Below are positions 1 through 64,000 of a stretch of DNA of 64,000 nt, in pieces (position 1 is the stretch's first letter; each line of letters begins with the position of its first letter). The notes beneath the pieces are model-generated. The model was not told the origin of the DNA, searched no databases, and saw only the letters and a list, made by a program, of their open reading frames with translations. The DNA is taken from the NCBI GenBank assembly GCA_041538025.1, contig JBGOEV010000007.1, positions 1,891 to 65,890 on the forward strand, read 5' to 3'. The position numbers and the translations under genes were made by a program. The stretch comes from Candidatus Thermosaccharophagus gerlachensis (GTDB lineage Bacteria > Armatimonadota > Fervidibacteria > Fervidibacterales > Thermosaccharophagaceae).

Positions 1-359
1 AAGGCACTATAGCTGGGCAAATAGTGCTTGCGGTAAACAGTGGCGATTTTGCCATCATGTAGGATAGCAGTTGCGTTGAACAGGTCGCCGTCTTCGTCCA
101 CGAAGCCGATGACTGCTACCAACGACTTGGGCACCTGCCTTGCCAGATCAGCTACGACTTCCTTGTTACGTGTGACGAAGTGGGGCTTGAAGAGCAAATC
201 TTCGGGTGGGTAACCTGTCACAGCCAGTTCAGGGAACGCCACGATGTCCGCCCGCACCTCTTTTGCTCGCTCAATGCCTTCGGCAATCTTTTGCGCGTTG
301 CCCTCAATGTCACCGACTGTCGCATTCATTTGCGCCAAAGCAACCCTCAAAGTCCGCAT
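1..359 (-). CDS. nadE: glutamine-dependent NAD+ synthetase, N-terminal carbon-nitrogen hydrolase domain (5' part only; gene runs off the left edge)
   Basis: Absent from the ORF track because it is truncated. Reverse strand from ATG 359..357 reads MRTLRVALAQMNATVGDIEGNAQKIAEGIERAKEVRADIVAFPELAVTGYPPEDLLFKPHF... This is a typical NadE/nitrilase-superfamily N-terminus including the FPEL catalytic-Glu motif. SD GGAAGGGGTGA lies upstream. Confidence 0.7.
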   Translation of the reverse strand, partial: MRTLRVALAQMNATVGDIEGNAQKIAEGIERAKEVRADIVAFPELAVTGYPPEDLLFKPHFVTRNKEVVADLARQVPKSLVAVIGFVDEDGDLFNATAILHDGKIATVYRKHYLPSYSA

Positions 360-679
360 TTCTTCACCCCTTCCACTTTTGGACACTTACTACATCCAAT
401 CCCTTCAAAGTTATGCGCAAATGCGATTTAAGGTTTTGCTACTCATCCATTATCGGCAAAATGACTTGCTTGGCGGATTGCTCCAATTCCCCCGTCCTTA
501 TCTTGCTCGCCCTTGTTACATGGCGAAGAAGCGATTGCCACATCAGCAAAAGCATAGGCATTGGTCTCAAAGCCGTTAATGCATTGCCAATTTATTGACC
601 CGAGCGAATTGACCTGTCTCCTCGTAAAATGTCAAAGCGCCATAATTGCTGACTAAAATTTAGGCTTTGTATATGGGTT

Positions 680-1528
680 TTACCACTCCTTTCTCATCCA
701 GTATAATGTCCAAAAATTTGGCATTTTTGCGTCCTCCCAGCCAAGTGAAAGCAACTTCTCCTCATCAACATGCGGTATTGGCAAGCTCACGCCGAGCCAA
801 CGCTTCCCATAGCAAGAGCACACATACTCAAGTCCGTTCAACATTGAGAGCATGTAATCAAAATCTTTGGCAAAAATTTTGGAAATTACTACAAGCTCTG
901 GTGTTAGTCGTGCTGTGGTAGCAATTGCCACACCGACAATTTCATTTCGTCTTTCGCCAAGCAGTGACAGGTGTGGGTCATCAGCAAGCGAGCTGAAAAA
1001 CTTTGAAGCTGTATCAAGATACTCCTTTTCTTCGCCGAAAAACTTGAGAAGCCTCGGCAGGTCATCTAAAGAGAGATTTTTTAGCGAGATTTTTTGTGGC
1101 TTGTCTACATTCCTTTGCGAGAGGTTGAGCACAAGCTTCTTTTGTATGTTGACACATTTATAGCCATATTTTTCGTAAAATTTTCGTGCAAAGGGTGTCC
1201 CAAGTTCAACAATCCTCAAACCAGCCTTGTTTGCTTTTTCCTCAATGGCTTTGAGCAACTTGCCACCGATGCCCTTCCTCCAATGTGCTGGATGAACGGC
1301 GATCCACGAGATAAATGCCCTATCCTCACCTGGCTTGCCTACAAGGAATCCGACAATTCTACCATCAACTTCGGCTACAAACTGCCAATCTGGGAAATTG
1401 CGCAAATGCTCAACTAAGCCAACGCCAAATAGCCAAGGCAACCTTGCCTCTTCCAGAAACGCGCAGTTTGCAACCCTAACTATCGCTGCTATGTCCTTGG
1501 GGAGAGCATGCCTTATCGTTACCTCCAT
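680..1528 (-). CDS. GNAT-family N-acetyltransferase
   Basis: ORF 680..1537. Acetyl-CoA-binding-type motif WIAVHPAHWRKGIGGKLL. Best-spaced start is ATG 1528 (AAGGTGA-N5-ATG). Confidence 0.7.
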   Translation of the reverse strand: MEVTIRHALPKDIAAIVRVANCAFLEEARLPWLFGVGLVEHLRNFPDWQFVAEVDGRIVGFLVGKPGEDRAFISWIAVHPAHWRKGIGGKLLKAIEEKANKAGLRIVELGTPFARKFYEKYGYKCVNIQKKLVLNLSQRNVDKPQKISLKNLSLDDLPRLLKFFGEEKEYLDTASKFFSSLADDPHLSLLGERRNEIVGVAIATTARLTPELVVISKIFAKDFDYMLSMLNGLEYVCSCYGKRWLGVSLPIPHVDEEKLLSLGWEDAKMPNFWTLYWMRKEW

Positions 1529-1575
1529 CAACATCACCTTCCAAACTACAATTATAGCGTAATGTTGTCTTTTGC

Positions 1576-2691
1576 TTACTGTCCCTTGGCTATCCTTACG
1601 AACGTTTCTTCATCAACTTTGAGCCTCAATGGGAGTGGGTCTTTCCAGCGCTGGCGGAAGGCGAAGCCAGCGATAACCCAAATTTCGCCCTTACGACGCT
1701 CAAATAAGTAAGGATAGCTCAACTGCCCTCCGGGCTGCCGAGCGAGGACGACTGGCTTTGTCCATGTTTTTCCATCGTCTTCGGAGAAAGCAATTGAAAG
1801 TTCCTCACGATGCCATGATGAAGGAAACTCCGTATGCTGAGGCAAGACACTTTTTTGCCAGATACGCCCCTCTGGATTGAGCCTGTTCCATACCAAGACT
1901 AACCTACCGCTTTTCAAACGGAGAAGGTATCCGGGTGAATTGCTGGCATCAATCTGGCTTGGTTGAATAATCCGCCAGTATCGTCCACCATCGTCAGAGA
2001 TTGCCTGCCAGAACCTGTCAAGGCTCGTTCTGATGAGCATCAAAAGCCGACCGTCACTCAATTCCGCAACTGTTGGCTCCATAGCACCATCGTGGTGTCC
2101 ATGTCCGCCCAAGTCAATCCAATTGCTTCTTCTCCATGTTTTGCCCTCATCATCAGAATAAAAGGAACAAGCAACAAGCCTTCCTGGATTGTGTGTTAAA
2201 TGCTCAAGTGGGACAACGATTCTCCCCGTGCTGGTTTGAATCAACCCAAAAAAGTTGGCATTGTAACCGCCAAGCAATCGTTGGTTATCAATCCAAGTCT
2301 TACCGCCATCTAAACTGCGTATCGCCCAAACTTCCAACTTACAACCTTCCTTTGGTTCCTTTTTTTCTTCATCCCACTCAAAACGACGCTCACTGAAGTT
2401 CAAGTAGACAAGGATAAGCGTATTGTTACGGGTCCGCAGCAGGTAATAAGAGGCAGGCTCCTTTGGATTAATACCTTCGCAAACAGGGATAGCTTCAGAC
2501 CATGTTTTTCCATCATCCTTACTGATGCGGAAGCCTTGAGCATCAACAGTTGCTAAACTACCATCAGCTAATTCTACAAATGGACCGTTACGATCGATCT
2601 CCAAAGGTTGCGCCATCGGGTGAACCCACCTCTCACCGACTATTTCCGCATTCAATAGCCCAAAATTAACAAAAAGCAACATGCTTACCAT
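1576..2691 (-). CDS. secreted BNR/Asp-box beta-propeller protein, sialidase-like (GH33-like fold)
   Basis: Five Asp boxes: SKDDGKTW, SLDGGKTW, SDDEGKTW, SDDGGRYW, SEDDGKTW. Sialidase-like MEPTVAELSDGRLLMLIRT and LSYPYL segments. Hydrophobic N-terminus MVSMLLFVNFGLLNA. Strong SD. Confidence 0.6.
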   Translation of the reverse strand: MVSMLLFVNFGLLNAEIVGERWVHPMAQPLEIDRNGPFVELADGSLATVDAQGFRISKDDGKTWSEAIPVCEGINPKEPASYYLLRTRNNTLILVYLNFSERRFEWDEEKKEPKEGCKLEVWAIRSLDGGKTWIDNQRLLGGYNANFFGLIQTSTGRIVVPLEHLTHNPGRLVACSFYSDDEGKTWRRSNWIDLGGHGHHDGAMEPTVAELSDGRLLMLIRTSLDRFWQAISDDGGRYWRIIQPSQIDASNSPGYLLRLKSGRLVLVWNRLNPEGRIWQKSVLPQHTEFPSSWHREELSIAFSEDDGKTWTKPVVLARQPGGQLSYPYLFERRKGEIWVIAGFAFRQRWKDPLPLRLKVDEETFVRIAKGQ

Positions 2692-2752
2692 TTCACCTCA
2701 CCCCTCCAATCAAAGGATTTAAGCTCCAACCTTCGACGGAGAACCCTCTAAA

Positions 2753-5700
2753 TCATTCAACAAACCATTCAATAACCCTAACTTCGCCCGGACTTAGAGC
2801 AATTTGACGAGTGAGAAGTTTCCCCCAACTCCATTGAGCAACACTCCTCACCTTAATCTTCTTCTTCTTGGGAGTTGGGTTATGCAAGTAAACGCTAAAC
2901 TTTTTCTCCCCAGTTTGAACGACATTTATGAAGATTTCCTTATCATCACAAACGATGGGATGCCCGATGAAGATATCCTTGTCACCTTCGCGCAAGTCCA
3001 TCGTCACATAAGCGCTATCTCCCAGTTGCCCTATTGGTCTTGCCCTTTTCTTATCCCTTTCCAGCAGAAACACACTCCAACGCTCCTGCAATCCCTTGAC
3101 CACTATAGGAAGTGTTAAAGGCAAATCGGCTTTACCGATTTTGCCGGAAAACCCTTCCCCTTCTCCATCAACCTCCAAGATGTATTTTTGCCCAATTACT
3201 TTCCCTTTCTCCACCTTTAAGCTGTATCCAACATTCCCTGCCAACCCCATTGTTTCCCTCACCCATTCAATCCACTTCTCATCGGGCTCAACTGTAAAGG
3301 GTGTTCCAACGACCAGAACCTTTGCTATCAAGCTTCCCCCTTTCTCCACAATCTTCCCTTCTACTGGAAAACGAATTCCCCAACTTGGGCTATCTTTTTG
3401 GGCATAAACATCCAAGGGTTCACTGCTCAGATTGAAAACGGCAACTGAGCCCATAGGGGAACCACAAAACGCTATGTATCCGTCTCTACTTAAGCTTATT
3501 TTTTGCCAAGCTTTCAATTCATCGGGTGTTTTCTCGCTCGATAATAATCTCCCCTCCTGAGTGCGGATGAACCATCTCTTAGCACCAGCTTTATAAAATT
3601 GCCCTAAAACGAGCCTCTCGATCTTCACTTTCTCCTTAAACTTTATTTCCAATTCTGCAACGATTGAAGAAAAGAGCCCCGGTCTGAGATTGAAATATGT
3701 GCGGGTTATTTTTGCTTCGATAAGCTTTGATGGATTAGCAGGGGCTAATGTGTGCCAGACATTTAAGGCAGGAACTTCAGGGGGATAAAACCCATCGCTC
3801 TTGCCATAGCCCATCATCAAATCGGCACTATGCAGAAGCCTGTCAGTCCAAATCCTTCCTCGACTCAAATCTTCCTCTCCCTTATCGCATTTTATTGATG
3901 GATTTATCCAAAGCACTGGGTCGCCTCCGGGGGCACCGTCAAAGCCGGGAATCATCCCACCAAGGCGATTATCGGGCTTATAAGTTGAGGAAGGTGCAAT
4001 TAGCCCAGCCCCATCCCAAGGTCCCTTGTTAGGGGTCATTCCAAAGGTAAAACCACTTTGCGCTCCTGTTCCATCCTCCCTTCTCTGCATGCTATAAGAG
4101 AGCTGGTTCATCCTGTCACCGCACATGAACTCCTCAAGCAACGGTTGAGGACGATCAAAAAGCTCCATCGTGATGGCTTGCCTTCCCTTCAAATCCTTTG
4201 CTATGACGAAAAGGTTATGCTGCTGACCGTGATTGAAATCCTCCTCCCAGTCGAAGTATTTAGCCCCTCTTGGATAGAAATGCCTTATTAACTCCTCGCC
4301 ATCGTAAATCATTACCTCTTTCAAACCGACATCCGATGCTATGGCGAGCCTCAGTCTCCAACGCCAATGCGTCCAGTCAAACCAATCATAGCTCTCATAA
4401 TCCCTCGGACCAATAAAACGCCATTCCAGAATACGAGGTCCATTTGAAACATAACGAAGGTGGCAATAAGGAGGCATAGAGGGATGCCAAGAGGAAAATT
4501 GCTCTTTCAAATCGTTTAAATCCGACGCCTCAAAATAGTTCACGTATCCTTCTTTTAAAGCTTTTTCCAACTGCTTCGGCTCATTCACCAAGCTTATAGC
4601 AAAGGGCCAGAGAGATTCACCTCTATTTTGAAGGTGCTTGTATCCTTCAATCAATTCATCCAAAAGTTTCAGCTTCCCTTCACGAAAATCCTGACTGAAA
4701 ATAGCAACAGCATCGTAGGCTCTAAATTCATAGTAAGGGCAGGGATTTTTCGAATGCCACCATGAGCCAATGGTGAGATTCATTCTGTTGAGATTGTGCA
4801 TCCAATCCAGTAAGACATACCCAGCTTGACCGGGGACCTTTGTATCAGGGTGAGTTGTAGCAAAACGCTTCTTATCATCGGTAAGAAGATGCTCATCTGG
4901 ATAGCGGGTGCGGTAACCCGCTGCAAAATAATGATTCCCGTAACCGTCCTCAAAGCGGAACCCGGGCACAGCTAAGAAATCCTTCCCTGAGACGGCTTCG
5001 CATTCTTTGACAAGCTTTTCCCACGATTCCCTCGGTAGATTGGAAAAATCCTCCAAAAAAACTATGAAATCGCACCCTAATGAACGAGCAAGTTTGGCAT
5101 AATCCTCCACCTTTCCTTTTCCCCCAGATATCTCGGTTTGAGCTCCAACTATCCCTCTAAAAACCTTTGGAGGCGGAGGAAAACGAGCACTGCTCCAATC
5201 CCATGGAGGAATTTGCGGGAGCTTTGGTTCAGTGAGAAGCCGAGCAGGCGTTTTAGCGCCTCCAAATCTCCCTGACTTCAACGAAGGCTCAGAAAGCCAA
5301 TGAAGAGTGTTAAGGAGAAGACGCAAGAAATCGCTTGGCTGGTTGTTAAGACCGCTTTCCATGACTATCCCCCTCAAAGCAGTGGCATACCCACCCCAAA
5401 AATGATAGGATGAGTTTATAGAGCAAAGGGCAATCCTTCCCTCGCCATAGGACCGGATGGCAAAGATAGGTGGAGCTGAAATTCCCTCTTTAGTTATCCT
5501 TTCTGTAGGCAATCCCCTTGCATGGCTTTCCCACAGCACGCTTTTTGAAGAGGCTTCGCCTCGGATGACCACTTGCCAATCGCTACTAACATCAAAGGTT
5601 AAAGTGGAAGAAGCTCCTCCTGCCCCTTCGGTAACTGGATACCAAATGAGACGAACTCCTTCACTAACAGGCGATGGGGAGATGTTGCTTGTGTAGGCAA

Positions 5701-6127
5701 ACTTTATTCCCCACGGGGTGCCACCGTCTTTCTCCCTTTCTCTATCGTGGACTGTTTCAGGGCGAAGGCGAGCACCTATTTGATCAAGAAGACGAAATTG
5801 TCCATCCCAATCCTCCAAATGCTCTCCTTTCCAAAGGCTGATGAAGAGCCCACCTCCCTCTTTTACAAAGCTAAGGAGGATCCCTCTTTCCTTGTCGCTT
5901 AAATAAGCACCTCCCCTCAGCAGAACGACCACATTGAACTGCTTAATGTAACTCTCATTAGGGAAATCCCAACGCCAGTCAAACTCAAAACCTGCCTCCA
6001 ACAGTTTCCTGGCAACTTCCCTATCCTGTAACCCGGTCTGAAGAAAAAGTATAGAGGGTTTGGGCTGAGCGAGGACAAAGCGAAGGAATCCAAAAAGGAA
6101 AAGGGAGATTAGGGAAATCTTCATCAT
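2753..6127 (-). CDS. large secreted protein of unknown function (~1124 aa) with an N-terminal class-I-glutamine-amidotransferase-like/ThuA-like module
   Basis: ORF 2753..6202. Likely start is ATGATG at 6127 after GGAGGAGG, giving signal peptide MMKISLISLFLFGFLRFVLAQP. N-terminal pattern ILFLQTG...FNVVVLLRGG...FVKEGGGLFISL. I recognised no catalytic motif. Confidence 0.5.
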   Translation of the reverse strand: MMKISLISLFLFGFLRFVLAQPKPSILFLQTGLQDREVARKLLEAGFEFDWRWDFPNESYIKQFNVVVLLRGGAYLSDKERGILLSFVKEGGGLFISLWKGEHLEDWDGQFRLLDQIGARLRPETVHDREREKDGGTPWGIKFAYTSNISPSPVSEGVRLIWYPVTEGAGGASSTLTFDVSSDWQVVIRGEASSKSVLWESHARGLPTERITKEGISAPPIFAIRSYGEGRIALCSINSSYHFWGGYATALRGIVMESGLNNQPSDFLRLLLNTLHWLSEPSLKSGRFGGAKTPARLLTEPKLPQIPPWDWSSARFPPPPKVFRGIVGAQTEISGGKGKVEDYAKLARSLGCDFIVFLEDFSNLPRESWEKLVKECEAVSGKDFLAVPGFRFEDGYGNHYFAAGYRTRYPDEHLLTDDKKRFATTHPDTKVPGQAGYVLLDWMHNLNRMNLTIGSWWHSKNPCPYYEFRAYDAVAIFSQDFREGKLKLLDELIEGYKHLQNRGESLWPFAISLVNEPKQLEKALKEGYVNYFEASDLNDLKEQFSSWHPSMPPYCHLRYVSNGPRILEWRFIGPRDYESYDWFDWTHWRWRLRLAIASDVGLKEVMIYDGEELIRHFYPRGAKYFDWEEDFNHGQQHNLFVIAKDLKGRQAITMELFDRPQPLLEEFMCGDRMNQLSYSMQRREDGTGAQSGFTFGMTPNKGPWDGAGLIAPSSTYKPDNRLGGMIPGFDGAPGGDPVLWINPSIKCDKGEEDLSRGRIWTDRLLHSADLMMGYGKSDGFYPPEVPALNVWHTLAPANPSKLIEAKITRTYFNLRPGLFSSIVAELEIKFKEKVKIERLVLGQFYKAGAKRWFIRTQEGRLLSSEKTPDELKAWQKISLSRDGYIAFCGSPMGSVAVFNLSSEPLDVYAQKDSPSWGIRFPVEGKIVEKGGSLIAKVLVVGTPFTVEPDEKWIEWVRETMGLAGNVGYSLKVEKGKVIGQKYILEVDGEGEGFSGKIGKADLPLTLPIVVKGLQERWSVFLLERDKKRARPIGQLGDSAYVTMDLREGDKDIFIGHPIVCDDKEIFINVVQTGEKKFSVYLHNPTPKKKKIKVRSVAQWSWGKLLTRQIALSPGEVRVIEWFVE

Positions 6128-6266
6128 GATCCTCTGCCTCCTCCAAAATCTGGCAAGGAGAAACACAGTAGCAAGCGAAACCGTTCTAATGTTATTGGGC
6201 ATTACCCCTCACCACCTTCTTAAGGTATTTTTGCAATTTGACACAGCTCAACCCATAAAACCACCC

Positions 6267-9200
6267 TTAACGAAGCAGAGTGAGAAGTTCCTGAGCTGCC
6301 TTTCTCACTCCAGCTGGGTCACTACCTGTCACCAAGATGACATCTTTCCCCAACGCAAACGGAGACCAGGAATATTCCAAGAGCCCCCTTCCCTTCCCTG
6401 GGAAATAGTCGTTTGCAACAAAGGGCAGGATACTTGCCCTCTGTAAAGCCTTAATAAGAGTGCTTGAGCTATCGGTTCCCACGAGGATGAGATCCTCCCC
6501 CACCTCAAAGGCATCTGGAAGAGTAGGTGGATAGCCGTTTTCCCCCGCCCATATTCGGAGCTTAACCCATGGCTTTCTCCTCCTTTCCCTTTCTTCCTCT
6601 GTTACCTCAAACCATTTCTCCCCTCTTTTCTCAATTGCTGGGAAAACTTTCGGATATCTTCCCTTCCTCCAAACAAGGTGCTCATCTTCCACGAAAACCG
6701 AAATCCCCTTTGCCCTCAAACGCTCACAAAGCTCCTTTGCTATTTCCTTTTCCTCCTCGCTCGCCTTCTCTCCCACCACGATGATTATCTTCCTGCCGGA
6801 TTTCAAGAGCGAGCGAATTGCCGACGCATCACATGTAAGGACATCGGGAATGATCTTCAGCTTAGAAGGGGGTGAAGTTGGAACACTTATTTCAACCACT
6901 TCCTTCTTCCCGCTAAAAAGCTCCTCCACGCTTATCCTCCATTTGCCAGGAGTTTCATTGGAGCCAATTGGTATGCTTTCCTTATAAACGCCTTTGGAAT
7001 CGGTGGAGCGCCAAAGTTGTATTTGATCTCCCTGTGCATCTGTGATTGTTACCTTCAAGGGCAAAGCAGCAGATATCAGACGGTTCCCTTTTCCATAGCA
7101 ATTAGCGGTCAATTCAAGAAACCTCCCCTGCTTTGCCACCATCTTTGCCCTCAGTCTAACTTGCTCAATTGGTTGGGGAAGAATGGCGATGATCTTCATT
7201 TCCGTAGGCTCAAAATCGAGTTTAAGCGATGCCCCGGGCTTTAAAGTGAGTCTCCTTGTCGTTGCCCAATCCCTTCCTTCCAAGATATAAACCGCTTCCC
7301 CGCTGCGAAGGGCATTAAACTTAACGGTAACCCCTTTTAACTCGTCCCAATCCGAAGCAGGATAGAGCTTTACCTTCCGACCTTTTATTTCCCTCTCCAC
7401 TTCCTGAGGGGACGCTCTTTGAGCATCGTTGAGGAGAAGGTAGTATCTTCCTTCCCCACTTACCCATTTCCCCGGTATAATTCCCCTTTTGCTGACCTCT
7501 ATCTCAAACTTCCCAAGAGTTTGAGCAAGCACGGTAGACAAAACATCGGCATATTCATCGAGCAGAGCATCGCTTACTGCCTGTCGCATTATCTTGCTTG
7601 CTTCGGTGTAATTCTCTTTGCTCATAAGTTCATTGGCGGTCTTTTCCAGATCTTCTATCCGATGCACATACGAAGACATGTCTATTGGGATTCTACTAAT
7701 TTGCAGTTCGGGAGGAGACCAACTCGTGGTTGTATCAGCGAACAGCTTCCCACCACTCCTTTGAAAATCCCGAATCCTATTCACAATTTCTTTAGGAAGA
7801 GGATGCTTAATCCCTACAAGGAAAAGCGCTTTTCTCCCTTTCAAACCGTCCTCTTTTAACTCCCATTCGTGGATCAAATCAACCGTGTATCCAGCACGAC
7901 GGATAGCGTGGTAGAGAGCAAAACACTCATAGGCATAATTCCTTGGGATGCGATAGATTTCGCTATTTGGGACTTCCCCTGCTTCCTTAAGACGCATAGC
8001 AGCCTCGGTGAATGAATAGAGAACCCCAATTGGATGGCGGGCAGGCAAGGTAGCGAGGATGAAATCGCCGAATTTCCTAATTCTTTCAAAAGACGGTTTG
8101 AGGTTTTTTGCGCTCTGAAAATTGAGATGCCAAAGCATTCCCACACCATCCATAACAGCATAATTTGTGACCATCTCGGCGAGTGAAACCTCATCTGGGC
8201 TATTTGGGGTGAAATAAGTCGTATTGGAGGCGAAATGAAAGCGTTTATCCCTTCTTCCAACTTTCTCAAGCGCGAAGTGCCATGATTGCTCGGCTACCCC
8301 TCGCCAAAACATGAAGGAATGAGTTGTTGGAATATCGTTTAGCCTTTGAAGGAATGGATTTGTCCCATCGTTTATCGCAAATGAGGCATAGATATCCTGT
8401 CCCCAAGGAAGTTCTGGGTCGACTTTCTTAACATGCTGTTTCGCTTCTTTGAAAAACTCACCCATAATGTTAGCCCGCCAATGCATCCATGAAAGCCATT
8501 CGTCCTGGGGAAGCTCGCGAGGATCGGAGGGCAGTGGGCGTTTTAAGACTTTTTCAGAAGCTAAACGAGTAAAGAAATCGGGGAACAAGGAAAAAGCCTG
8601 CCCAGAAAAACGACCTTCCTTCACGATGCCATAATTTAAGCCTGGCTCATCCATCCCGCCAAGCGAAGCGACGGTGCTTATAAACCTCCTTGCCTGCTGA
8701 GCTCCCAACTCAGCCCTCTGCATCGCTACCTTCCTTATTTCAGGATCGAGGAATGAAGCCATAGATTCAAAGGGCTGATGGAGAACATATCCACTCCATA
8801 ACCCCTGCCAAACAAAGCCCTTTAGCCCGTTAGAAATCAGCCTCTCCACTCCTCTCTCAAACATGGAAGGAGTTAAAGGATCGGGGATGAAGTTCCCTTC
8901 TCCATCCACCTTGGCGTAATTGTAAAGGTCAAGGTAAACCCAAGTTGCACCAATTTTTAAGTTCTCTTCAAGGGGAGCGGTTGAACCAATGAGGAAATGG
9001 GTGGGAGGCAAAATTGAGGAAATATGAAGTTCTTCTTTCCCCACTACTTTACCGTTTATTTGGGCAATCAGGTGATATCTCCCCGGTTTTAGGAAGTAGG
9101 CTGGCAGCTGCCAAACAACGGTTTCTCCTCCTTTCAAGCTCATCTTCTCTTTTAAGAGTTGATATGGGGCAGATGAAGTTTTTCCTGCTTGGGCGTAGAT

Positions 9201-9368
9201 ACACAGTTCTCCAGAAACATCCTTCGGAGAAAAAAGCCCAAAATAGATCTTCTCACTTTGCCAAAATGCCTTTCTCGGCTCGCATATGAACAGCTTAAGT
9301 TCGGGGTCGGAAAGAACTGGAGGGGAAACAATAAAGAAAAAAAGCAATGCAAAGCATTCTCCAGCCAT
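6267..9368 (-). CDS. large secreted protein of unknown function (~1033 aa), GH42-like architecture (barrel-like region plus amidotransferase-like domain)
   Basis: ORF 6267..9416. Probable start ATG 9368 gives signal-like MAGECFALLFFFIVSPPVLS. Central IGVLYS...AGYTVDLI...KALFLVG...FQRSGGKLFAD resembles the beta-galactosidase trimerisation/GATase1-like domain. Confidence 0.4.
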   Translation of the reverse strand: MAGECFALLFFFIVSPPVLSDPELKLFICEPRKAFWQSEKIYFGLFSPKDVSGELCIYAQAGKTSSAPYQLLKEKMSLKGGETVVWQLPAYFLKPGRYHLIAQINGKVVGKEELHISSILPPTHFLIGSTAPLEENLKIGATWVYLDLYNYAKVDGEGNFIPDPLTPSMFERGVERLISNGLKGFVWQGLWSGYVLHQPFESMASFLDPEIRKVAMQRAELGAQQARRFISTVASLGGMDEPGLNYGIVKEGRFSGQAFSLFPDFFTRLASEKVLKRPLPSDPRELPQDEWLSWMHWRANIMGEFFKEAKQHVKKVDPELPWGQDIYASFAINDGTNPFLQRLNDIPTTHSFMFWRGVAEQSWHFALEKVGRRDKRFHFASNTTYFTPNSPDEVSLAEMVTNYAVMDGVGMLWHLNFQSAKNLKPSFERIRKFGDFILATLPARHPIGVLYSFTEAAMRLKEAGEVPNSEIYRIPRNYAYECFALYHAIRRAGYTVDLIHEWELKEDGLKGRKALFLVGIKHPLPKEIVNRIRDFQRSGGKLFADTTTSWSPPELQISRIPIDMSSYVHRIEDLEKTANELMSKENYTEASKIMRQAVSDALLDEYADVLSTVLAQTLGKFEIEVSKRGIIPGKWVSGEGRYYLLLNDAQRASPQEVEREIKGRKVKLYPASDWDELKGVTVKFNALRSGEAVYILEGRDWATTRRLTLKPGASLKLDFEPTEMKIIAILPQPIEQVRLRAKMVAKQGRFLELTANCYGKGNRLISAALPLKVTITDAQGDQIQLWRSTDSKGVYKESIPIGSNETPGKWRISVEELFSGKKEVVEISVPTSPPSKLKIIPDVLTCDASAIRSLLKSGRKIIIVVGEKASEEEKEIAKELCERLRAKGISVFVEDEHLVWRKGRYPKVFPAIEKRGEKWFEVTEEERERRRKPWVKLRIWAGENGYPPTLPDAFEVGEDLILVGTDSSSTLIKALQRASILPFVANDYFPGKGRGLLEYSWSPFALGKDVILVTGSDPAGVRKAAQELLTLLR

Positions 9369-9468
9369 TCTTCTTAAATTCTCGCCTTTTACCTTGTTGG
9401 ATGCCTCCCTGCCCACCCTCCTACACCCCCCTTACAAACCTGACTACAATGGTAAAAAGCAGTCTTTT

Positions 9469-10650
9469 TCACCATCTTAAGTTTATGAGATAAACCTGCC
9501 TTGTGCCCTCATGAGTTGAATTGAAGACGATCATATCCCCATTGGGAGACCAACAGGGATGCAAATCGCATCTCCAGTATCCGGGGATTTGAGGGTTGTA
9601 AAACCTTGGAGGTTCATAGAAGTTCCCAAGAGATAAGACGGCATTCGTCTCCATATCCATCAAAAATAAGCTTTGATTCCCCAACGCATCCCGATACCTA
9701 TCCATAACCATCCATTTCCCATCAGGAGAAAACGTTCCATGCCCATCGTGGTCCAAAAGCCCTTTCCCAAGGACTTCGTAATCGCCTTTGCCATCCGTAA
9801 AAAGAATTGGGCACCACTTTTTGCCCTCATATCGCGCAGTTACCATCAGCTTATCAGCTGTGAGCCAATCAAAATGAGAGCCTGACCATTCCCAAGGAGA
9901 GGGGAAACAAGCTCGCAGTTCCTTCCCATCGGAACCAACCGTCATTGAAGCTGTGTGAAACCCTCCTCCTTTTCTCTGAACTCTCGCTAAAAAGAATATC
10001 CTTTTTCCGTCCTTGCTAAACAAGGTGTGCTCAAAACGCATTAAAGGTCGGGAATCAATATCTTCTGGCAAGCCGAGAAACTCCTTTACCTCATAAATTG
10101 AAAGAATTAGCTCAGATTTCCCGCTCTCTAAGTCTACTACGAAAAGACCATCATCCTCAGGATAAGGGTCATCCACCTTTGGGTCTTCTCCATCCCCATC
10201 ATACCCATAATCCGGTCTTGCAAGACGAAGCCGAGCATAGTTGATGCTCAAAGCCATTTTCTTCTCTGGGAAAACTGCACTAATTGGTCGGGGAATTATC
10301 TTTTCCTTCCCCGAAGCGATATCTTTGATAATTGAGACGAACTTCCCTTCCCTTGCATCGTTGAAGACGATTTTATTTTCGTCCAACCAATGCGCCATAC
10401 ATCCCTGCTGGAAATTCCATGCCCGAGTTTCAGCTATCGGGATAAACTCCCTCGTTTTCAAATCAATTAATCCAAGTGTTGCTACATCTTCTCTTGTAGG
10501 GAGACGATCTTGGACGGTTGTCTCCAAAATTGCTACATACTGTTGGGTTTTATTGAACGGGGATATCCCGTAATAAGTTGCGTGGAGATGTTCCTTCGTT
10601 TTATCCGTTATTCTCGCCACAGTTATTTCTGGAAAAGCAACTGTCGGCAT
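9469..10650 (-). CDS. cytoplasmic beta-propeller protein, oligogalacturonide-lyase-like / TolB-like
   Basis: ORF 9469..10656 (TTG). ATG 10650 has SD GAAGGGG. No signal peptide. The C-terminus DLHPCWSPNGDMIVFNSTHEGTRQVYLINL and overall length resemble PL22 Ogl-type propellers, from memory only. Confidence 0.35.
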   Translation of the reverse strand: MPTVAFPEITVARITDKTKEHLHATYYGISPFNKTQQYVAILETTVQDRLPTREDVATLGLIDLKTREFIPIAETRAWNFQQGCMAHWLDENKIVFNDAREGKFVSIIKDIASGKEKIIPRPISAVFPEKKMALSINYARLRLARPDYGYDGDGEDPKVDDPYPEDDGLFVVDLESGKSELILSIYEVKEFLGLPEDIDSRPLMRFEHTLFSKDGKRIFFLARVQRKGGGFHTASMTVGSDGKELRACFPSPWEWSGSHFDWLTADKLMVTARYEGKKWCPILFTDGKGDYEVLGKGLLDHDGHGTFSPDGKWMVMDRYRDALGNQSLFLMDMETNAVLSLGNFYEPPRFYNPQIPGYWRCDLHPCWSPNGDMIVFNSTHEGTRQVYLINLRW

Positions 10651-10673
10651 TCCCAATACCCCTTCTAAGCTGG

Positions 10674-11426
10674 CTATTTAACTGCAAAAATCTCCCTCAG
10701 ACCTTTCACCACCTGATAATATCTCTCCACTTCCTCCTCTCCTAACACCCCTTGCAAGATCAAAATCTCGTCAAAGTATACTGCTTCTCCGTAGGGTGCG
10801 AGGGAGAGTGAGTTTATGTTATCTTCCTCCCTTAAACCACGAGTTAAGATCCATTTTCCCACCTTTTTCCCATCCTGATAAAGAGTTATCTCCCTACCAC
10901 AGGAGAAAGAAACAATCGTGTTATGCCAAACCCCTCCCCTTAAATCCATCGTCTTCATTACATCAAAGTCGTATATCCCGTTGATGTTTTTGACACCCGG
11001 AAAATGGTAAACTTGGAAAACGGCAGCTGGCTTGGCGAGCGCACACCAAGTATCATTGCCTCCTCCTCTGACAAAACAAGAGATAAAACCTTTGCCATTG
11101 AGTGAGAAAATAACGAAAATATGACCTACCTTATGGTCCTCTTTTAGTGCCCACCAAAGCGAAATCGTCAATAGTTTGTGAGGAGAAAGGAAAGGAGAAC
11201 GCAAGACGAAACTTCTCCTATTTTGACTAAGACATCCTTTCCCAATGAAGCCTTCCGATGATAAAAAAGGAAGATGCTCATCCATTCTTACAAGGTTTAT
11301 CTTCGCTTTTCCATCCTCGCTTTCAAAGTCGTTATAATAAATGACTGCTTTCTCCCTCCCTTCTGGGAAGATGCCAGAGAAAAGTATAGGGGCAAAAAGA
11401 AAGCCAAAAACTAGAATCCTTTCCAT
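10674..11426 (-). CDS. secreted LamG/concanavalin-A-like lectin-fold protein
   Basis: ORF 10674..11435 (GTG). ATG 11426 with AGGTGA SD gives signal peptide MERILVFGFLFAPILFSG. WHNTIVSFSCGREITLYQDGKKVG and VYFDEILILQGVLGEEEV are typical LamG-domain endings. Confidence 0.55.
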   Translation of the reverse strand: MERILVFGFLFAPILFSGIFPEGREKAVIYYNDFESEDGKAKINLVRMDEHLPFLSSEGFIGKGCLSQNRRSFVLRSPFLSPHKLLTISLWWALKEDHKVGHIFVIFSLNGKGFISCFVRGGGNDTWCALAKPAAVFQVYHFPGVKNINGIYDFDVMKTMDLRGGVWHNTIVSFSCGREITLYQDGKKVGKWILTRGLREEDNINSLSLAPYGEAVYFDEILILQGVLGEEEVERYYQVVKGLREIFAVK

Positions 11427-11441
11427 GCTTATCACCTACTC

Positions 11442-14400
11442 TTACTCACTTGGAAGGAGACGAAAGACCTTTAAATCGTGTTTTTTCAGGATGAACCTTA
11501 TAGTATTGTTCACCACTTTCAACTCCTCACCAGTATCAATGTCAATGACTTTATAGCTCTTAAATCCGAGTATATCGGGCTTTATATGAACAATTGCTTC
11601 CTCATCCTTGGACGAATAGGAAGTTATTGCATAAAGTGCCTCCTTGCCAGGAAGGGAGTAGGTGATGCCGGGCAAGTCTGGATTCTCTGCATATATTGGT
11701 TGCTCCCTTTCATCCCAGTATCTGTAAGCCACCATTCCCTTTTCTTCAGCAAGTTTTAGGAATGGTTCTCTGTATTTTTGCCAAAGCTTGCCAAGCTCTG
11801 GCACCCATGTTGCCACAGGACCTAACAAGTCATGGACGAGGGTGACAGCAATATAGGTCTTCTGAATCCAAGGGTCATTTGCCTGTGGACCATGGTCACT
11901 TAGAAGCACTGGCCAAGTGCCGGCTAATTCGCCCGTGGAAACGAGAAGAATGTATTTTCTTGGGAATCTATTGTGCACATCCCCTTCCGAGTAGCGCCAC
12001 TCCCAGTCGTATTGAACGGTGGCGAAGGAATAAAGAGGAAGGATTTGCGTGCTCGTGTTATGGACCATAACAATCGGTTCCATTCCTCTTTCGTTCATGA
12101 AGGTAAATATTCGCTTCTGGAACTCCCTCAATTGCCAAACGCCTGTTGAGGGCATAATCGTGCCATCTTCTTTCTCGTAAGCACCTGTCATCATCGTGTT
12201 AAAGCTGGGGATGAAGAAGTAATTATCGTGGTAAACCCCCTTATTGTTGGCTATTTCAAACGATTTGCCAAACCAGTATAGGGCATAGTCAATATACGAT
12301 TCAGAGGGAACAATTTGAATCTCATAAATTGCATTTTGACCGCGGTATGGATTGTAATTGTTGAGGCACCATTCATCCATAAAAGTTTGGAATTCCTCAC
12401 AAGCTGCATAGGAGGCACGATTATAGTAAAAAACCATGGTTGTCTTGTATCTTGAGCGAAGATTATAGCGGACATGAGCAATAAAACTATTGGTTCTTCC
12501 ATAAGGCTCAAAATATTTCTTCCCCCTTTGGATTACTTCCTCAATCTCATGGTCGGAAAGCTTCCTTTTGTTTCCTTCAGCAAGCATCTTCCAAAGATAC
12601 ATATCTTTTCCTGCTGGATAGACTGAGCCACAATCGCCAAGGGCAAACCAGTTTATATCGGTGCCCAAAAGGGAGAATCTCTCCTTAAACCATCTGTAAC
12701 GCCAACCAGCAAGTCTTGGCTTGACGGGAGCTGCCAATATGCCGAATGTGATTGTTCTGGGCTTGTCTATCACGATTGGCTTATTTATCAGGTTGACTTG
12801 CAATTTTAGGACATTCCCTTCCCTTACAAGCTGAAGATTCGGCTTTTGCGGATCCCAACTCCAACCTTTGTCGTTCTCAGCAAACCAGCAGATCCCCCTT
12901 GTCGGATTGCCAAGGAAAATGTAAGTGCAGAAATTAGGTGGAAAGGTAGATGTCATAAGCTTAGTTGCGTCCCAAACAACACCCTGCCCTTCAGGAACAT
13001 AATCGGTCAAGATGACGCTCCTTATCCCATCTGCCATCGCATGCATCATCCTTGCCATGTTATCCTTTAGAGGGATCTCCAAGATGAGCGAATCTACCCT
13101 CTTAGCAGTTGGCAAAAGCGTTAAATCAACCCTTAAAGTGCCATCGTAATCAAGAGTGGATTTAGATTCGGCTTTCAAATCGCCGAGGGAAAAACTTGCC
13201 CGCATTATCGCCCTGTCATCTGCTTTTTCTTTGAATGAAAGCTTCCCCTTAGTGGTGAAAAATTCCTTTCCCTCAACCACTGCTCGGTAGATCATGGGGG
13301 ACGCAAGGAGCTCCTTCTTGATCCTCAGCTCCTGATCTTCCGTTTTTACCGAGGAAAGAAGCCCCCAATCGTTTGCCTCGTATTCCTTCATTACGGTGAA
13401 AAGTTTCCTGCCTTGAACCTTTATTGGGGTAAAAGGGGGATAAACTTTCCTGCTCTTCCCAAAATTCTTGTGCTCCCATTCAGGGAAAACTTTCCTCTCA
13501 AATCTTTTGATGATTTCGCCTGAAGGAATGTTTTCTCCTTCAGCTTTAGCGGATATTATGTATTTGCCAGAAAGAGGAGGAAGGTCAAAAACTTTTTCAC
13601 ATTTTCCACCTTTAAACTCCTCGCTGTTTATCCTCACCTCTTTGACGATTTTCCCGTTCGGTTTATCCTCCCTTACTTGAAAGCGCAAAGCCTTCAATTT
13701 GGCTCCCTCGGGCAGGGCAGTTATGTCAGCAAGGATGCGCATTTTGTTCAAGTAAGGGTAGTAGGAAAAGAGGAAGTCTATGGGAGGTTTGGCTCTCTCT
13801 GGAGTAGTTATCCACTTCACCTCACTGCTTGCCCTTTTCCAACGGTAACTCCTTGAGTAGTAAATCACTTTTTCATCAGGCGAAGAAACATACACGTTGA
13901 GTTGGAACTTTTCTGACACTGTGTCCTTGAGGGCGATTCCGAAGCTTTTGCTCGTGTGCGGGGCTAAGCTTACTCTTTCCTCCTTAACATCCTCTTGAGA
14001 GTCCCTTTTTACGGAAATTTTTATCCTTACATCCAAAGATTTGTGGGTAGGATTAAGCACATCCAGCGAACAATTGATCTCGCCAAATATTGGGTCAGTC
14101 CTATGGCTGAATTTCGTGACGAGGCAATCATCTCTGCTAAATTTGAAGAGGATATCCCTTTGGGGATTATAACCGTTGTTTCCCAAACAAGACCACGCCC
14201 AAGGTTGCTTGAAATCCCGGCAAAGGTTAATTGCCCATATTCCTTCACTTGCTTTTCTATTTTTAGCGATGCTCTCAATGGGGATCTCAATTTCACAGTG
14301 CCAGAAGCCGTTATGAAATCCATTGGCAATTTTGAAATTTCCTCTCCATCCATAGTAAGCTTGAGTAGGGACTTCCCCTCTTGGATGAGCAAGATAATAG

Positions 14401-14846
14401 GCATACCCAAGAGAATTGCAAAGCATCTGATAAACAATTCCGTTTTCCTCTTGTGGGTTAGGGTCAATCCAGACTTCAACAGCATCGTCAAAAACGATTT
14501 TCTCTATATTCCCTTTCACCTGAGCAAGTATTTTTCCTTCTTTGGGCAGTTCTGAGACAATAGCACAGTAGATTTTATCTTCGGTTGCCCCCACATAACC
14601 TATTGCCCTTCTCGGCTCAAGAACACCATTGAAGGAAAATCCATCAAACCTCACCGAAAAGTGCCATTCACTATCATCAACATAGCCGTCTATTTTAGGA
14701 GGTTGAGGTGCAAGTGGAAGACAGTAAAAATCACCAGCGAAGAGTGATCTGCAAGCCAAAAGGAGGCATAGGAAGCCAAACAGCCTTACCAGTGTTTCCC
14801 TTGCTGTGGATAAGCCCCATGCCCCTTCGCCAAAGAAACTACACAT
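11442..14846 (-). CDS. large secreted protein (1134 aa) with CBM9/DOMON-like N-terminus; possible GH123/DUF4091-like C-terminal region
   Basis: ATG 14846 preceded by AAGGGGGA-N6. Signal-like LVRLFGFLCLLLACRSLFA. The PPKIDGYVDDSEWHF motif is typical of CBM9-like modules. The rest is unassigned. Confidence 0.4.
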   Translation of the reverse strand: MCSFFGEGAWGLSTARETLVRLFGFLCLLLACRSLFAGDFYCLPLAPQPPKIDGYVDDSEWHFSVRFDGFSFNGVLEPRRAIGYVGATEDKIYCAIVSELPKEGKILAQVKGNIEKIVFDDAVEVWIDPNPQEENGIVYQMLCNSLGYAYYLAHPRGEVPTQAYYGWRGNFKIANGFHNGFWHCEIEIPIESIAKNRKASEGIWAINLCRDFKQPWAWSCLGNNGYNPQRDILFKFSRDDCLVTKFSHRTDPIFGEINCSLDVLNPTHKSLDVRIKISVKRDSQEDVKEERVSLAPHTSKSFGIALKDTVSEKFQLNVYVSSPDEKVIYYSRSYRWKRASSEVKWITTPERAKPPIDFLFSYYPYLNKMRILADITALPEGAKLKALRFQVREDKPNGKIVKEVRINSEEFKGGKCEKVFDLPPLSGKYIISAKAEGENIPSGEIIKRFERKVFPEWEHKNFGKSRKVYPPFTPIKVQGRKLFTVMKEYEANDWGLLSSVKTEDQELRIKKELLASPMIYRAVVEGKEFFTTKGKLSFKEKADDRAIMRASFSLGDLKAESKSTLDYDGTLRVDLTLLPTAKRVDSLILEIPLKDNMARMMHAMADGIRSVILTDYVPEGQGVVWDATKLMTSTFPPNFCTYIFLGNPTRGICWFAENDKGWSWDPQKPNLQLVREGNVLKLQVNLINKPIVIDKPRTITFGILAAPVKPRLAGWRYRWFKERFSLLGTDINWFALGDCGSVYPAGKDMYLWKMLAEGNKRKLSDHEIEEVIQRGKKYFEPYGRTNSFIAHVRYNLRSRYKTTMVFYYNRASYAACEEFQTFMDEWCLNNYNPYRGQNAIYEIQIVPSESYIDYALYWFGKSFEIANNKGVYHDNYFFIPSFNTMMTGAYEKEDGTIMPSTGVWQLREFQKRIFTFMNERGMEPIVMVHNTSTQILPLYSFATVQYDWEWRYSEGDVHNRFPRKYILLVSTGELAGTWPVLLSDHGPQANDPWIQKTYIAVTLVHDLLGPVATWVPELGKLWQKYREPFLKLAEEKGMVAYRYWDEREQPIYAENPDLPGITYSLPGKEALYAITSYSSKDEEAIVHIKPDILGFKSYKVIDIDTGEELKVVNNTIRFILKKHDLKVFRLLPSE

Positions 14847-14903
14847 GCAAGATCCCCCTTACACCTTTCGTTTGCATCCTACCACTGCCACATCCACCAT
14901 ACA

Positions 14904-14932
14904 ATTATAACACGGTATTGGGAGAGGCGCAA
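14904..14932 (-). promoter_or_regulatory. candidate sigma70-type promoter for the 14846->680 gene cluster
   Basis: Minus-strand TTGCGC-N17-TATAAT (TATAAT = complement of 14904-14909), about 55 nt upstream of ATG 14846. Confidence 0.35.
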
Positions 14933-15162
14933 CGGTCTAAAAGGGGTGCCGAGGAAAATAAGAAAGGGGTGAAGAGGTATCACAAAGGTCACTGAGGGGG
15001 GTATCCACTTCGACACATCTAAAAATGTCATCAGAGGCTTTTTAGGGATGCAGGGGATAGCTTCAGGGGTTCAACTAACAAGCAAACACTTTTTGGTTTT
15101 TGCGCTGTTACGCAAACAATTGTAGCAGCAGTAGAGACAGTGGGAGGAATTACAGAAGAAGT

Positions 15163-18321
<3,159 letters not shown>

Positions 18322-18424
18322 TATATTATCGCACTTGTTTCCTCCCACCGCTCTACTTCTGCGCATCAGCAGCCTCATCAGCTACCGATGCCAGACATCT
18401 ATTTAGTTTTGAGTAAATTGTGGT

Positions 18425-18500
18425 TGGTGGACCTGAGCGGACTTGAACCGCTGCCCTCCTGCGTGCAAAGCAGGCGCTCTCCCAACTGAGCTACAGGCCC
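18425..18500 (-). tRNA. tRNA-Ala (UGC), CCA encoded
   Basis: Reverse complement GGGCCTGTAGCTCAGTTGGGAGAGCGCCTGCTTTGCACGCAGGAGGGCAGCGGTTCAAGTCCGCTCAGGTCCACCA. Full cloverleaf, with the G3:U70 alanine identity pair. Confidence 0.95.
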
Positions 18501-18638
18501 ATCTACCTTCGCTGAAATGGGGTGAGCCATTGCTTCGTTTGTTGGTTCAACTTCTGCTGTAATTGGTGGAGTTCCAACGTTTCCCACCATTTGCTGCGAC
18601 TTGGCTCACCCCAAAAATTTTCACCTCTACTTACCATG

Positions 18639-18712
18639 TGGGCCTGCGTGGACTCGAACCACGGACCTCGCCCTTATCAGGGGCGCGCTCTAACCACCTG
18701 AGCTACAGGCCC
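18639..18712 (-). tRNA. tRNA-Ile (GAU), CCA not encoded
   Basis: Reverse complement GGGCCTGTAGCTCAGGTGGTTAGAGCGCGCCCCTGATAAGGGCGAGGTCCGTGGTTCGAGTCCACGCAGGCCCA. Anticodon loop is CTGATAA. Confidence 0.95.
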
Positions 18713-18825
18713 AGATGTAAAACGCCCCTCATATTACACAAAAATTCGTGGAGAGGAGGCAGAAGGGGAAAGCTGTTGGAGCTAATTTCGGCAAGGTGCT
18801 CACGCACCATTGCCTTTAGCTCCTT

Positions 18826-20408
<1,583 letters not shown>

Positions 20409-20540
20409 GGGATGCTGACCTCAGAAGATGAGGTCAGCAAATCTGGCTCGCAAGGCGAATCACTTTATCTTGCGCTTTCCCCTCGCCTCCATCTCCACTG
20501 TTTTGTTTTCAAAGGTTCATTCGCATCGTGCCACTTCTTT

Positions 20541-20569
20541 ATTATGCCACACTCACCTACCATTGTAAA
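20541..20569 (-). promoter_or_regulatory. rRNA operon promoter P1 (proximal)
   Basis: Minus-strand TTTACA (20569-20564)-N17-CATAAT (20546-20541), about 130 nt upstream of the 16S 5' end. Confidence 0.55.
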
Positions 20570-20609
20570 CCTCAACCACTACTTCAACCTCCGCCAGTGC
20601 CGTTCACCT

Positions 20610-20638
20610 ATTATAGCGCGCTATTCACTCCATGTAAA
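20610..20638 (-). promoter_or_regulatory. rRNA operon promoter P2 (middle)
   Basis: Minus-strand TTTACA (20638-20633)-N17-TATAAT (20615-20610). Perfect -10 and exact 17-nt spacer. Confidence 0.65.
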
Positions 20639-20699
20639 ATGCTTGCCACTCCACTTCGCTTATTCTTGAGTGAAGGTTCATCCTCACACGCAGTATCGT

Positions 20700-20728
20700 A
20701 TTTTATCGCGCGAAGCTCAATGTGTAAA
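20700..20728 (-). promoter_or_regulatory. rRNA operon promoter P3 (distal)
   Basis: Minus-strand TTTACA (20728-20723)-N17-TAAAAT (20705-20700). Confidence 0.55.
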
Positions 20729-20964
20729 GAGATCCTGCCAGCTGGATCAGAGTGTTAGCTTCGTGTTACTTTTCAATTTAATCGTAACACCAAGTAACGA
20801 TATAGCCCTGCTGATCTGCAACGACAACCCCTCGGCTGTCATAATTGAGCTAACGAGACATAATTTGATTAACGGTATCAACGGCACTGCGTTATGGGTT
20901 TGGAAGCTAAAGCATGTCCTTAGTGGATACAACACTAACCTTACTGGAGTGGAGGTGTCGCAGA

Positions 20965-21807
20965 ATGCCGAGAAGGAAGTGGTCAAGGGAGAGGATAATT
21001 GAAGAGATACGAAAGCTCGCTGAAGAAGGTCACCCACTCAACATATCCAAAGTTAGGAAGGATTTCTCCTCCCTCGTCTCAATCGCGTGCTCAAAGAAAT
21101 ACTTTGGGAGTTGGAGAGCAGCCGTTGAAGCTGCCGGGATAAACTACAACGATGTTATCAAGGCACACAAATGGACGAAGGAAGAAATCATTGAGAAGAT
21201 AAGGAACTTGCATTCAAAGGGTGAAGATCTACGCCCTAAGGCTCTCAGTAAGGACAAGGAGAAGGCAGCCTTACTCAGTGCTGCAAGAGATCCGCGCTAC
21301 TTTGGGAGCTGGAGGGCAGCTGTTGAAGCTGCCGGGATAAACTATGATGAAATTGCAAAGCAGATGCGCGAACGCGAAGTCGAACAGATAAAGGAAGGCA
21401 TCCTTAAAGAGATACGACAGCTATACGAAGAGAAGGGACCTGAGGAAATAAAAAGCGCTTGGAAGAATCATCCCAAGCTCTTTAGGAAGGCAAGGCATCG
21501 TTTTGGGAGCTGGCAAAAAGCTGTTGAGGCTGCAGGACTTAACTACACTGAGATAGTTAAGAGACGCAAGTGGACGAAGGAAGACATCATAGAGGCGATA
21601 AGGAAGTTATACTCGGAAGGAAAGGATCTGAGGATAAGTGCAATTCAGAAGGAAGCCCCAGCGTTGCTTGCAAGCGCTCAATCAAAATCACACTTTGGGA
21701 GTTGGAGGGCAGCTGTTGAAGCTGCTGGGATAAACTACGATGAAATCGTAAGGAGGAAGCCCACAAAGACTGTAGCAGAAACGGAACAAAGCAGCGGTGA
21801 TAATTGA
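20965..21807 (+). CDS. tandem-repeat protein: four ~65-aa repeats each ending (Y/R/H)FGSW(R/Q)(A/K)AVEAAG(I/L)NY; resembles homing-endonuclease-associated (HNH_repeat-like) helical repeats, with no nuclease domain
   Basis: ORF 20914..21807. ATG 20965 follows GGAGGTG-N7. Repeat cores TTTGGGAG... sit at 21103, 21301, 21502 and 21694 (spacing 198/201/192 nt), each preceded by a KW(S/T)KE(E/D)IIE-IR-L segment. Confidence 0.5.
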   Translation: MPRRKWSRERIIEEIRKLAEEGHPLNISKVRKDFSSLVSIACSKKYFGSWRAAVEAAGINYNDVIKAHKWTKEEIIEKIRNLHSKGEDLRPKALSKDKEKAALLSAARDPRYFGSWRAAVEAAGINYDEIAKQMREREVEQIKEGILKEIRQLYEEKGPEEIKSAWKNHPKLFRKARHRFGSWQKAVEAAGLNYTEIVKRRKWTKEDIIEAIRKLYSEGKDLRISAIQKEAPALLASAQSKSHFGSWRAAVEAAGINYDEIVRRKPTKTVAETEQSSGDN

Positions 21808-21870
21808 AACCCGTTAAAGGAGAGAGCTTGATCAAGGTAAACGAGTCACATTGGTGGAAGGTGAGCCATA

Positions 21871-23295
21871 GTGGCGACTACTAATGATGTTGAGCTGTTT
21901 ATAAGCTCTATTGCAAACACACCTCTGAAGAAAGAGCTGATATGGCTTCTGCACGAAAACAGAGTAATGGACACATACCGTGGTCTCGCCAGTTGGATGA
22001 ACAGAAGGGAAGCAGATGTGCGTGAAGCAGCAGAAGAACTCGCAAACGCAGGTTTGCTAAGGCGCATAGGCGAAGGAGAGGAAGCAGTTTACCAATATGC
22101 ACCTCCACCGGAGCTTGCACCAGTCATTGAGAAGTTCATTGCCTCTTATGTCTCCGCAAGGAGCTTGCTTTCCGATTACCTCAGTGAGCTTCAGTCAACG
22201 ATTGAGGAGATTCAGAAGGCGAGCCTTAAAGAGGTGAAACTGGAGAGGAGTAAGCTTAAGTCTATCATCCAAAGCATGCCTGTAGGCGTCATCGTAGTTG
22301 ATATGAGTGGTGAGATAGTCCTTTACAACTCCTCAGCTGCATTCCTGCTGAACATGGAAGAAAGCGATATGCATATAACGAAGGCATTTTCGCATGAAAG
22401 CCTTACGCCAATACTTGATGCAATTGAACGCGTCTTGAAAGAGGGCAGACTTGTGATATCCCGTGAACTTGAAATACCAAGTGGTTGCTTCATCAACGTC
22501 ATTGTTACTCCAGTTTATGGTGACGAGGGTATTCAACTTGGTGCTGTAGCAATACTAAGGGATGTGACGGAATTGAAACGCCTCGACCAACTCAAAATGG
22601 AATTTGTTCTCTCACTCTCACATGACATACGCTCGCCGTTAACAGCAATCAAAGGATTTGCGCTCTCACTGCTACGCGGGGTGTTCGGGAAACTTTTGCG
22701 TAAGCAATCAAAGGTTGTGGAACTCATACTAAACCAAAGCGATAAGATAGAGAGCATGGTTGAGAAGCTCACAGAAGCTATGAAAGCACTGCCAGAGACA
22801 TTCCTACTGCACACTGATGTCGTTGACCTTAACGAACTTGTGAACGAGTGTGTCACAAGCTACCTTGGAATAGCGATTGAGAGTGGAATTGAACTCAAAG
22901 CCAATCTATCTGACGAACCAGTCATAGTCACTGTAGATAGAGACGCAATCCTGCGTGTCATTTCCAACCTCGTGGATAACGCAATCAAGTATACGCCAAG
23001 CGGTGGTAAGGTAACGGTGAGCGTTAGCCAAACGAACGAATTTGCAACAATTGAGGTAGTTGATACAGGTGTAGGGATACCCCCAGAGGATCTACCAAAA
23101 ATCTTCACACCGTTCTCTCGGTTAAAGCATGCAGAGGGTGAAGCAGAGAAGAAAGGAGTAGGACTTGGATTAGCCATCGCTAAGAGGTTGACCGAAGCAC
23201 ATGGTGGAAAAATCACCGTTGAAAGTAAAGTAGGGCATGGAAGCAAATTCGTTGTTATCTTACCGCGCCATCAATATCTCACACAACAAACATGA
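21871..23295 (+). CDS. soluble sensor histidine kinase with winged-helix-like N-terminus, coiled coil, PAS, HisKA and HATPase_c
   Basis: H-box SLSHDIRSPLTAIKGF, N-box ISNLVDNAIKYTP, G1 DTGVGIP, G2 GVGLGLAIAKRL. No hydrophobic segments. N-terminal LASWMNRREADVREAAEELANAGLLRRIGEGEEAVYQY is wHTH-like. Confidence 0.8.
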   Translation: MATTNDVELFISSIANTPLKKELIWLLHENRVMDTYRGLASWMNRREADVREAAEELANAGLLRRIGEGEEAVYQYAPPPELAPVIEKFIASYVSARSLLSDYLSELQSTIEEIQKASLKEVKLERSKLKSIIQSMPVGVIVVDMSGEIVLYNSSAAFLLNMEESDMHITKAFSHESLTPILDAIERVLKEGRLVISRELEIPSGCFINVIVTPVYGDEGIQLGAVAILRDVTELKRLDQLKMEFVLSLSHDIRSPLTAIKGFALSLLRGVFGKLLRKQSKVVELILNQSDKIESMVEKLTEAMKALPETFLLHTDVVDLNELVNECVTSYLGIAIESGIELKANLSDEPVIVTVDRDAILRVISNLVDNAIKYTPSGGKVTVSVSQTNEFATIEVVDTGVGIPPEDLPKIFTPFSRLKHAEGEAEKKGVGLGLAIAKRLTEAHGGKITVESKVGHGSKFVVILPRHQYLTQQT

Positions 23296-23308
23296 AACTC
23301 GCTCTCCA

Positions 23309-25798
23309 CTATTCATTCACCGATAGGGCAAGCTCCTTCACCTTTACCACAAACTTCCCATCAACATAATCCACAACCACATGGTCACCGTCTTCAATAC
23401 GTCCTGCTAACAGTTCATCTGATAGCAAGTCAATGACATGTGTTTGCAATGCCCTTCTAAGTGGTCTTGCACCATGATACTTATCAAAACCTATGTCCGC
23501 AAGCTTCTCCTTTGCTGCTTGCGTCAGCTCAAGTGTGATGTTTCTATTACGAAGCTCATTCACAAATGGGCGCAGCTCTATATCCACAATTTTGAGGACA
23601 TGCTCTCTATGCAACGGTCTGAATACGATGACCTCGTCAACCCTGTTCCTAAACTCCGGCGTAAAGCGCTCTTCATAGAGCTGTAGCATTCTCTTCTCCA
23701 TTTCTTTAAAGACCGACTTAACCCTCTCCTCTTCATCTTCACCTCGCCTGAATCCGATACCAGCCTCCTGAATCTCCCTACCAAAGCCCCTATAGCCGAT
23801 GTTTGATGTCATGATGATGATTGCGTTTCTAAAGTCAACTGTCCTGCCTTGTGCATCAGTCAGCCTTCCTTCATCCATGATCTGTAGAAGTATGTTTGTA
23901 ACCTCTGGGTGCGCTCTATCAAATTCATCAAACAGGACAACACAGAAAGGTCTTCTCCTAACTCTCTCTGTAAGCTGTCCACCTTCCTCATACCCAACAT
24001 ATCCGGGAGGTGCACCAACAAGTCTTGAGACTGTGTGCTTCTCAGTGTATTCGGACATGTCTATGCGTATCAAAGCATCCTCGGTGCCAAAGAGGAATTC
24101 AGCCAGCACCCTTGCAAGCAATGTTTTACCAACACCAGTTGGACCGAGGAAAACGAAGCATCCAGTTGGGCGACGCGGGTCTTTGAGACCAGCTCTTGCC
24201 CTTCTTATCGCTCTTGCCACAAGCTCAATAGCATGGTCTTGCCCAACTACCCTCTCTTTGAGATACTCCTCCAAGCGCAACAGGCGCTGTGTTTCATCTT
24301 CTGTGAGGCGTTTAATCGGTATGCCAGTCCACTCAGAGACAACATGAGCAACATCTTCCTCTGTGACAACTGCCTCCTGTTCGCAAACCTTTGCCTGCCA
24401 TTCCTCCTCAAGTTGCGTTAGCTTCTCGCAGAGTGCTGCCACTTCATCTCTAAGCCTTGCTGCCTTTTCATAATCGTGCTCGTTAATAGCTCTCTCCTTC
24501 TCCGCATTTAATCTCTCAATCTCCCTTTGAAGCTCCCTTATGTGAGGTGGTGGCATACAACCTCTTAACTTCACCCTTGAGGCTGCTTCATCAATCACAT
24601 CAATTGCTTTATCTGGTAGCCTCCTGTCCGTAATGTAGCGGTGTGACAAACGCACAGCTGCCAAGATTGCTTCATCACTGATTTTGACATTGTGAAAGTT
24701 TTCGTATGTTAGGCGCAATCCCTTCAGTATCTCAACTGTCTGCTCAACTGTTGGTTCAGAAACAAAGACAGGTTGAAAACGCCTCTCAAGTGCCGGGTGC
24801 TTTTCAATGTAGCGTCTGTAGTCTTCAAGCGTTGTAGCACCAATGCAACGAAGCTCACCGCGAGCTAATGCAGGTTTCAAAATGTTTGATGCGTCAATAG
24901 CGCCTTCAGCAGCACCTGCACCAACTATGGTGTGTAACTCATCAATGAAGAGGATGATCTCACCCTGTGCTTGCTTTATTTCATTCATGATGCGCTTCAT
25001 GCGTTCCTCAAATTCCCCTCTATACTTTGTCCCGGCAACAATCGCAGCCAAATCAAGTGCAACAATCCTCTTGCCAAGCAATGGCTCTGGAACTTCCCTT
25101 TGAACAATTCTTTGAGCCAACCCTTCAACTATTGCTGTCTTCCCTACACCTGCGTCGCCAACGAGGACTGGATTATTCTTCGTGCGCCTGCTCAATATTT
25201 GAATGACGCGCTCTATTTCGCTCTCCCTGCCTATGACTGGGTCAAGCTGTCCTTCAGCGCTTAGCTGAGTCAAATCCCTGCTAAAGGAATCAAGTGCAGG
25301 CGTATTAGTGCGCTTCCTGAATTGTCTCCTTACATCGCTTGTTACATCGCCCCTCTGACTGTAACGGCTCTCATAAACCTTTCGCCTCACATCTTCAAAC
25401 CGCACACCATAGCGCATTAGAAGCCTTGCCGGAGTGCCATGCTTATCTCGCAGCAACCCAAGGAGAAGGTGCTCTGTGCCTATGTGCTTATCACCGAGGG
25501 CTTTCGCCTCATCTGCTGCAAACAGAAGCACCCTCTTTGATGCGGGAGTCAATGTTGGCTCAGTCGTCGTAAGCCTACCAGCAGTAACACTTAACTCACT
25601 CTCAACATCCATCCTGAGCTGCTCAATGTCAACGCCAAGCCTCTCAAGTATCTCAACAGCCATCGCGTCAGATTGCTTGAGGAGGGCAAGCAAGATATGC
25701 TCAGGTTGAACATGTGGGGAGCGCATCTTTATGGCTAAATCCTGAGCTTCAAGTAATACTCGCTTTGCCCTCTCTGTGTATCTATCAACCATAGTCAA
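23309..25798 (-). CDS. clpC: ATP-dependent Clp protease ATP-binding subunit ClpC
   Basis: 829 aa. Clp_N repeats, two Walker A motifs ([16 protein letters not shown]), and a UVR-like segment [12 protein letters not shown]. Confidence 0.9.
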
Positions 25799-25953
25799 TC
25801 TCCTCCATCAAATCGAATGAAGTATTGCGCTTGCATTTAATTGGATGTCAAAGTTTCATCCCCCTCTAACCACCTCCATCAAACGAGTTTGCCACTCATA
25901 AGGCAATTCGTAAACCTCACCTCCAACCCCGCACGGCACGATGAGAAACTCAC

Positions 25954-26847
25954 TCAATAAATTGGAGTCCCATCCTGCGCTGTTAGTTTCCGAAACTCTT
26001 CCATAAGCATCTTCGTTATAGGTCCCGGTTTGCCGTCACCTATCTCATGTCCGTCTATTTCAACTACGGGGACAATCTCAACTCCAGTTCCCGTCATAAA
26101 GCATTCATCAGCAACATAAAGGTCAATTGATGTAAGGACAGCTTCGTAGGCTTGTATGCCAAGCTTCTGTGCCAGTTCCAAAATGACGCCCCTTGTTATG
26201 CCACGCAGTATGCCCATATGAACTGGCGGTGTGTATAAACACTGCTTCTTTACGATGAAGATGTTCTCACCCGACCCTTCAGCAACGTAGCCATCAATCG
26301 TTAGCATTATAGCCTCCTGCTTGCCAGCTAACTTTGCTTCCATCTTCGCCAAGATGTTGTTCAAGTAGTTGAGAGATTTTATCGCTGGGTTAAGCACCTG
26401 ATGCGAGCTACGCCTCGTTGAGACCGTTATGGCTGTAATGCCTTTCTCGTATAGCTCCTGTGGGAAAAGCTCTATGTAGTCAGCAATAATGATCACAGTT
26501 GGGTTTGAGCACTTCCAAGGTTCAAGCCCAAGGTCCCCGATGCCCCTTGTGACGACAACCCTTATGTATGCGTCTTTGAGGTTGTTTTTCCTCAGCGTTT
26601 CTAATATGGCTTGACGCATTTCTTGCTTAGAGATAGGTATGTTGAGCCATATGCAGTGAGCCGACTCATATAACCTGTCCAGATGCTCGTCAAGCTTGAA
26701 GACTTTTCCCCCGTATGCTCTTATGCCCTCGAAGACTCCATCGCCGTATAGCAACCCGTGGTCAAAAACCGAGATCTTAGCTTGGCTCTTTGGGGTAAAT
26801 TCACCGTTGATGTAGACAAACAGTTCCCCCTCCCTCGAATCACTCAT
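25954..26847 (-). CDS. ilvE: branched-chain-amino-acid aminotransferase (class IV)
   Basis: ORF 25954..26868. Start ATG 26847 has the better SD. Motifs [18 protein letters not shown] and EGSGENIF. Confidence 0.85.
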
Positions 26848-26895
26848 ATTTGCTTCACCCTCTCCCATCGCAGACGAAGCTTTGTCCTGTTATCG

Positions 26896-28086
26896 TTACT
26901 TCTTAAACTCTGGGAGTATCTCAACTTTCACCCACGCCTTTTCACTTGCAGAGCGCTCAATTGCATCAAGGACACGCTGGCACTGAACGCCATCGTAGAA
27001 GTTCGGTTCCGGCAACCTATCCTCAGCGATGGCGCAGAGAAGGTCATAGACAGTGTGAGTAAATGTGTGCTCATATCCGATTATGTGCCCCGGTGGCCAC
27101 CATGCTTTGATATATGCATGGTGATCTGGCTCTGTAACCATGATCGTTCTAAAGCCATGTATCTCAGGTGGGTCATCCCTGAGGTAAAGCTCAAGCTCGT
27201 TCATCCTTTCAAGGTTGAAGACAAGCGAACCATTGCTCCCGTTGATTTCAAACCTGTTATAGTTTTTGCGTCCCGGAGCAAAGCGTGTTGCCTCAATGTA
27301 TCCGACAGCGCCGTTCTCAAAGCGAACAAGTGAAAGGGAGCAGTCATCAACATCAACAACACCCTTCTGCTCAGCCACTGCCTCCGCTGCAAGCCCTTCA
27401 GCACGCGCTGCAAGCAACGGGCGTTCTTTGATAAATGTCTCAAGCAAACCACATACCTCAACTATTTCACCAACGAGGAAGCGAGCTAAATCAATCACAT
27501 GCGCAGCCAAATCACCAAGCGCTCCAGAACCAGCTACACTCTTTTGCAAGCGCCAAACGAGTGGGAAGTTGGGATCTACAATCCAATCCTGAAGGTATGT
27601 TCCTCTGAAGTGGTATATCTTTCCGAGCCTTCCCTCGCTTATAAGTTTCTTTGCCAACTGGACAGCGGGCGCACGCCTGTAGTTGAAGCAGATGGCATGC
27701 TTCACACCAGCCTTCTCAACAGCCTTCAACATCTCCTCAGCTTCCTGAAGGTTGCGTGCAAGTGGCTTCTCACAAAAAACATGCTTGCCCGCAGAAGCTG
27801 CCTCAACTGCTATTGGATGATGCGAATCGTTTGGTGTAACGATATCAACCAACTCAATATCGTTACGCTTAACCAGCTGACGCCAATCCGTTTCATAGCT
27901 TTCCCACCCATATTGCTTTGCTGCCTTCTCAACTGCTTCTTTAGAACGTCCGCATATCGCAACCATGCGAGGTATCAGAGGCGGTGAGAAGAAATGCTTC
28001 ACATTACGCCACGCCTGACTGTGAGCCTTCCCCATAAACGCATATCCTACAAGACCTACTCCGATCTCCCTCACTTGTTGCGCCAT
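26896..28086 (-). CDS. Gfo/Idh/MocA-family NAD(P)-dependent oxidoreductase
   Basis: N-terminal Rossmann [14 protein letters not shown] and the EKP motif (VFCEKPLA). Confidence 0.8.
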
Positions 28087-28184
28087 AGTTCAACACCTCC
28101 TCACACATCGTTTTACTCTGGCGCTTACAATTTTAACGCTTACCCGCAAGGATGGAAAACGAGTCATCATGCCATAATGACGCT

Positions 28185-29225
28185 TCAGCGTTTCCTTGTG
28201 ACCTCGCCCTGCTTCTCTGGTTGCGCACCTTTCTCAACCAACTCCTTCAACGCAGCAACCATGACTTTGATCTTCCCTTCCTTGAGTGCTTTGTCCCAGA
28301 GCTCGCTTATAAAAGCTCTTGCCCTCAAGGCAAGTTGTTCACTGAAAAGCTCCTTCTCAATTTCTGCCTTTGCTTCTTCAAACGGAACTTTAGGTGGCAC
28401 CTTTATATCTCGCACCCAAAGTATCACCCAATAGTTAACGCCATCAATCTGAACCTGAGTTGGTGGGAATATCTCGCCCGGTTTTGCAGCACGCAGTATG
28501 AGCTTATACTCATGTGGCAGTTCATCCAAGCTAAGGTAACCCCTTGAACCTAAAAGCTTTGCTGTCGGCATCTTTGAATGCTTTAAGGCAAGCGTTGAAA
28601 AAACTCTCGCTATGTCTTTGCGCTCTCTTTGAGCACGAAGCAGTTCACCCCAAATGGCATTTGCCTCCTCTGGTGTTAGAACACCTATCTCACGCACATC
28701 ATACACAGGGTCTGGGTTGAAGCGCTTGTATACTTGTGGACGATAGTAATATCGGCGCATCTCAACATCATCAATTCGTATCTCATTTCGTAGCATCTTC
28801 TCAAGGAGCACATACTTCTTGGCTTCAGCCCACAGCATCATCGGGCTTATGTTTGGTGGTAGACCTGCCCTCATGAGCTTCTCGGTTTCTTTCTTCTCAA
28901 GGGCTTCAAACAGCGGGTTGAAACGCTCAAGCACTTCCTTATCGGTAGCACTTATGCCGCGCCTTCTCGCCTCACCCTCTATCAGCATGAGCGTGACCAT
29001 GCTACGCAAAACCTCAACACCATGATCGCACAAAAGCCTCGCTATGAAATCTTCACGGCTTATTGGCGCACCATCAACAATCGCGACAACTTCTGGGATA
29101 TCGTAATATCGCTTCAGAAAGTCTGGCTCACCACAAACCCCAAACCTCGCAAGGATAAGGGAAGCGCAAACATACAAAACAACTTGAGGGGCACAAGACA
29201 ACTTACTTCCCATCTTTTTCACCAC
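28185..29225 (-). CDS. secreted parvulin-type peptidyl-prolyl isomerase (SurA/PrsA-like)
   Basis: Signal/anchor-like N-terminus SCAPQVVLYVCASLILARFGVCG. SurA_N-like helical region followed by a PpiC-like segment ...HSKMPTAKLLGSRGYLSLDELP... Confidence 0.6.
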   Translation of the reverse strand: MVKKMGSKLSCAPQVVLYVCASLILARFGVCGEPDFLKRYYDIPEVVAIVDGAPISREDFIARLLCDHGVEVLRSMVTLMLIEGEARRRGISATDKEVLERFNPLFEALEKKETEKLMRAGLPPNISPMMLWAEAKKYVLLEKMLRNEIRIDDVEMRRYYYRPQVYKRFNPDPVYDVREIGVLTPEEANAIWGELLRAQRERKDIARVFSTLALKHSKMPTAKLLGSRGYLSLDELPHEYKLILRAAKPGEIFPPTQVQIDGVNYWVILWVRDIKVPPKVPFEEAKAEIEKELFSEQLALRARAFISELWDKALKEGKIKVMVAALKELVEKGAQPEKQGEVTRKR

Positions 29226-29964
29226 CCGTAGCCATCATTGCAGTTGTTACAGCCTCAGTGTAACACAGCTTCCCCTCATAGAGCGCTTTCCCAACGATGC
29301 ACCCGATGACCCTCGGATATAGCCTCGCAAGCTCCCTTATGTGCTGTGATGTGGTTATACCACCTGATGCGATCACTTTTAGTGACGATGAGAGAGACAC
29401 AACCTCTGCTATACCTTCTATGTTCGGTCCAAGCATTGTCCCATCACGCTTCACATCAGTGTAGATGACGGTCTCAACGCCGATCTCCTCAAGTTGCCTC
29501 ACCATCTCCACAGGGGTTAATTGCGTCTCTCTCTTCCAACCGCGCACCACGATTTTCCCGTCCCTAACATCAACTGCCACAGCTATCCTACTGCCATACT
29601 TTCCTACAGCCTCGGCGAGCAGTGCTTTGTTCTCAACGGCGGTTGTTCCCAAGATAACTCTCTCAACACCGAGGGACAAGACAGCCTCAATATCGCTCAG
29701 CTCTCTAACACCCCCACCGAATTGCAACTTACACTCCACTGCCTGCCGTATTCGTGAAAGCGTATGCAAGTTCTTTGGCTTCCCCTCAAGTGCGCCATCA
29801 AGGTCAACGATGTGTAGCCATTTAGCACCCAAACTTGCCCAATGCAACGCTGCTCTAACTGGGTCTTCGTCATAGATGGTTTGCAGATTAAAATCACCAC
29901 GAACCAACCGAACACATTTGCCCCCTCGTATATCAACAGCAGGTATGACCATAAATCCACTCAT
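29203..29964 (-). CDS. hisA: ProFAR isomerase HisA
   Basis: ORF 29203..29976. IPAVDIRGGKCVRLVRGDF and GGGVR motifs. The start is ambiguous (29976, 29964 or 29952). No other his genes are adjacent. Confidence 0.85.
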   Translation of the reverse strand: MSGFMVIPAVDIRGGKCVRLVRGDFNLQTIYDEDPVRAALHWASLGAKWLHIVDLDGALEGKPKNLHTLSRIRQAVECKLQFGGGVRELSDIEAVLSLGVERVILGTTAVENKALLAEAVGKYGSRIAVAVDVRDGKIVVRGWKRETQLTPVEMVRQLEEIGVETVIYTDVKRDGTMLGPNIEGIAEVVSLSSSLKVIASGGITTSQHIRELARLYPRVIGCIVGKALYEGKLCYTEAVTTAMMATGGEKDGK

Positions 29965-30034
29965 CACCATATTCACCTTACAGGTGCCTCAAGCACATGC
30001 GCCTCCAAGGACACATTGAAATCTTGCGTAGCTC

Positions 30035-30343
30035 TTAATCCTCAACGCTACTGAAGAGCCATTCAATGGCAGTTAACCAGAGCAATATAGCTGCCTCTTC
30101 AGCTGGCATATCTAAAGCCTTCCTGAAGAAGCGGCGCATGACATCAAGGTATGAGTCGGATGTCTCATCAACGACAACAAATTGACCGCGCTTCATCTGT
30201 GACGATAACTCAGCGTGAACGAGCGCGACAAACCTTTGGACGCTCTCAGGCGTAGCACGCTCAAGCTCTTCACCAAACTCCGCTATTGCTCTTTCTTTAA
30301 GCTCCTGTAGCGTCAATCGCATCACCTCGCCAAAGAAAAGCAC
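30035..30343 (-). CDS. hypothetical small acidic protein
   Basis: 102-aa ORF in the hisA-ispF gap, co-directional with its neighbours. No recognisable motif. Start uncertain (GTG 30343 or ATG 30322). Confidence 0.4.
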   Translation of the reverse strand: MLFFGEVMRLTLQELKERAIAEFGEELERATPESVQRFVALVHAELSSQMKRGQFVVVDETSDSYLDVMRRFFRKALDMPAEEAAILLWLTAIEWLFSSVED

Positions 30344-30383
30344 CTAATGTAAAAAGCAAGCTTTACACTCGTCATAACACTTT

Positions 30384-30872
30384 CTATGCTTTCCTTCGCA
30401 GTAACACAACAGCGAACGCTTCAATCCCTTCTTCCCTTCCTACAAATCCAAGCCCGTTTGTTGTCTTAGCTTTTACACTCACAGAATCCATCGGCAAGCC
30501 AATAATCGAAGACAGCCTCTGGCGCATTGCTTCCCTATGCGGACTAAGCTTCGGTGCGCTCGCCACTATAACTACATCAACTTGCGCAACTTCATAACCT
30601 GCTTCACGAACAAGGTTTACCACGTGCTCAAGTAGGAATGTGCTTGATATACCTTCATACTTTGGGTCATCGCTTGGGAAAAGCTCACCTATGTCACCCA
30701 AACAGGCAGCACCAAGGATAGCATCACAAATTGCATGGAGTGCAACATCTCCATCGGAATGCCCAGCAAGCCCTCTATCATGTGGAACGAGCACACCGCA
30801 AAGAAAAAGTTTCCTTCCCTCAACGAATGGATGGGCATCGTAGCCAAAACCAACCCTTGCAACTTCGCTCAT
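30384..30872 (-). CDS. ispF: 2-C-methyl-D-erythritol 2,4-cyclodiphosphate synthase
   Basis: Motifs GFGYDAHPF and GHSDGDVALHA. ATG 30872 overlaps the ispD stop (TGATG coupling). Confidence 0.9.
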   Translation of the reverse strand: MSEVARVGFGYDAHPFVEGRKLFLCGVLVPHDRGLAGHSDGDVALHAICDAILGAACLGDIGELFPSDDPKYEGISSTFLLEHVVNLVREAGYEVAQVDVVIVASAPKLSPHREAMRQRLSSIIGLPMDSVSVKAKTTNGLGFVGREEGIEAFAVVLLRRKA

Positions 30873-31669
30873 CAGCACTCACCGTCTGACCGAAGCCGAA
30901 TATGGTTTTGAGCTGTCTTCAGCTCACATCCACACCTTATCATTTCGCCCGAGGCAATTCTCTCTTTGAGGAAGGACTCAACGATGAGAAGGTCATTCTT
31001 TTCCGTCACCTTTATATTGCAAGGGTCTCCCGCAACAAGCTTCACTTTGGCACCTATGGCTTCAACTAATGCTGCATCATCTGTGCTGAGAAGACCCACC
31101 TTCTTTGCCCTCTCATGTGCACGAATTAGCAACTTGCAGGAGAAGGCTTGAGGCGTTTGAACGAGGTAAAGGTTTTGCCTCGAGAGAGTCCGCAAAACGA
31201 ACCCACCTGCATCGGCTTCTTTAACTGTGTCAGTGCAAGGTATAGCAGCTGTAGCTGCACCATGTTCAATAGCTGCCTCTACCACCTTGCTAACAAGCTG
31301 TGGCGTGACGAGAGGACGCGCAGCATCGTGCACAACAACATAACCATCTTCGCTACCAATAGCTTTTAGCGCATTGTAAACGCTCTCTTGTCTTTCTGAG
31401 CCTCCCACAACAAGCGCTATCTCCATGCTACTGTAATGTTGCTCAGCTATATGCAGCACATCTTCTTGCTCATCTTCTCTTACGCAGATAATTAGCCTTT
31501 TAATGAAACCTGTGGCGCACAGAGCTTTCAAGACCCACGATAATATTGGTTCCCCTGCAACGTGGATCAAGACTTTGTTTCGTCCAACACCCATCCTAAC
31601 AGCCTTACCAGCTGCGGGAACTATGGCTGTTATTGCTTCCAAACAACCACCCTTCTTCATCTTCTTCAC
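30872..31669 (-). CDS. ispD: 2-C-methyl-D-erythritol 4-phosphate cytidylyltransferase
   Basis: AIVPAAGKAVRMG P-loop-like motif. Lies upstream of ispF, as in many bacteria. Confidence 0.85.
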   Translation of the reverse strand: MKKMKKGGCLEAITAIVPAAGKAVRMGVGRNKVLIHVAGEPILSWVLKALCATGFIKRLIICVREDEQEDVLHIAEQHYSSMEIALVVGGSERQESVYNALKAIGSEDGYVVVHDAARPLVTPQLVSKVVEAAIEHGAATAAIPCTDTVKEADAGGFVLRTLSRQNLYLVQTPQAFSCKLLIRAHERAKKVGLLSTDDAALVEAIGAKVKLVAGDPCNIKVTEKNDLLIVESFLKERIASGEMIRCGCELKTAQNHIRLRSDGEC

Positions 31670-32822
31670 TCAATTCGCGAACGAACTCAGCGAATATCAT
31701 TTTGCCAGAAGCTGTTTGGCTCACATTGCGCACAGTTGTGCGCACCTTCTTACCGATATGTCTTTTTCCACCTTCAACAACGACCATTGTGCCATCATCC
31801 AAGTAGCCAACACCTTGTCCTGGATGGGTTCCCTCACGCACAATGTAGACATCAAGCTCTTCACCGGGTATGACGACTATCTTTAGTGCGTTTGCAAGCA
31901 CATTCAAATTTAGCACTGGCACATGGTGGAGGTGCGCTATGCGTTGAAGCCCCTCATCATTTGTGATTATAGCTGCATCCAACTCCTCAGCAAGCCTTAT
32001 TAGCTTCATGTCCACTGTCGGTGCTCGCTCAACATTACTGCTGTAGTTGTCTATGACCTCAATCCTCTGTGGATATGCTTGCCTCAATTCTGTAAGCATT
32101 TGCAACCCTCTTCTACCTCTTGCCCTCTTAAGTGGGTCTTCTGAGTCACGTATGCGTTGCAGTTCGTGAAGAACAAAATCGGGTATGCATATCCTCCCCT
32201 CTATAAACCCAGATGCTACAACTCCGTTGAGTCTTCCGTCTATGATGACACTTGTGTCAAGCAGCTTCAGTCGCGCAAGTTGGTAAGAGCTCGTGTCACT
32301 CTCCGCAGATGTCGGTTGCAACTCACCGATACGAGCACGCAAAAACCTCGGAAAGAATCTCGCCAGCTCCTCCTTCACACCAACCATAATGCGAAGGCAG
32401 ATGTAAAGAGAGAAAGCTGTAACTGGGATTATGATAACGAGCGCCATTTCCCAAGACTGGATCTGGGATCTAAATACGCTCAATGGTGGAAGGAGGATAA
32501 GGTAGGAGAGTATCAACCCAAGCAACACACCAAACAACGCTGCGAGTTTGTCTGCGAGTGGTATTTTGTCAAGGCGAAACAGAACATCGGCAGCCTTCCA
32601 ACCAAGAGGGCTACCAACAAGATAGCCAAGTAAAACCATCACGATGACTATGCCAGCACGACTAAGTAACTCTAAATGCCCTTTACCTGGTCCAAGGTAT
32701 TGCAGAAGCCACCCTGTATACAGGATGCTCAAACGCACACCAGCCAGCGCAAAAAAGATGATAACGCAAATCACTGTGATCAACCATACAAAGTTTTGGA
32801 AACGGCGGTTCAACTCCCTCAC
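31605..32822 (-). CDS. membrane-anchored PIN/TRAM-domain protein (YacL-like)
   Basis: Four N-terminal hydrophobic helices. PIN-like LLDTSVIIDGR...ITNDEGL and a C-terminal TRAM-like beta region. The order radA-yacL-ispD-ispF matches B. subtilis. Confidence 0.7.
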   Translation of the reverse strand: MRELNRRFQNFVWLITVICVIIFFALAGVRLSILYTGWLLQYLGPGKGHLELLSRAGIVIVMVLLGYLVGSPLGWKAADVLFRLDKIPLADKLAALFGVLLGLILSYLILLPPLSVFRSQIQSWEMALVIIIPVTAFSLYICLRIMVGVKEELARFFPRFLRARIGELQPTSAESDTSSYQLARLKLLDTSVIIDGRLNGVVASGFIEGRICIPDFVLHELQRIRDSEDPLKRARGRRGLQMLTELRQAYPQRIEVIDNYSSNVERAPTVDMKLIRLAEELDAAIITNDEGLQRIAHLHHVPVLNLNVLANALKIVVIPGEELDVYIVREGTHPGQGVGYLDDGTMVVVEGGKRHIGKKVRTTVRNVSQTASGKMIFAEFVRELSEEDEEGWLFGSNNSHSSRSW

Positions 32823-32876
32823 TCCCCTTTGTTTAAGTCTCTTTCAAAGGCTTCCTTCACTCCATCATTATGGTGT

Positions 32877-34271
32877 CTAATCACCCTCGTTGTGGTGCGA
32901 CTTTAAATCAAACTTGATGAGCATTGAAATAGCATCGGTTACATGCTTCACAGGCACATACTCTATCTCGCCATCAATACGCAAACCTTCCGCGTAAGCT
33001 GGACCAAGGCATTTTTTGAAACCGAGCTTTGAGAGCTCTTTTAGCCTTCGCTCCGGCAACGGCACTGGACGGACTTCACCACCTAAGCCAACTTCACCGA
33101 AAGCAGCCATATCCTTTGGTATGATTGCGTCATACCTGCTTGATGCGATGGCAATCGCCGCAGGCAGATCAATCGCTGGTTCGCTAACCCTTATACCGCC
33201 AGCAACGTTAACATAGACATCTTGATCGCTGAGACGGATGCGTGTCCTTCTTTCAAGGACAGCTATGAGCATGCATGCCCTGTTGTAATCCATACCAGTC
33301 ACAAGACGCCTTGGAGCACCGAAATATGTAGGAGCCACAAGCGCTTGAATTTCAAGGAGCAATGGACGCCTCCCTTCAATAACAGCGCCAACAACGCTCC
33401 CAGAAACATTAACTGATGAATGTGAGAGCAAATGTTCCGATGGGTTTGGGATTGGTTCTAAACCACCTTCGGACATCTTAAAGACACCGATCTCACCAAC
33501 GGGTCCGAATCTGTTCTTCACAGCCCTCAAGATTCTCAAAGCATAGTTCTGGTCACCCTCAAGATAAAGGACAGCATCAACAATGTGCTCAAGGACTTTT
33601 GGACCTGCAATGAGCCCTTCCTTCGTGACATGCCCAACAAGGAAGATAGAGGTTCCAATCCCCTTTGCTGTGCGCACAAGCAAAGAAGCACATTCCCTCA
33701 CTTGGCTTACGCTACCAGGTGCTGAAGCTAAATCTGGATGAAGCATAGCCTGTATTGAATCAACAGCAACTACCAACGGTTTTAAACGCTCAATCTCTTC
33801 GCATACGAGTGTGACATCCACATCAGAAAGCACAAAGATGTTTGAAGAGGATATCCCCAACCTCTCTGCTCGCAACGCTATTTGCTCCATTGATTCTTCA
33901 GCAGCTACATAAACAGCTCTATGCTTACCATCGCTTGTAGCTGAATTAAGCACCTGCAACATCAGTGTTGATTTCCCAATACCGGGTTCGCCACCAACCA
34001 AGATAGCGCTCCCTCGAACAACACCCCCGCCAAGGACTCTGTCCACTTCATCAATACCGATCAGGATGCGGTTCAACTTCTTCAAAGCAATTTCTCCTAA
34101 CGGTTCTGCAACGCATACAGCTTCTCTTTCTCTTCTCTTTTCTGCCTTCGCCTCACCTACGATCTCTTCAACGAAAGAATTGAACGCTGAGCATTCGGGG
34201 CATTTACCAAGCCATTGCTCACTTTGGAAACCACATAGCTGGCAAACAAACTTTGAGCGTCCTTTTGGCAT
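32877..34271 (-). CDS. radA: DNA repair protein RadA/Sms
   Basis: Start reset to ATG 34271 (MPKGRSKFVCQLCGFQSEQWLGKCPECSAFNSF zinc ribbon). Walker A GEPGIGKST, the KNRFG motif, and a Lon-like C-terminus. The 541-aa track ORF runs upstream into the SRP RNA region. Confidence 0.9.
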   Translation of the reverse strand: MPKGRSKFVCQLCGFQSEQWLGKCPECSAFNSFVEEIVGEAKAEKRREREAVCVAEPLGEIALKKLNRILIGIDEVDRVLGGGVVRGSAILVGGEPGIGKSTLMLQVLNSATSDGKHRAVYVAAEESMEQIALRAERLGISSSNIFVLSDVDVTLVCEEIERLKPLVVAVDSIQAMLHPDLASAPGSVSQVRECASLLVRTAKGIGTSIFLVGHVTKEGLIAGPKVLEHIVDAVLYLEGDQNYALRILRAVKNRFGPVGEIGVFKMSEGGLEPIPNPSEHLLSHSSVNVSGSVVGAVIEGRRPLLLEIQALVAPTYFGAPRRLVTGMDYNRACMLIAVLERRTRIRLSDQDVYVNVAGGIRVSEPAIDLPAAIAIASSRYDAIIPKDMAAFGEVGLGGEVRPVPLPERRLKELSKLGFKKCLGPAYAEGLRIDGEIEYVPVKHVTDAISMLIKFDLKSHHNEGD

Positions 34272-34357
34272 GTCAATTTCACCGTTTAGTCTGTGTGGAA
34301 TTACTTCCACATGCAAATTCTGACACATGTTCAAAAGCGAGGACTGCAAAGAGCAGT

Positions 34358-34387
34358 TTGACAACTTATGGCAAGCGCAGATAAAAT
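34358..34387 (+). promoter_or_regulatory. candidate promoter of the SRP RNA gene
   Basis: TTGACA (34358-34363)-N18-TAAAAT (34382-34387), about 40 nt upstream of the SRP RNA terminal helix. Confidence 0.5.
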
Positions 34388-34428
34388 AAAGAATGCAGAT
34401 GGTTGAAGTTTTGCAACCAGATAGCGAG

Positions 34429-34707
34429 AGCCCAGCCACGCTAGGCGGGGAGCTAGCCGTGCCCTGAACCCGCAACCGGCTATAGCGGGGCTTAATTCCC
34501 AACCCGAGGCTGTTGCCTGTGGAAACGGGCTACATGGCGTTAGCATTGAAGGCTGGGTCCTGCGCGGCGGTAAGGTGTGAATCCCCCAGGTCCGAAAGGA
34601 AGCAAGGGTAAGCACCCAATGCCGAGCGCCGCAGGGTAGCCTGGCTGGAGCTAACACATGTAGCTACGCTCGTAGGCAACTGTCGACGGTGGGTGCGTGG
34701 CTGGGCT
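34429..34707 (+). ncRNA. ffs: signal recognition particle RNA, large (Bacillus-type, Alu-domain-containing) form, ~279 nt
   Basis: Domain IV core CAGGTCCGAAAGGAAGCAAGGGTAAG...GCCGCAGGGTAGCCTGGCTGGAGCTAAC. The 5' Alu-domain block GCTAGGCGGGGAGCTAGCCGTGCCCTGAACCCGCAACCGGCTATAGCGGGGC closely parallels B. subtilis scRNA. Terminal helix AGCCCAGCCACGC / GCGTGGCTGGGCT. Confidence 0.9.
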
Positions 34708-34741
34708 TATTCGTGCGCCATGAACACGGGGGTGATTTTAA

Positions 34742-34966
34742 ATGCCCTCTTTGCCCGACGAGGAAATAATGAAACTGCGCCCAATGTGCAACTGTTGTAA
34801 GAAAAGGCTGACAAGAATAATACTGCCACACACCCCTTGGAACGAGTCTGGTCAATACCTTTTCCACTGCCTCATCTCTGGTAGAGTCACACCCATACGA
34901 GATATTGAGTATGTGATACGCACAGGGAAACAAGAACCAGAAGTTGAAGAAGCAGTTGAAACGTAG
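34742..34966 (+). CDS. hypothetical small Cys-containing protein (74 aa)
   Basis: ATG preceded by GGGGGTGA-N6. Sequence contains CNCC...HC. No homology recognised. Confidence 0.3.
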   Translation: MPSLPDEEIMKLRPMCNCCKKRLTRIILPHTPWNESGQYLFHCLISGRVTPIRDIEYVIRTGKQEPEVEEAVET

Positions 34967-35193
34967 GGCGAATCCAAGTAGTGCTAAATTGAAGACAACA
35001 CGCAAATGTTTTTTCAAAAGCCCGCAAGCCAGTAAGCGCGTTAGACTAATGCGTTGAAAGATTACCATGCGATAGAAGCAGCACGCAAAAGTAGCTGTGT
35101 GTAAGAAGGTATGGATAGTTTTTAAATCGTCTCAAGGGGTGATGAGCATGAACAGTGATCAACGATCAACAAAAAGAAAGGGAGGGTTTAAAG

Positions 35194-36069
35194 GTGGCTA
35201 TAGTGACGATGCGTGAATTGCTTGAAGCTGGTGTTCACTTTGGTCATTTGACGAGGCGATGGAATCCAAAGATGCGCCAATACATCTTTGAGGAGAGGAA
35301 CGGCATACACATTGTTGACTTGAGGAAAACACTCCAATGCTTAGAGGCAGCTTATAACTTTGTGAAGGAGAGGGTAGCTGAAGGTGCTATTGTGCTTTTT
35401 GTTGGGACGAAGAGGCAAGCGCAAGAGATAATTGAAGAAGCTGCAAAGAGCTGTGGCATGTTCTATGTCAACCAAAAGTGGCTTGGTGGCATGTTAACGA
35501 ACTTCAAGACGATAAGGCAAAGGGTTGAACACATGAAACAGTTGCGCAAGATGGAGGAGGATGGCATACTTGACCTCTTACCGAAGAAGGAGAGCACTCA
35601 AATGCGTGAAGAGAGAGCAAAGCTTGAGAAGCTGTTGGGCGGAATAGAAGACATGGAGCGCCTTCCAGATCTGCTTTACATCGTGGATATAAGACACGAA
35701 AACATAGCTGTAAGAGAAGCGAATAAGCTCGGCATACCGATAGTTGCGATTGTGGATACAAATTGCGACCCTGAGCTGGTTGCTTATCCAATACCAGGGA
35801 ACGATGACGCTATACGCTCGCTTCGGCTTATCACGATGAAAATAGCTGAAGCTGTTAATGAGGGGAAGAAGTTGAGAGAAGCGATGTTGGCAGAGGCATT
35901 GGGCGTGCAGGTGCCTGAAACTTCTGAAGGTGAGAGCATGCCAACCGTTGAGGTAGCACAAGCTGAGGAACAACCTGCTGAGGAAGTTTCAACTAAAACC
36001 GAAATCACAGTTGAAGACATTGATGTTGAATCACCTCCACAGGAGTTGGAGATGGAAGAGGAAGCATAA
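35194..36069 (+). CDS. rpsB: 30S ribosomal protein S2 with an acidic C-terminal extension
   Basis: GTG 35194 after AAGGGAGGG gives (M)[26 protein letters not shown], the canonical S2 N-terminus. The track ORF starts at 35155. Confidence 0.9.
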
Positions 36070-36123
36070 GTATCACATCACGAAGGGGATAAGAGCAAAC
36101 CAAGCGCGAGGAGGAAGATAGAT

Positions 36124-36717
36124 ATGAAGGTAAGCGTTGAAGAAGTGAAGAGGTTACGCGAAATCACAGGTGCTGGAGTTATGGATTGCAAGCGTGCGCT
36201 TGAGAAGGCAAACGGCGACTTTGAGAAGGCGATAGAGATACTGAGAGTGGAGGGCTTGGCAAAAGCTGAGAGCCGTTCAGGAAGAGCAACAACTGAAGGT
36301 GTCATAGCAAGCTACATACACACGGGTGGTAGGATAGGTGCTATGGTTGAACTGAATTGCGAGTCTGATTTTGTAGCACGCACCGACGAGTTCAAACGCT
36401 TAGCATATGAACTTGCAATGCAAGTTGCAGCTATGGATCCAAAATACATTTCACGCGATGAGATACCGCAAGAGGTCCTTGAGAGCCAAAGGAAAGCCTA
36501 CGAGTTGCATGCTCTTACCAGTGGCATACCACAAGACATGGTTGAAAAAGTTGTGGAAGAGCGTCTTGAGGAGTTCATCCAAGAGGTTTGTCTCCTTGAA
36601 CAGCCATACATAAAGGATGAAACACGCACTGTTGGCGAGTTGATAAAGGAGATGATAGCACGCCTTGGCGAAAACATAACCGTAAGGAGGTTTGCAAGGT
36701 TTGTTGTTGGGCAGTAA
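36124..36717 (+). CDS. tsf: elongation factor Ts (short, 197 aa form)
   Basis: EVKRLREITGAGVMDCKRALEKANGDFEKAIEILR. Follows rpsB. Confidence 0.9.
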   Translation: MKVSVEEVKRLREITGAGVMDCKRALEKANGDFEKAIEILRVEGLAKAESRSGRATTEGVIASYIHTGGRIGAMVELNCESDFVARTDEFKRLAYELAMQVAAMDPKYISRDEIPQEVLESQRKAYELHALTSGIPQDMVEKVVEERLEEFIQEVCLLEQPYIKDETRTVGELIKEMIARLGENITVRRFARFVVGQ

Positions 36718-36740
36718 AGTTAAAAGCAGGTGATCAAAAG

Positions 36741-37472
36741 ATGGGGGAAGAAATAGCGAAGCCAAAATATAGGCGAATCCTACTTAAGCTGAGCGGTGAG
36801 GTGCTCGCCGGTGAAAGAGGCTTTGGCATTGACCCAGACACCCTTAAACGCATCGCGAGCGAAATTATGGAGATACATGAGATGGGTGTTGAGATGGGCA
36901 TCGTTGTTGGTGGCGGAAACATCTTCAGAGGACTAAGGGATGCAGCGCTTTACGCTATCAAGAGGGTGACTGGCGATTACATAGGCATGCTTGCAACTGT
37001 TATAAACGCGTTGGCGCTTCAGGATGCAATTGAAAACCTCGGTGCAGAAACGAGGGTGATGACAGCTATTGAAATGAGAGATGTCGCTGAACCATACATT
37101 CAACGAAGGGCACTGAGACACCTTGAGCAAGGACGAATCATCATATTCGCAGCCGGAACTGGTAACCCATTTTTCACCACCGATACAGCAGCAGCACTGA
37201 GGGCATTGCAGATAGGTGCAGAAGTGGTCTTGAAAGGGACAGATGTTGATGGTGTGTTTGATAAGGATCCACATGAGTATCCAACAGCTGTGAAGTTTGA
37301 TACTATAACGCATATCGATGCACTTAAGCTCGGACTTAAAGTTTTGGATGCAACTGCGATATCGCTTTGCCACGAAAGCAGCATACCGATAGTTGTCTTC
37401 AACATATGCATCCCTGGGAATCTGAAACGAGTTGTGTTAGGTGAACCAATCGGGACACTCGTGCATTCATAA
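36741..37472 (+). CDS. pyrH: UMP kinase
   Basis: YRRILLKLSGEVLAG and GGGNIFRG motifs. Conserved rpsB-tsf-pyrH-frr order. Confidence 0.9.
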   Translation: MGEEIAKPKYRRILLKLSGEVLAGERGFGIDPDTLKRIASEIMEIHEMGVEMGIVVGGGNIFRGLRDAALYAIKRVTGDYIGMLATVINALALQDAIENLGAETRVMTAIEMRDVAEPYIQRRALRHLEQGRIIIFAAGTGNPFFTTDTAAALRALQIGAEVVLKGTDVDGVFDKDPHEYPTAVKFDTITHIDALKLGLKVLDATAISLCHESSIPIVVFNICIPGNLKRVVLGEPIGTLVHS

Positions 37473-37491
37473 CTGCTGTGGGGAGTGATAT

Positions 37492-38061
37492 GTGATGCAC
37501 GAGGAGATAAAACAATTGCTTAATGATGCGGAACACAGGATGAAAAAAGCTGTTGAAGCAACAGCGAATGATCTCTCAATGCTGCGCACTGGCAGGGCTT
37601 CCCCGGCACTGCTCGACCATATCAAAGTTGAATACTACGGCGTTGTATACCCATTGAGACAGCTTGCTTCAATTACGGCGCCTGAACCAAGGTTAATCGT
37701 CGTTGACCCATGGGATAAAAACATCATTGATGCTATACAGAAGGCTATATTGAGCTCGGACTTGGGCTTAACTCCATCTACAGACGGGAATGTGATAAGA
37801 GTTCCGATACCGCCTTTGACTGAGGAGAGAAGACATGAGTTGGTTAAGCTCGCAAGCAAAAGGGCTGAAGAAGGGAAGGTAGCCGTCAGGAATGTGAGGA
37901 GAGATGCACTTGACGAGCTGAGGAAGCTTGAGAAGGAAAAACACTTCTCCGAAGATGACGTTAAAAGGGCAAGAGGAGAGCTTGATAAACTCGCATCAAA
38001 GTATGTTGAGGAAATTGAGATGCTTCGGAAGGCGAAGGAGAAGGAGATATTGGAGGGATAA
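37492..38061 (+). CDS. frr: ribosome recycling factor
   Basis: 189 aa. MKKAVEATANDLSMLRTGRASPALLDHIKVEYYG. The start is GTG 37492 or ATG 37495. Confidence 0.9.
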   Translation: MMHEEIKQLLNDAEHRMKKAVEATANDLSMLRTGRASPALLDHIKVEYYGVVYPLRQLASITAPEPRLIVVDPWDKNIIDAIQKAILSSDLGLTPSTDGNVIRVPIPPLTEERRHELVKLASKRAEEGKVAVRNVRRDALDELRKLEKEKHFSEDDVKRARGELDKLASKYVEEIEMLRKAKEKEILEG

Positions 38062-38327
38062 TGGTGGCTCATGCTAACTGTGAGTGTCAGAAGGATGTCG
38101 GTGAGTTGAACCTTATCGGGCTCACGCTTGAGGAAGCGCTTGATGAGGTAAAGAGGGCATGCGTTAGAGATGTTGAAGTGGTTTGCACAAAACCACCAAA
38201 TAAAACCCCAAAGAGCAGTGTGATGCGAGTTGTGGCTCAAAGAATACGCGATGGGAAGTTAGTGTTGATAACCTCATCGGAGGCTTATGTGCAACCATAT
38301 AGGCGCTTCGGGGGGCATAAACAGTGA
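38061..38327 (+). CDS. hypothetical small protein (88 aa)
   Basis: Start overlaps the frr stop (TAATG) and its stop overlaps the uppS GTG (GTGA). No motif recognised. Confidence 0.35.
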   Translation: MVAHANCECQKDVGELNLIGLTLEEALDEVKRACVRDVEVVCTKPPNKTPKSSVMRVVAQRIRDGKLVLITSSEAYVQPYRRFGGHKQ

Positions 38328-39151
38328 CAGAGCAAAGCAGAAAGCCATTTATGCGCACAGAAGAACTCCTGATGGCATACGAACGCCTATCTGAAGAAGA
38401 GTGCCTAAGGCTGATAGATAGAAACAAACTCCCAAGGCATATAGCGATTGTGATGGATGGCAACAGGCGATGGGCTAAGGAGAAAGGTGTGGCGATATTG
38501 AACGGTCACAGGGCTGGCGCAAGGGCAACAAGGCAAGCTGTTGAAGCATGCGCGGAATTGGGCGTGGAGGTATTAACACTGTATGCGTTCTCAACGGAGA
38601 ACTGGCAACGACCTGCGCCTGAGGTGAAAGGGTTAATGCATCTTATTGAGGTGACACTGCGCAAGGAAAAGATGGAATTACATCGCAACGGGATAAAGAT
38701 ACGCCACATAGGTCTAAGAGAAGGGCTGCCAAAATCACTCCTTGAGGAAATTGATGAGGCTGTCAAGCTTACACAGCAGAACAGCCGAATGATTTTAAAC
38801 CTCGCCATAAACTACGGTGGCAGGCAAGAGATACTAAATGCGGTAAACCGTTTGGTAAGCGACATACGCAAAGGGAGCGTTGAATTGGAAACGATTGATG
38901 AGGAAACATTCAAGAGTTATCTTTTCACCGATGGTCTCCCAGACCCAGACTTACTCATTAGGACTGCAGGCGAACAGCGCTTGAGCAACTTCCTCCTATG
39001 GCAACTTGCATATACAGAGATCTTCATCCTTCCGATCTACTGGCCTGACTTCACCAAGAAGCATCTTTACATAGCCATCATTGATTACCAAAGGCGTGAA
39101 AGGCGTTTTGGAGGTGTAGTTCCCGTTGAAACAAGGGGCTCTACTAATTAG
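38324..39151 (+). CDS. uppS: undecaprenyl-diphosphate synthase (isoprenyl transferase)
   Basis: HIAIVMDGNRRWAKEKG and RTAGEQRLSNFLLWQLAYTE motifs. Confidence 0.9.
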   Translation: MTEQSRKPFMRTEELLMAYERLSEEECLRLIDRNKLPRHIAIVMDGNRRWAKEKGVAILNGHRAGARATRQAVEACAELGVEVLTLYAFSTENWQRPAPEVKGLMHLIEVTLRKEKMELHRNGIKIRHIGLREGLPKSLLEEIDEAVKLTQQNSRMILNLAINYGGRQEILNAVNRLVSDIRKGSVELETIDEETFKSYLFTDGLPDPDLLIRTAGEQRLSNFLLWQLAYTEIFILPIYWPDFTKKHLYIAIIDYQRRERRFGGVVPVETRGSTN

Positions 39152-40028
39152 GTTGCTTTTCGTGCTCTCGTTCCTGCTTGTAGCTGCTGATGTTAAGTTT
39201 GCCATGTTCGGCATACCCACTGTAGTAGTGAGTCTGTTTCTGGCATATGTGATCTCTTGGGAAATGGCACACCTGTTTAAAGTGAAGCTGAGAGCGTTCT
39301 CTTCGGAAGCGTTTGCGACAAGTATTTCAACAGCAATTGTGGGTGTTTTCTTTTATCTCGGACGGACTGATAAAGCTGTAGCTGCGCTCATACACACAAA
39401 AGGGCAAAATGCAGCATATCGTTCAACACCTTGGATGTTGAACGACCTCACGCTGATCGCTTTGAGTATCGGCATCATGATGGGCATTCTCGTTATAGCA
39501 GCAACCATTGTCTCATATGCAGCTGATGTATGGCATCATAGGAAGCTACAACCACTGTTGTTTGGAGTAACCTCAAGTGTATTGATCGGCACGCTCATAG
39601 GTGTAGTATTTGGGCTTATGAACTTGCTTGGTGCGCCAGATGGAAAACCTGAATTGCTATTTTCCATCATCATAGGTCTTGGGATAGCGAGCTACAGTTG
39701 TTTGGTGAATGAAACAAGCGAGGAATGTAGGAAGAAAGCTATGGTGCATGCTGTGCAAATGCTGGTTGGTGCTACGCTATCAGCGATTATAGTGTGGGTT
39801 CTATCTGCAAATGTTAGAGGTATGATTGAGGCATTCGTGCTCATCATAATTGGCGCAGTGATGCAGCGATATTTGTCTTTCGCTCTTGCAGGCACATCCG
39901 TTCCGATACCAAAAGAAGCCCCAAAGCTAATGGTTGGTTGGATAGGCTTTTACACAGGTTATTTCCTTCCATTTGGCGTGTGCGTTTTGTTAGCGTCTTT
40001 GATAGAATATGCTATAGCGCTTGGCTGA
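39126..40028 (+). CDS. polytopic membrane protein in the cdsA syntenic slot, lacking the CDP-diglyceride synthetase signature
   Basis: About 8 hydrophobic segments. The N-terminal third is CdsA-like in character (…LAYVISWEMAHLF), but I see no S-x-x-K-R-x4-K-D...H-G-G-x-x-D-R motif anywhere in the ORF. Confidence 0.5.
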   Translation: MKQGALLIRLLFVLSFLLVAADVKFAMFGIPTVVVSLFLAYVISWEMAHLFKVKLRAFSSEAFATSISTAIVGVFFYLGRTDKAVAALIHTKGQNAAYRSTPWMLNDLTLIALSIGIMMGILVIAATIVSYAADVWHHRKLQPLLFGVTSSVLIGTLIGVVFGLMNLLGAPDGKPELLFSIIIGLGIASYSCLVNETSEECRKKAMVHAVQMLVGATLSAIIVWVLSANVRGMIEAFVLIIIGAVMQRYLSFALAGTSVPIPKEAPKLMVGWIGFYTGYFLPFGVCVLLASLIEYAIALG

Positions 40029-40070
40029 GATCCCATCTCCACCGAGGTTGAATTGAGGTGATGCCCCCTG

Positions 40071-41375
40071 TTGGAGACAGTCGTTGGGGTTACTAAATCC
40101 ATTGTAATACCAATTCTTGTCCTTGGTCTTGTAGTGCTCATCCATGAGCTTGCCCACTTCTTGACCGCATTAAGGGTAGGCATGAAGGTCATTGAGTTTT
40201 CGGTCTTCATCGGTCCAGCAATTTGGACAAGGGTTATTGGTGGGATAAAGTATTCGCTCCGTATGATACCGTTTGGTGGGTATGTGCGCATCTATGGGAT
40301 GGAATTTGATGAACCAAGCGAACTTGCATCGCCGGAAGCTTTCCACAACCGCCCACCAATTCACAGGTTCATTGTGCTTGCCTCTGGCTCTGTCGCCAAC
40401 TTGCTCATAGCATTCCTACTGCTGGTCATTTACGGTTGGGCGATAACAAACATGAGAAGCACTAATACAATCGCGAGGGTAGCAATGGGCATGCCAGCCT
40501 CGAAAGCTGGCATTAAGCCGGGCGATGAAATTATTGCCATTGATGGATTGCGGATAAGACTGGATAAGGAATGGCTTGAACAGCTCAGAAGCTCACCGGG
40601 AAAAACTAAGAGAGGGCTAAAGCTCAAAGTGCTCCGAGGCGATAAGGTGATTGAGTGCGGTGTTGACGAAGTCCGCCAAGGTGACTCTCTCATCGGTATT
40701 TCAAACATCGGGAAGTTTGACGCTGATATAATCGTAGCAGCCATATCAAGCAGCCCGAAGAAGACGATCATGGTTAAGGTGAAGCGCAACGGAAGCATTC
40801 TCCCTCTAAAGGTAACACCAATCGCGCAGGAAGGGATTGAGCTAAGAGAGGCGAAAGGAAAAGGATTGAAGAGGATGACCAAAGCAACAGTTGTGAGAAG
40901 GGAGAGAGGAATCATCGGTATTGAACTTGCTCAGGCACCTTCAAAAGAACGAATTGCCTTCCACGAGCGCTTCATTACAGCTGTAAAGATAGCTTTAAGT
41001 GAGTGTGCTCACATCACATATGGCATAGTGATGCTCTTTATGAGACTTACGGAACTGCACGAGGCAGTTGGAGGTCCAATACGCGTCTTCTGGGAGCTAA
41101 AAGAACACGCTTGGTTAAGCCTTGTCTTGCAATTGCGCGTGATGGGCGCACTTAGCTATGTTGTGGGGCTGTTTAACCTTATCCTGCCGATACCACCACT
41201 TGACGGTGGAAGGATAACTGTGCTCATCGTTGAGGCAATACTCAAGCACCGCATAAACCGAAGGTTGGAATTGAAGTTGACGTTGTTTGGGATCATATTG
41301 TTGCTCACATTAGTTGCGCTTATAAGCGCAAGGGACATCGGTTACATACTCAAACGCGCTATAGGCACTTGGTAA
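40071..41375 (+). CDS. rseP: site-2 (M50) zinc metalloprotease RseP with PDZ domains
   Basis: HELAHF (HExxH) in TM1. PDZ-like GIKPGDEIIAIDG. C-terminal NLILPIPPLDGG motif. TTG start 40071 lies after GAGGTGA. Confidence 0.85.
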   Translation: METVVGVTKSIVIPILVLGLVVLIHELAHFLTALRVGMKVIEFSVFIGPAIWTRVIGGIKYSLRMIPFGGYVRIYGMEFDEPSELASPEAFHNRPPIHRFIVLASGSVANLLIAFLLLVIYGWAITNMRSTNTIARVAMGMPASKAGIKPGDEIIAIDGLRIRLDKEWLEQLRSSPGKTKRGLKLKVLRGDKVIECGVDEVRQGDSLIGISNIGKFDADIIVAAISSSPKKTIMVKVKRNGSILPLKVTPIAQEGIELREAKGKGLKRMTKATVVRRERGIIGIELAQAPSKERIAFHERFITAVKIALSECAHITYGIVMLFMRLTELHEAVGGPIRVFWELKEHAWLSLVLQLRVMGALSYVVGLFNLILPIPPLDGGRITVLIVEAILKHRINRRLELKLTLFGIILLLTLVALISARDIGYILKRAIGTW

Positions 41376-41394
41376 AAGCAAGGGGAGGATGCAC

Positions 41395-43143
41395 ATGAGA
41401 GCTTCCCAATTATTCTTCACAACATTGCGTGAACCTCCAGCAGAAGCAGAACTTATAAGCCATAAGCTCTTAACGAGGGCTGGGTTTATAAGGAGGGTTG
41501 CAACTGGTGTTTATGCATATCTCCCTTTAGGTTATCGCTCGCTTCACAAGATCGCCATGATAGTGCGAGAGGAGATGAACGCAATCGGTGCACAGGAGAC
41601 ACTCCTACCATCACTTCATCCAGTAGAGCTATGGGAAGAGACAGGTAGGCTTGAGGAATGTGGCGAGATACTTTTCAAACTGCGTGATAGACAGCAACGC
41701 TTACTTTGCCTTGGACCAACGCATGAGGAAGTTATAACTGACTTGGTAAGGAGAGATGTGCACTCATACAGGCAGTTACCAATTATCCTTTACCAAATAC
41801 AGGTCAAGTTCAGAGATGAGCCTCGCCCGAGAGGTGGATTGATGCGTGCAAGGGAGTTCACAATGAAGGACGCTTATTCGTTTGATAAGGACGAGGAAGG
41901 GCTTGAACGAAGTTATAGGGCGATGATAAAAGCATACACGCGCATTTTCTACAGATGCGGTTTGAAAACCATACCTGTCGAAGCTGAAGCTGGTGTTATA
42001 GGTGGAACTGAGAACCTTGAGTTCATGGTGCTCGCTGAAAGCGGTGAGGACAAGATTTTGATATGCGATGAGTGCGGTTATGCAGCTAACAGAGAAAGAG
42101 CTGAAAGGAGAAAGCCGTTTAGTGAGCAATATCCACCACATTCATATGACGAGATGCTCCCGATGAGCAAGGTGTTTACGCCGAACCAAAAGACTGTTGC
42201 ACAAGTCACAAGCTATCTTCATGTCCCGCCAGAAAAACTCGTTAAGACGCTCATATACATCGCTGACGGGAAGCCAGTAGCTGTCCTTGTGCGTGGCGAT
42301 GCTGAATTGAATGAGGCTAAGCTAAAGAAACACATTGGTGCTTCAAAGCTGCGGATGGCAGAACCAGACGAAGTGATGAGCCTAACGAAAGCCGATGTTG
42401 GATACGCAGGTCCAGTCGGACTGAGTGATGTCGAAATAGTGGCTGACTATGACATAGCGCAAATGTCAAACTTTGTTACGGGGGCAAACGAAGACAACTA
42501 CCACCTCATCAATGTCAACTGGGGGAGGGATTTCCCCGTTAGCCAATTCGCTGACATTCGTTTCGCGAAGGAGAACGACGCTTGCCCAAGATGTGCACAC
42601 GGTGTCCTCAGACTCAAAAACTGCATTGAGGTCGGACATGTCTTCAAGCTCGGAACAAAGTATAGCGATGCAATGAGAGCAACTTTCGTTGATGAGGACG
42701 GATGCGAGAAACCTTTCGTAATGGGCTGTTACGGTATAGGCGTTAGCAGGATACTCGCTGCTGTGGTTGAGGTAAGCCATGATGAGGACGGGATCATCTT
42801 CCCGATAACTGTTGCACCATATGAAGTGTGGCTTATACCTGTGGACATGAGCGACAGCGAGATAAGAGGTGCTGCAGAAAACATTTACACCAGATTAAAT
42901 CGCGCAGGAATTGAAGTTGTAATTGACGATAGGGACGAGAGGGCAGGCGTGAAGTTCAAAGATGCCGATTTGATAGGTATTCCAATTCAGGTTGTTATCG
43001 GCAAGAGCTACAAGAACTCCAAAGAGGTGGAAGTAAGGTTGCGAAGGGATAGGAAACCGTTGCTTGTGCATGAGGACGAAGTTATAGACTTCATCGACCA
43101 CTTGCGTAAAACACTTTATGAGGAGCTAACACCAAAGGAATGA
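41395..43143 (+). CDS. proS: prolyl-tRNA synthetase (bacterial type with editing insertion)
   Basis: MRASQLFFTTLREPPAEAELISHKLL N-terminus. ATG 41395 is better spaced from GGGGAGG than 41389. Confidence 0.9.
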   Translation: MRASQLFFTTLREPPAEAELISHKLLTRAGFIRRVATGVYAYLPLGYRSLHKIAMIVREEMNAIGAQETLLPSLHPVELWEETGRLEECGEILFKLRDRQQRLLCLGPTHEEVITDLVRRDVHSYRQLPIILYQIQVKFRDEPRPRGGLMRAREFTMKDAYSFDKDEEGLERSYRAMIKAYTRIFYRCGLKTIPVEAEAGVIGGTENLEFMVLAESGEDKILICDECGYAANRERAERRKPFSEQYPPHSYDEMLPMSKVFTPNQKTVAQVTSYLHVPPEKLVKTLIYIADGKPVAVLVRGDAELNEAKLKKHIGASKLRMAEPDEVMSLTKADVGYAGPVGLSDVEIVADYDIAQMSNFVTGANEDNYHLINVNWGRDFPVSQFADIRFAKENDACPRCAHGVLRLKNCIEVGHVFKLGTKYSDAMRATFVDEDGCEKPFVMGCYGIGVSRILAAVVEVSHDEDGIIFPITVAPYEVWLIPVDMSDSEIRGAAENIYTRLNRAGIEVVIDDRDERAGVKFKDADLIGIPIQVVIGKSYKNSKEVEVRLRRDRKPLLVHEDEVIDFIDHLRKTLYEELTPKE

Positions 43144-43184
43144 ATTGTTCACCACTTAAAGGTTGTGGACGGGGGTTGTAAATC

Positions 43185-43856
43185 GTGCTTCCGTCTGGCA
43201 TTGAAGTATTTCTAAGGCTTATCTTGACGATGATCTTATGCGCCCTTATCGGGGTGGAGAGGGAAGCGAGGGAAAGACCAGCTGGGCTTAGAACACATGT
43301 TCTTGTTGGGCTTGGTTCATGCCTTTTCATGATGGTCTCAATAGCAGTTGCTGTTCAGTCAGGTAACAGCAATGCTGACCCAGCGCGCATTGCAGCCAAT
43401 GTTGTTACTGGTATAGGCTTTTTGGGTGCTGGCACGATATGGCTTAGAGGAGATGTGATAAGGGGTTTGACAACGGCAGCAAGCATATGGGTTACAGCTG
43501 CGATAGGGCTTTGTGTCGGTATGGGTTGGTATATCCCTTCAGCAGTGACGACAGCGCTTGCATTTACTTCCCTTACACTCCTCAGGAAGGTTGAAAGGAA
43601 ATGGTTTGGAAAGGGCGATAGGTATTCAGCTACCATACGATGCGTGTATGAGCCAGAACAATTCGCGATTGATGAAATATTGCAAACGCTGATAAACCTG
43701 AGGGCTCACATAACAAGGATTGAGTTTGCAAGCTCCTCCGATGGCTCAACACGCACAACAAGTATTATCGCAACTTTCCCTCACGAAATAACCACCCTTG
43801 AGGTTGTAAGGACATTACAACGCCTTCCGTTCATGAGAGTTATTGAATGTGAGTAG
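43185..43856 (+). CDS. MgtC/SapB-family membrane protein
   Basis: CALIGVEREARERPAGLRTHVLVGLGSCLFMMVS signature, plus a C-terminal soluble domain. Confidence 0.8.
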   Translation: MLPSGIEVFLRLILTMILCALIGVEREARERPAGLRTHVLVGLGSCLFMMVSIAVAVQSGNSNADPARIAANVVTGIGFLGAGTIWLRGDVIRGLTTAASIWVTAAIGLCVGMGWYIPSAVTTALAFTSLTLLRKVERKWFGKGDRYSATIRCVYEPEQFAIDEILQTLINLRAHITRIEFASSSDGSTRTTSIIATFPHEITTLEVVRTLQRLPFMRVIECE

Positions 43857-43860
43857 CTTG

Positions 43861-44106
43861 CTATGGCAGCATCTTTTTCGTATAGCTCTCAAGCTCCTTC
43901 TTCAGTTCTTCATCCTGCAGTTCAATAAAGAGCTTGCGACTGTGTAGTTCCTTTAAAGCGGTTATGACAGGGTTTTCTTCAAGCGGTTGATTTGAAAAAG
44001 CAGCTTGCTCCAATATCTCACGAGCTCTTTTTGCAACCGCAAGCGTGCAAAGATACTTGTTGCGTATACCTAAAGAGGTAGCCCTAAAAACATCATCAAG
44101 CGCCAT
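43861..44106 (-). CDS. rpoZ: DNA-directed RNA polymerase subunit omega
   Basis: IRNKYLCTLAVAKRAREILE...NPVITALKELHSRKL matches the RpoZ core (NRY..v..aakRAr...kpv..AL.Ei). ATG 44106; the track start TTG is at 44112. Confidence 0.65.
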   Translation of the reverse strand: MALDDVFRATSLGIRNKYLCTLAVAKRAREILEQAAFSNQPLEENPVITALKELHSRKLFIELQDEELKKELESYTKKMLP

Positions 44107-44156
44107 GCGCAATCAACCCTCCTCAATTGTCCTAAGCCATATCACAGAGGCATTGC

Positions 44157-45752
44157 TTACTTCTCTTTTTCTTCCTCAGGCTTCTCGGCAATGAGTGCCT
44201 CTGTGTTAAGTATGAGTGTCGCTATGCTGACAGCATTTTCAAGGGCAGTGCGCACAACCTTCAAAGGGTCAATTATGCCAGATTTAACCATGTCAACAAA
44301 CTCTCCCCTCTCTGCATCAAAGCCTATATTGCCATCTCGGTTGCGCACTTCTTCAACTATGACAGTTCCATCATACCCAGCGTTTTCAGCTATCTGGCGA
44401 AGCGGTGCATCAAGAGAGTTAATAACGATGCGATAGCCAACCTTTTCATCCTCTGGTGCTTCAAATTCCATCTCTCTCAACTTGACTTGAGCTCTCACCA
44501 AAGCTACACCGCCACCTGGCAATATGCCCTCTTCAACAGCTGCCCTTGAAGCATTGAGGGCGTCCTCAAAACGATGCTTCTTCTCCTTCAACTCTGTCTC
44601 GGTCGGTGCTCCAACCTTTATAACTGCAACGCCACCAGCAAGTTTTGCCAACCTTTCTTCGAGCTTCTCACGGTCGTAATCGGACTCCGTCTCTTGGATC
44701 AGCTTCCTTATCTGCTCAATCCGTCCAGCTATAGCCTCCTTTGAGCCACCACCTTCAACTATCGTTGTTTTCTCACGCTCAACCACAACACGCTTAGCAG
44801 TGCCAAGGTCTCTTAGGTCTATATTCTCAAGCTTTATCCCCAGATCCTCACTGAAGAAGCGCCCACCCGTTAGGATAGCTATGTCTTCCATGATGGCTTT
44901 CCTACGTTCACCAAATGCTGGAGCTTTAACAGCACAGCACTGGAGCACTCCTCGGAGCTTATTCACAACGAGTGTAGCAAGCGCATCTCCTTCAACATTC
45001 TCAGCAATGATGAGCAACGGACGCCCAGCACGAGCAACCCTCTCAAGTAAAGGAACCAAGTCAAGCGCTGAGGTTATCTTCTTCTCATGCACAAGTATGA
45101 GTGGCTCCTCAAGCACGCATTGCATGTTCTCGGCATCGGTCACAAAGTAAGGGGAGATGTAACCCTTATCAAACTGCATCCCTTCAACAACCTCAACCGT
45201 GGTTTGTGTCCCTTTTGCTTCCTCAACTGTTATAACTCCATCCTTACCGACCTTATCCATCGCATCTGCTATGATGTTTCCTATCTCTGGGTCGTTGCCA
45301 GCTATAGTTGCAACATGCTTTATCTCTTCTTTTGTCTCAACATCAATCGCCATGCTTTTAAGATGCTCAACGACATCTCTCAAAGCTCTCTCCATCCCCT
45401 TCTTCAGGAATATCGGATTCACACCAGCAGCAACTGCCTTCATCCCTTCCTTGAGCATCGCGTATGCTAACACTGTAGCTGTAGTTGTTCCATCGCCTGC
45501 AACATCGTTTGTCTTTGACGCAACCTCACGCATCAACTGCGCACCCATGTTCTCAAATTTGTCCTCAAGTTCTATTTCCTTCGCGACTGTCACTCCGTCC
45601 TTGCTCACTGATGGTGAACCCCATTTCTTGTCAAGCACTACATTGCGTCCCCTTGGTCCGAGTGTCACTGCTACTGCCTCAGCAACAGCTTTCGCACCAC
45701 GAAAGAGTGCCTGCCTCGCTTGATCGCTAAAAATGAGTTGCTTTGCTGCCAT
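44157..45752 (-). CDS. groL: chaperonin GroEL
   Basis: [14 protein letters not shown]... and [19 protein letters not shown] 45752 follows GGGGGTGA. Confidence 0.95.
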
Positions 45753-45855
45753 CACTAAATCACCCCCATTGTGATGTCATTGCCATGTTATGGAATGAAG
45801 CAAGTATCGGGAAGCTTAAGGGGATTTGAGCGCAATTCATATGTAGGCGCAGGTG

Positions 45856-46146
45856 TCACTCCTCAATGACGGCATAGATGTCATCGGCACTCAAGATTAC
45901 GTGTTTTTCTCCGTTCAGTTTTATTTCAGTGCCAGCATACTTTGAGAAGATAACTTTGTCGCCAACTTTTACGCTAATCGGTATGACCTTGCCCTCGTCG
46001 GTCAGCTTGCCATCACCGACAGCCACAACAACGCCACGCTGTGGCTTCTCCTTCGCTGTGTCAGGCAAGTAGATCCCACCCGCTGTTTTCTCCTCCTCTT
46101 CCTCAACCTTGATGAGCACCTTATCACGCAACGGCTTTATCTTCAT
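45856..46146 (-). CDS. groS: co-chaperonin GroES
   Basis: [32 protein letters not shown] 46146 follows AAGGAGGTGA. Confidence 0.95.
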
Positions 46147-46274
46147 CACAGCTCACCTCCTTAGAGTGATCTACCTGCGTCAGCGAGCTGCTTTGACATA
46201 CTCTAACCTTCGTTGAGACTGAAAGGAATCAATTCACTGTGGAGGGTATGACGAGTGTAACTGCCACTTTAATT

Positions 46275-46303
46275 ATAATGCTGCGTTTGCACCAAATTGT
46301 AAA
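46275..46303 (-). promoter_or_regulatory. candidate groESL promoter
   Basis: Minus-strand TTTACA (46303-46298)-N17-CATTAT (46280-46275), with an overlapping TATAAT 3 nt downstream. It has the same -35 hexamer as the three rRNA promoters. Confidence 0.4.
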
Positions 46304-46459
46304 GTGAAGCTACAACACAAGGTGTCTTAATGAACGAGCATGCAACTCTGTTGAGGATAAGGGGTCACAAGGTGGCTGAACATGATGAGTTAGAATGATG
46401 TCAAACTGGTAATTGGCGCAACGCACATCAAACCCACAGCCATAAGGAGTTGAAAAGCG

Positions 46460-48187
46460 ATGCAAAATGAGAAGGTCGCTGAGATGCTTGAAGAACTTGG
46501 TGACCTTAAGGAAATAATTGGGGAGAACCCTTTCAAAGTGCGTGCTTATAGAAGGGCTGCAGAAGCCATAAGGCGATTAAGCACTCCAATAGAGGAGATA
46601 GTAAAGAAGGGGAAGCTGAGCGAGATAGAAGGCATTGGCACGAGCTTGGCTACGAAAATAACCGAGTTTGTTAAAACGGGGAAGGTGAAGGAGCTTGAAG
46701 AACTGCGTGCCAAAGTCCCACCGTCACTAAGAGCGTTTTTAGAGATACCAGATATGGGACCAAGGACAGCATGGCTTGTCTATGAACGCCTCGGGATAAC
46801 TACGATTGAAGAACTTGAGAAGGCTGCAAGGGAAGGCAAGTTGCGCCACTTGCCCGGGATGGGTCCAAAAAAGGAAGAAAACATACTTCGTGGGATACAA
46901 CTGCTCAGAACAACTGCTCAAAGGTTTCGCTTGGATGTAGCATGGAAGACTGCCGACTACATCGTGAGCGAACTGAAGCAACTGCCCGAAGCCAAGTTGA
47001 TACTGCCAGCTGGGAGCCTGCGTAGGATGAAGGAAACAATCGGTGATGTGGACATACTCGTTGCAACAACAAACCCAGAACCTGTGATGGATAAGTTCGT
47101 TAGCTTGGAAGGCATAAGGGATGTGCTCGCCAAGGGAACAACAAAATCAAGTGTGCTGTTTGAGCACGGTCTTCAGGTTGATGTTAGAGCTGTGCCACCT
47201 GAATCGTTTGGAGCAGCTGCTCAATACTTCACTGGTTCAAAAGACCATAACATCTTGCTTCGCGAGCGCGGGATAAAGCTCGGCTTAAAGATAAACGAGT
47301 ATGGTGTCTTCAAGGAACCCGCAGATGAGAAAATAGCAGGGGAGACGGAAGAGGGGGTGTATCAAGCTCTTGGTCTTGTGTGGATACCACCAGAGTTGCG
47401 TGAGAATAGAGGTGAGATTGAAGCAGCGGAAAGAAACGCTATACCAACGCTTGTTGAGCTATCCGACATAAAGGGAGATCTACACGTTCATTCAAACTGG
47501 AGTGACGGTGCAGAAGCGATTGAAACGCTCGCTGAGGCAGCATTACAGCTTGGCTACGAATACATCGCTATAACAGACCACTCACCACCGATGGGTTGGG
47601 GTGTAAAACCTGAGGACTTCAAGCGCCAGATAGATTACATAAGAAAGTTGAACGAGCGCATCAACGAAATAACTATATTGACTGGCGTTGAGGTTGATAT
47701 ACTGCCAGATGGTTCGCTCGCTTTGGAAGATGAGTTGCTTAAAGAATTTGATGTAGTGATAGCAGCTGTGCATTCGCAAATGAGGATGCCCAAGGAGAAG
47801 ATGACCGAGCGCATACTGCGTGCCATGGAAAACAAGTTCGTGCATATAGTAGCGCATCCAACTGGCAGGTTGATAGGGCAAAGGGAACCGTATGAGGTTA
47901 ACATTGAACTCATCGTCAAGAGAGCTGCAGAAGAAGGGGTTGCACTTGAGATAAATGCAAGCCCAGAAAGGTTAGACTTGAAAGACGAGCATGCGCGCAT
48001 GTGCAAAGAGCACGGTGTTCCAGTGGCGATTGGAACAGATGCACACGCTATAGTCCACCTTGAGTTCATGCGATATGGCGTGGGAACAGCAAGGCGTGGA
48101 TGGCTTGAACCAAATGATGTCATAAACACTTTCCAGTTGAAGAAGCTCCTTAGGTTCCTAAAGCAACGCCGAACTGGGGGGCTTTGA
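46460..48187 (+). CDS. polX: family X DNA polymerase with C-terminal PHP domain (PolX)
   Basis: HhH motifs (GIGTSLATKI, PGMGPKKEENI), a pol-beta-like core GSLRRMKETIGDVDILV, and a PHP domain DLHVHSNWSDG. Confidence 0.9.
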   Translation: MQNEKVAEMLEELGDLKEIIGENPFKVRAYRRAAEAIRRLSTPIEEIVKKGKLSEIEGIGTSLATKITEFVKTGKVKELEELRAKVPPSLRAFLEIPDMGPRTAWLVYERLGITTIEELEKAAREGKLRHLPGMGPKKEENILRGIQLLRTTAQRFRLDVAWKTADYIVSELKQLPEAKLILPAGSLRRMKETIGDVDILVATTNPEPVMDKFVSLEGIRDVLAKGTTKSSVLFEHGLQVDVRAVPPESFGAAAQYFTGSKDHNILLRERGIKLGLKINEYGVFKEPADEKIAGETEEGVYQALGLVWIPPELRENRGEIEAAERNAIPTLVELSDIKGDLHVHSNWSDGAEAIETLAEAALQLGYEYIAITDHSPPMGWGVKPEDFKRQIDYIRKLNERINEITILTGVEVDILPDGSLALEDELLKEFDVVIAAVHSQMRMPKEKMTERILRAMENKFVHIVAHPTGRLIGQREPYEVNIELIVKRAAEEGVALEINASPERLDLKDEHARMCKEHGVPVAIGTDAHAIVHLEFMRYGVGTARRGWLEPNDVINTFQLKKLLRFLKQRRTGGL

Positions 48188-48203
48188 TGAGGAGGGATAT
48201 GGT

Positions 48204-49136
48204 GTGAGGGAACACAGGGATTTCCTTTCGGTGACTGATTTGAAGCCGAGCGAAGTTGAGGTGCTCTTTGAATGGGCAGGTGAATATAAATCGGGCGCTG
48301 TTAGAAAGAGGCTACGGGAGACATTATTACATAGCTCAGTTGCACTGCTGTTTGAGAAACCGTCACTTAGGACAAGGGTAACATTTGAGCTTGCTGTAAG
48401 ACATCTTGGTGGGCATCCTGTGGTATTGACGCAAGCCGAAGTTGGGCTTGGGACAAGGGAAGCAGTAAAGGACATAGCAAGGAACCTCGCAAGGTGGGTA
48501 GATATCATCGTGGCTCGCGTTCATAGGCACAAGACGCTGGAGGAGATGGCAGAATGGGCTGATGTGCCCGTCATAAACGCTCTCTCTGACATTGAGCACC
48601 CATGCCAAGCTCTGGCAGACCTCTTCACGCTCAAAGAACACTTTGGTGATGTGAAGGGGAAGCACTTGGTCTTCATCGGCGATGGGTTCAATGTCGCTCA
48701 TTCCCTCCTTCTGCTCTCGGCAATGCTTGGGGTTAACATATCGGTCATCACACCCAAGGGGTATGAACCAAGGGAAGAAATTGTTCAACACGCAATCAAC
48801 ATAGCTCAAAGAACTGGTTCAAAGGTGACTATCGGAAACGATCCACATGAGGCTGTGAAAAGCGCCGACGCAATTTACACGGATGTGTGGGTGAGCATGG
48901 GGCAAGAGGATGAAGCGGAAAAGAGAAGGGTTGATTTCGCACCATACCAAGTCAATGAGAAGATGCTTGAATTAGCTCCATCTCATGCCGTTGTAATGCA
49001 TTGTCTCCCAGCACACAGAGGTGAAGAGATAACAGATGAAGTTTTGGACTCGCAAAGGTGCGTCGCTTTTGAGCAAGCCGAAAACAGGCTACACACGCAG
49101 AAGGCTTTGCTTTCACTCATAATACAAGGAAGCTAA
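48204..49136 (+). CDS. argF: ornithine carbamoyltransferase
   Basis: Motifs SLRTRVTFE, HPCQALAD and HCLPAHRGEE. Confidence 0.9.
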   Translation: MREHRDFLSVTDLKPSEVEVLFEWAGEYKSGAVRKRLRETLLHSSVALLFEKPSLRTRVTFELAVRHLGGHPVVLTQAEVGLGTREAVKDIARNLARWVDIIVARVHRHKTLEEMAEWADVPVINALSDIEHPCQALADLFTLKEHFGDVKGKHLVFIGDGFNVAHSLLLLSAMLGVNISVITPKGYEPREEIVQHAINIAQRTGSKVTIGNDPHEAVKSADAIYTDVWVSMGQEDEAEKRRVDFAPYQVNEKMLELAPSHAVVMHCLPAHRGEEITDEVLDSQRCVAFEQAENRLHTQKALLSLIIQGS

Positions 49137-49193
49137 AAGCTTTGTCATGGTGCTTGATGTTTTTCAGCTTTGCTTCAAAAGGTGAATTAAACG

Positions 49194-49685
49194 ATGCAAA
49201 CCGAGGGCACAGAGCTACGCACATTCAAATACCGAAAGTATGCAAGTGGATGGGCAGTTTTGCTTTTCATCGTGTGGGTATTTGGCGTCGTGACACATGT
49301 AGCCATAATGTGGTTCCCATTTGAGAACCCGATGACTGTAAAGGGTATGCTTGCGTTGCTGTTTGCATCTTTCGGGTTTGGTATCTACTGCTCGTATCTC
49401 GTTATAGTCAACATGACGGCGGTCATCTTGCTCGATAGAAATGGCATCACATACCGAGATAGGTATGTGAAAGTGAGTTTGAAGTGGGAAGATGTTTGTG
49501 AGATGACGATGCGATGGGTTAAGGACTCCACTGGAAAAGCGATTTACTTCAAACTCGGCATGCACGCTATCGAGGGTTGGAAAGAACTACAGCAACTTAT
49601 TATTGAACGAGCTTCCTTGAAAGAGGTTGTGAGGCGGAAATTACTCTTCATTGGGGAAGCTATAGTGCATGCTAAGCGCCCTTAG
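49194..49685 (+). CDS. hypothetical membrane protein (2 TM plus a PH-like cytoplasmic domain)
   Basis: Two hydrophobic helices followed by LLDRNGITYRDRYVKVSLKWEDV..., a bacterial-PH-like pattern. Confidence 0.5.
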   Translation: MQTEGTELRTFKYRKYASGWAVLLFIVWVFGVVTHVAIMWFPFENPMTVKGMLALLFASFGFGIYCSYLVIVNMTAVILLDRNGITYRDRYVKVSLKWEDVCEMTMRWVKDSTGKAIYFKLGMHAIEGWKELQQLIIERASLKEVVRRKLLFIGEAIVHAKRP

Positions 49686-50121
49686 ACTTCTCGCCCCTCT
49701 TTGCCATCTCCCTCTCCAGCAAGCGTGATGCATGCTTTGTCTTTGAACTGTTTGGTGCTATCCGTTCCATATTTGAGAGAGCGTTCCTTGCTGCTTCAAG
49801 GTTGCCCAAAGCGACATACGCCCTGACAAGCTGGAAATGCGCGTCCAAGAACGATGGCTCAAGCTGGATGACCTTTTCAAGCGCCTGCACTGCAGCGCCA
49901 AACCTGCCAAGCATTATGAAGGCGAGAGCAAGGTTGTAGTGAGCCGTTGCATCTTCTGGGTATTCCCTCAAGCGATTTTTAAACTGCTCAACCATCTCTA
50001 AGATAGCCGGGTTTTCTTCCTCTGGTCCTGCTATGCTTGCCCCGCATACATGGCAGAAGCGAGCATCATCTGCAACGGCAGCACCACATACTTTGCAAAC
50101 CCGTTCCTTAGAACGGCTCAC
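49672..50121 (-). CDS. zinc-ribbon / TPR-repeat protein
   Basis: CKVCGAAVADDARFCHVCG zinc ribbon followed by TPR-like helices (AHYNLALAFIMLGRFGAAVQALEKVIQLEP...). Confidence 0.6.
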   Translation of the reverse strand: MSRSKERVCKVCGAAVADDARFCHVCGASIAGPEEENPAILEMVEQFKNRLREYPEDATAHYNLALAFIMLGRFGAAVQALEKVIQLEPSFLDAHFQLVRAYVALGNLEAARNALSNMERIAPNSSKTKHASRLLEREMAKRGEKSKGA

Positions 50122-50244
50122 GGGAACTCACCCCTGATACAATGTGCTATTGTGTGCCATACTACACTATACAGGCTTCGTTTATGAAGTGTTTTAATGC
50201 TCTCAAGCTGTGTCCCATGTTTAAAACACTTACGCAGATGAGCG

Positions 50245-51117
50245 ATGGAGATGGAGGCGCAATTAAAGCTTGAAAGGGATAAAGTGCAAAGCATAATTGA
50301 AACAGCGCTTCGTGAGGACATAGGTGATAGCGACATAACAACAAATGCCGTAGTTGATGAGTGCTTGATTGGCACCGGTCTTATCCTTGCAAAAGAGGCT
50401 GGTGTCATAGCTGGTTTGCCGGTGGCTAAATGGGTCTTTGAGACGCTTGATCAAAACATTGATTTTGAAATGCTGGTGAGAGATGGAGATAGGGTTAATG
50501 CCAACACACAAGTAGCACGCATACGCGGTAAACTACGAGCGATATTGATGGGTGAGAGGGTCGCTCTCAACTTCCTTCAACACCTTTCGGGTATAGCAAC
50601 GCTGACTGCGAAGTTCGTTGAACTTGCATCACCATATGGAGTTATCATAAAAGACACCCGCAAGACAACTCCATGCATTCGCTTACTTGAAAAGTATGCT
50701 GTAAGAGTTGGTGGTGGTTCAAACCATCGCTTCGGGCTTTACGAGAGTATCCTGATAAAGGACAACCACATACGCTCTGTTGGCAGTATAACAGAGGCGA
50801 TAAAACGAGCCAGAAAGATGTTCCCCGATGAGAAGATAGAGGTTGAGGCACATACCATTGATGATGTCCGTGAAGCTTTGCGAGCCGGTGCCGACATAAT
50901 CATGCTTGACAACATGGACGTTGAGACAATACGCGAGGCAGTGAAACTTATTGGTGACAAAGCTTTGATTGAAGCATCGGGAAACATCACACTTGAGAAT
51001 ATTCAACAAGTGGCTTCCTGCGGTGTTCATATGATCTCTGTTGGTGAGATAACGCACTCAGCAAAGGCGCTTGATATGTCTTTAGAAGTGGTCTCGGTTG
51101 AGCGCCACAGCAAATAG
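50245..51117 (+). CDS. nadC: nicotinate-nucleotide pyrophosphorylase (quinolinate phosphoribosyltransferase)
   Basis: IKDTRKTTPCIRLLEKYAVRVGGGSNHRFGLYESILIKDNH. Confidence 0.9.
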   Translation: MEMEAQLKLERDKVQSIIETALREDIGDSDITTNAVVDECLIGTGLILAKEAGVIAGLPVAKWVFETLDQNIDFEMLVRDGDRVNANTQVARIRGKLRAILMGERVALNFLQHLSGIATLTAKFVELASPYGVIIKDTRKTTPCIRLLEKYAVRVGGGSNHRFGLYESILIKDNHIRSVGSITEAIKRARKMFPDEKIEVEAHTIDDVREALRAGADIIMLDNMDVETIREAVKLIGDKALIEASGNITLENIQQVASCGVHMISVGEITHSAKALDMSLEVVSVERHSK

Positions 51118-51181
51118 GAGTGCTGAAGCTGAATGGGGAGAGTTATGTTTAAGCGCGTTATCATAATTTGTGGCTAAGTGT

Positions 51182-51269
51182 GCAGGGGTGCCCGAGCTGG
51201 CCAAAGGGGCGAGACTGTAAATCTCGTGGGCGCCGCCCTTCGGAGGTTCGAATCCTCCCCCCTGCACCA
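51182..51269 (+). tRNA. tRNA-Tyr (GUA), class II long variable arm, CCA encoded
   Basis: GCAGGGG...CGAGACTGTAAATCTCG...GGAGGTTCGAATCCTCCCCCCTGCACCA. Anticodon loop is CTGTAAA. Confidence 0.9.
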
Positions 51270-51277
51270 TCGGTTTC

Positions 51278-51350
51278 GCCCCCGTAGCTCAGAGGTAGAG
51301 CGCCTTCCTGGTAAGAAGGAGGTTCCCGGGTTCAATTCCCGGCGGGGGCT
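51278..51350 (+). tRNA. tRNA-Thr (GGU), CCA not encoded
   Basis: GCCCCCGTAGCTCAGAGGTAGAGCGCCTTCCTGGTAAGAAGGAGGTTCCCGGGTTCAATTCCCGGCGGGGGCT. Anticodon loop is CTGGTAA. Confidence 0.85.
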
Positions 51351-51411
51351 TCTTCACTTAATGCTACTATGATTCGTCGCTTTAGGTAAGCAACCTCGCG
51401 GAGGTGGCAGC

Positions 51412-51705
51412 ATGCGCTTAAGCCGTGAGGATGTGTTGCATGTCGCGTGGCTCGCACGCCTTGAGTTGGATGAAGAAGAGGTAGAGCGCTTCACATGGGA
51501 GCTTAACCAGATACTTGAGCACATGGAGAAACTTAAAGAACTTGATGTGACAGATGTTGAACCAACATCGCATGTGATACCGATGACAAATGTTTTTCGC
51601 CCCGACGTTGTTAATGAACCGCTCCCGAGGGATGAAGTCATCGCAAATGCTCCAGATGCAACTGAAGAAGCATTCAGAGTCCCAAGGATAGTTGAGGAGT
51701 CTTGA
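51412..51705 (+). CDS. gatC: Asp/Glu-tRNA amidotransferase subunit C
   Basis: 97 aa. VAWLARLELDEEEVERFTWELNQILEHMEKLKELD. Lies upstream of gatA. Confidence 0.9.
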   Translation: MRLSREDVLHVAWLARLELDEEEVERFTWELNQILEHMEKLKELDVTDVEPTSHVIPMTNVFRPDVVNEPLPRDEVIANAPDATEEAFRVPRIVEES

Positions 51706-51739
51706 GACACTGGCAACCCAACGCTTCTGGAGATGAGAG

Positions 51740-53212
51740 ATGATGGAGTTATGGCAGTTGACAATCCATGAGGCACATCAACTGTTGATCAGGCGTGACA
51801 TATCCTCCGTTGAATTAACGAAGGCTGTCCTTGAACGCATATCGCAAGTTGAAGACCTCGTCAAAGCATTCATCACCGTCACCGATGAGTTGGCGATTGA
51901 GCAAGCAAAAGAGGCTGACAGGAGATTGAAGCACATGGAGGATGTAACGCCGTTAACTGGCATACCTATAGCGATCAAGGACAACATTTGCACAAAAGGG
52001 ATACTCACAACAGCTGGTTCCCGCATACTGTATAACTTCAAGCCGCCATACGATGCAACGGTTGTTGAAAAGCTCAAGAAGGCAGGTGCAGTCATAATCG
52101 GTAAGACGAACCTTGATGAGTTTGCGATGGGCTCATCAACAGAAAACAGTGGCTTCTTCCCAACGCGCAACCCTTGGGATCTAAACAGGGTTCCGGGTGG
52201 ATCAAGTGGTGGCTCAGCTGCAGCTGTCTCAGCAGGTGAATGTCTTGGTGCACTCGGAAGCGACACTGGTGGCTCAATCAGGCAACCTGCTGCGTTCTGC
52301 GGTGTTGTCGGATTGAAGCCAACTTACGGTGTTGTTTCAAGGTATGGATTGATAGCTTTCGCATCCTCGCTTGATCAGATTGGTCCAATAACGAAAGATG
52401 TGAGCGATTGTGCATTGTTATTACAATTCATCGCTGGGCATGACCCACGGGATTCAACGTCAATCAAAATGCAAACTCCAAAATATGTAGATGCACTTGT
52501 GCCAGATGTGAAGGGGTTGCGAATAGGCATCCCGAAGGAATTCTACGCCCAAGGTGTTGAGAAGGCTGTTTCAAGTGCTGTCTTAAAGGCAGTTGAAGAG
52601 CTTGTGGAGATGGGTGCCGAAGCAATTGAAGTTTCAACACCGACAACAGATTATGCCCTTGCAGCTTACTACATCATCGCACCAGCTGAAGCAAGCTCAA
52701 ACCTCGCACGCTACGATGGTGTCCAATATGGCTACAGGTGTAAGCCGACGCCGAACGATATAGTGGCGATGTATTCACGCACACGAAAAGAGGGCTTCGG
52801 AAGAGAAGTGAAACACCGTATAATGCTTGGCACCTACGCTTTGAGCGCTGGATACTATGAAGCGTTTTATTTGAGGGCTCAAAAGGTTCGCACACTCATA
52901 AGGCGTGATTTTGATAGAGCGTTTGAAAAATGCGATGTCCTTATTACGCCAACTGCACCATCAGTCGCATTCAAACTCGGTGAGAAGATTGATGACCCAC
53001 TACAAATGAAGCTCTCAGATGTCTGCACCATACCAGTTAACATGGCTGGTCTTCCAGCAATATCAATACCGTGTGGTTTCCAAGACGGACTGCCGATCGG
53101 GATGCAAATCATAGGTAAGCTTTTAGATGAGGCAACGATACTGCGTGTGTCATACGCATATGAGCAAAAGAGTGGCTTGCGAAACTTGCAACCGCCACTC
53201 AATACGAAGTAA
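51740..53212 (+). CDS. gatA: Asp/Glu-tRNA amidotransferase subunit A
   Basis: Amidase signature [14 protein letters not shown], plus [11 protein letters not shown]. Confidence 0.9.
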
Positions 53213-53290
53213 CCAGAACTATGTTTACCACTTTAAAAGAGGCGCCCCGACTTTGAAGTGTAAGTTCACCTGCCTACTGTCATGACTTGG

Positions 53291-55504
53291 CTACTTCAGC
53301 ACCATCCGTTTTGCTTGTTGGCTACCACTGCTTGTTATCAACCTTGATGTGGCTGAAAGAGCGATAAACACGTAGCTGATGCTCACTATCAATCCAGTGA
53401 CGAGAGACAACGCACCCGTGTCGTTGAGCAAAAACATCAACCATAACACGACACAAGAAAAAAATATCGCCAACTTTACGTTGCCGAGGTTGGCATCGGC
53501 TAATTCATATCGCAACTTCGGCAGTGAGAGCGTGAAAATGATTAAGAAGGCAATGCCAACCAGGTATAACCGCTGATGCAAAATTACCTCCGCATGAATT
53601 GAGATTTTGCGCATAAAGGCATCGGCTAAAGCACCGACACCAAACTTTGATATACGCTCAATCAATTGACCGACATGCGAGTGCATCTCGCCGAGAAGAG
53701 ATTCATACGCTGCTATAGCTAACGATACGACCGCGAAAGAAGCGCCCATAGCACATAGGATGAAGATGAGCTTGTTGCGATGACCTTTGAGAAAGAAAGC
53801 CACAGTAACTCCGCTTACACAAGCTCCGATTGCGAGGGCGCTTCCGAGGTTTGAACCCAAGTTTGGCATACCAACCAGCATCGCCACACAAAAGCAAAAT
53901 GAGATTGCAATCAATAGCTTCCATGTTCTACGGAGGGGCAATGAAAGCAACCACGATAACGAGATCACACAACATGGCGCAAGTGCACCAGCAAGCTCGT
54001 TGCCGATCCCATAGAAGCGCCATCCATTGATTGGTGTGTAACCGATGAATGAGTTGCGTAAAAGAGCGTTTGAGAAAAAGCAATCAATGGTGCTGGCGAG
54101 GAGAAGCAAGAGAGAAAGAACATTTGCACCAAGAAGCCCACCAAAGCAACGGTGCATCACAGTTCCCATGATGAGACTGAAAGTGACAACGAATGCAAAG
54201 GTAGATAGCGGTGAAGGAAAAACGAGAGCACCAGCTAAAAGCAGAACCAATGGCAGTGAGAAGCTTGAGAGCGCAAAAAAACCGAGCAGTTGAGAATGGC
54301 GTTGGTGCAATATATTGCTTGCACCCAATGTTATTGCAAAAAACAAAGTAAGCAAACAAACCACGACTGCACCAATGACGGCGCCACGATAGTTTTTGAA
54401 ATGCTGTTTTGTGCGTGTGTGCAACCTTTGGAGCTTCAAAATAGCATCGTCAGCTTGAGCAACCATGATAGCATGCCCAGTCATCTGCGGTGGTGGATCT
54501 ATGCCGAGTTGGCGAAGCCAAGTAACTGCGAGATCGGTAGCTGAAATGATCCCATAGGTGCGTGTCGTTTTAGAAGTGAGCAATGCTTCACCATAAACGC
54601 TCAAGATAGCCACCAATGTCATTTCTTGTCTTTCAGGCGATGGTGATGGAATGACGAACCACAAAAATGCATCATGGTGAACACACAATTCGTAGATCAT
54701 ACGGACGACTCCATCAATATGCATCAATGGGAGTCTGCGAGCTTCTTGAGGCAGTTTAGCAACTCGCCTTGCATCACCCAAGTCAACAACGATGAAGCGA
54801 TGCAAATCAAGTGCGCGCATAAGCAGATGCAACAACATCTTTTCATCCGTTAGAACGAAGCGCCCAACGCGCTTTAACAATCGTTTATCAACGATGCCTT
54901 CTTGAACGCACCCCAGTTCGTCTGTGAGTAAGCAAGCGGAGTAGCGAGAAGGTTTGTTGATGCAATCTTCGTTTCCGAAGATAGCCCTTGAAACACCGTT
55001 TACCGATAGTGCCCACCCAAGCCCGAGGAGCTCTTTACAACCGTTCAACTGAGCTACATGTTTCCACCCGAGGTGGACTATGCTACCTTTCGGTTTCACA
55101 CCATAGATGCGCTCGTAGACATCCGAAGCTTTTTCTCCATCTACTTCCTCTTCAACTCCGAATGCCAAACTTGCTTTTTCATCACCTGCACAGCGCTGCC
55201 CAAGCGAAATCGTAACATAGTTGCTGGCGACATTTTCTCTGAGCCTGCAATCGCGGCTCATCAAACCGATTGGACATCGTCGCACTGCTTGGCTTAGGAA
55301 AGGCATTGAATTTGAGAGCACTTCATCAAAGCCTACGGAGTCAGCAAGAATGACAACGATGCACTTAACCCTTGGGAGTTCTACAGCACTATGCGATGGG
55401 CATCCATCTCCATGCGGAAACAAGACCGAGAGAAAGAATGCAAAGAGGATTCCCAAGATGGATGTGCTGGGATGCCTTCCACCAACGTGAGTTGAAAGAG
55501 CCAT
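53291..55504 (-). CDS. polytopic membrane protein (737 aa) with an N-terminal extracytoplasmic alkaline-phosphatase-superfamily-like domain; function unknown
   Basis: N-terminal signal/anchor. The ~330-aa soluble part contains VVILADSVGFDE and FIVVDLGDARR segments, followed by about 10 hydrophobic helices including the GYTPINGWRFYGIGNELAG motif. Confidence 0.5.
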   Translation of the reverse strand: MALSTHVGGRHPSTSILGILFAFFLSVLFPHGDGCPSHSAVELPRVKCIVVILADSVGFDEVLSNSMPFLSQAVRRCPIGLMSRDCRLRENVASNYVTISLGQRCAGDEKASLAFGVEEEVDGEKASDVYERIYGVKPKGSIVHLGWKHVAQLNGCKELLGLGWALSVNGVSRAIFGNEDCINKPSRYSACLLTDELGCVQEGIVDKRLLKRVGRFVLTDEKMLLHLLMRALDLHRFIVVDLGDARRVAKLPQEARRLPLMHIDGVVRMIYELCVHHDAFLWFVIPSPSPERQEMTLVAILSVYGEALLTSKTTRTYGIISATDLAVTWLRQLGIDPPPQMTGHAIMVAQADDAILKLQRLHTRTKQHFKNYRGAVIGAVVVCLLTLFFAITLGASNILHQRHSQLLGFFALSSFSLPLVLLLAGALVFPSPLSTFAFVVTFSLIMGTVMHRCFGGLLGANVLSLLLLLASTIDCFFSNALLRNSFIGYTPINGWRFYGIGNELAGALAPCCVISLSWLLSLPLRRTWKLLIAISFCFCVAMLVGMPNLGSNLGSALAIGACVSGVTVAFFLKGHRNKLIFILCAMGASFAVVSLAIAAYESLLGEMHSHVGQLIERISKFGVGALADAFMRKISIHAEVILHQRLYLVGIAFLIIFTLSLPKLRYELADANLGNVKLAIFFSCVVLWLMFLLNDTGALSLVTGLIVSISYVFIALSATSRLITSSGSQQAKRMVLK

Positions 55505-55525
55505 GTTGCAACTTTTCTTGACCGC

Positions 55526-56125
55526 TCACTTGCAATGGAACTTCAGAACGAGAGCACCTAAGATAAGCTCATCGCCATCGTTTAAAGGCTGTGGGACTTT
55601 TGGAGGAATAAACTTGCCATTGAGCTTTGTGCCATTCGTGCTCTCCAAATCTTCAACCGAGAACTTACCATCTGAGTAGCGTATTATGCAATGCCTACGT
55701 GAGACTCCAGCCTCATACCCGCCATGCGGTGTTAAGTCAACATCTGGAAATACTCTGCTAACTGGGTCGGCGCGCCCAATGAGCAATTCCGACTTGCTAC
55801 CAAAGTCAAGCTCAATCTCAACGCCTTCAGATGTGACCAATTTAGCCATAACGGTAGGAGGCGGTGGTGTTACTTTAACTTCCTCCTCCAAAGCAGCACC
55901 ACAATTCTCGCAGAAGCGTGCGTCCTCAGGATTTACATGCCCACACGAAGAACATGCTCTCCCGACAGCCACTTGAGGCAGTTCTTGAGCTTGCTCAACC
56001 TCAGCAGGCGCAACTTCCGTCTTTTCAACCTCTGCACCGACATCGCTCAAACTCGCACCACATTCATCGCAGAACAGCGCACCATCTAAATTCTCCGTCC
56101 CACACTGTGGGCACTTTATACCCAT
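55526..56125 (-). CDS. double zinc-ribbon / FHA-domain protein
   Basis: Zinc ribbons CPQCGTENLDGALFCDECG and CSSCGHVNPEDARFCENCG. FHA core LLIGRADP...VSRRHCIIRYSDGKFSVEDLESTNGTKLNG. Confidence 0.8.
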   Translation of the reverse strand: MGIKCPQCGTENLDGALFCDECGASLSDVGAEVEKTEVAPAEVEQAQELPQVAVGRACSSCGHVNPEDARFCENCGAALEEEVKVTPPPPTVMAKLVTSEGVEIELDFGSKSELLIGRADPVSRVFPDVDLTPHGGYEAGVSRRHCIIRYSDGKFSVEDLESTNGTKLNGKFIPPKVPQPLNDGDELILGALVLKFHCK

Positions 56126-56159
56126 TGCAACTCACCTCCAAATGACAACTTTGATTCCA

Positions 56160-57458
56160 TCACTCTTGTCCTTGCTGTTCTGAGAGACGGCGAGTAAGCC
56201 TTTGCGTTTCATAGCGCAGGCGCTTTGTTCCTACCGATGACATACCTTCGCCTTGCTCGAGGCGCTTAGCCTCTTCAAGGGCAACCGTTGCGAGTTCCTT
56301 CTCACCGATACTCAGCAAACGCGTTGCTGACTGGCGAAGCAAGCGTGTAGCACGCTCATAATCGCCAGACTTAGCAGCTGCAAGAGCTTGTGTTTGCAAC
56401 CTGAACGCCGTTGCCTTCTCAACGAAGTTCATAACTTTTGCGTTAACCTGTTTTGCTGCAGCTTCATCAGTGGTATACTCAATAATCACATCGGTGCGAA
56501 CTTTTTCCCCAGATATGTTCCTGCTTGGTATATCGTAACTCACTTCAGCCTGTGCGAGCCTGTATCGCCCTGCAGGTCTTGGTGGTATGAGGAGCTCAAC
56601 AAGTATAGCTTGCCCAACATCTCTTTCAATATCGCCAAGTGGCACTTGGACATCTCTATCTGAGAGCGGTTGATAGCCCAAGTTTGAGATGAGTGGGAGC
56701 ACTCGCCAAACCTGTCTTGGCGAGACACCTTGAACGAGCCTTAAGGTCAAGTAGGCGTTCTTTGCAACAGTGCCTTTCATGCTTCTCAGCACATCTTGGA
56801 AGTGCATGAGTATTTGCGATGGCTCTTGGATGAATTCCGAGAAACCACCGCTACTGGAGGTAGCACCAGCAACCTCATCAAGCAACTCCTCATTCCAATC
56901 CTCACCAAGCCCAAATGCTACAATTGGCAAGCCAAACTCTTGGCACTCCTTCGCCAACCTGATACATTCATCTTCATCGCCAAATGTTTGACCATCGGTG
57001 AGCAAAACCATCCTGCTAACTCTATCGCGCCCCATATTTTTGCGCAGCTCGTTCAAGCCGAGTCTCATCCCTTTTGACATTTCTGTTCCGCCTCTGTCGG
57101 TTATCTTGTCAACGAGTCTTTTAAGCCCTTCTTTATCGCTTGCTGGTTGGCTTGGCACAAGCACTTCAGCCCTGTCGTCAAAGATGACTATTGAGATAAT
57201 GTCATCTGGCTCAAGTTGGTCAATGACGAGCTTAACAGCCTCCCTCAAGTTCGCCACCTTTTCACCAGCCATTGAACCACTCCTATCAAGCACGAAAGAA
57301 ATGTTCAATGGCATACGCTCGGCTTCACCAGCACCCACGGGGATGACTTCAACCAAAAGATAGCTTAGTTGCGTGCTTTGTGTGGACAGCACCTTCTCTT
57401 TGGCGAGCGTGCACTGTAACTTTAAAGCCTTCTCAGGCATTTCAACCATTCTCGCCAT
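56160..57458 (-). CDS. cytoplasmic von Willebrand factor type A (VWA) domain protein
   Basis: MIDAS motif FVLDRSGSM...GGTEM...LLTDGQ. No signal peptide. Helical C-terminal tail. Confidence 0.8.
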   Translation of the reverse strand: MARMVEMPEKALKLQCTLAKEKVLSTQSTQLSYLLVEVIPVGAGEAERMPLNISFVLDRSGSMAGEKVANLREAVKLVIDQLEPDDIISIVIFDDRAEVLVPSQPASDKEGLKRLVDKITDRGGTEMSKGMRLGLNELRKNMGRDRVSRMVLLTDGQTFGDEDECIRLAKECQEFGLPIVAFGLGEDWNEELLDEVAGATSSSGGFSEFIQEPSQILMHFQDVLRSMKGTVAKNAYLTLRLVQGVSPRQVWRVLPLISNLGYQPLSDRDVQVPLGDIERDVGQAILVELLIPPRPAGRYRLAQAEVSYDIPSRNISGEKVRTDVIIEYTTDEAAAKQVNAKVMNFVEKATAFRLQTQALAAAKSGDYERATRLLRQSATRLLSIGEKELATVALEEAKRLEQGEGMSSVGTKRLRYETQRLTRRLSEQQGQE

Positions 57459-57605
57459 CGCCCCCTTAGGAGCAATTTGTTCATCATGCCATCCATATTT
57501 TACACCATTCCAACGACTATGTCAAAGGCTTAAAGCCTTCGCTCAAGAAGTTTTCAAACTACGCATAATAAAGTGTGGCTGCAAACAGGAGAGGTGAAAA
57601 GGCAT

Positions 57606-59450
57606 ATGGCTGGAAAAATACGGGTGCTTGACCCTGATGTGGTTGTGAAGATAGCTGGTGGCGAAGTGATTGAGCGCCCCGCATCTGTCGTTAAGGAGCT
57701 GGTTGAGAACTCACTTGATGCAGGCGCAAGAAAAATAACCGTTGAGGTTGAGGCTGGTGGGAGGCGTTTGATCAGGGTTTCTGATGACGGTTGTGGCATG
57801 TCACAAGAGGATGCTGTGATGGCTTTCCAAAGACACGCCACAAGCAAGATACGCACCGCTGAAGACTTATATCGCATAACAACCCTTGGCTTTAGAGGCG
57901 AAGCACTGCCAAGCATCGCTTCAGTTTCACATGTTGAGCTGCTGACAAGAGAACATGACAGCGATGTTGGAACAAAGGTCGTCGTTGAAGGTGGTGTCAT
58001 AACACAGCTTTCGTCAGTCGGTTGTCCTGCAGGGACGATAGTGACGGTGCGCAACCTGTTTTACAATGTTCCAGCAAGGTTAAAATTTATGCGCTCACCA
58101 GCATCCGAATTTAACTACATCACCGAGATGCTCATTAAATTCATCCTTGCCCACACGGATGTTTCCTTCACCTTGCGTCATGATGGCAAGGATGTGCTTT
58201 GCTACTCTTCGGAAGCAACTGGTGGTGACCTGCGCTCAGCTGTTGCTGTTGTTTGGGGGAGCGATACTGCAAGTGAACTTATCCCGATAGAACTTTCAAC
58301 ACCGAAGGTGCGCATAAGCGGTCTTACATCAAAGCCCTCTTTGACCAAAAGCAGTAGAAGCCATCAAGTCGTAATCTTAAACGGGCGTTTTATAAAGCAT
58401 CAAGGGATTGCGCTCGCAATAACTCACGCATATCAGAAGACGATACTGCCAAACAGGCACCCAGTTTGTGTATTGCGAATTGATATTGACCCACAGCTTG
58501 TGGATGTGAATGTTCATCCAACGAAGGCTGAAGTCAAATTCGCAAATGAAGCTGAGATACAAAGGCTTGTAGTTGAAGCTATTGAGCTTGCGCTTGGCAG
58601 AACAATCGTCGTGCCAACAATAGCGTTAAAGCCCCAACCTAAACCAGCAACAGTGAAAGCTTTGAAAAGGGCAGAAGATGCTTTCGGGAAACTACTGCGC
58701 TCAAAGCTCCAGATCGGCACCGAACAAACGGCTCAGACGGATTTAACTGCCTCTAAAACTCATGCCGTTACATCAGCAGAAAATGTTGTGATGGTTACCA
58801 CACCCGAGACGAAGCCAAGCGAGAAACATGTTGGGATAGGAATTTCTGGTAGCGAGTTAGTTGACTGGCATGAAATCTTGATGTCACTTCACCCAGTGGC
58901 ACAATTGCACAAAACATATATTCTCGCCGAAGCACCTAACGGATTTTGCATCATCTCACAGCATAGGGCGCATGAGCGCATCATTTACGAATCGCTCTGC
59001 CAGAAAGAAACAAGGGCTAAAGCTGTCCAATGGCTTGTGACACCCATTACGCTTAATGTTGGTCAAGCTGAAGTTAATTTCGTTGTAGAGCACTTGGAGG
59101 CGTTTTCATCGGTTGGGTTTGAGATTGAGCACTTCGGCGGTGGGACACTCGTTGTGCGCTCAATACCTGCCATAATGGTAAACCAACCGTATGCACAGAT
59201 ACTGCGCGACATCATCTCTGAGCTAATGCTTGAACAGCAAATGAGGACGCTTGAAGAGCTAATAGATGCGCTTCGTGCAAGCGTTGCATGTAAGTCGGCG
59301 ATAAAGGCTGGCGAAGTTCTCTCAATTGCGGAGATGGAACAGCTCCTCTCAGACCTTAGCAAAACTGAGAAGCCATTCATTTGCCCTCACGGACAACCAG
59401 TTGCCCTAACGATAACTGATGAGGAGCTTAGGAGACACTTTGAGCGCTAA
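57606..59450 (+). CDS. mutL: DNA mismatch repair protein MutL
   Basis: MAGKIRVLDPDVVVKIAGGEVIERPASVVKELVENSLDAGA. ATG 57606 follows GGAGAGGTGA. C-terminal endonuclease-type region (...CPHGQP). Confidence 0.9.
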   Translation: MAGKIRVLDPDVVVKIAGGEVIERPASVVKELVENSLDAGARKITVEVEAGGRRLIRVSDDGCGMSQEDAVMAFQRHATSKIRTAEDLYRITTLGFRGEALPSIASVSHVELLTREHDSDVGTKVVVEGGVITQLSSVGCPAGTIVTVRNLFYNVPARLKFMRSPASEFNYITEMLIKFILAHTDVSFTLRHDGKDVLCYSSEATGGDLRSAVAVVWGSDTASELIPIELSTPKVRISGLTSKPSLTKSSRSHQVVILNGRFIKHQGIALAITHAYQKTILPNRHPVCVLRIDIDPQLVDVNVHPTKAEVKFANEAEIQRLVVEAIELALGRTIVVPTIALKPQPKPATVKALKRAEDAFGKLLRSKLQIGTEQTAQTDLTASKTHAVTSAENVVMVTTPETKPSEKHVGIGISGSELVDWHEILMSLHPVAQLHKTYILAEAPNGFCIISQHRAHERIIYESLCQKETRAKAVQWLVTPITLNVGQAEVNFVVEHLEAFSSVGFEIEHFGGGTLVVRSIPAIMVNQPYAQILRDIISELMLEQQMRTLEELIDALRASVACKSAIKAGEVLSIAEMEQLLSDLSKTEKPFICPHGQPVALTITDEELRRHFER

Positions 59451-59494
59451 GCATAAACAATGCATCTACCCAAAGCAACTTGAGGTGTGAAGCG

Positions 59495-60721
59495 ATGTAT
59501 GAGGATCTACGTGAGCTTTTCTTCAAACATGTATGCCAAACATCGAAGGAACCGATTGGGCTTGTAGTTGAGCGCTCAAAAGGCTCTTTCGTTTACACGA
59601 GCGATGGCAAAGCTTACCTTGATTTCATGTCTGGGATCGCCGTAAACAACATCGGGCACACAAACGAAGAAGTTGTCGCAGCAATCGTTGAGCAAGCAAA
59701 CAAGTTCCTGCATGTGATGGTGTATGGTGAGTTCGTGCTTGAGCCACAGGTGAAACTCGCAAAACGCTTGAGTGAGCTTCTACCCGAGCCACTCAATGTT
59801 GTTTACTTCACGAATAGCGGAACCGAAGCAAACGAAGGCGCTTTAAAGGTGGCAAAGAAGTTCACGGGTAGAAAGAAGCTTGTCGCATTTGAGGGGAGCT
59901 TCCATGGCGATACACATGGTTCACTATCTGTGACAGGAAGAAATGTTTACAGGAAGCCTTTTGAGCCACTCCTTCCGAATGTCGTGTTCCTGCCATTTGA
60001 TGATGTTAACAGGCTTGATGAGATTGACGAAGAGACAGCAGCTGTCATAACTGAGCCAATACAGGGAGAGGGAGGTATAAGGATACCGAGCGAAAAGTTC
60101 ATGCACAGGCTCAGGGAACGCTGTAGCGAGGTCGGAGCTTTGCTTATCTTTGATGAGGTGCAAACTGGATTTGGGCGCACTGGAAAAATGTTTGCGATGG
60201 AACATTGGGGTGTAGTGCCTGACATAGTCACGCTGGCAAAGGCGTTAGGTGGTGGAATGCCACTTGGAGCATTTGTCGGAAGAAGAGAAATCATGGAAAC
60301 ACTGTCAGAGGAACCACCACTTTGTCATGTGACGACATTTGGTGGACATCCAGTATGCTGTGCTGCAGCATTAGCATCTATCAATGTGATAGTCAAGATG
60401 AGGCTTTGGGAGAGGGCAAGGGAAGTCGGTAGCTACATCGTTGATAGGTTGCGCTCAATCAAGGAGAACTCAAAATGCATAAGCGATGTTCGTGGGCTCG
60501 GACTTATGATCGGCATTGAATTCACCTCGGGACAAATTGCAAGGATGGTTGTTTCTGAGGCGCTCAAAAGATGCCTCATACTCGGTTGGACTTTGCACTC
60601 GGATAAAGTTGTGAGGATCACACCACCGCTGACGATAAGCCAAGATGAGGTTGAGATGGGGTTGCGCATAATTGAAGAAGCCATACGCGAATGTGAAGAA
60701 ATGGCTCTAAGCCCAACTTAA
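59495..60721 (+). CDS. class-III pyridoxal-phosphate aminotransferase (acetylornithine aminotransferase-like)
   Basis: DEVQTGFGRTGKMFAMEHWGVVPDIVTLAKALGGGMPLGA (PLP-lysine region). ATG 59495 follows GAGGTG. Confidence 0.8.
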   Translation: MYEDLRELFFKHVCQTSKEPIGLVVERSKGSFVYTSDGKAYLDFMSGIAVNNIGHTNEEVVAAIVEQANKFLHVMVYGEFVLEPQVKLAKRLSELLPEPLNVVYFTNSGTEANEGALKVAKKFTGRKKLVAFEGSFHGDTHGSLSVTGRNVYRKPFEPLLPNVVFLPFDDVNRLDEIDEETAAVITEPIQGEGGIRIPSEKFMHRLRERCSEVGALLIFDEVQTGFGRTGKMFAMEHWGVVPDIVTLAKALGGGMPLGAFVGRREIMETLSEEPPLCHVTTFGGHPVCCAAALASINVIVKMRLWERAREVGSYIVDRLRSIKENSKCISDVRGLGLMIGIEFTSGQIARMVVSEALKRCLILGWTLHSDKVVRITPPLTISQDEVEMGLRIIEEAIRECEEMALSPT

Positions 60722-60743
60722 ATGCGTAGGTGGTATACCTAAG

Positions 60744-62138
60744 GTGTGTAGACGGGGAAAAGAGAAAAGCTCAAAGCCCATGCGGGCATCAAAACGAAAG
60801 CCTGTCACCGAAGAACCAGTTGAGCCAATGTCGTTGCACATGTTCATGACACCGTTGCGCCAGCCGTTTGTCTCGCTCATGCTATGTGCTTACTTCTTAA
60901 TTTGCATCGGCTATGCAATCGTTACACCATTTGGTAGAGCGCCAGACGAGAATGCACACCACTTTTATGTCCGTCACATCGTTGAAAGAGGAAGCTTACC
61001 AAAGATGCAAAAGGGTGAAGAGTGGCACGAAGCTCACCAACCACCTCTCTTCTACATCCTCGCTTCACCTCTGTTCATCGCTTCAAAGTCGCTTGCGAAG
61101 CTCATCGGAGCAAATGAAGGAGACGCAGAGAGAGCTACAGTTTGGGTGTTGCGCATATTTTGCATGCTTTGTGGCTCCATTACTGTCTTAGCGACTTTCC
61201 ATGTGGCTAAACTGCTCTTTCCGAACGAGCCGATTTACGCAAACACTGCATTGGCTTTTGCTGCCACGCATGCAATGCACGCTTTCATCAACTCATCAAT
61301 CAACAGCGATAACTTCGCTGAAGCTTTGTGCTCCATCTTCATGGTTTGGCTTCTGAGCACACCGTTCTCAAGAAGCATTGGGTTAAAAGATGCATTCACT
61401 CTTGGTCTCTTCCTCGGTTGCATCGGTATAACAAAATACTTTGCATGGAGCGCCGTTTCAGCCACCATCGTTGTGCTCTTTTGGAATGTGAGGCGCTACA
61501 CGCCAAGCATTCGTGAGCTTCTCAAGTGCATTGCTATAACATGCGTTACGGCATTCGCTATTTGTTCATGGTGGTATATCCGTAACATCATCCTTTACGG
61601 TGACCCACTGGGACAAAGGGTTTACGAACAGCTATCGGAGCATGCAGCTCAGCCATCTTGGTTTTTGGCTATGGGCTATTCAATGCTTGATTACTTCTCG
61701 TTTGCAGTTCGTTACCTCTACTGGACCTTTTGGGGCTTGTTCGGGCTCACCGATATTTTCCTGCCAGGTTGGGCTTACTACCTTTGGCTCATTCCGACAC
61801 TCGCTTCTGCCATCGGGCTTCTGCGCTTGCTCATGTCACGCCGATTGATAACATCTGGGGAGCAAGTTGCGGTGAGTTGGCTCTCCTTACTTTGCTGGCT
61901 TATAACACTGCTCCTCCTCTACATCGCATTTCTAATGCACTACTTCTCGGCTCAAATGCGCCACCTCTTTTTAATGTTCGCTTTCTTTGCAGTCCTCTTT
62001 GCAGCTGGCTTGATTGAACTGCTTCCAGCAACAGTGAAAAAAGGACTTCAATTTATCCTCCCCATAGGCGTTGCCTCGTTCATGCTCACATACAATGCAT
62101 TGTGCATCTTTCTCGTTATACCGGGCGCTTATAAGTAA
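60744..62138 (+). CDS. GT-C-fold membrane glycosyltransferase-like protein (ArnT/PMT/DUF2142-like)
   Basis: About 11 hydrophobic helices. First-loop motif RAPDENAHHFYVRHIV is typical of lipid-linked-sugar transferases. Start uncertain. Confidence 0.5.
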   Translation: MCRRGKEKSSKPMRASKRKPVTEEPVEPMSLHMFMTPLRQPFVSLMLCAYFLICIGYAIVTPFGRAPDENAHHFYVRHIVERGSLPKMQKGEEWHEAHQPPLFYILASPLFIASKSLAKLIGANEGDAERATVWVLRIFCMLCGSITVLATFHVAKLLFPNEPIYANTALAFAATHAMHAFINSSINSDNFAEALCSIFMVWLLSTPFSRSIGLKDAFTLGLFLGCIGITKYFAWSAVSATIVVLFWNVRRYTPSIRELLKCIAITCVTAFAICSWWYIRNIILYGDPLGQRVYEQLSEHAAQPSWFLAMGYSMLDYFSFAVRYLYWTFWGLFGLTDIFLPGWAYYLWLIPTLASAIGLLRLLMSRRLITSGEQVAVSWLSLLCWLITLLLLYIAFLMHYFSAQMRHLFLMFAFFAVLFAAGLIELLPATVKKGLQFILPIGVASFMLTYNALCIFLVIPGAYK

Positions 62139-62169
62139 ATCCTGCCAGCCGAAGAATGCGTTAAATGCA

Positions 62170-63591
62170 TTATGAGAGCTCATCAATGAGCTCTATGTTC
62201 ATGAATTTGCAGAAGCGCTTCAAGTCGGCGACTATGTCGCCATAGACTGTCTGGCGGTGTAGCCCACCAGACCAGTTCTGCCACAGCTTAGTGACACTGC
62301 CATCAACTTGCACTGTTATCTTTGTCCTGCATCCCCTCTCCAAATCTGGTGTATCAATTATGGTGCCAGTGAAGTAACGCATTGTCTTTGTGCCGAGCAA
62401 TATAGCTTGTGTAACCTTTTGACCGATTCGCATCCTCGGTTGAACGACAACGCCCTCTTGTCTTTCCATGACATTCCTCAACCTGAATGGTGCTTCCTCA
62501 CCTTTTGGTCCATCCATCTTCGTAGTCCCCATGCAGTGCGCCAGAATGATGCTGTTCTTGCTTTCGTCAACAGTTGGGTCACTTATAAAGCCCGGTCTGC
62601 CACATAGCCCTTGGAAGATAATGTGTGTGAGAGCACTTTGCAAATCTGATTCACATATCCCACCGAACCCCATGTTGTTCATCCTGCAATGGCTTAAGCA
62701 CGGGTATGCTGGCAGTTGACGCCACATCGTTCCGTAGCAATCAACCGCAACAACTGTTGCATCTTCTTCGTCCAAAAGCTTCTCAAGCGCAAGAGCAAGC
62801 CTACATGAGTTAACTATCTCCTCATGAGAGGGTTCAACAACCTTCTCTGCCTTCTTTATCCACCTCTCTGCTTCGGCAACCGCTTCAGCCTCAGGAATAG
62901 ATTCGTATAACTTGATGACCCTATCACGCTCAATGACCTTTATCTCTGTTCCGAAGCGTTCTTTCACTTCCCCTGCGAATGTGGACCTGTCACGCTTCGT
63001 TATGTCCAATATCTTCGCCTCGCGCAAATGATGGATAGCTCTGAAAGGTCGTATGGCAACTGCAAGTTGGCTAAGATCACTGCTGAGTATACAGTCAAGC
63101 AGTGCGCCCTCTGGGCTACTCCGTAGCCTTCCAAACCCTGCCCACTCGTGTCCTGAATATGGTGCAGCAAAAAGCATCGTTGGACGCTTAGCTTGTAGTA
63201 TCGCATTGAGCATCCCCCAGATGCCCATTGATAAGTGGATGATGAGGACCCCATCAACATCTTTGAGTTGCTCTGCAACTCGCTTTGCAGCTTCAACGGA
63301 TGTGATCAATTCAGTAACAGTGAATTCAACATCGCTAAGCTCGTCTGCCTTCATCTTCTCAAACTCAGCTTCATAACGCTGCATCTCCATGTTCAGGTCA
63401 AGAAGCGGAGTTGGCCAGTGAGCTTTCGGAACACCGAGGTATAACTTTGCCACCTTCACTTTTGAGCGCCTACAACCGGGGCTTATAAGCTTCTGTTTTT
63501 GCTCGCCCTCCTTAACTTCACCTGCAGTTGCTGTAGCTACTGTGGCTGTTACACTACCAACAACTGCATTTAAAAATTCACGCCTGTTCAT
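62170..63591 (-). CDS. twin-arginine-signal protein with L-fucose/L-arabinose-isomerase-like architecture; function unknown
   Basis: ATG 63591 after GGAGGTGG gives MNRREFLNAVVGSVTATVATATAG (RR motif). The body pattern ...ATVVAVDCYG...PCLSHCRMNNMGFGGICESDLQSALTH...ILAHCMG resembles FucI-like family proteins, from memory. Confidence 0.35.
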   Translation of the reverse strand: MNRREFLNAVVGSVTATVATATAGEVKEGEQKQKLISPGCRRSKVKVAKLYLGVPKAHWPTPLLDLNMEMQRYEAEFEKMKADELSDVEFTVTELITSVEAAKRVAEQLKDVDGVLIIHLSMGIWGMLNAILQAKRPTMLFAAPYSGHEWAGFGRLRSSPEGALLDCILSSDLSQLAVAIRPFRAIHHLREAKILDITKRDRSTFAGEVKERFGTEIKVIERDRVIKLYESIPEAEAVAEAERWIKKAEKVVEPSHEEIVNSCRLALALEKLLDEEDATVVAVDCYGTMWRQLPAYPCLSHCRMNNMGFGGICESDLQSALTHIIFQGLCGRPGFISDPTVDESKNSIILAHCMGTTKMDGPKGEEAPFRLRNVMERQEGVVVQPRMRIGQKVTQAILLGTKTMRYFTGTIIDTPDLERGCRTKITVQVDGSVTKLWQNWSGGLHRQTVYGDIVADLKRFCKFMNIELIDELS

Positions 63592-63655
63592 CGCTGACCA
63601 CCTCCTACGAAGGTTTACCAACTGTAGCTATAGTGAGCTTACCACCACTCTTATA

Positions 63656-64000
63656 TCACTTCACTTGCTGTGGTGATTGACTCCCTTTGATCTCCTGCAA
63701 GCCAGTTAACTCACGCCATAGCTTTTCGAACTTCTTGAAAGCTTCAGGAGGCATCTCCGAAAGTATCGGACCAAGTTGTGCGACTGTCTCGCGGTATTGC
63801 TTGAGTTCACGCAACAGTTGTTCCAAGCGTGCTATGAGCTGATCAAGTATGCCTACAGCTGGTATAGCTTCGTATATCTCAACCTCACCCATTGAAACGA
63901 ACCTATCGCTACCGTGATTGCTTAGCACCCTCAACAGCACATAGCGAGCTTCAACTGGTGTGAAGAAAAATGCTTGTGGGCGTGGTTCATTGCGCACGGA
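63656..64000 (-). CDS. C-terminal part of a protein with a discoidin/F5-8-type-C-like domain end and a helical tail (gene continues beyond the right edge)
   Basis: The frame is open to the window edge. ARYVLLRVLSNHGSDRFVSMGEVEIYE is typical of the last strands of a F5/8 type C domain. Confidence 0.4.
   Translation of the reverse strand, partial: SVRNEPRPQAFFFTPVEARYVLLRVLSNHGSDRFVSMGEVEIYEAIPAVGILDQLIARLEQLLRELKQYRETVAQLGPILSEMPPEAFKKFEKLWRELTGLQEIKGSQSPQQVK

Follow-up and report, generated by a model that had tools for sequence, protein, structure and literature searches.

A seven-gene CAZyme array of uncharacterised families in a Candidatus Fervidibacterota genome, with one deeply conserved two-gene module

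Introduction

The Fervidibacteria are known for degrading polysaccharides and have over 100 glycoside hydrolases (GHs) (PMC11535203, PMC12485897), and evidence for the transfer of GH genes among them has been presented (PMC12485897). The CAZyme-rich genomes of Fervidibacteria such as Fervidibacter sacchari, which come from the same class of organisms as the genome studied here, encode many exported hyperthermophilic GHs, some of which are distant from characterised enzymes (PMC11535203). To the extent that membership could be tested, the proteins described below fall outside the dbCAN-type families of that study (PMC11535203). Another system with which they can be compared is the polysaccharide utilisation locus (PUL) of the Bacteroidota. 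The present array shares with the PULs the clustering of co-directional genes for exported glycan-active proteins; it differs from them in lacking a SusC/SusD pair, a sensor or regulator, and a transporter, and in that its gene set is not conserved.

In this study, a window of 64,000 nucleotides from a Candidatus Fervidibacterota MAG was analysed; the organism is a thermophilic hot-spring member of the Fervidibacteria (Armatimonadota). The original prediction had placed in it a candidate undescribed polysaccharide-processing locus of seven genes, with giant secreted glycan-enzyme-like proteins and no canonical catalytic family.

Results

Layout of the array

The seven genes lie at 680-14846, between an rRNA operon and nadE (Table 1). 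All seven predicted minus-strand ORFs were recovered by ORF calling in their expected places, and three of the products do exceed 1000 residues. Homologues or exact database copies exist for all seven genes, which are therefore not chance ORFs. The set g1-g7 corresponds to the NCBI entries RUDDFDWM_000546-552, every one of which is labelled "hypothetical protein", and the g4 product matches, at 100% identity, a 'Candidatus Fervidibacterota bacterium' protein in NCBI that is encoded on a 69-kb contig.

Table 1. Positions of the array genes and of the features upstream of them in the window
Feature	Position	Strand	Details
g1	680..1537	-	285 aa; 282 aa with the NCBI start at 1528
g2	1576..2691	-	371 aa, ORF call
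g3	2753..6202	-	1149 aa, ORF call
g4	6267..9416	-	1049 aa, ORF call
g5	9469..10656	-	395 aa; 393 aa with the NCBI start
g6	10674..11435	-	253 aa; 250 aa with the NCBI start at 11426
g7	11442..14846	-	1134 aa, ORF call
Candidate sigma-70-type promoter	14904..14932	-	TTGCGC, 17-nt spacer, TGn-TATAAT (extended -10)
rRNA operon: 16S, tRNA-Ile, tRNA-Ala, 23S	15168..20409	-	Rfam and ARAGORN; upstream boundary of the array

Between the longest ORFs, the intergenic gaps from g1 to g7 are 38, 61, 64, 52, 17 and 6 nt. These sizes depend on the choice of start, and the gaps first proposed (47, 61, 139, 100, 23 and 15 nt in the same order) hold with first-ATG starts but not with the longest ORFs (6-64 nt); NCBI uses the first ATG for g6, g5 and g1 and a longer start for g3. 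Neither a terminator-like hairpin nor a match in the consensus promoter scan was found in any intergenic gap of the array. The packing of the genes is operon-like, and they are probably co-transcribed. The 23S rRNA gene stands directly ahead of the array, so read-through or separate internal promoters would also be possible; a 5S gene was absent from the rRNA operon in the Rfam and ARAGORN searches. The single promoter that had been proposed for the array is plausible. The site stands 58 nt ahead of the g7 start, with the 3' end of the 23S rRNA 236 nt upstream of the site, and has a readable extended -10 element; the consensus scan missed it, its -35 hexamer matching at 3 of 6 bases. In the 88% relative L083 the position is conserved, the aligned site reading TTTACA-17-TATAGT within a spacer that has otherwise diverged.

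Export was predicted from the maximum 12-residue Kyte-Doolittle mean at the N-terminus, which reached 2.2-2.7 for g7, g6, g4, g3 and g2, 1.1 for g5 and 1.8 for g1. Signal-like N-termini had thus been expected rightly, but their number is five rather than four, and the five proteins carrying them are likely to be exported.

The g7-g6 pair

The domain order of g7 is a CBM9-like domain (~40-235), Ig-like sandwiches, a GH123_N-type sandwich (457-604), a (beta/alpha)8 barrel (~697-1035) and a final sandwich (1039-1132), and its AF2 model has a pLDDT of 92.1 and a pTM of 0.89. Pfam PF19543 (GH123_N; IPR045711) matched g7 with an E value of 4.7e-12 and was above threshold in g7 and 26 of 29 relatives, the match covering only about 150-300 of the 969 model positions. 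The plan of sandwich, TIM barrel and C-terminal sandwich is shared with GH123/PF19543 and GH36 proteins; nevertheless, the GH123 catalytic-domain family and the GH123, GH36 and GH27 chains were not matched by g7 in sequence and profile searches. In Foldseek against the PDB, the lowest E value was that of a GH2 structure (1e-13), but its superposition was very poor (TM 0.15), and the solved structures that superposed best were from GH36, namely 8x1b (TMt 0.45; FpGalNase, among the alpha-galactosidase/galactosaminidases) and 6phu (TMt 0.39). In contrast to GH123 and GH36, the g7 family has no characterised or solved member, and g7 differs further in its N-terminal CBM9-like domain and in having a LamG partner gene of its own. 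The CBM9-like PPKIDG N-terminus that had been noted is present as PPKIDG...DDxVEVWID, but the assignment is weakly backed: Pfam CBM9 matched 3-4 of the 29 family members, and the PDB match 4jpq had an E value of 0.05.

Y872, D874, H929, D947 and E949 are conserved at the predicted strand ends of the g7 barrel. Conservation and these predicted positions point to D874 and D947/E949 as candidate catalytic residues, and the spacing of D874 and D947 (73 residues) may resemble the strand-4/strand-6 pair of clan GH-D.

The predicted LamG domain of g6 was borne out by Laminin_G_3, which matched all 27 family members with a best E value of 2.9e-14; g6 is a LamG/concanavalin-A-like protein. Species-representative genomes contain 269 relatives of g7. 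Of 79 g7 loci, spread over five phyla, 51 have g6 next after g7, and in at least 46 of the 68 testable loci (five phyla) g6 is directly downstream in the same orientation. The ORF-to-ORF distance is mostly -4 to +25 nt across loci, and g6 is often, judging by this spacing, translationally coupled to g7. A single family member, P0103, combines a LamG domain and a g7-like body in one fused protein. The pair is the sole deep conserved module of the array.

The giants g4 and g3

The three giants g7, g4 and g3 had no match to a curated catalytic family in Pfam, NCBIfam and PDB single-sequence and profile searches. In this respect the view that they lack a canonical catalytic family stands at the level of sequence, but not at the level of fold.

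The AF2 model of g4 (pLDDT 87.3, pTM 0.87) consists of an N-terminal Ig-like domain, a GH42/GH164-type TIM barrel (~140-455), a GH42M-type trimerisation domain (~460-575), a helical linker, MG2-like sandwiches (640-850) and a C-terminal alpha/beta domain. Foldseek against the PDB retrieved the GH42 structures 4uoq, 4uzs and 4ucf (E ~2e-14, TMt 0.5-0.55) and the GH164 structure 6t5o (TMt 0.58), all at ~10% identity, and the range over both families was E 1e-14 to 1e-11 and TMt 0.5-0.59. The model superposes on the barrel, the GATase1-like trimerisation domain and the beta-sandwich of the GH42 beta-galactosidases and the GH164 beta-mannosidase, in agreement with the 'barrel plus GATase1-like module' that had been read from the sequence; unlike GH42 proteins, g4 has no Pfam GH42 match, and the Ig domain, the MG2-like sandwiches and the C-terminal alpha/beta domain are additional to both families. 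The DEPG motif at 256-259 is strictly conserved in 21 of 21 sequences; D341, D350, D361, H366 and E384, like the motif at predicted barrel strand ends, are strictly conserved too. E257 of this motif follows predicted strand 4, where the acid/base of the N-E-P motif stands in clan GH-A, but the g4 motif is D-E and not N-E. No acidic residue stands at the predicted end of the seventh barrel strand, at the position of the nucleophile Glu of clan GH-A; the invariant N398 is found there instead. With just 22 clusters at 90% identity, the g4 family is very small, and 17 of 22 members have an MG2 match; in g4 itself the MG2 and S_layer_C matches are weak.

For g3, a GIFT/GATase1-like region (~45-330) and a PHP-like region (~345-600) are followed by a beta-rich C-terminal half. 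Pfam and NCBIfam gave no match to g3, and the PDB profile search gave the GIFT domain of IFT52 (E 4.4e-8). The homologue P0158 is above the Pfam PHP threshold at the GxxGARTxxSxG...VFLEDF motif of the family, which comprises 2257 representative clusters at E<=1e-3 and has no Pfam model. The PHP-like domain of g3 has lost its metal-binding ligands (His-x-His and Asp-His).

The smaller proteins g2, g5 and g1

The five-Asp-box propeller predicted for g2 was supported by Pfam BNR_2 (E 6.1e-40) and by the five Asp boxes themselves. It is a six-bladed propeller of the sialidase (GH33-like) type; residues 32-329 align over ~300 positions to the Micromonospora viridifaciens sialidase 1eur (E 1.5e-9), and JGI names its cluster mates 'sialidase-1' and 'neuraminidase'. 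In contrast to GH33 sialidases, g2 is a bare propeller without a lectin domain, and it scores far under the cutoff of the NCBIfam neuraminidase model; the counterparts of the catalytic Arg triad, Tyr/Glu and Asp, guessed by eye, may lie in the motifs of R34, D50, E205/R221 and the Y325 region. g5 is a PD40/TolB-type beta-propeller (Pfam PD40, E 2.4e-12; weak PDB matches to TolB), so the TolB part of the earlier Ogl/TolB assignment holds, but the Ogl/PL22 part does not, with no PL22 Pfam match at E<=0.1. The terminal GNAT acetyltransferase was likewise found (g1; Pfam Acetyltransf_1, E 1.3e-19); it has an extra C-terminal half, is predicted to be cytoplasmic and has no equivalog-level NCBIfam match.

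Gene neighbourhoods in relatives

Only relatives with 82-92% identity have retained the gene order, and in these g5 is missing. L083, which shares the adjacency of 23S and g7 with the window, keeps the six other genes in order and retains the first ~10 and the last codons of g5 as a deletion scar; g5 is also missing from L088 and L089. This gene is dispensable, the closest relatives having deleted it. Several metagenome contigs from the close lineage show the six-gene order to be stable. The array is missing around g3 homologues at 81% and 59% identity and around g4 homologues at 68%, 63%, 47% and about 26% identity, and among 42 g4 loci the order g7-g6-g4 is kept only in two relatives at 86-89%. 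A g2 copy at >=90% identity sits among the cell-wall and division genes murC-murB-ddl-ftsA, and six contexts of g3, g4 and g2 homologues, this one among them, are unlike the window. Among the 79 g7 loci, g5, g2 and g1 were never seen beside g7, and g4 and g3 once each, by tblastn at 1e-5, which very divergent neighbours can escape. The loci of the best 80 of the 269 g7 relatives included no F. sacchari homologue. Co-occurrence is thus deep for g7-g6 and extends to six genes in the near lineage, but this order does not reach beyond the nearest relatives, and the proposed locus, for which retained adjacency in relatives had been named as a test, was not upheld beyond the closest lineage.

Discussion

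The array belongs to an ordinary class of objects: it is a CAZyme gene array whose families are uncharacterised. Its folds are canonical: g4 is GH42/GH164-like, g7 has a TIM-barrel glycosidase architecture with GH123_N, and g2 is GH33-like. Five predicted exported products are built on glycoside-hydrolase or lectin folds within uncharacterised sequence families, and folds and signal-like N-termini together agree with the expectation of mostly exported, glycan-enzyme-like proteins. We lean, with modest confidence, towards a lineage-specific, probably co-transcribed mosaic of seven genes rather than an inherited functional unit or a conserved new pathway.

The larger claim, that the seven genes form one dedicated locus for a single complex substrate with catalytic families new to science, could draw on the tight co-directional packing behind one promoter-like site, the five exported products, the three giants that match no catalytic family by sequence and the order retained in the nearest relatives. 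The database protein P0237, in which a GH42-like half with g4-type sandwiches is fused to a g3-like half, also hints at a functional link of g4 and g3, but it is a single case. We nevertheless regard this claim as unlikely: the neighbourhood is gone once amino-acid identity is down to 81% for g3 and to 68% and 63% for g4, g2 occurs elsewhere at high identity, g5 was deleted while the other genes were kept, and the folds are standard GH folds. Moreover, no transporter, binding protein or regulator accompanies the genes, and Pfam and NCBIfam confirmed the predicted lack of a transporter, SusCD pair or regulator among the seven. The mosaic synteny could also be turned into the opposite argument, that independent CAZyme genes with their own promoters were gathered by transfer or rearrangement and have only general glycan foraging in common. 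Transfer of GH genes among Fervidibacteria is on record (PMC12485897), and the 52-64 nt gaps ahead of g4, g3 and g2 could hold promoters, but the short gaps are free of terminator-like hairpins and consensus promoter matches, g7-g6 is clearly one unit and the six-gene order is stable in the close lineage, which makes full independence rather improbable.

Some giants may perhaps not be enzymes, because g4 has no strand-7 acid and g3 has lost the metal ligands of its PHP-like domain. That the giants as a class are pseudoenzymes with retained glycosidase-like folds, exported to serve as binding, scaffold or cell-surface (S-layer-associated) proteins, would also suit the weak S_layer_C and MG2 matches, the many Ig-like sandwiches with CBM9-like and LamG modules, and the lack of a GH catalytic-domain family matched by sequence. 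Against this, strictly conserved polar residues cluster at the predicted barrel strand ends of g4 and g7, conservation over five phyla is as strong in the g7 barrel as in the g7 binding domain, and g2 is similar over its full length to active sialidases. GH20 and GH123 substrate-assisted N-acetylhexosaminidases have a D-E pair after strand 4 and no strand-7 nucleophile, a pattern that g4 may share. On balance, the pseudoenzyme interpretation is quite improbable.

Under the favoured mosaic reading, g7 (an enzyme-like protein of ~1100 aa) and the small exported lectin-fold protein g6 would be the ancient core, which g4, g3, g2, g1 and g5 joined later and in this lineage only, g5 then being lost in the nearest relatives. 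The exported proteins would act extracellularly on complex glycans, with g4 and g2 removing other sugars. The g7 barrel would hydrolyse a glycosidic bond, with D874 on one strand end and D947/E949 on a later one, in a geometry that may be like that of the retaining glycosidases of clan GH-D, while the substrate would be held by the CBM9-like domain of g7 and by its LamG partner g6.

Organization of the gene array

The seven minus-strand genes form a CAZyme gene array of an ordinary kind in a known polysaccharide-degrading lineage, and their products are unclassified families of known protein kinds in an arrangement that is itself not conserved. The original prediction of an undescribed polysaccharide-processing locus was thus right about the glycan-enzyme-like character of the proteins, but not about a conserved locus, since the gene order was kept only in close relatives. 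The seven minus-strand ORFs noticed originally were all confirmed, at 680-14846, and they are designated g1 to g7 below, with g7 first in transcription order. In the public NCBI record of a Candidatus Fervidibacterota MAG, which contains a protein 100% identical to g4, all seven products are named 'hypothetical protein' (RUDDFDWM_000546-000552).

Location of the array genes and of the adjoining rRNA operon
Feature	Position	Strand	Description
g1	680-1537	-	ORF
g2	1576-2691	-	ORF
g3	2753-6202	-	ORF
g4	6267-9416	-	ORF
g5	9469-10656	-	ORF
g6	10674-11435	-	ORF
g7	11442-14846	-	ORF
rRNA operon	15168-20409	-	16S, tRNA-Ile(GAT), tRNA-Ala(TGC), 23S; directly upstream of array

With the longest ORFs, the intergenic gaps from g7 to g1 were 6, 17, 52, 64, 61 and 38 nt; the gap sizes reported originally match first-ATG starts but differ from these values. 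The first-ATG starts are also those of the public record for g6, g5 and g1. In the gaps between the seven genes, a scan gave neither a terminator-like hairpin nor a match to the promoter consensus; altogether, both kinds of match were rarer than in shuffled sequence (13 vs 17.1 and 11 vs 18.2, respectively). The candidate promoter at 14904-14932 upstream of g7 reads TTGCGC-17-TGtTATAAT, and transcription would run from this site through g1. In the locus of the closest relative, L083, the aligned site reads TTTACA-17-TGcTATAGT within a poorly conserved spacer, and this conservation gives modest support to a real promoter.

The Fervidibacteria are part of the Armatimonadota. The nearest named relative is Candidatus Thermosaccharophagus yellowstonensis, with 88% identity for g7. 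Thermosaccharophagus is a genus of Fervidibacteria (PMC12485897), a class represented in culture by the hyperthermophile Fervidibacter sacchari, which degrades polysaccharides and has 117 annotated GHs; many of these lie far from characterised enzymes (PMC11535203). Given the hot-spring source of the window, the exported proteins of the g7-g6, g3 and g4 families are likely to be thermostable. Bacteroidota-type PULs carry a SusC/SusD pair and a sensor or regulator beside the enzymes, whereas the array has neither and is flanked by the rRNA operon and nadE. As was observed originally, none of the seven products matched TonB-dependent receptor, SusD, transporter or regulator families, and therefore the array is not a PUL.

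The N-termini of g7, g6, g4, g3 and g2 were signal-like by hydrophobicity, and these five products are predicted to be exported. Three of them are giants (g7, 1134 aa; g4, 1049 aa; g3, 1149 aa). Searching the PDB with the giant sequences returned nothing meaningful; with profiles, the gain was limited to CBM9-like, MG2/GH42M and GIFT fragments, and the isolated barrel segments of the giants matched nothing in Pfam at E<=10. The earlier statement that the giants contain no canonical catalytic family holds by sequence, but the fold of g4 is of the GH42/GH164 type. The giants were rejected as mutual paralogues by hhalign, which found only two shared stretches, namely a GATase1-like stretch common to g3 and g4 (probability 47%) and an Ig-like stretch common to g3 and g7 (probability 66%).

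The g7-g6 pair

The g7 protein matched PF19543/IPR045711 (GH123_N) with an E-value of 4.7e-12 (45 bits, cutoff 22). The match covered residues 457-604, which correspond to model positions 326-479, i.e., 154 of 969; the same family was matched by 26 of 29 g7 relatives, with a coverage of at most about 283-604 (about 300 positions). Among the 29 family members, no other GH Pfam family was found at E<=0.01. Moreover, PDB phmmer and profile searches of g7 gave no GH123 chain at E<=1, and no GH123 entry was present among the top 50 Foldseek matches of the g7 model, so that a GH123 catalytic enzyme is unsupported by sequence, by profile and by this fold list.

The AlphaFold model of g7 was very confident (pLDDT 92.1, pTM 0.89) and consisted of an N-terminal helix, a CBM9-like domain whose DDxVEVWID signature is invariant, several sandwiches, a (beta/alpha)8 barrel at about 697-1035 and a C-terminal sandwich. 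The lowest Foldseek E-values belonged to GH2 beta-galactosidases, yet with a TM of 0.15, and the best superpositions were obtained with two GH36 enzymes (8x1b, TMt 0.45; 6phu, TMt 0.39). GH123 enzymes use a substrate-assisted mechanism with adjacent catalytic Asp and Glu residues where barrel strand 4 ends. The predicted g7 strand ending at 874 carries H-D-N, and the conserved D824-E825 pair lies in a predicted helix. Two of the barrel strands predicted in the model terminate in the invariant residues D874 and D947/E949, which are 73 residues apart. In clan GH-D (GH27/31/36), the nucleophile Asp follows strand 4 and the acid/base Asp follows strand 6, and we infer that D874 and D947/E949 may resemble these carboxylates. 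At the sequence level, the sole match of the GH-D type was to Melibiase_C in one g7 relative (E 0.0017).

The g6 product is LamG/ConA-like and predicted to be exported; g6 itself falls just under the Pfam threshold, and Laminin_G_3 was matched by all 27 aligned g6 relatives (best E 2.9e-14). In P0103, a distant g7-family protein, a LamG domain is fused N-terminal to the CBM9 and GH123_N body, and the g6 family profile aligned to this LamG with 82.6% probability. The fusion hints weakly at a functional link between g7 and g6. Most likely, g7 would hydrolyse its substrate in the barrel with the help of the CBM9-like domain and of the LamG partner g6.

One genome per species was scanned, which gave 269 g7 relatives, and 79 loci were taken with flanks of up to 10 kb. 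Of these loci, 51 had g6 adjoining g7. Where the downstream flank of g7 was 900 nt or longer (68 loci), g6 lay there on the same strand in at least 46. The distance between the two ORFs was mostly -4 to +25 nt, often with a 4-nt overlap. This module spans Armatimonadota, Planctomycetota, Lentisphaerota/Victivallales, Verrucomicrobiota and Omnitrophota. When the 827 flanking ORFs of the 79 loci were clustered, prepilin-type/DUF1559-like proteins (14 loci), Gfo/Idh/MocA proteins (10 loci) and regulators (5 loci) were all sporadic, and two other groups that recurred were artefacts of antisense ORFs in loci of high GC; further conserved neighbours of g7 besides g6 were accordingly rejected. In the yellowstonensis MAG, the g6 orthologue is broken into two ORFs (L002, 13418-14202), and in the NCBI record of the same contig g7 is broken into products of 734 and 386 aa; these splits reflect either frameshifts or assembly errors.

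The g4 and g3 families

By sequence, g4 showed no significant family match, and no Pfam match to Glyco_hydro_42 or GH42M was obtained. Among 22 g4 relatives, GH42M was touched by one (E 0.0012) and GHL10 by one (E 0.005), and the g4 profile reached the GH164 structure 6t5o in the PDB at E 0.13. The AlphaFold2 model was confident (pLDDT 87.3, pTM 0.87), and Foldseek aligned about 750 columns of it to the GH42/GH164 architecture of TIM barrel, GH42M trimerisation domain and beta-sandwich (E 1.8e-14 to 1e-10). The matches, at about 10% identity, included GH42 beta-galactosidases (E about 2e-14, TMt 0.50-0.55), a GH35-type enzyme and a GH164 beta-mannosidase, for which TMt reached 0.59. Additional parts of g4 are an N-terminal Ig domain, MG2-like sandwiches (in 17 of 22 relatives) and a C-terminal alpha/beta domain.

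In 21 of 21 g4-family sequences, a predicted strand (249-252) is closely followed by the motif DEPG (256-259). The strand predicted to be the seventh (393-401), a number taken from DSSP only, has an invariant N398 and no carboxylate. Clan GH-A enzymes carry the Glu of an N-E-P motif after strand 4 and a nucleophile Glu after strand 7, whereas g4 has DEPG and an Asn in the predicted strand 7; thus, g4 shares the architecture of clan GH-A, but the two-Glu machinery of that clan is not evident in it. A D-E pair without a strand-7 nucleophile is a trait of substrate-assisted hexosaminidases (GH20, GH123), and it is a speculation by analogy that g4 might work in a similar way. In the array, g4 would serve as a glycosidase.

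As a single sequence, g3 gave no Pfam, NCBIfam or PDB match. By profile, the N-terminus was GIFT/GATase1-like, with matches to IFT52 (5fmr, E 4.4e-8), 8bd7 (E 1.6e-7), 4jqs (E 2.7e-5) and 2gk3 (E 2e-4), and ThuA, DUF4350 and ABC_transp_aux were each matched by single relatives. The start of the central domain was PHP-like (GxxGA(R/Q)TxxSxGxGT..EY..AAK.AGLDF.VFLEDF); P0158 was the only homologue passing the Pfam PHP threshold there (positions 5-64), and the g3 profile matched the PHP domain of PolX at E 0.13. Throughout the family the His-x-His and Asp-His ligands are replaced, and the family motif contains no conserved His, so that a PHP metal-dependent phosphoesterase was rejected because of the missing metal ligands.

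The g3 family comprises 2257 representative clusters at 50% identity (E<=1e-3; 796 at E<=1e-30), and the members are mostly full-length, at about 1100-1200 aa. They are present in Verrucomicrobiota, Victivallales, Omnitrophota and others. The metagenome protein P0237 (2012 aa) fuses a g3-like half to a GH42-like N-terminal half (Pfam GH42, E 3.8e-5, plus GH42M), the latter with MG2-like sandwiches of the g4 type (hhalign probability 95.8%); as an isolated case, this fusion says little.

The possibility that g3 and g4 are pseudoenzymes deserves weight for g3, in which the ligands of the PHP-derived core are lost, and some weight for g4, in which the predicted strand 7 lacks a carboxylate. A bolder proposal is that g7 and g6 form a two-component glycosidase, with a TIM-barrel giant and a LamG subunit, founding a new CAZy family, and that the GIFT and PHP-derived core of the g3 family performs undescribed carbohydrate-active chemistry; we consider these two linked readings rather unlikely. 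Read as unclassified families of known protein kinds, the products point to three uncharacterised families of exported proteins (g7-g6, g3 and g4) now annotated as 'hypothetical'. Once any of the three is characterised, many environmental genomes would be better annotated and thermostable enzymes could be gained, and the understanding of polysaccharide loci would stay unchanged. Priority should be given to the g7-g6 pair, which is widespread and offers a clean target for a new glycosidase family and for the role of a dedicated LamG partner. It is followed by the g3 family, which counts thousands of members in Armatimonadota and the PVC superphylum (Planctomycetes-Verrucomicrobia-Chlamydiae) and lacks a Pfam domain model, and then by the motif set of the g4 family, which combines a GH42-like fold with an unusual D-E motif and a predicted strand 7 devoid of carboxylate.

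The g1, g2 and g5 products

The g2 product is a sialidase-type propeller, which matched PF13088 (BNR_2; E 6.1e-40, cutoff 31.4 bits) and contained five SxDxGxTW Asp boxes. Residues 32-329 (about 300) aligned to the Micromonospora viridifaciens sialidase 1eur (E 1.5e-9), and cluster mates at 90% identity or more are named 'sialidase-1' by JGI. GH33 sialidases possess an Arg triad, a Tyr-Glu nucleophile pair and an acid/base Asp, and the likeness of g2 to them is at the family level (propeller and Asp boxes). A spliced g2 query aimed at the catalytic residues matched only Asp boxes in the PDB, and the motifs read by eye, MEPTVAEL...LIRT (E-to-R spacing 16) and SYPYLFE, are suggestive only. In the array, g2 would serve as a glycosidase.

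The g5 product is a PD40/TolB-type propeller without a signal. The original suggestion of an Ogl-like propeller did not stand, and a PL22 (Ogl) oligogalacturonate lyase was rejected: only PD40 was matched in Pfam at E<=0.1, and in the PDB the matches were to TolB and weak (E 0.007-0.1), with no chain of Ogl among them. The g1 product is a GNAT (Acetyltransf_1, E 1.3e-19, 71.1 bits vs cutoff 20.7) with no signal-like N-terminus and no equivalog-level assignment.

Conservation of the gene neighborhood

The seven products were compared with the 79 g7 loci by local tblastn. The g5, g2 and g1 genes were found in none of these loci, g4 was found in one (the 88% relative), and g3 in one, at 30% identity and on the opposite strand. 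In L083, six genes with 82-92% identity occur in the order g7-g6-g4-g3-g2-g1, also behind a 23S gene and without g5. Between g6 and g4 of this locus (6766-6807), the first ~10 codons of g5 (ATGCCCACGGTCGCTTTTCCAGCC...) and its last codons remain, as the scar of an internal deletion of about 1.1 kb; a g5 of 393-402 aa persists in other close relatives. Among 42 g4 loci from a metagenome scan, g7-g6-g4 was kept only in two relatives at 86-89% identity and not in those at 68%. The g4 homologues at 63%, 47% and 27% identity lie in three differing neighbourhoods. A g3 homologue at 81% identity neighbours GH31, peptidase and RecO genes, and another at 59% lies behind genes for a LacI regulator and for two proteins of the prepilin type. 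Since the order was lost at 81%, 68%, 63% and lower identity, the seven-gene array is a recent, lineage-specific assembly, and the cluster is conserved as a unit only at 82-92% identity and there without g5, contrary to the original view. Such an assembly fits the GH gene transfer reported among Fervidibacteria (PMC12485897).

In another genome (L128, 10001-11122), a g2 copy with at least 90% identity comes immediately behind murC-murB-ddl-(ftsQ-like)-ftsA and a gene for an NTP-transferase, which suggests either a recent transfer of g2 or a cell-envelope-linked role. In PVC-type genomes (L085, 5742-19169; L074, L075, L078 and L079, upstream of g7), g3- and g7-like genes often have a LacI regulator gene ahead of them, together with genes for one or two prepilin-type N_methyl/SBP_bac_10 (DUF1559-like) proteins, an arrangement that may represent a different organisation of glycan loci.

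Base composition and flanking features

The GC content of the array was 0.44-0.47, vs about 0.47-0.49 for coding sequence in the window, and this gap is too small to argue either way for a horizontally acquired island. The g7-g6-g5 segment (10001-14000) had a GC content of 0.436-0.443, slightly below other coding sequence of the window (about 0.46-0.49), a gap likewise too small for interpretation. Downstream, the array is flanked by a nadE-like ORF running off the window start; the remaining housekeeping genes of the window are ClpC-like, aminotransferase IV, Gfo/Idh/MocA, HisF, IspD, PIN-TRAM and RadA-like.

No 5S gene was found after the 23S gene (14847-15167) or anywhere in the 64-kb window. 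The 23S match of 3147 nt exceeds the 2925-position model and therefore contains about 220 extra bases; no intron was reported in it. The 23S gene of the 88% relative carries a group I intron (L083, 75-776; Rfam RF00028, 71.7 bits). Given this intron, it is of interest that a 297-aa protein with four homing-endonuclease-associated HNH_repeat units (20914-21807, plus strand; E 2.7e-29) is encoded immediately upstream of the 16S gene of the window. In addition, a Bacillus-type large SRP RNA (34436-34700, plus strand; 174.7 bits) overlaps the longest RadA-like ORF (32877-34502, minus strand) by about 67 nt at its 5' end, and translation of RadA probably begins downstream of the longest-ORF start.
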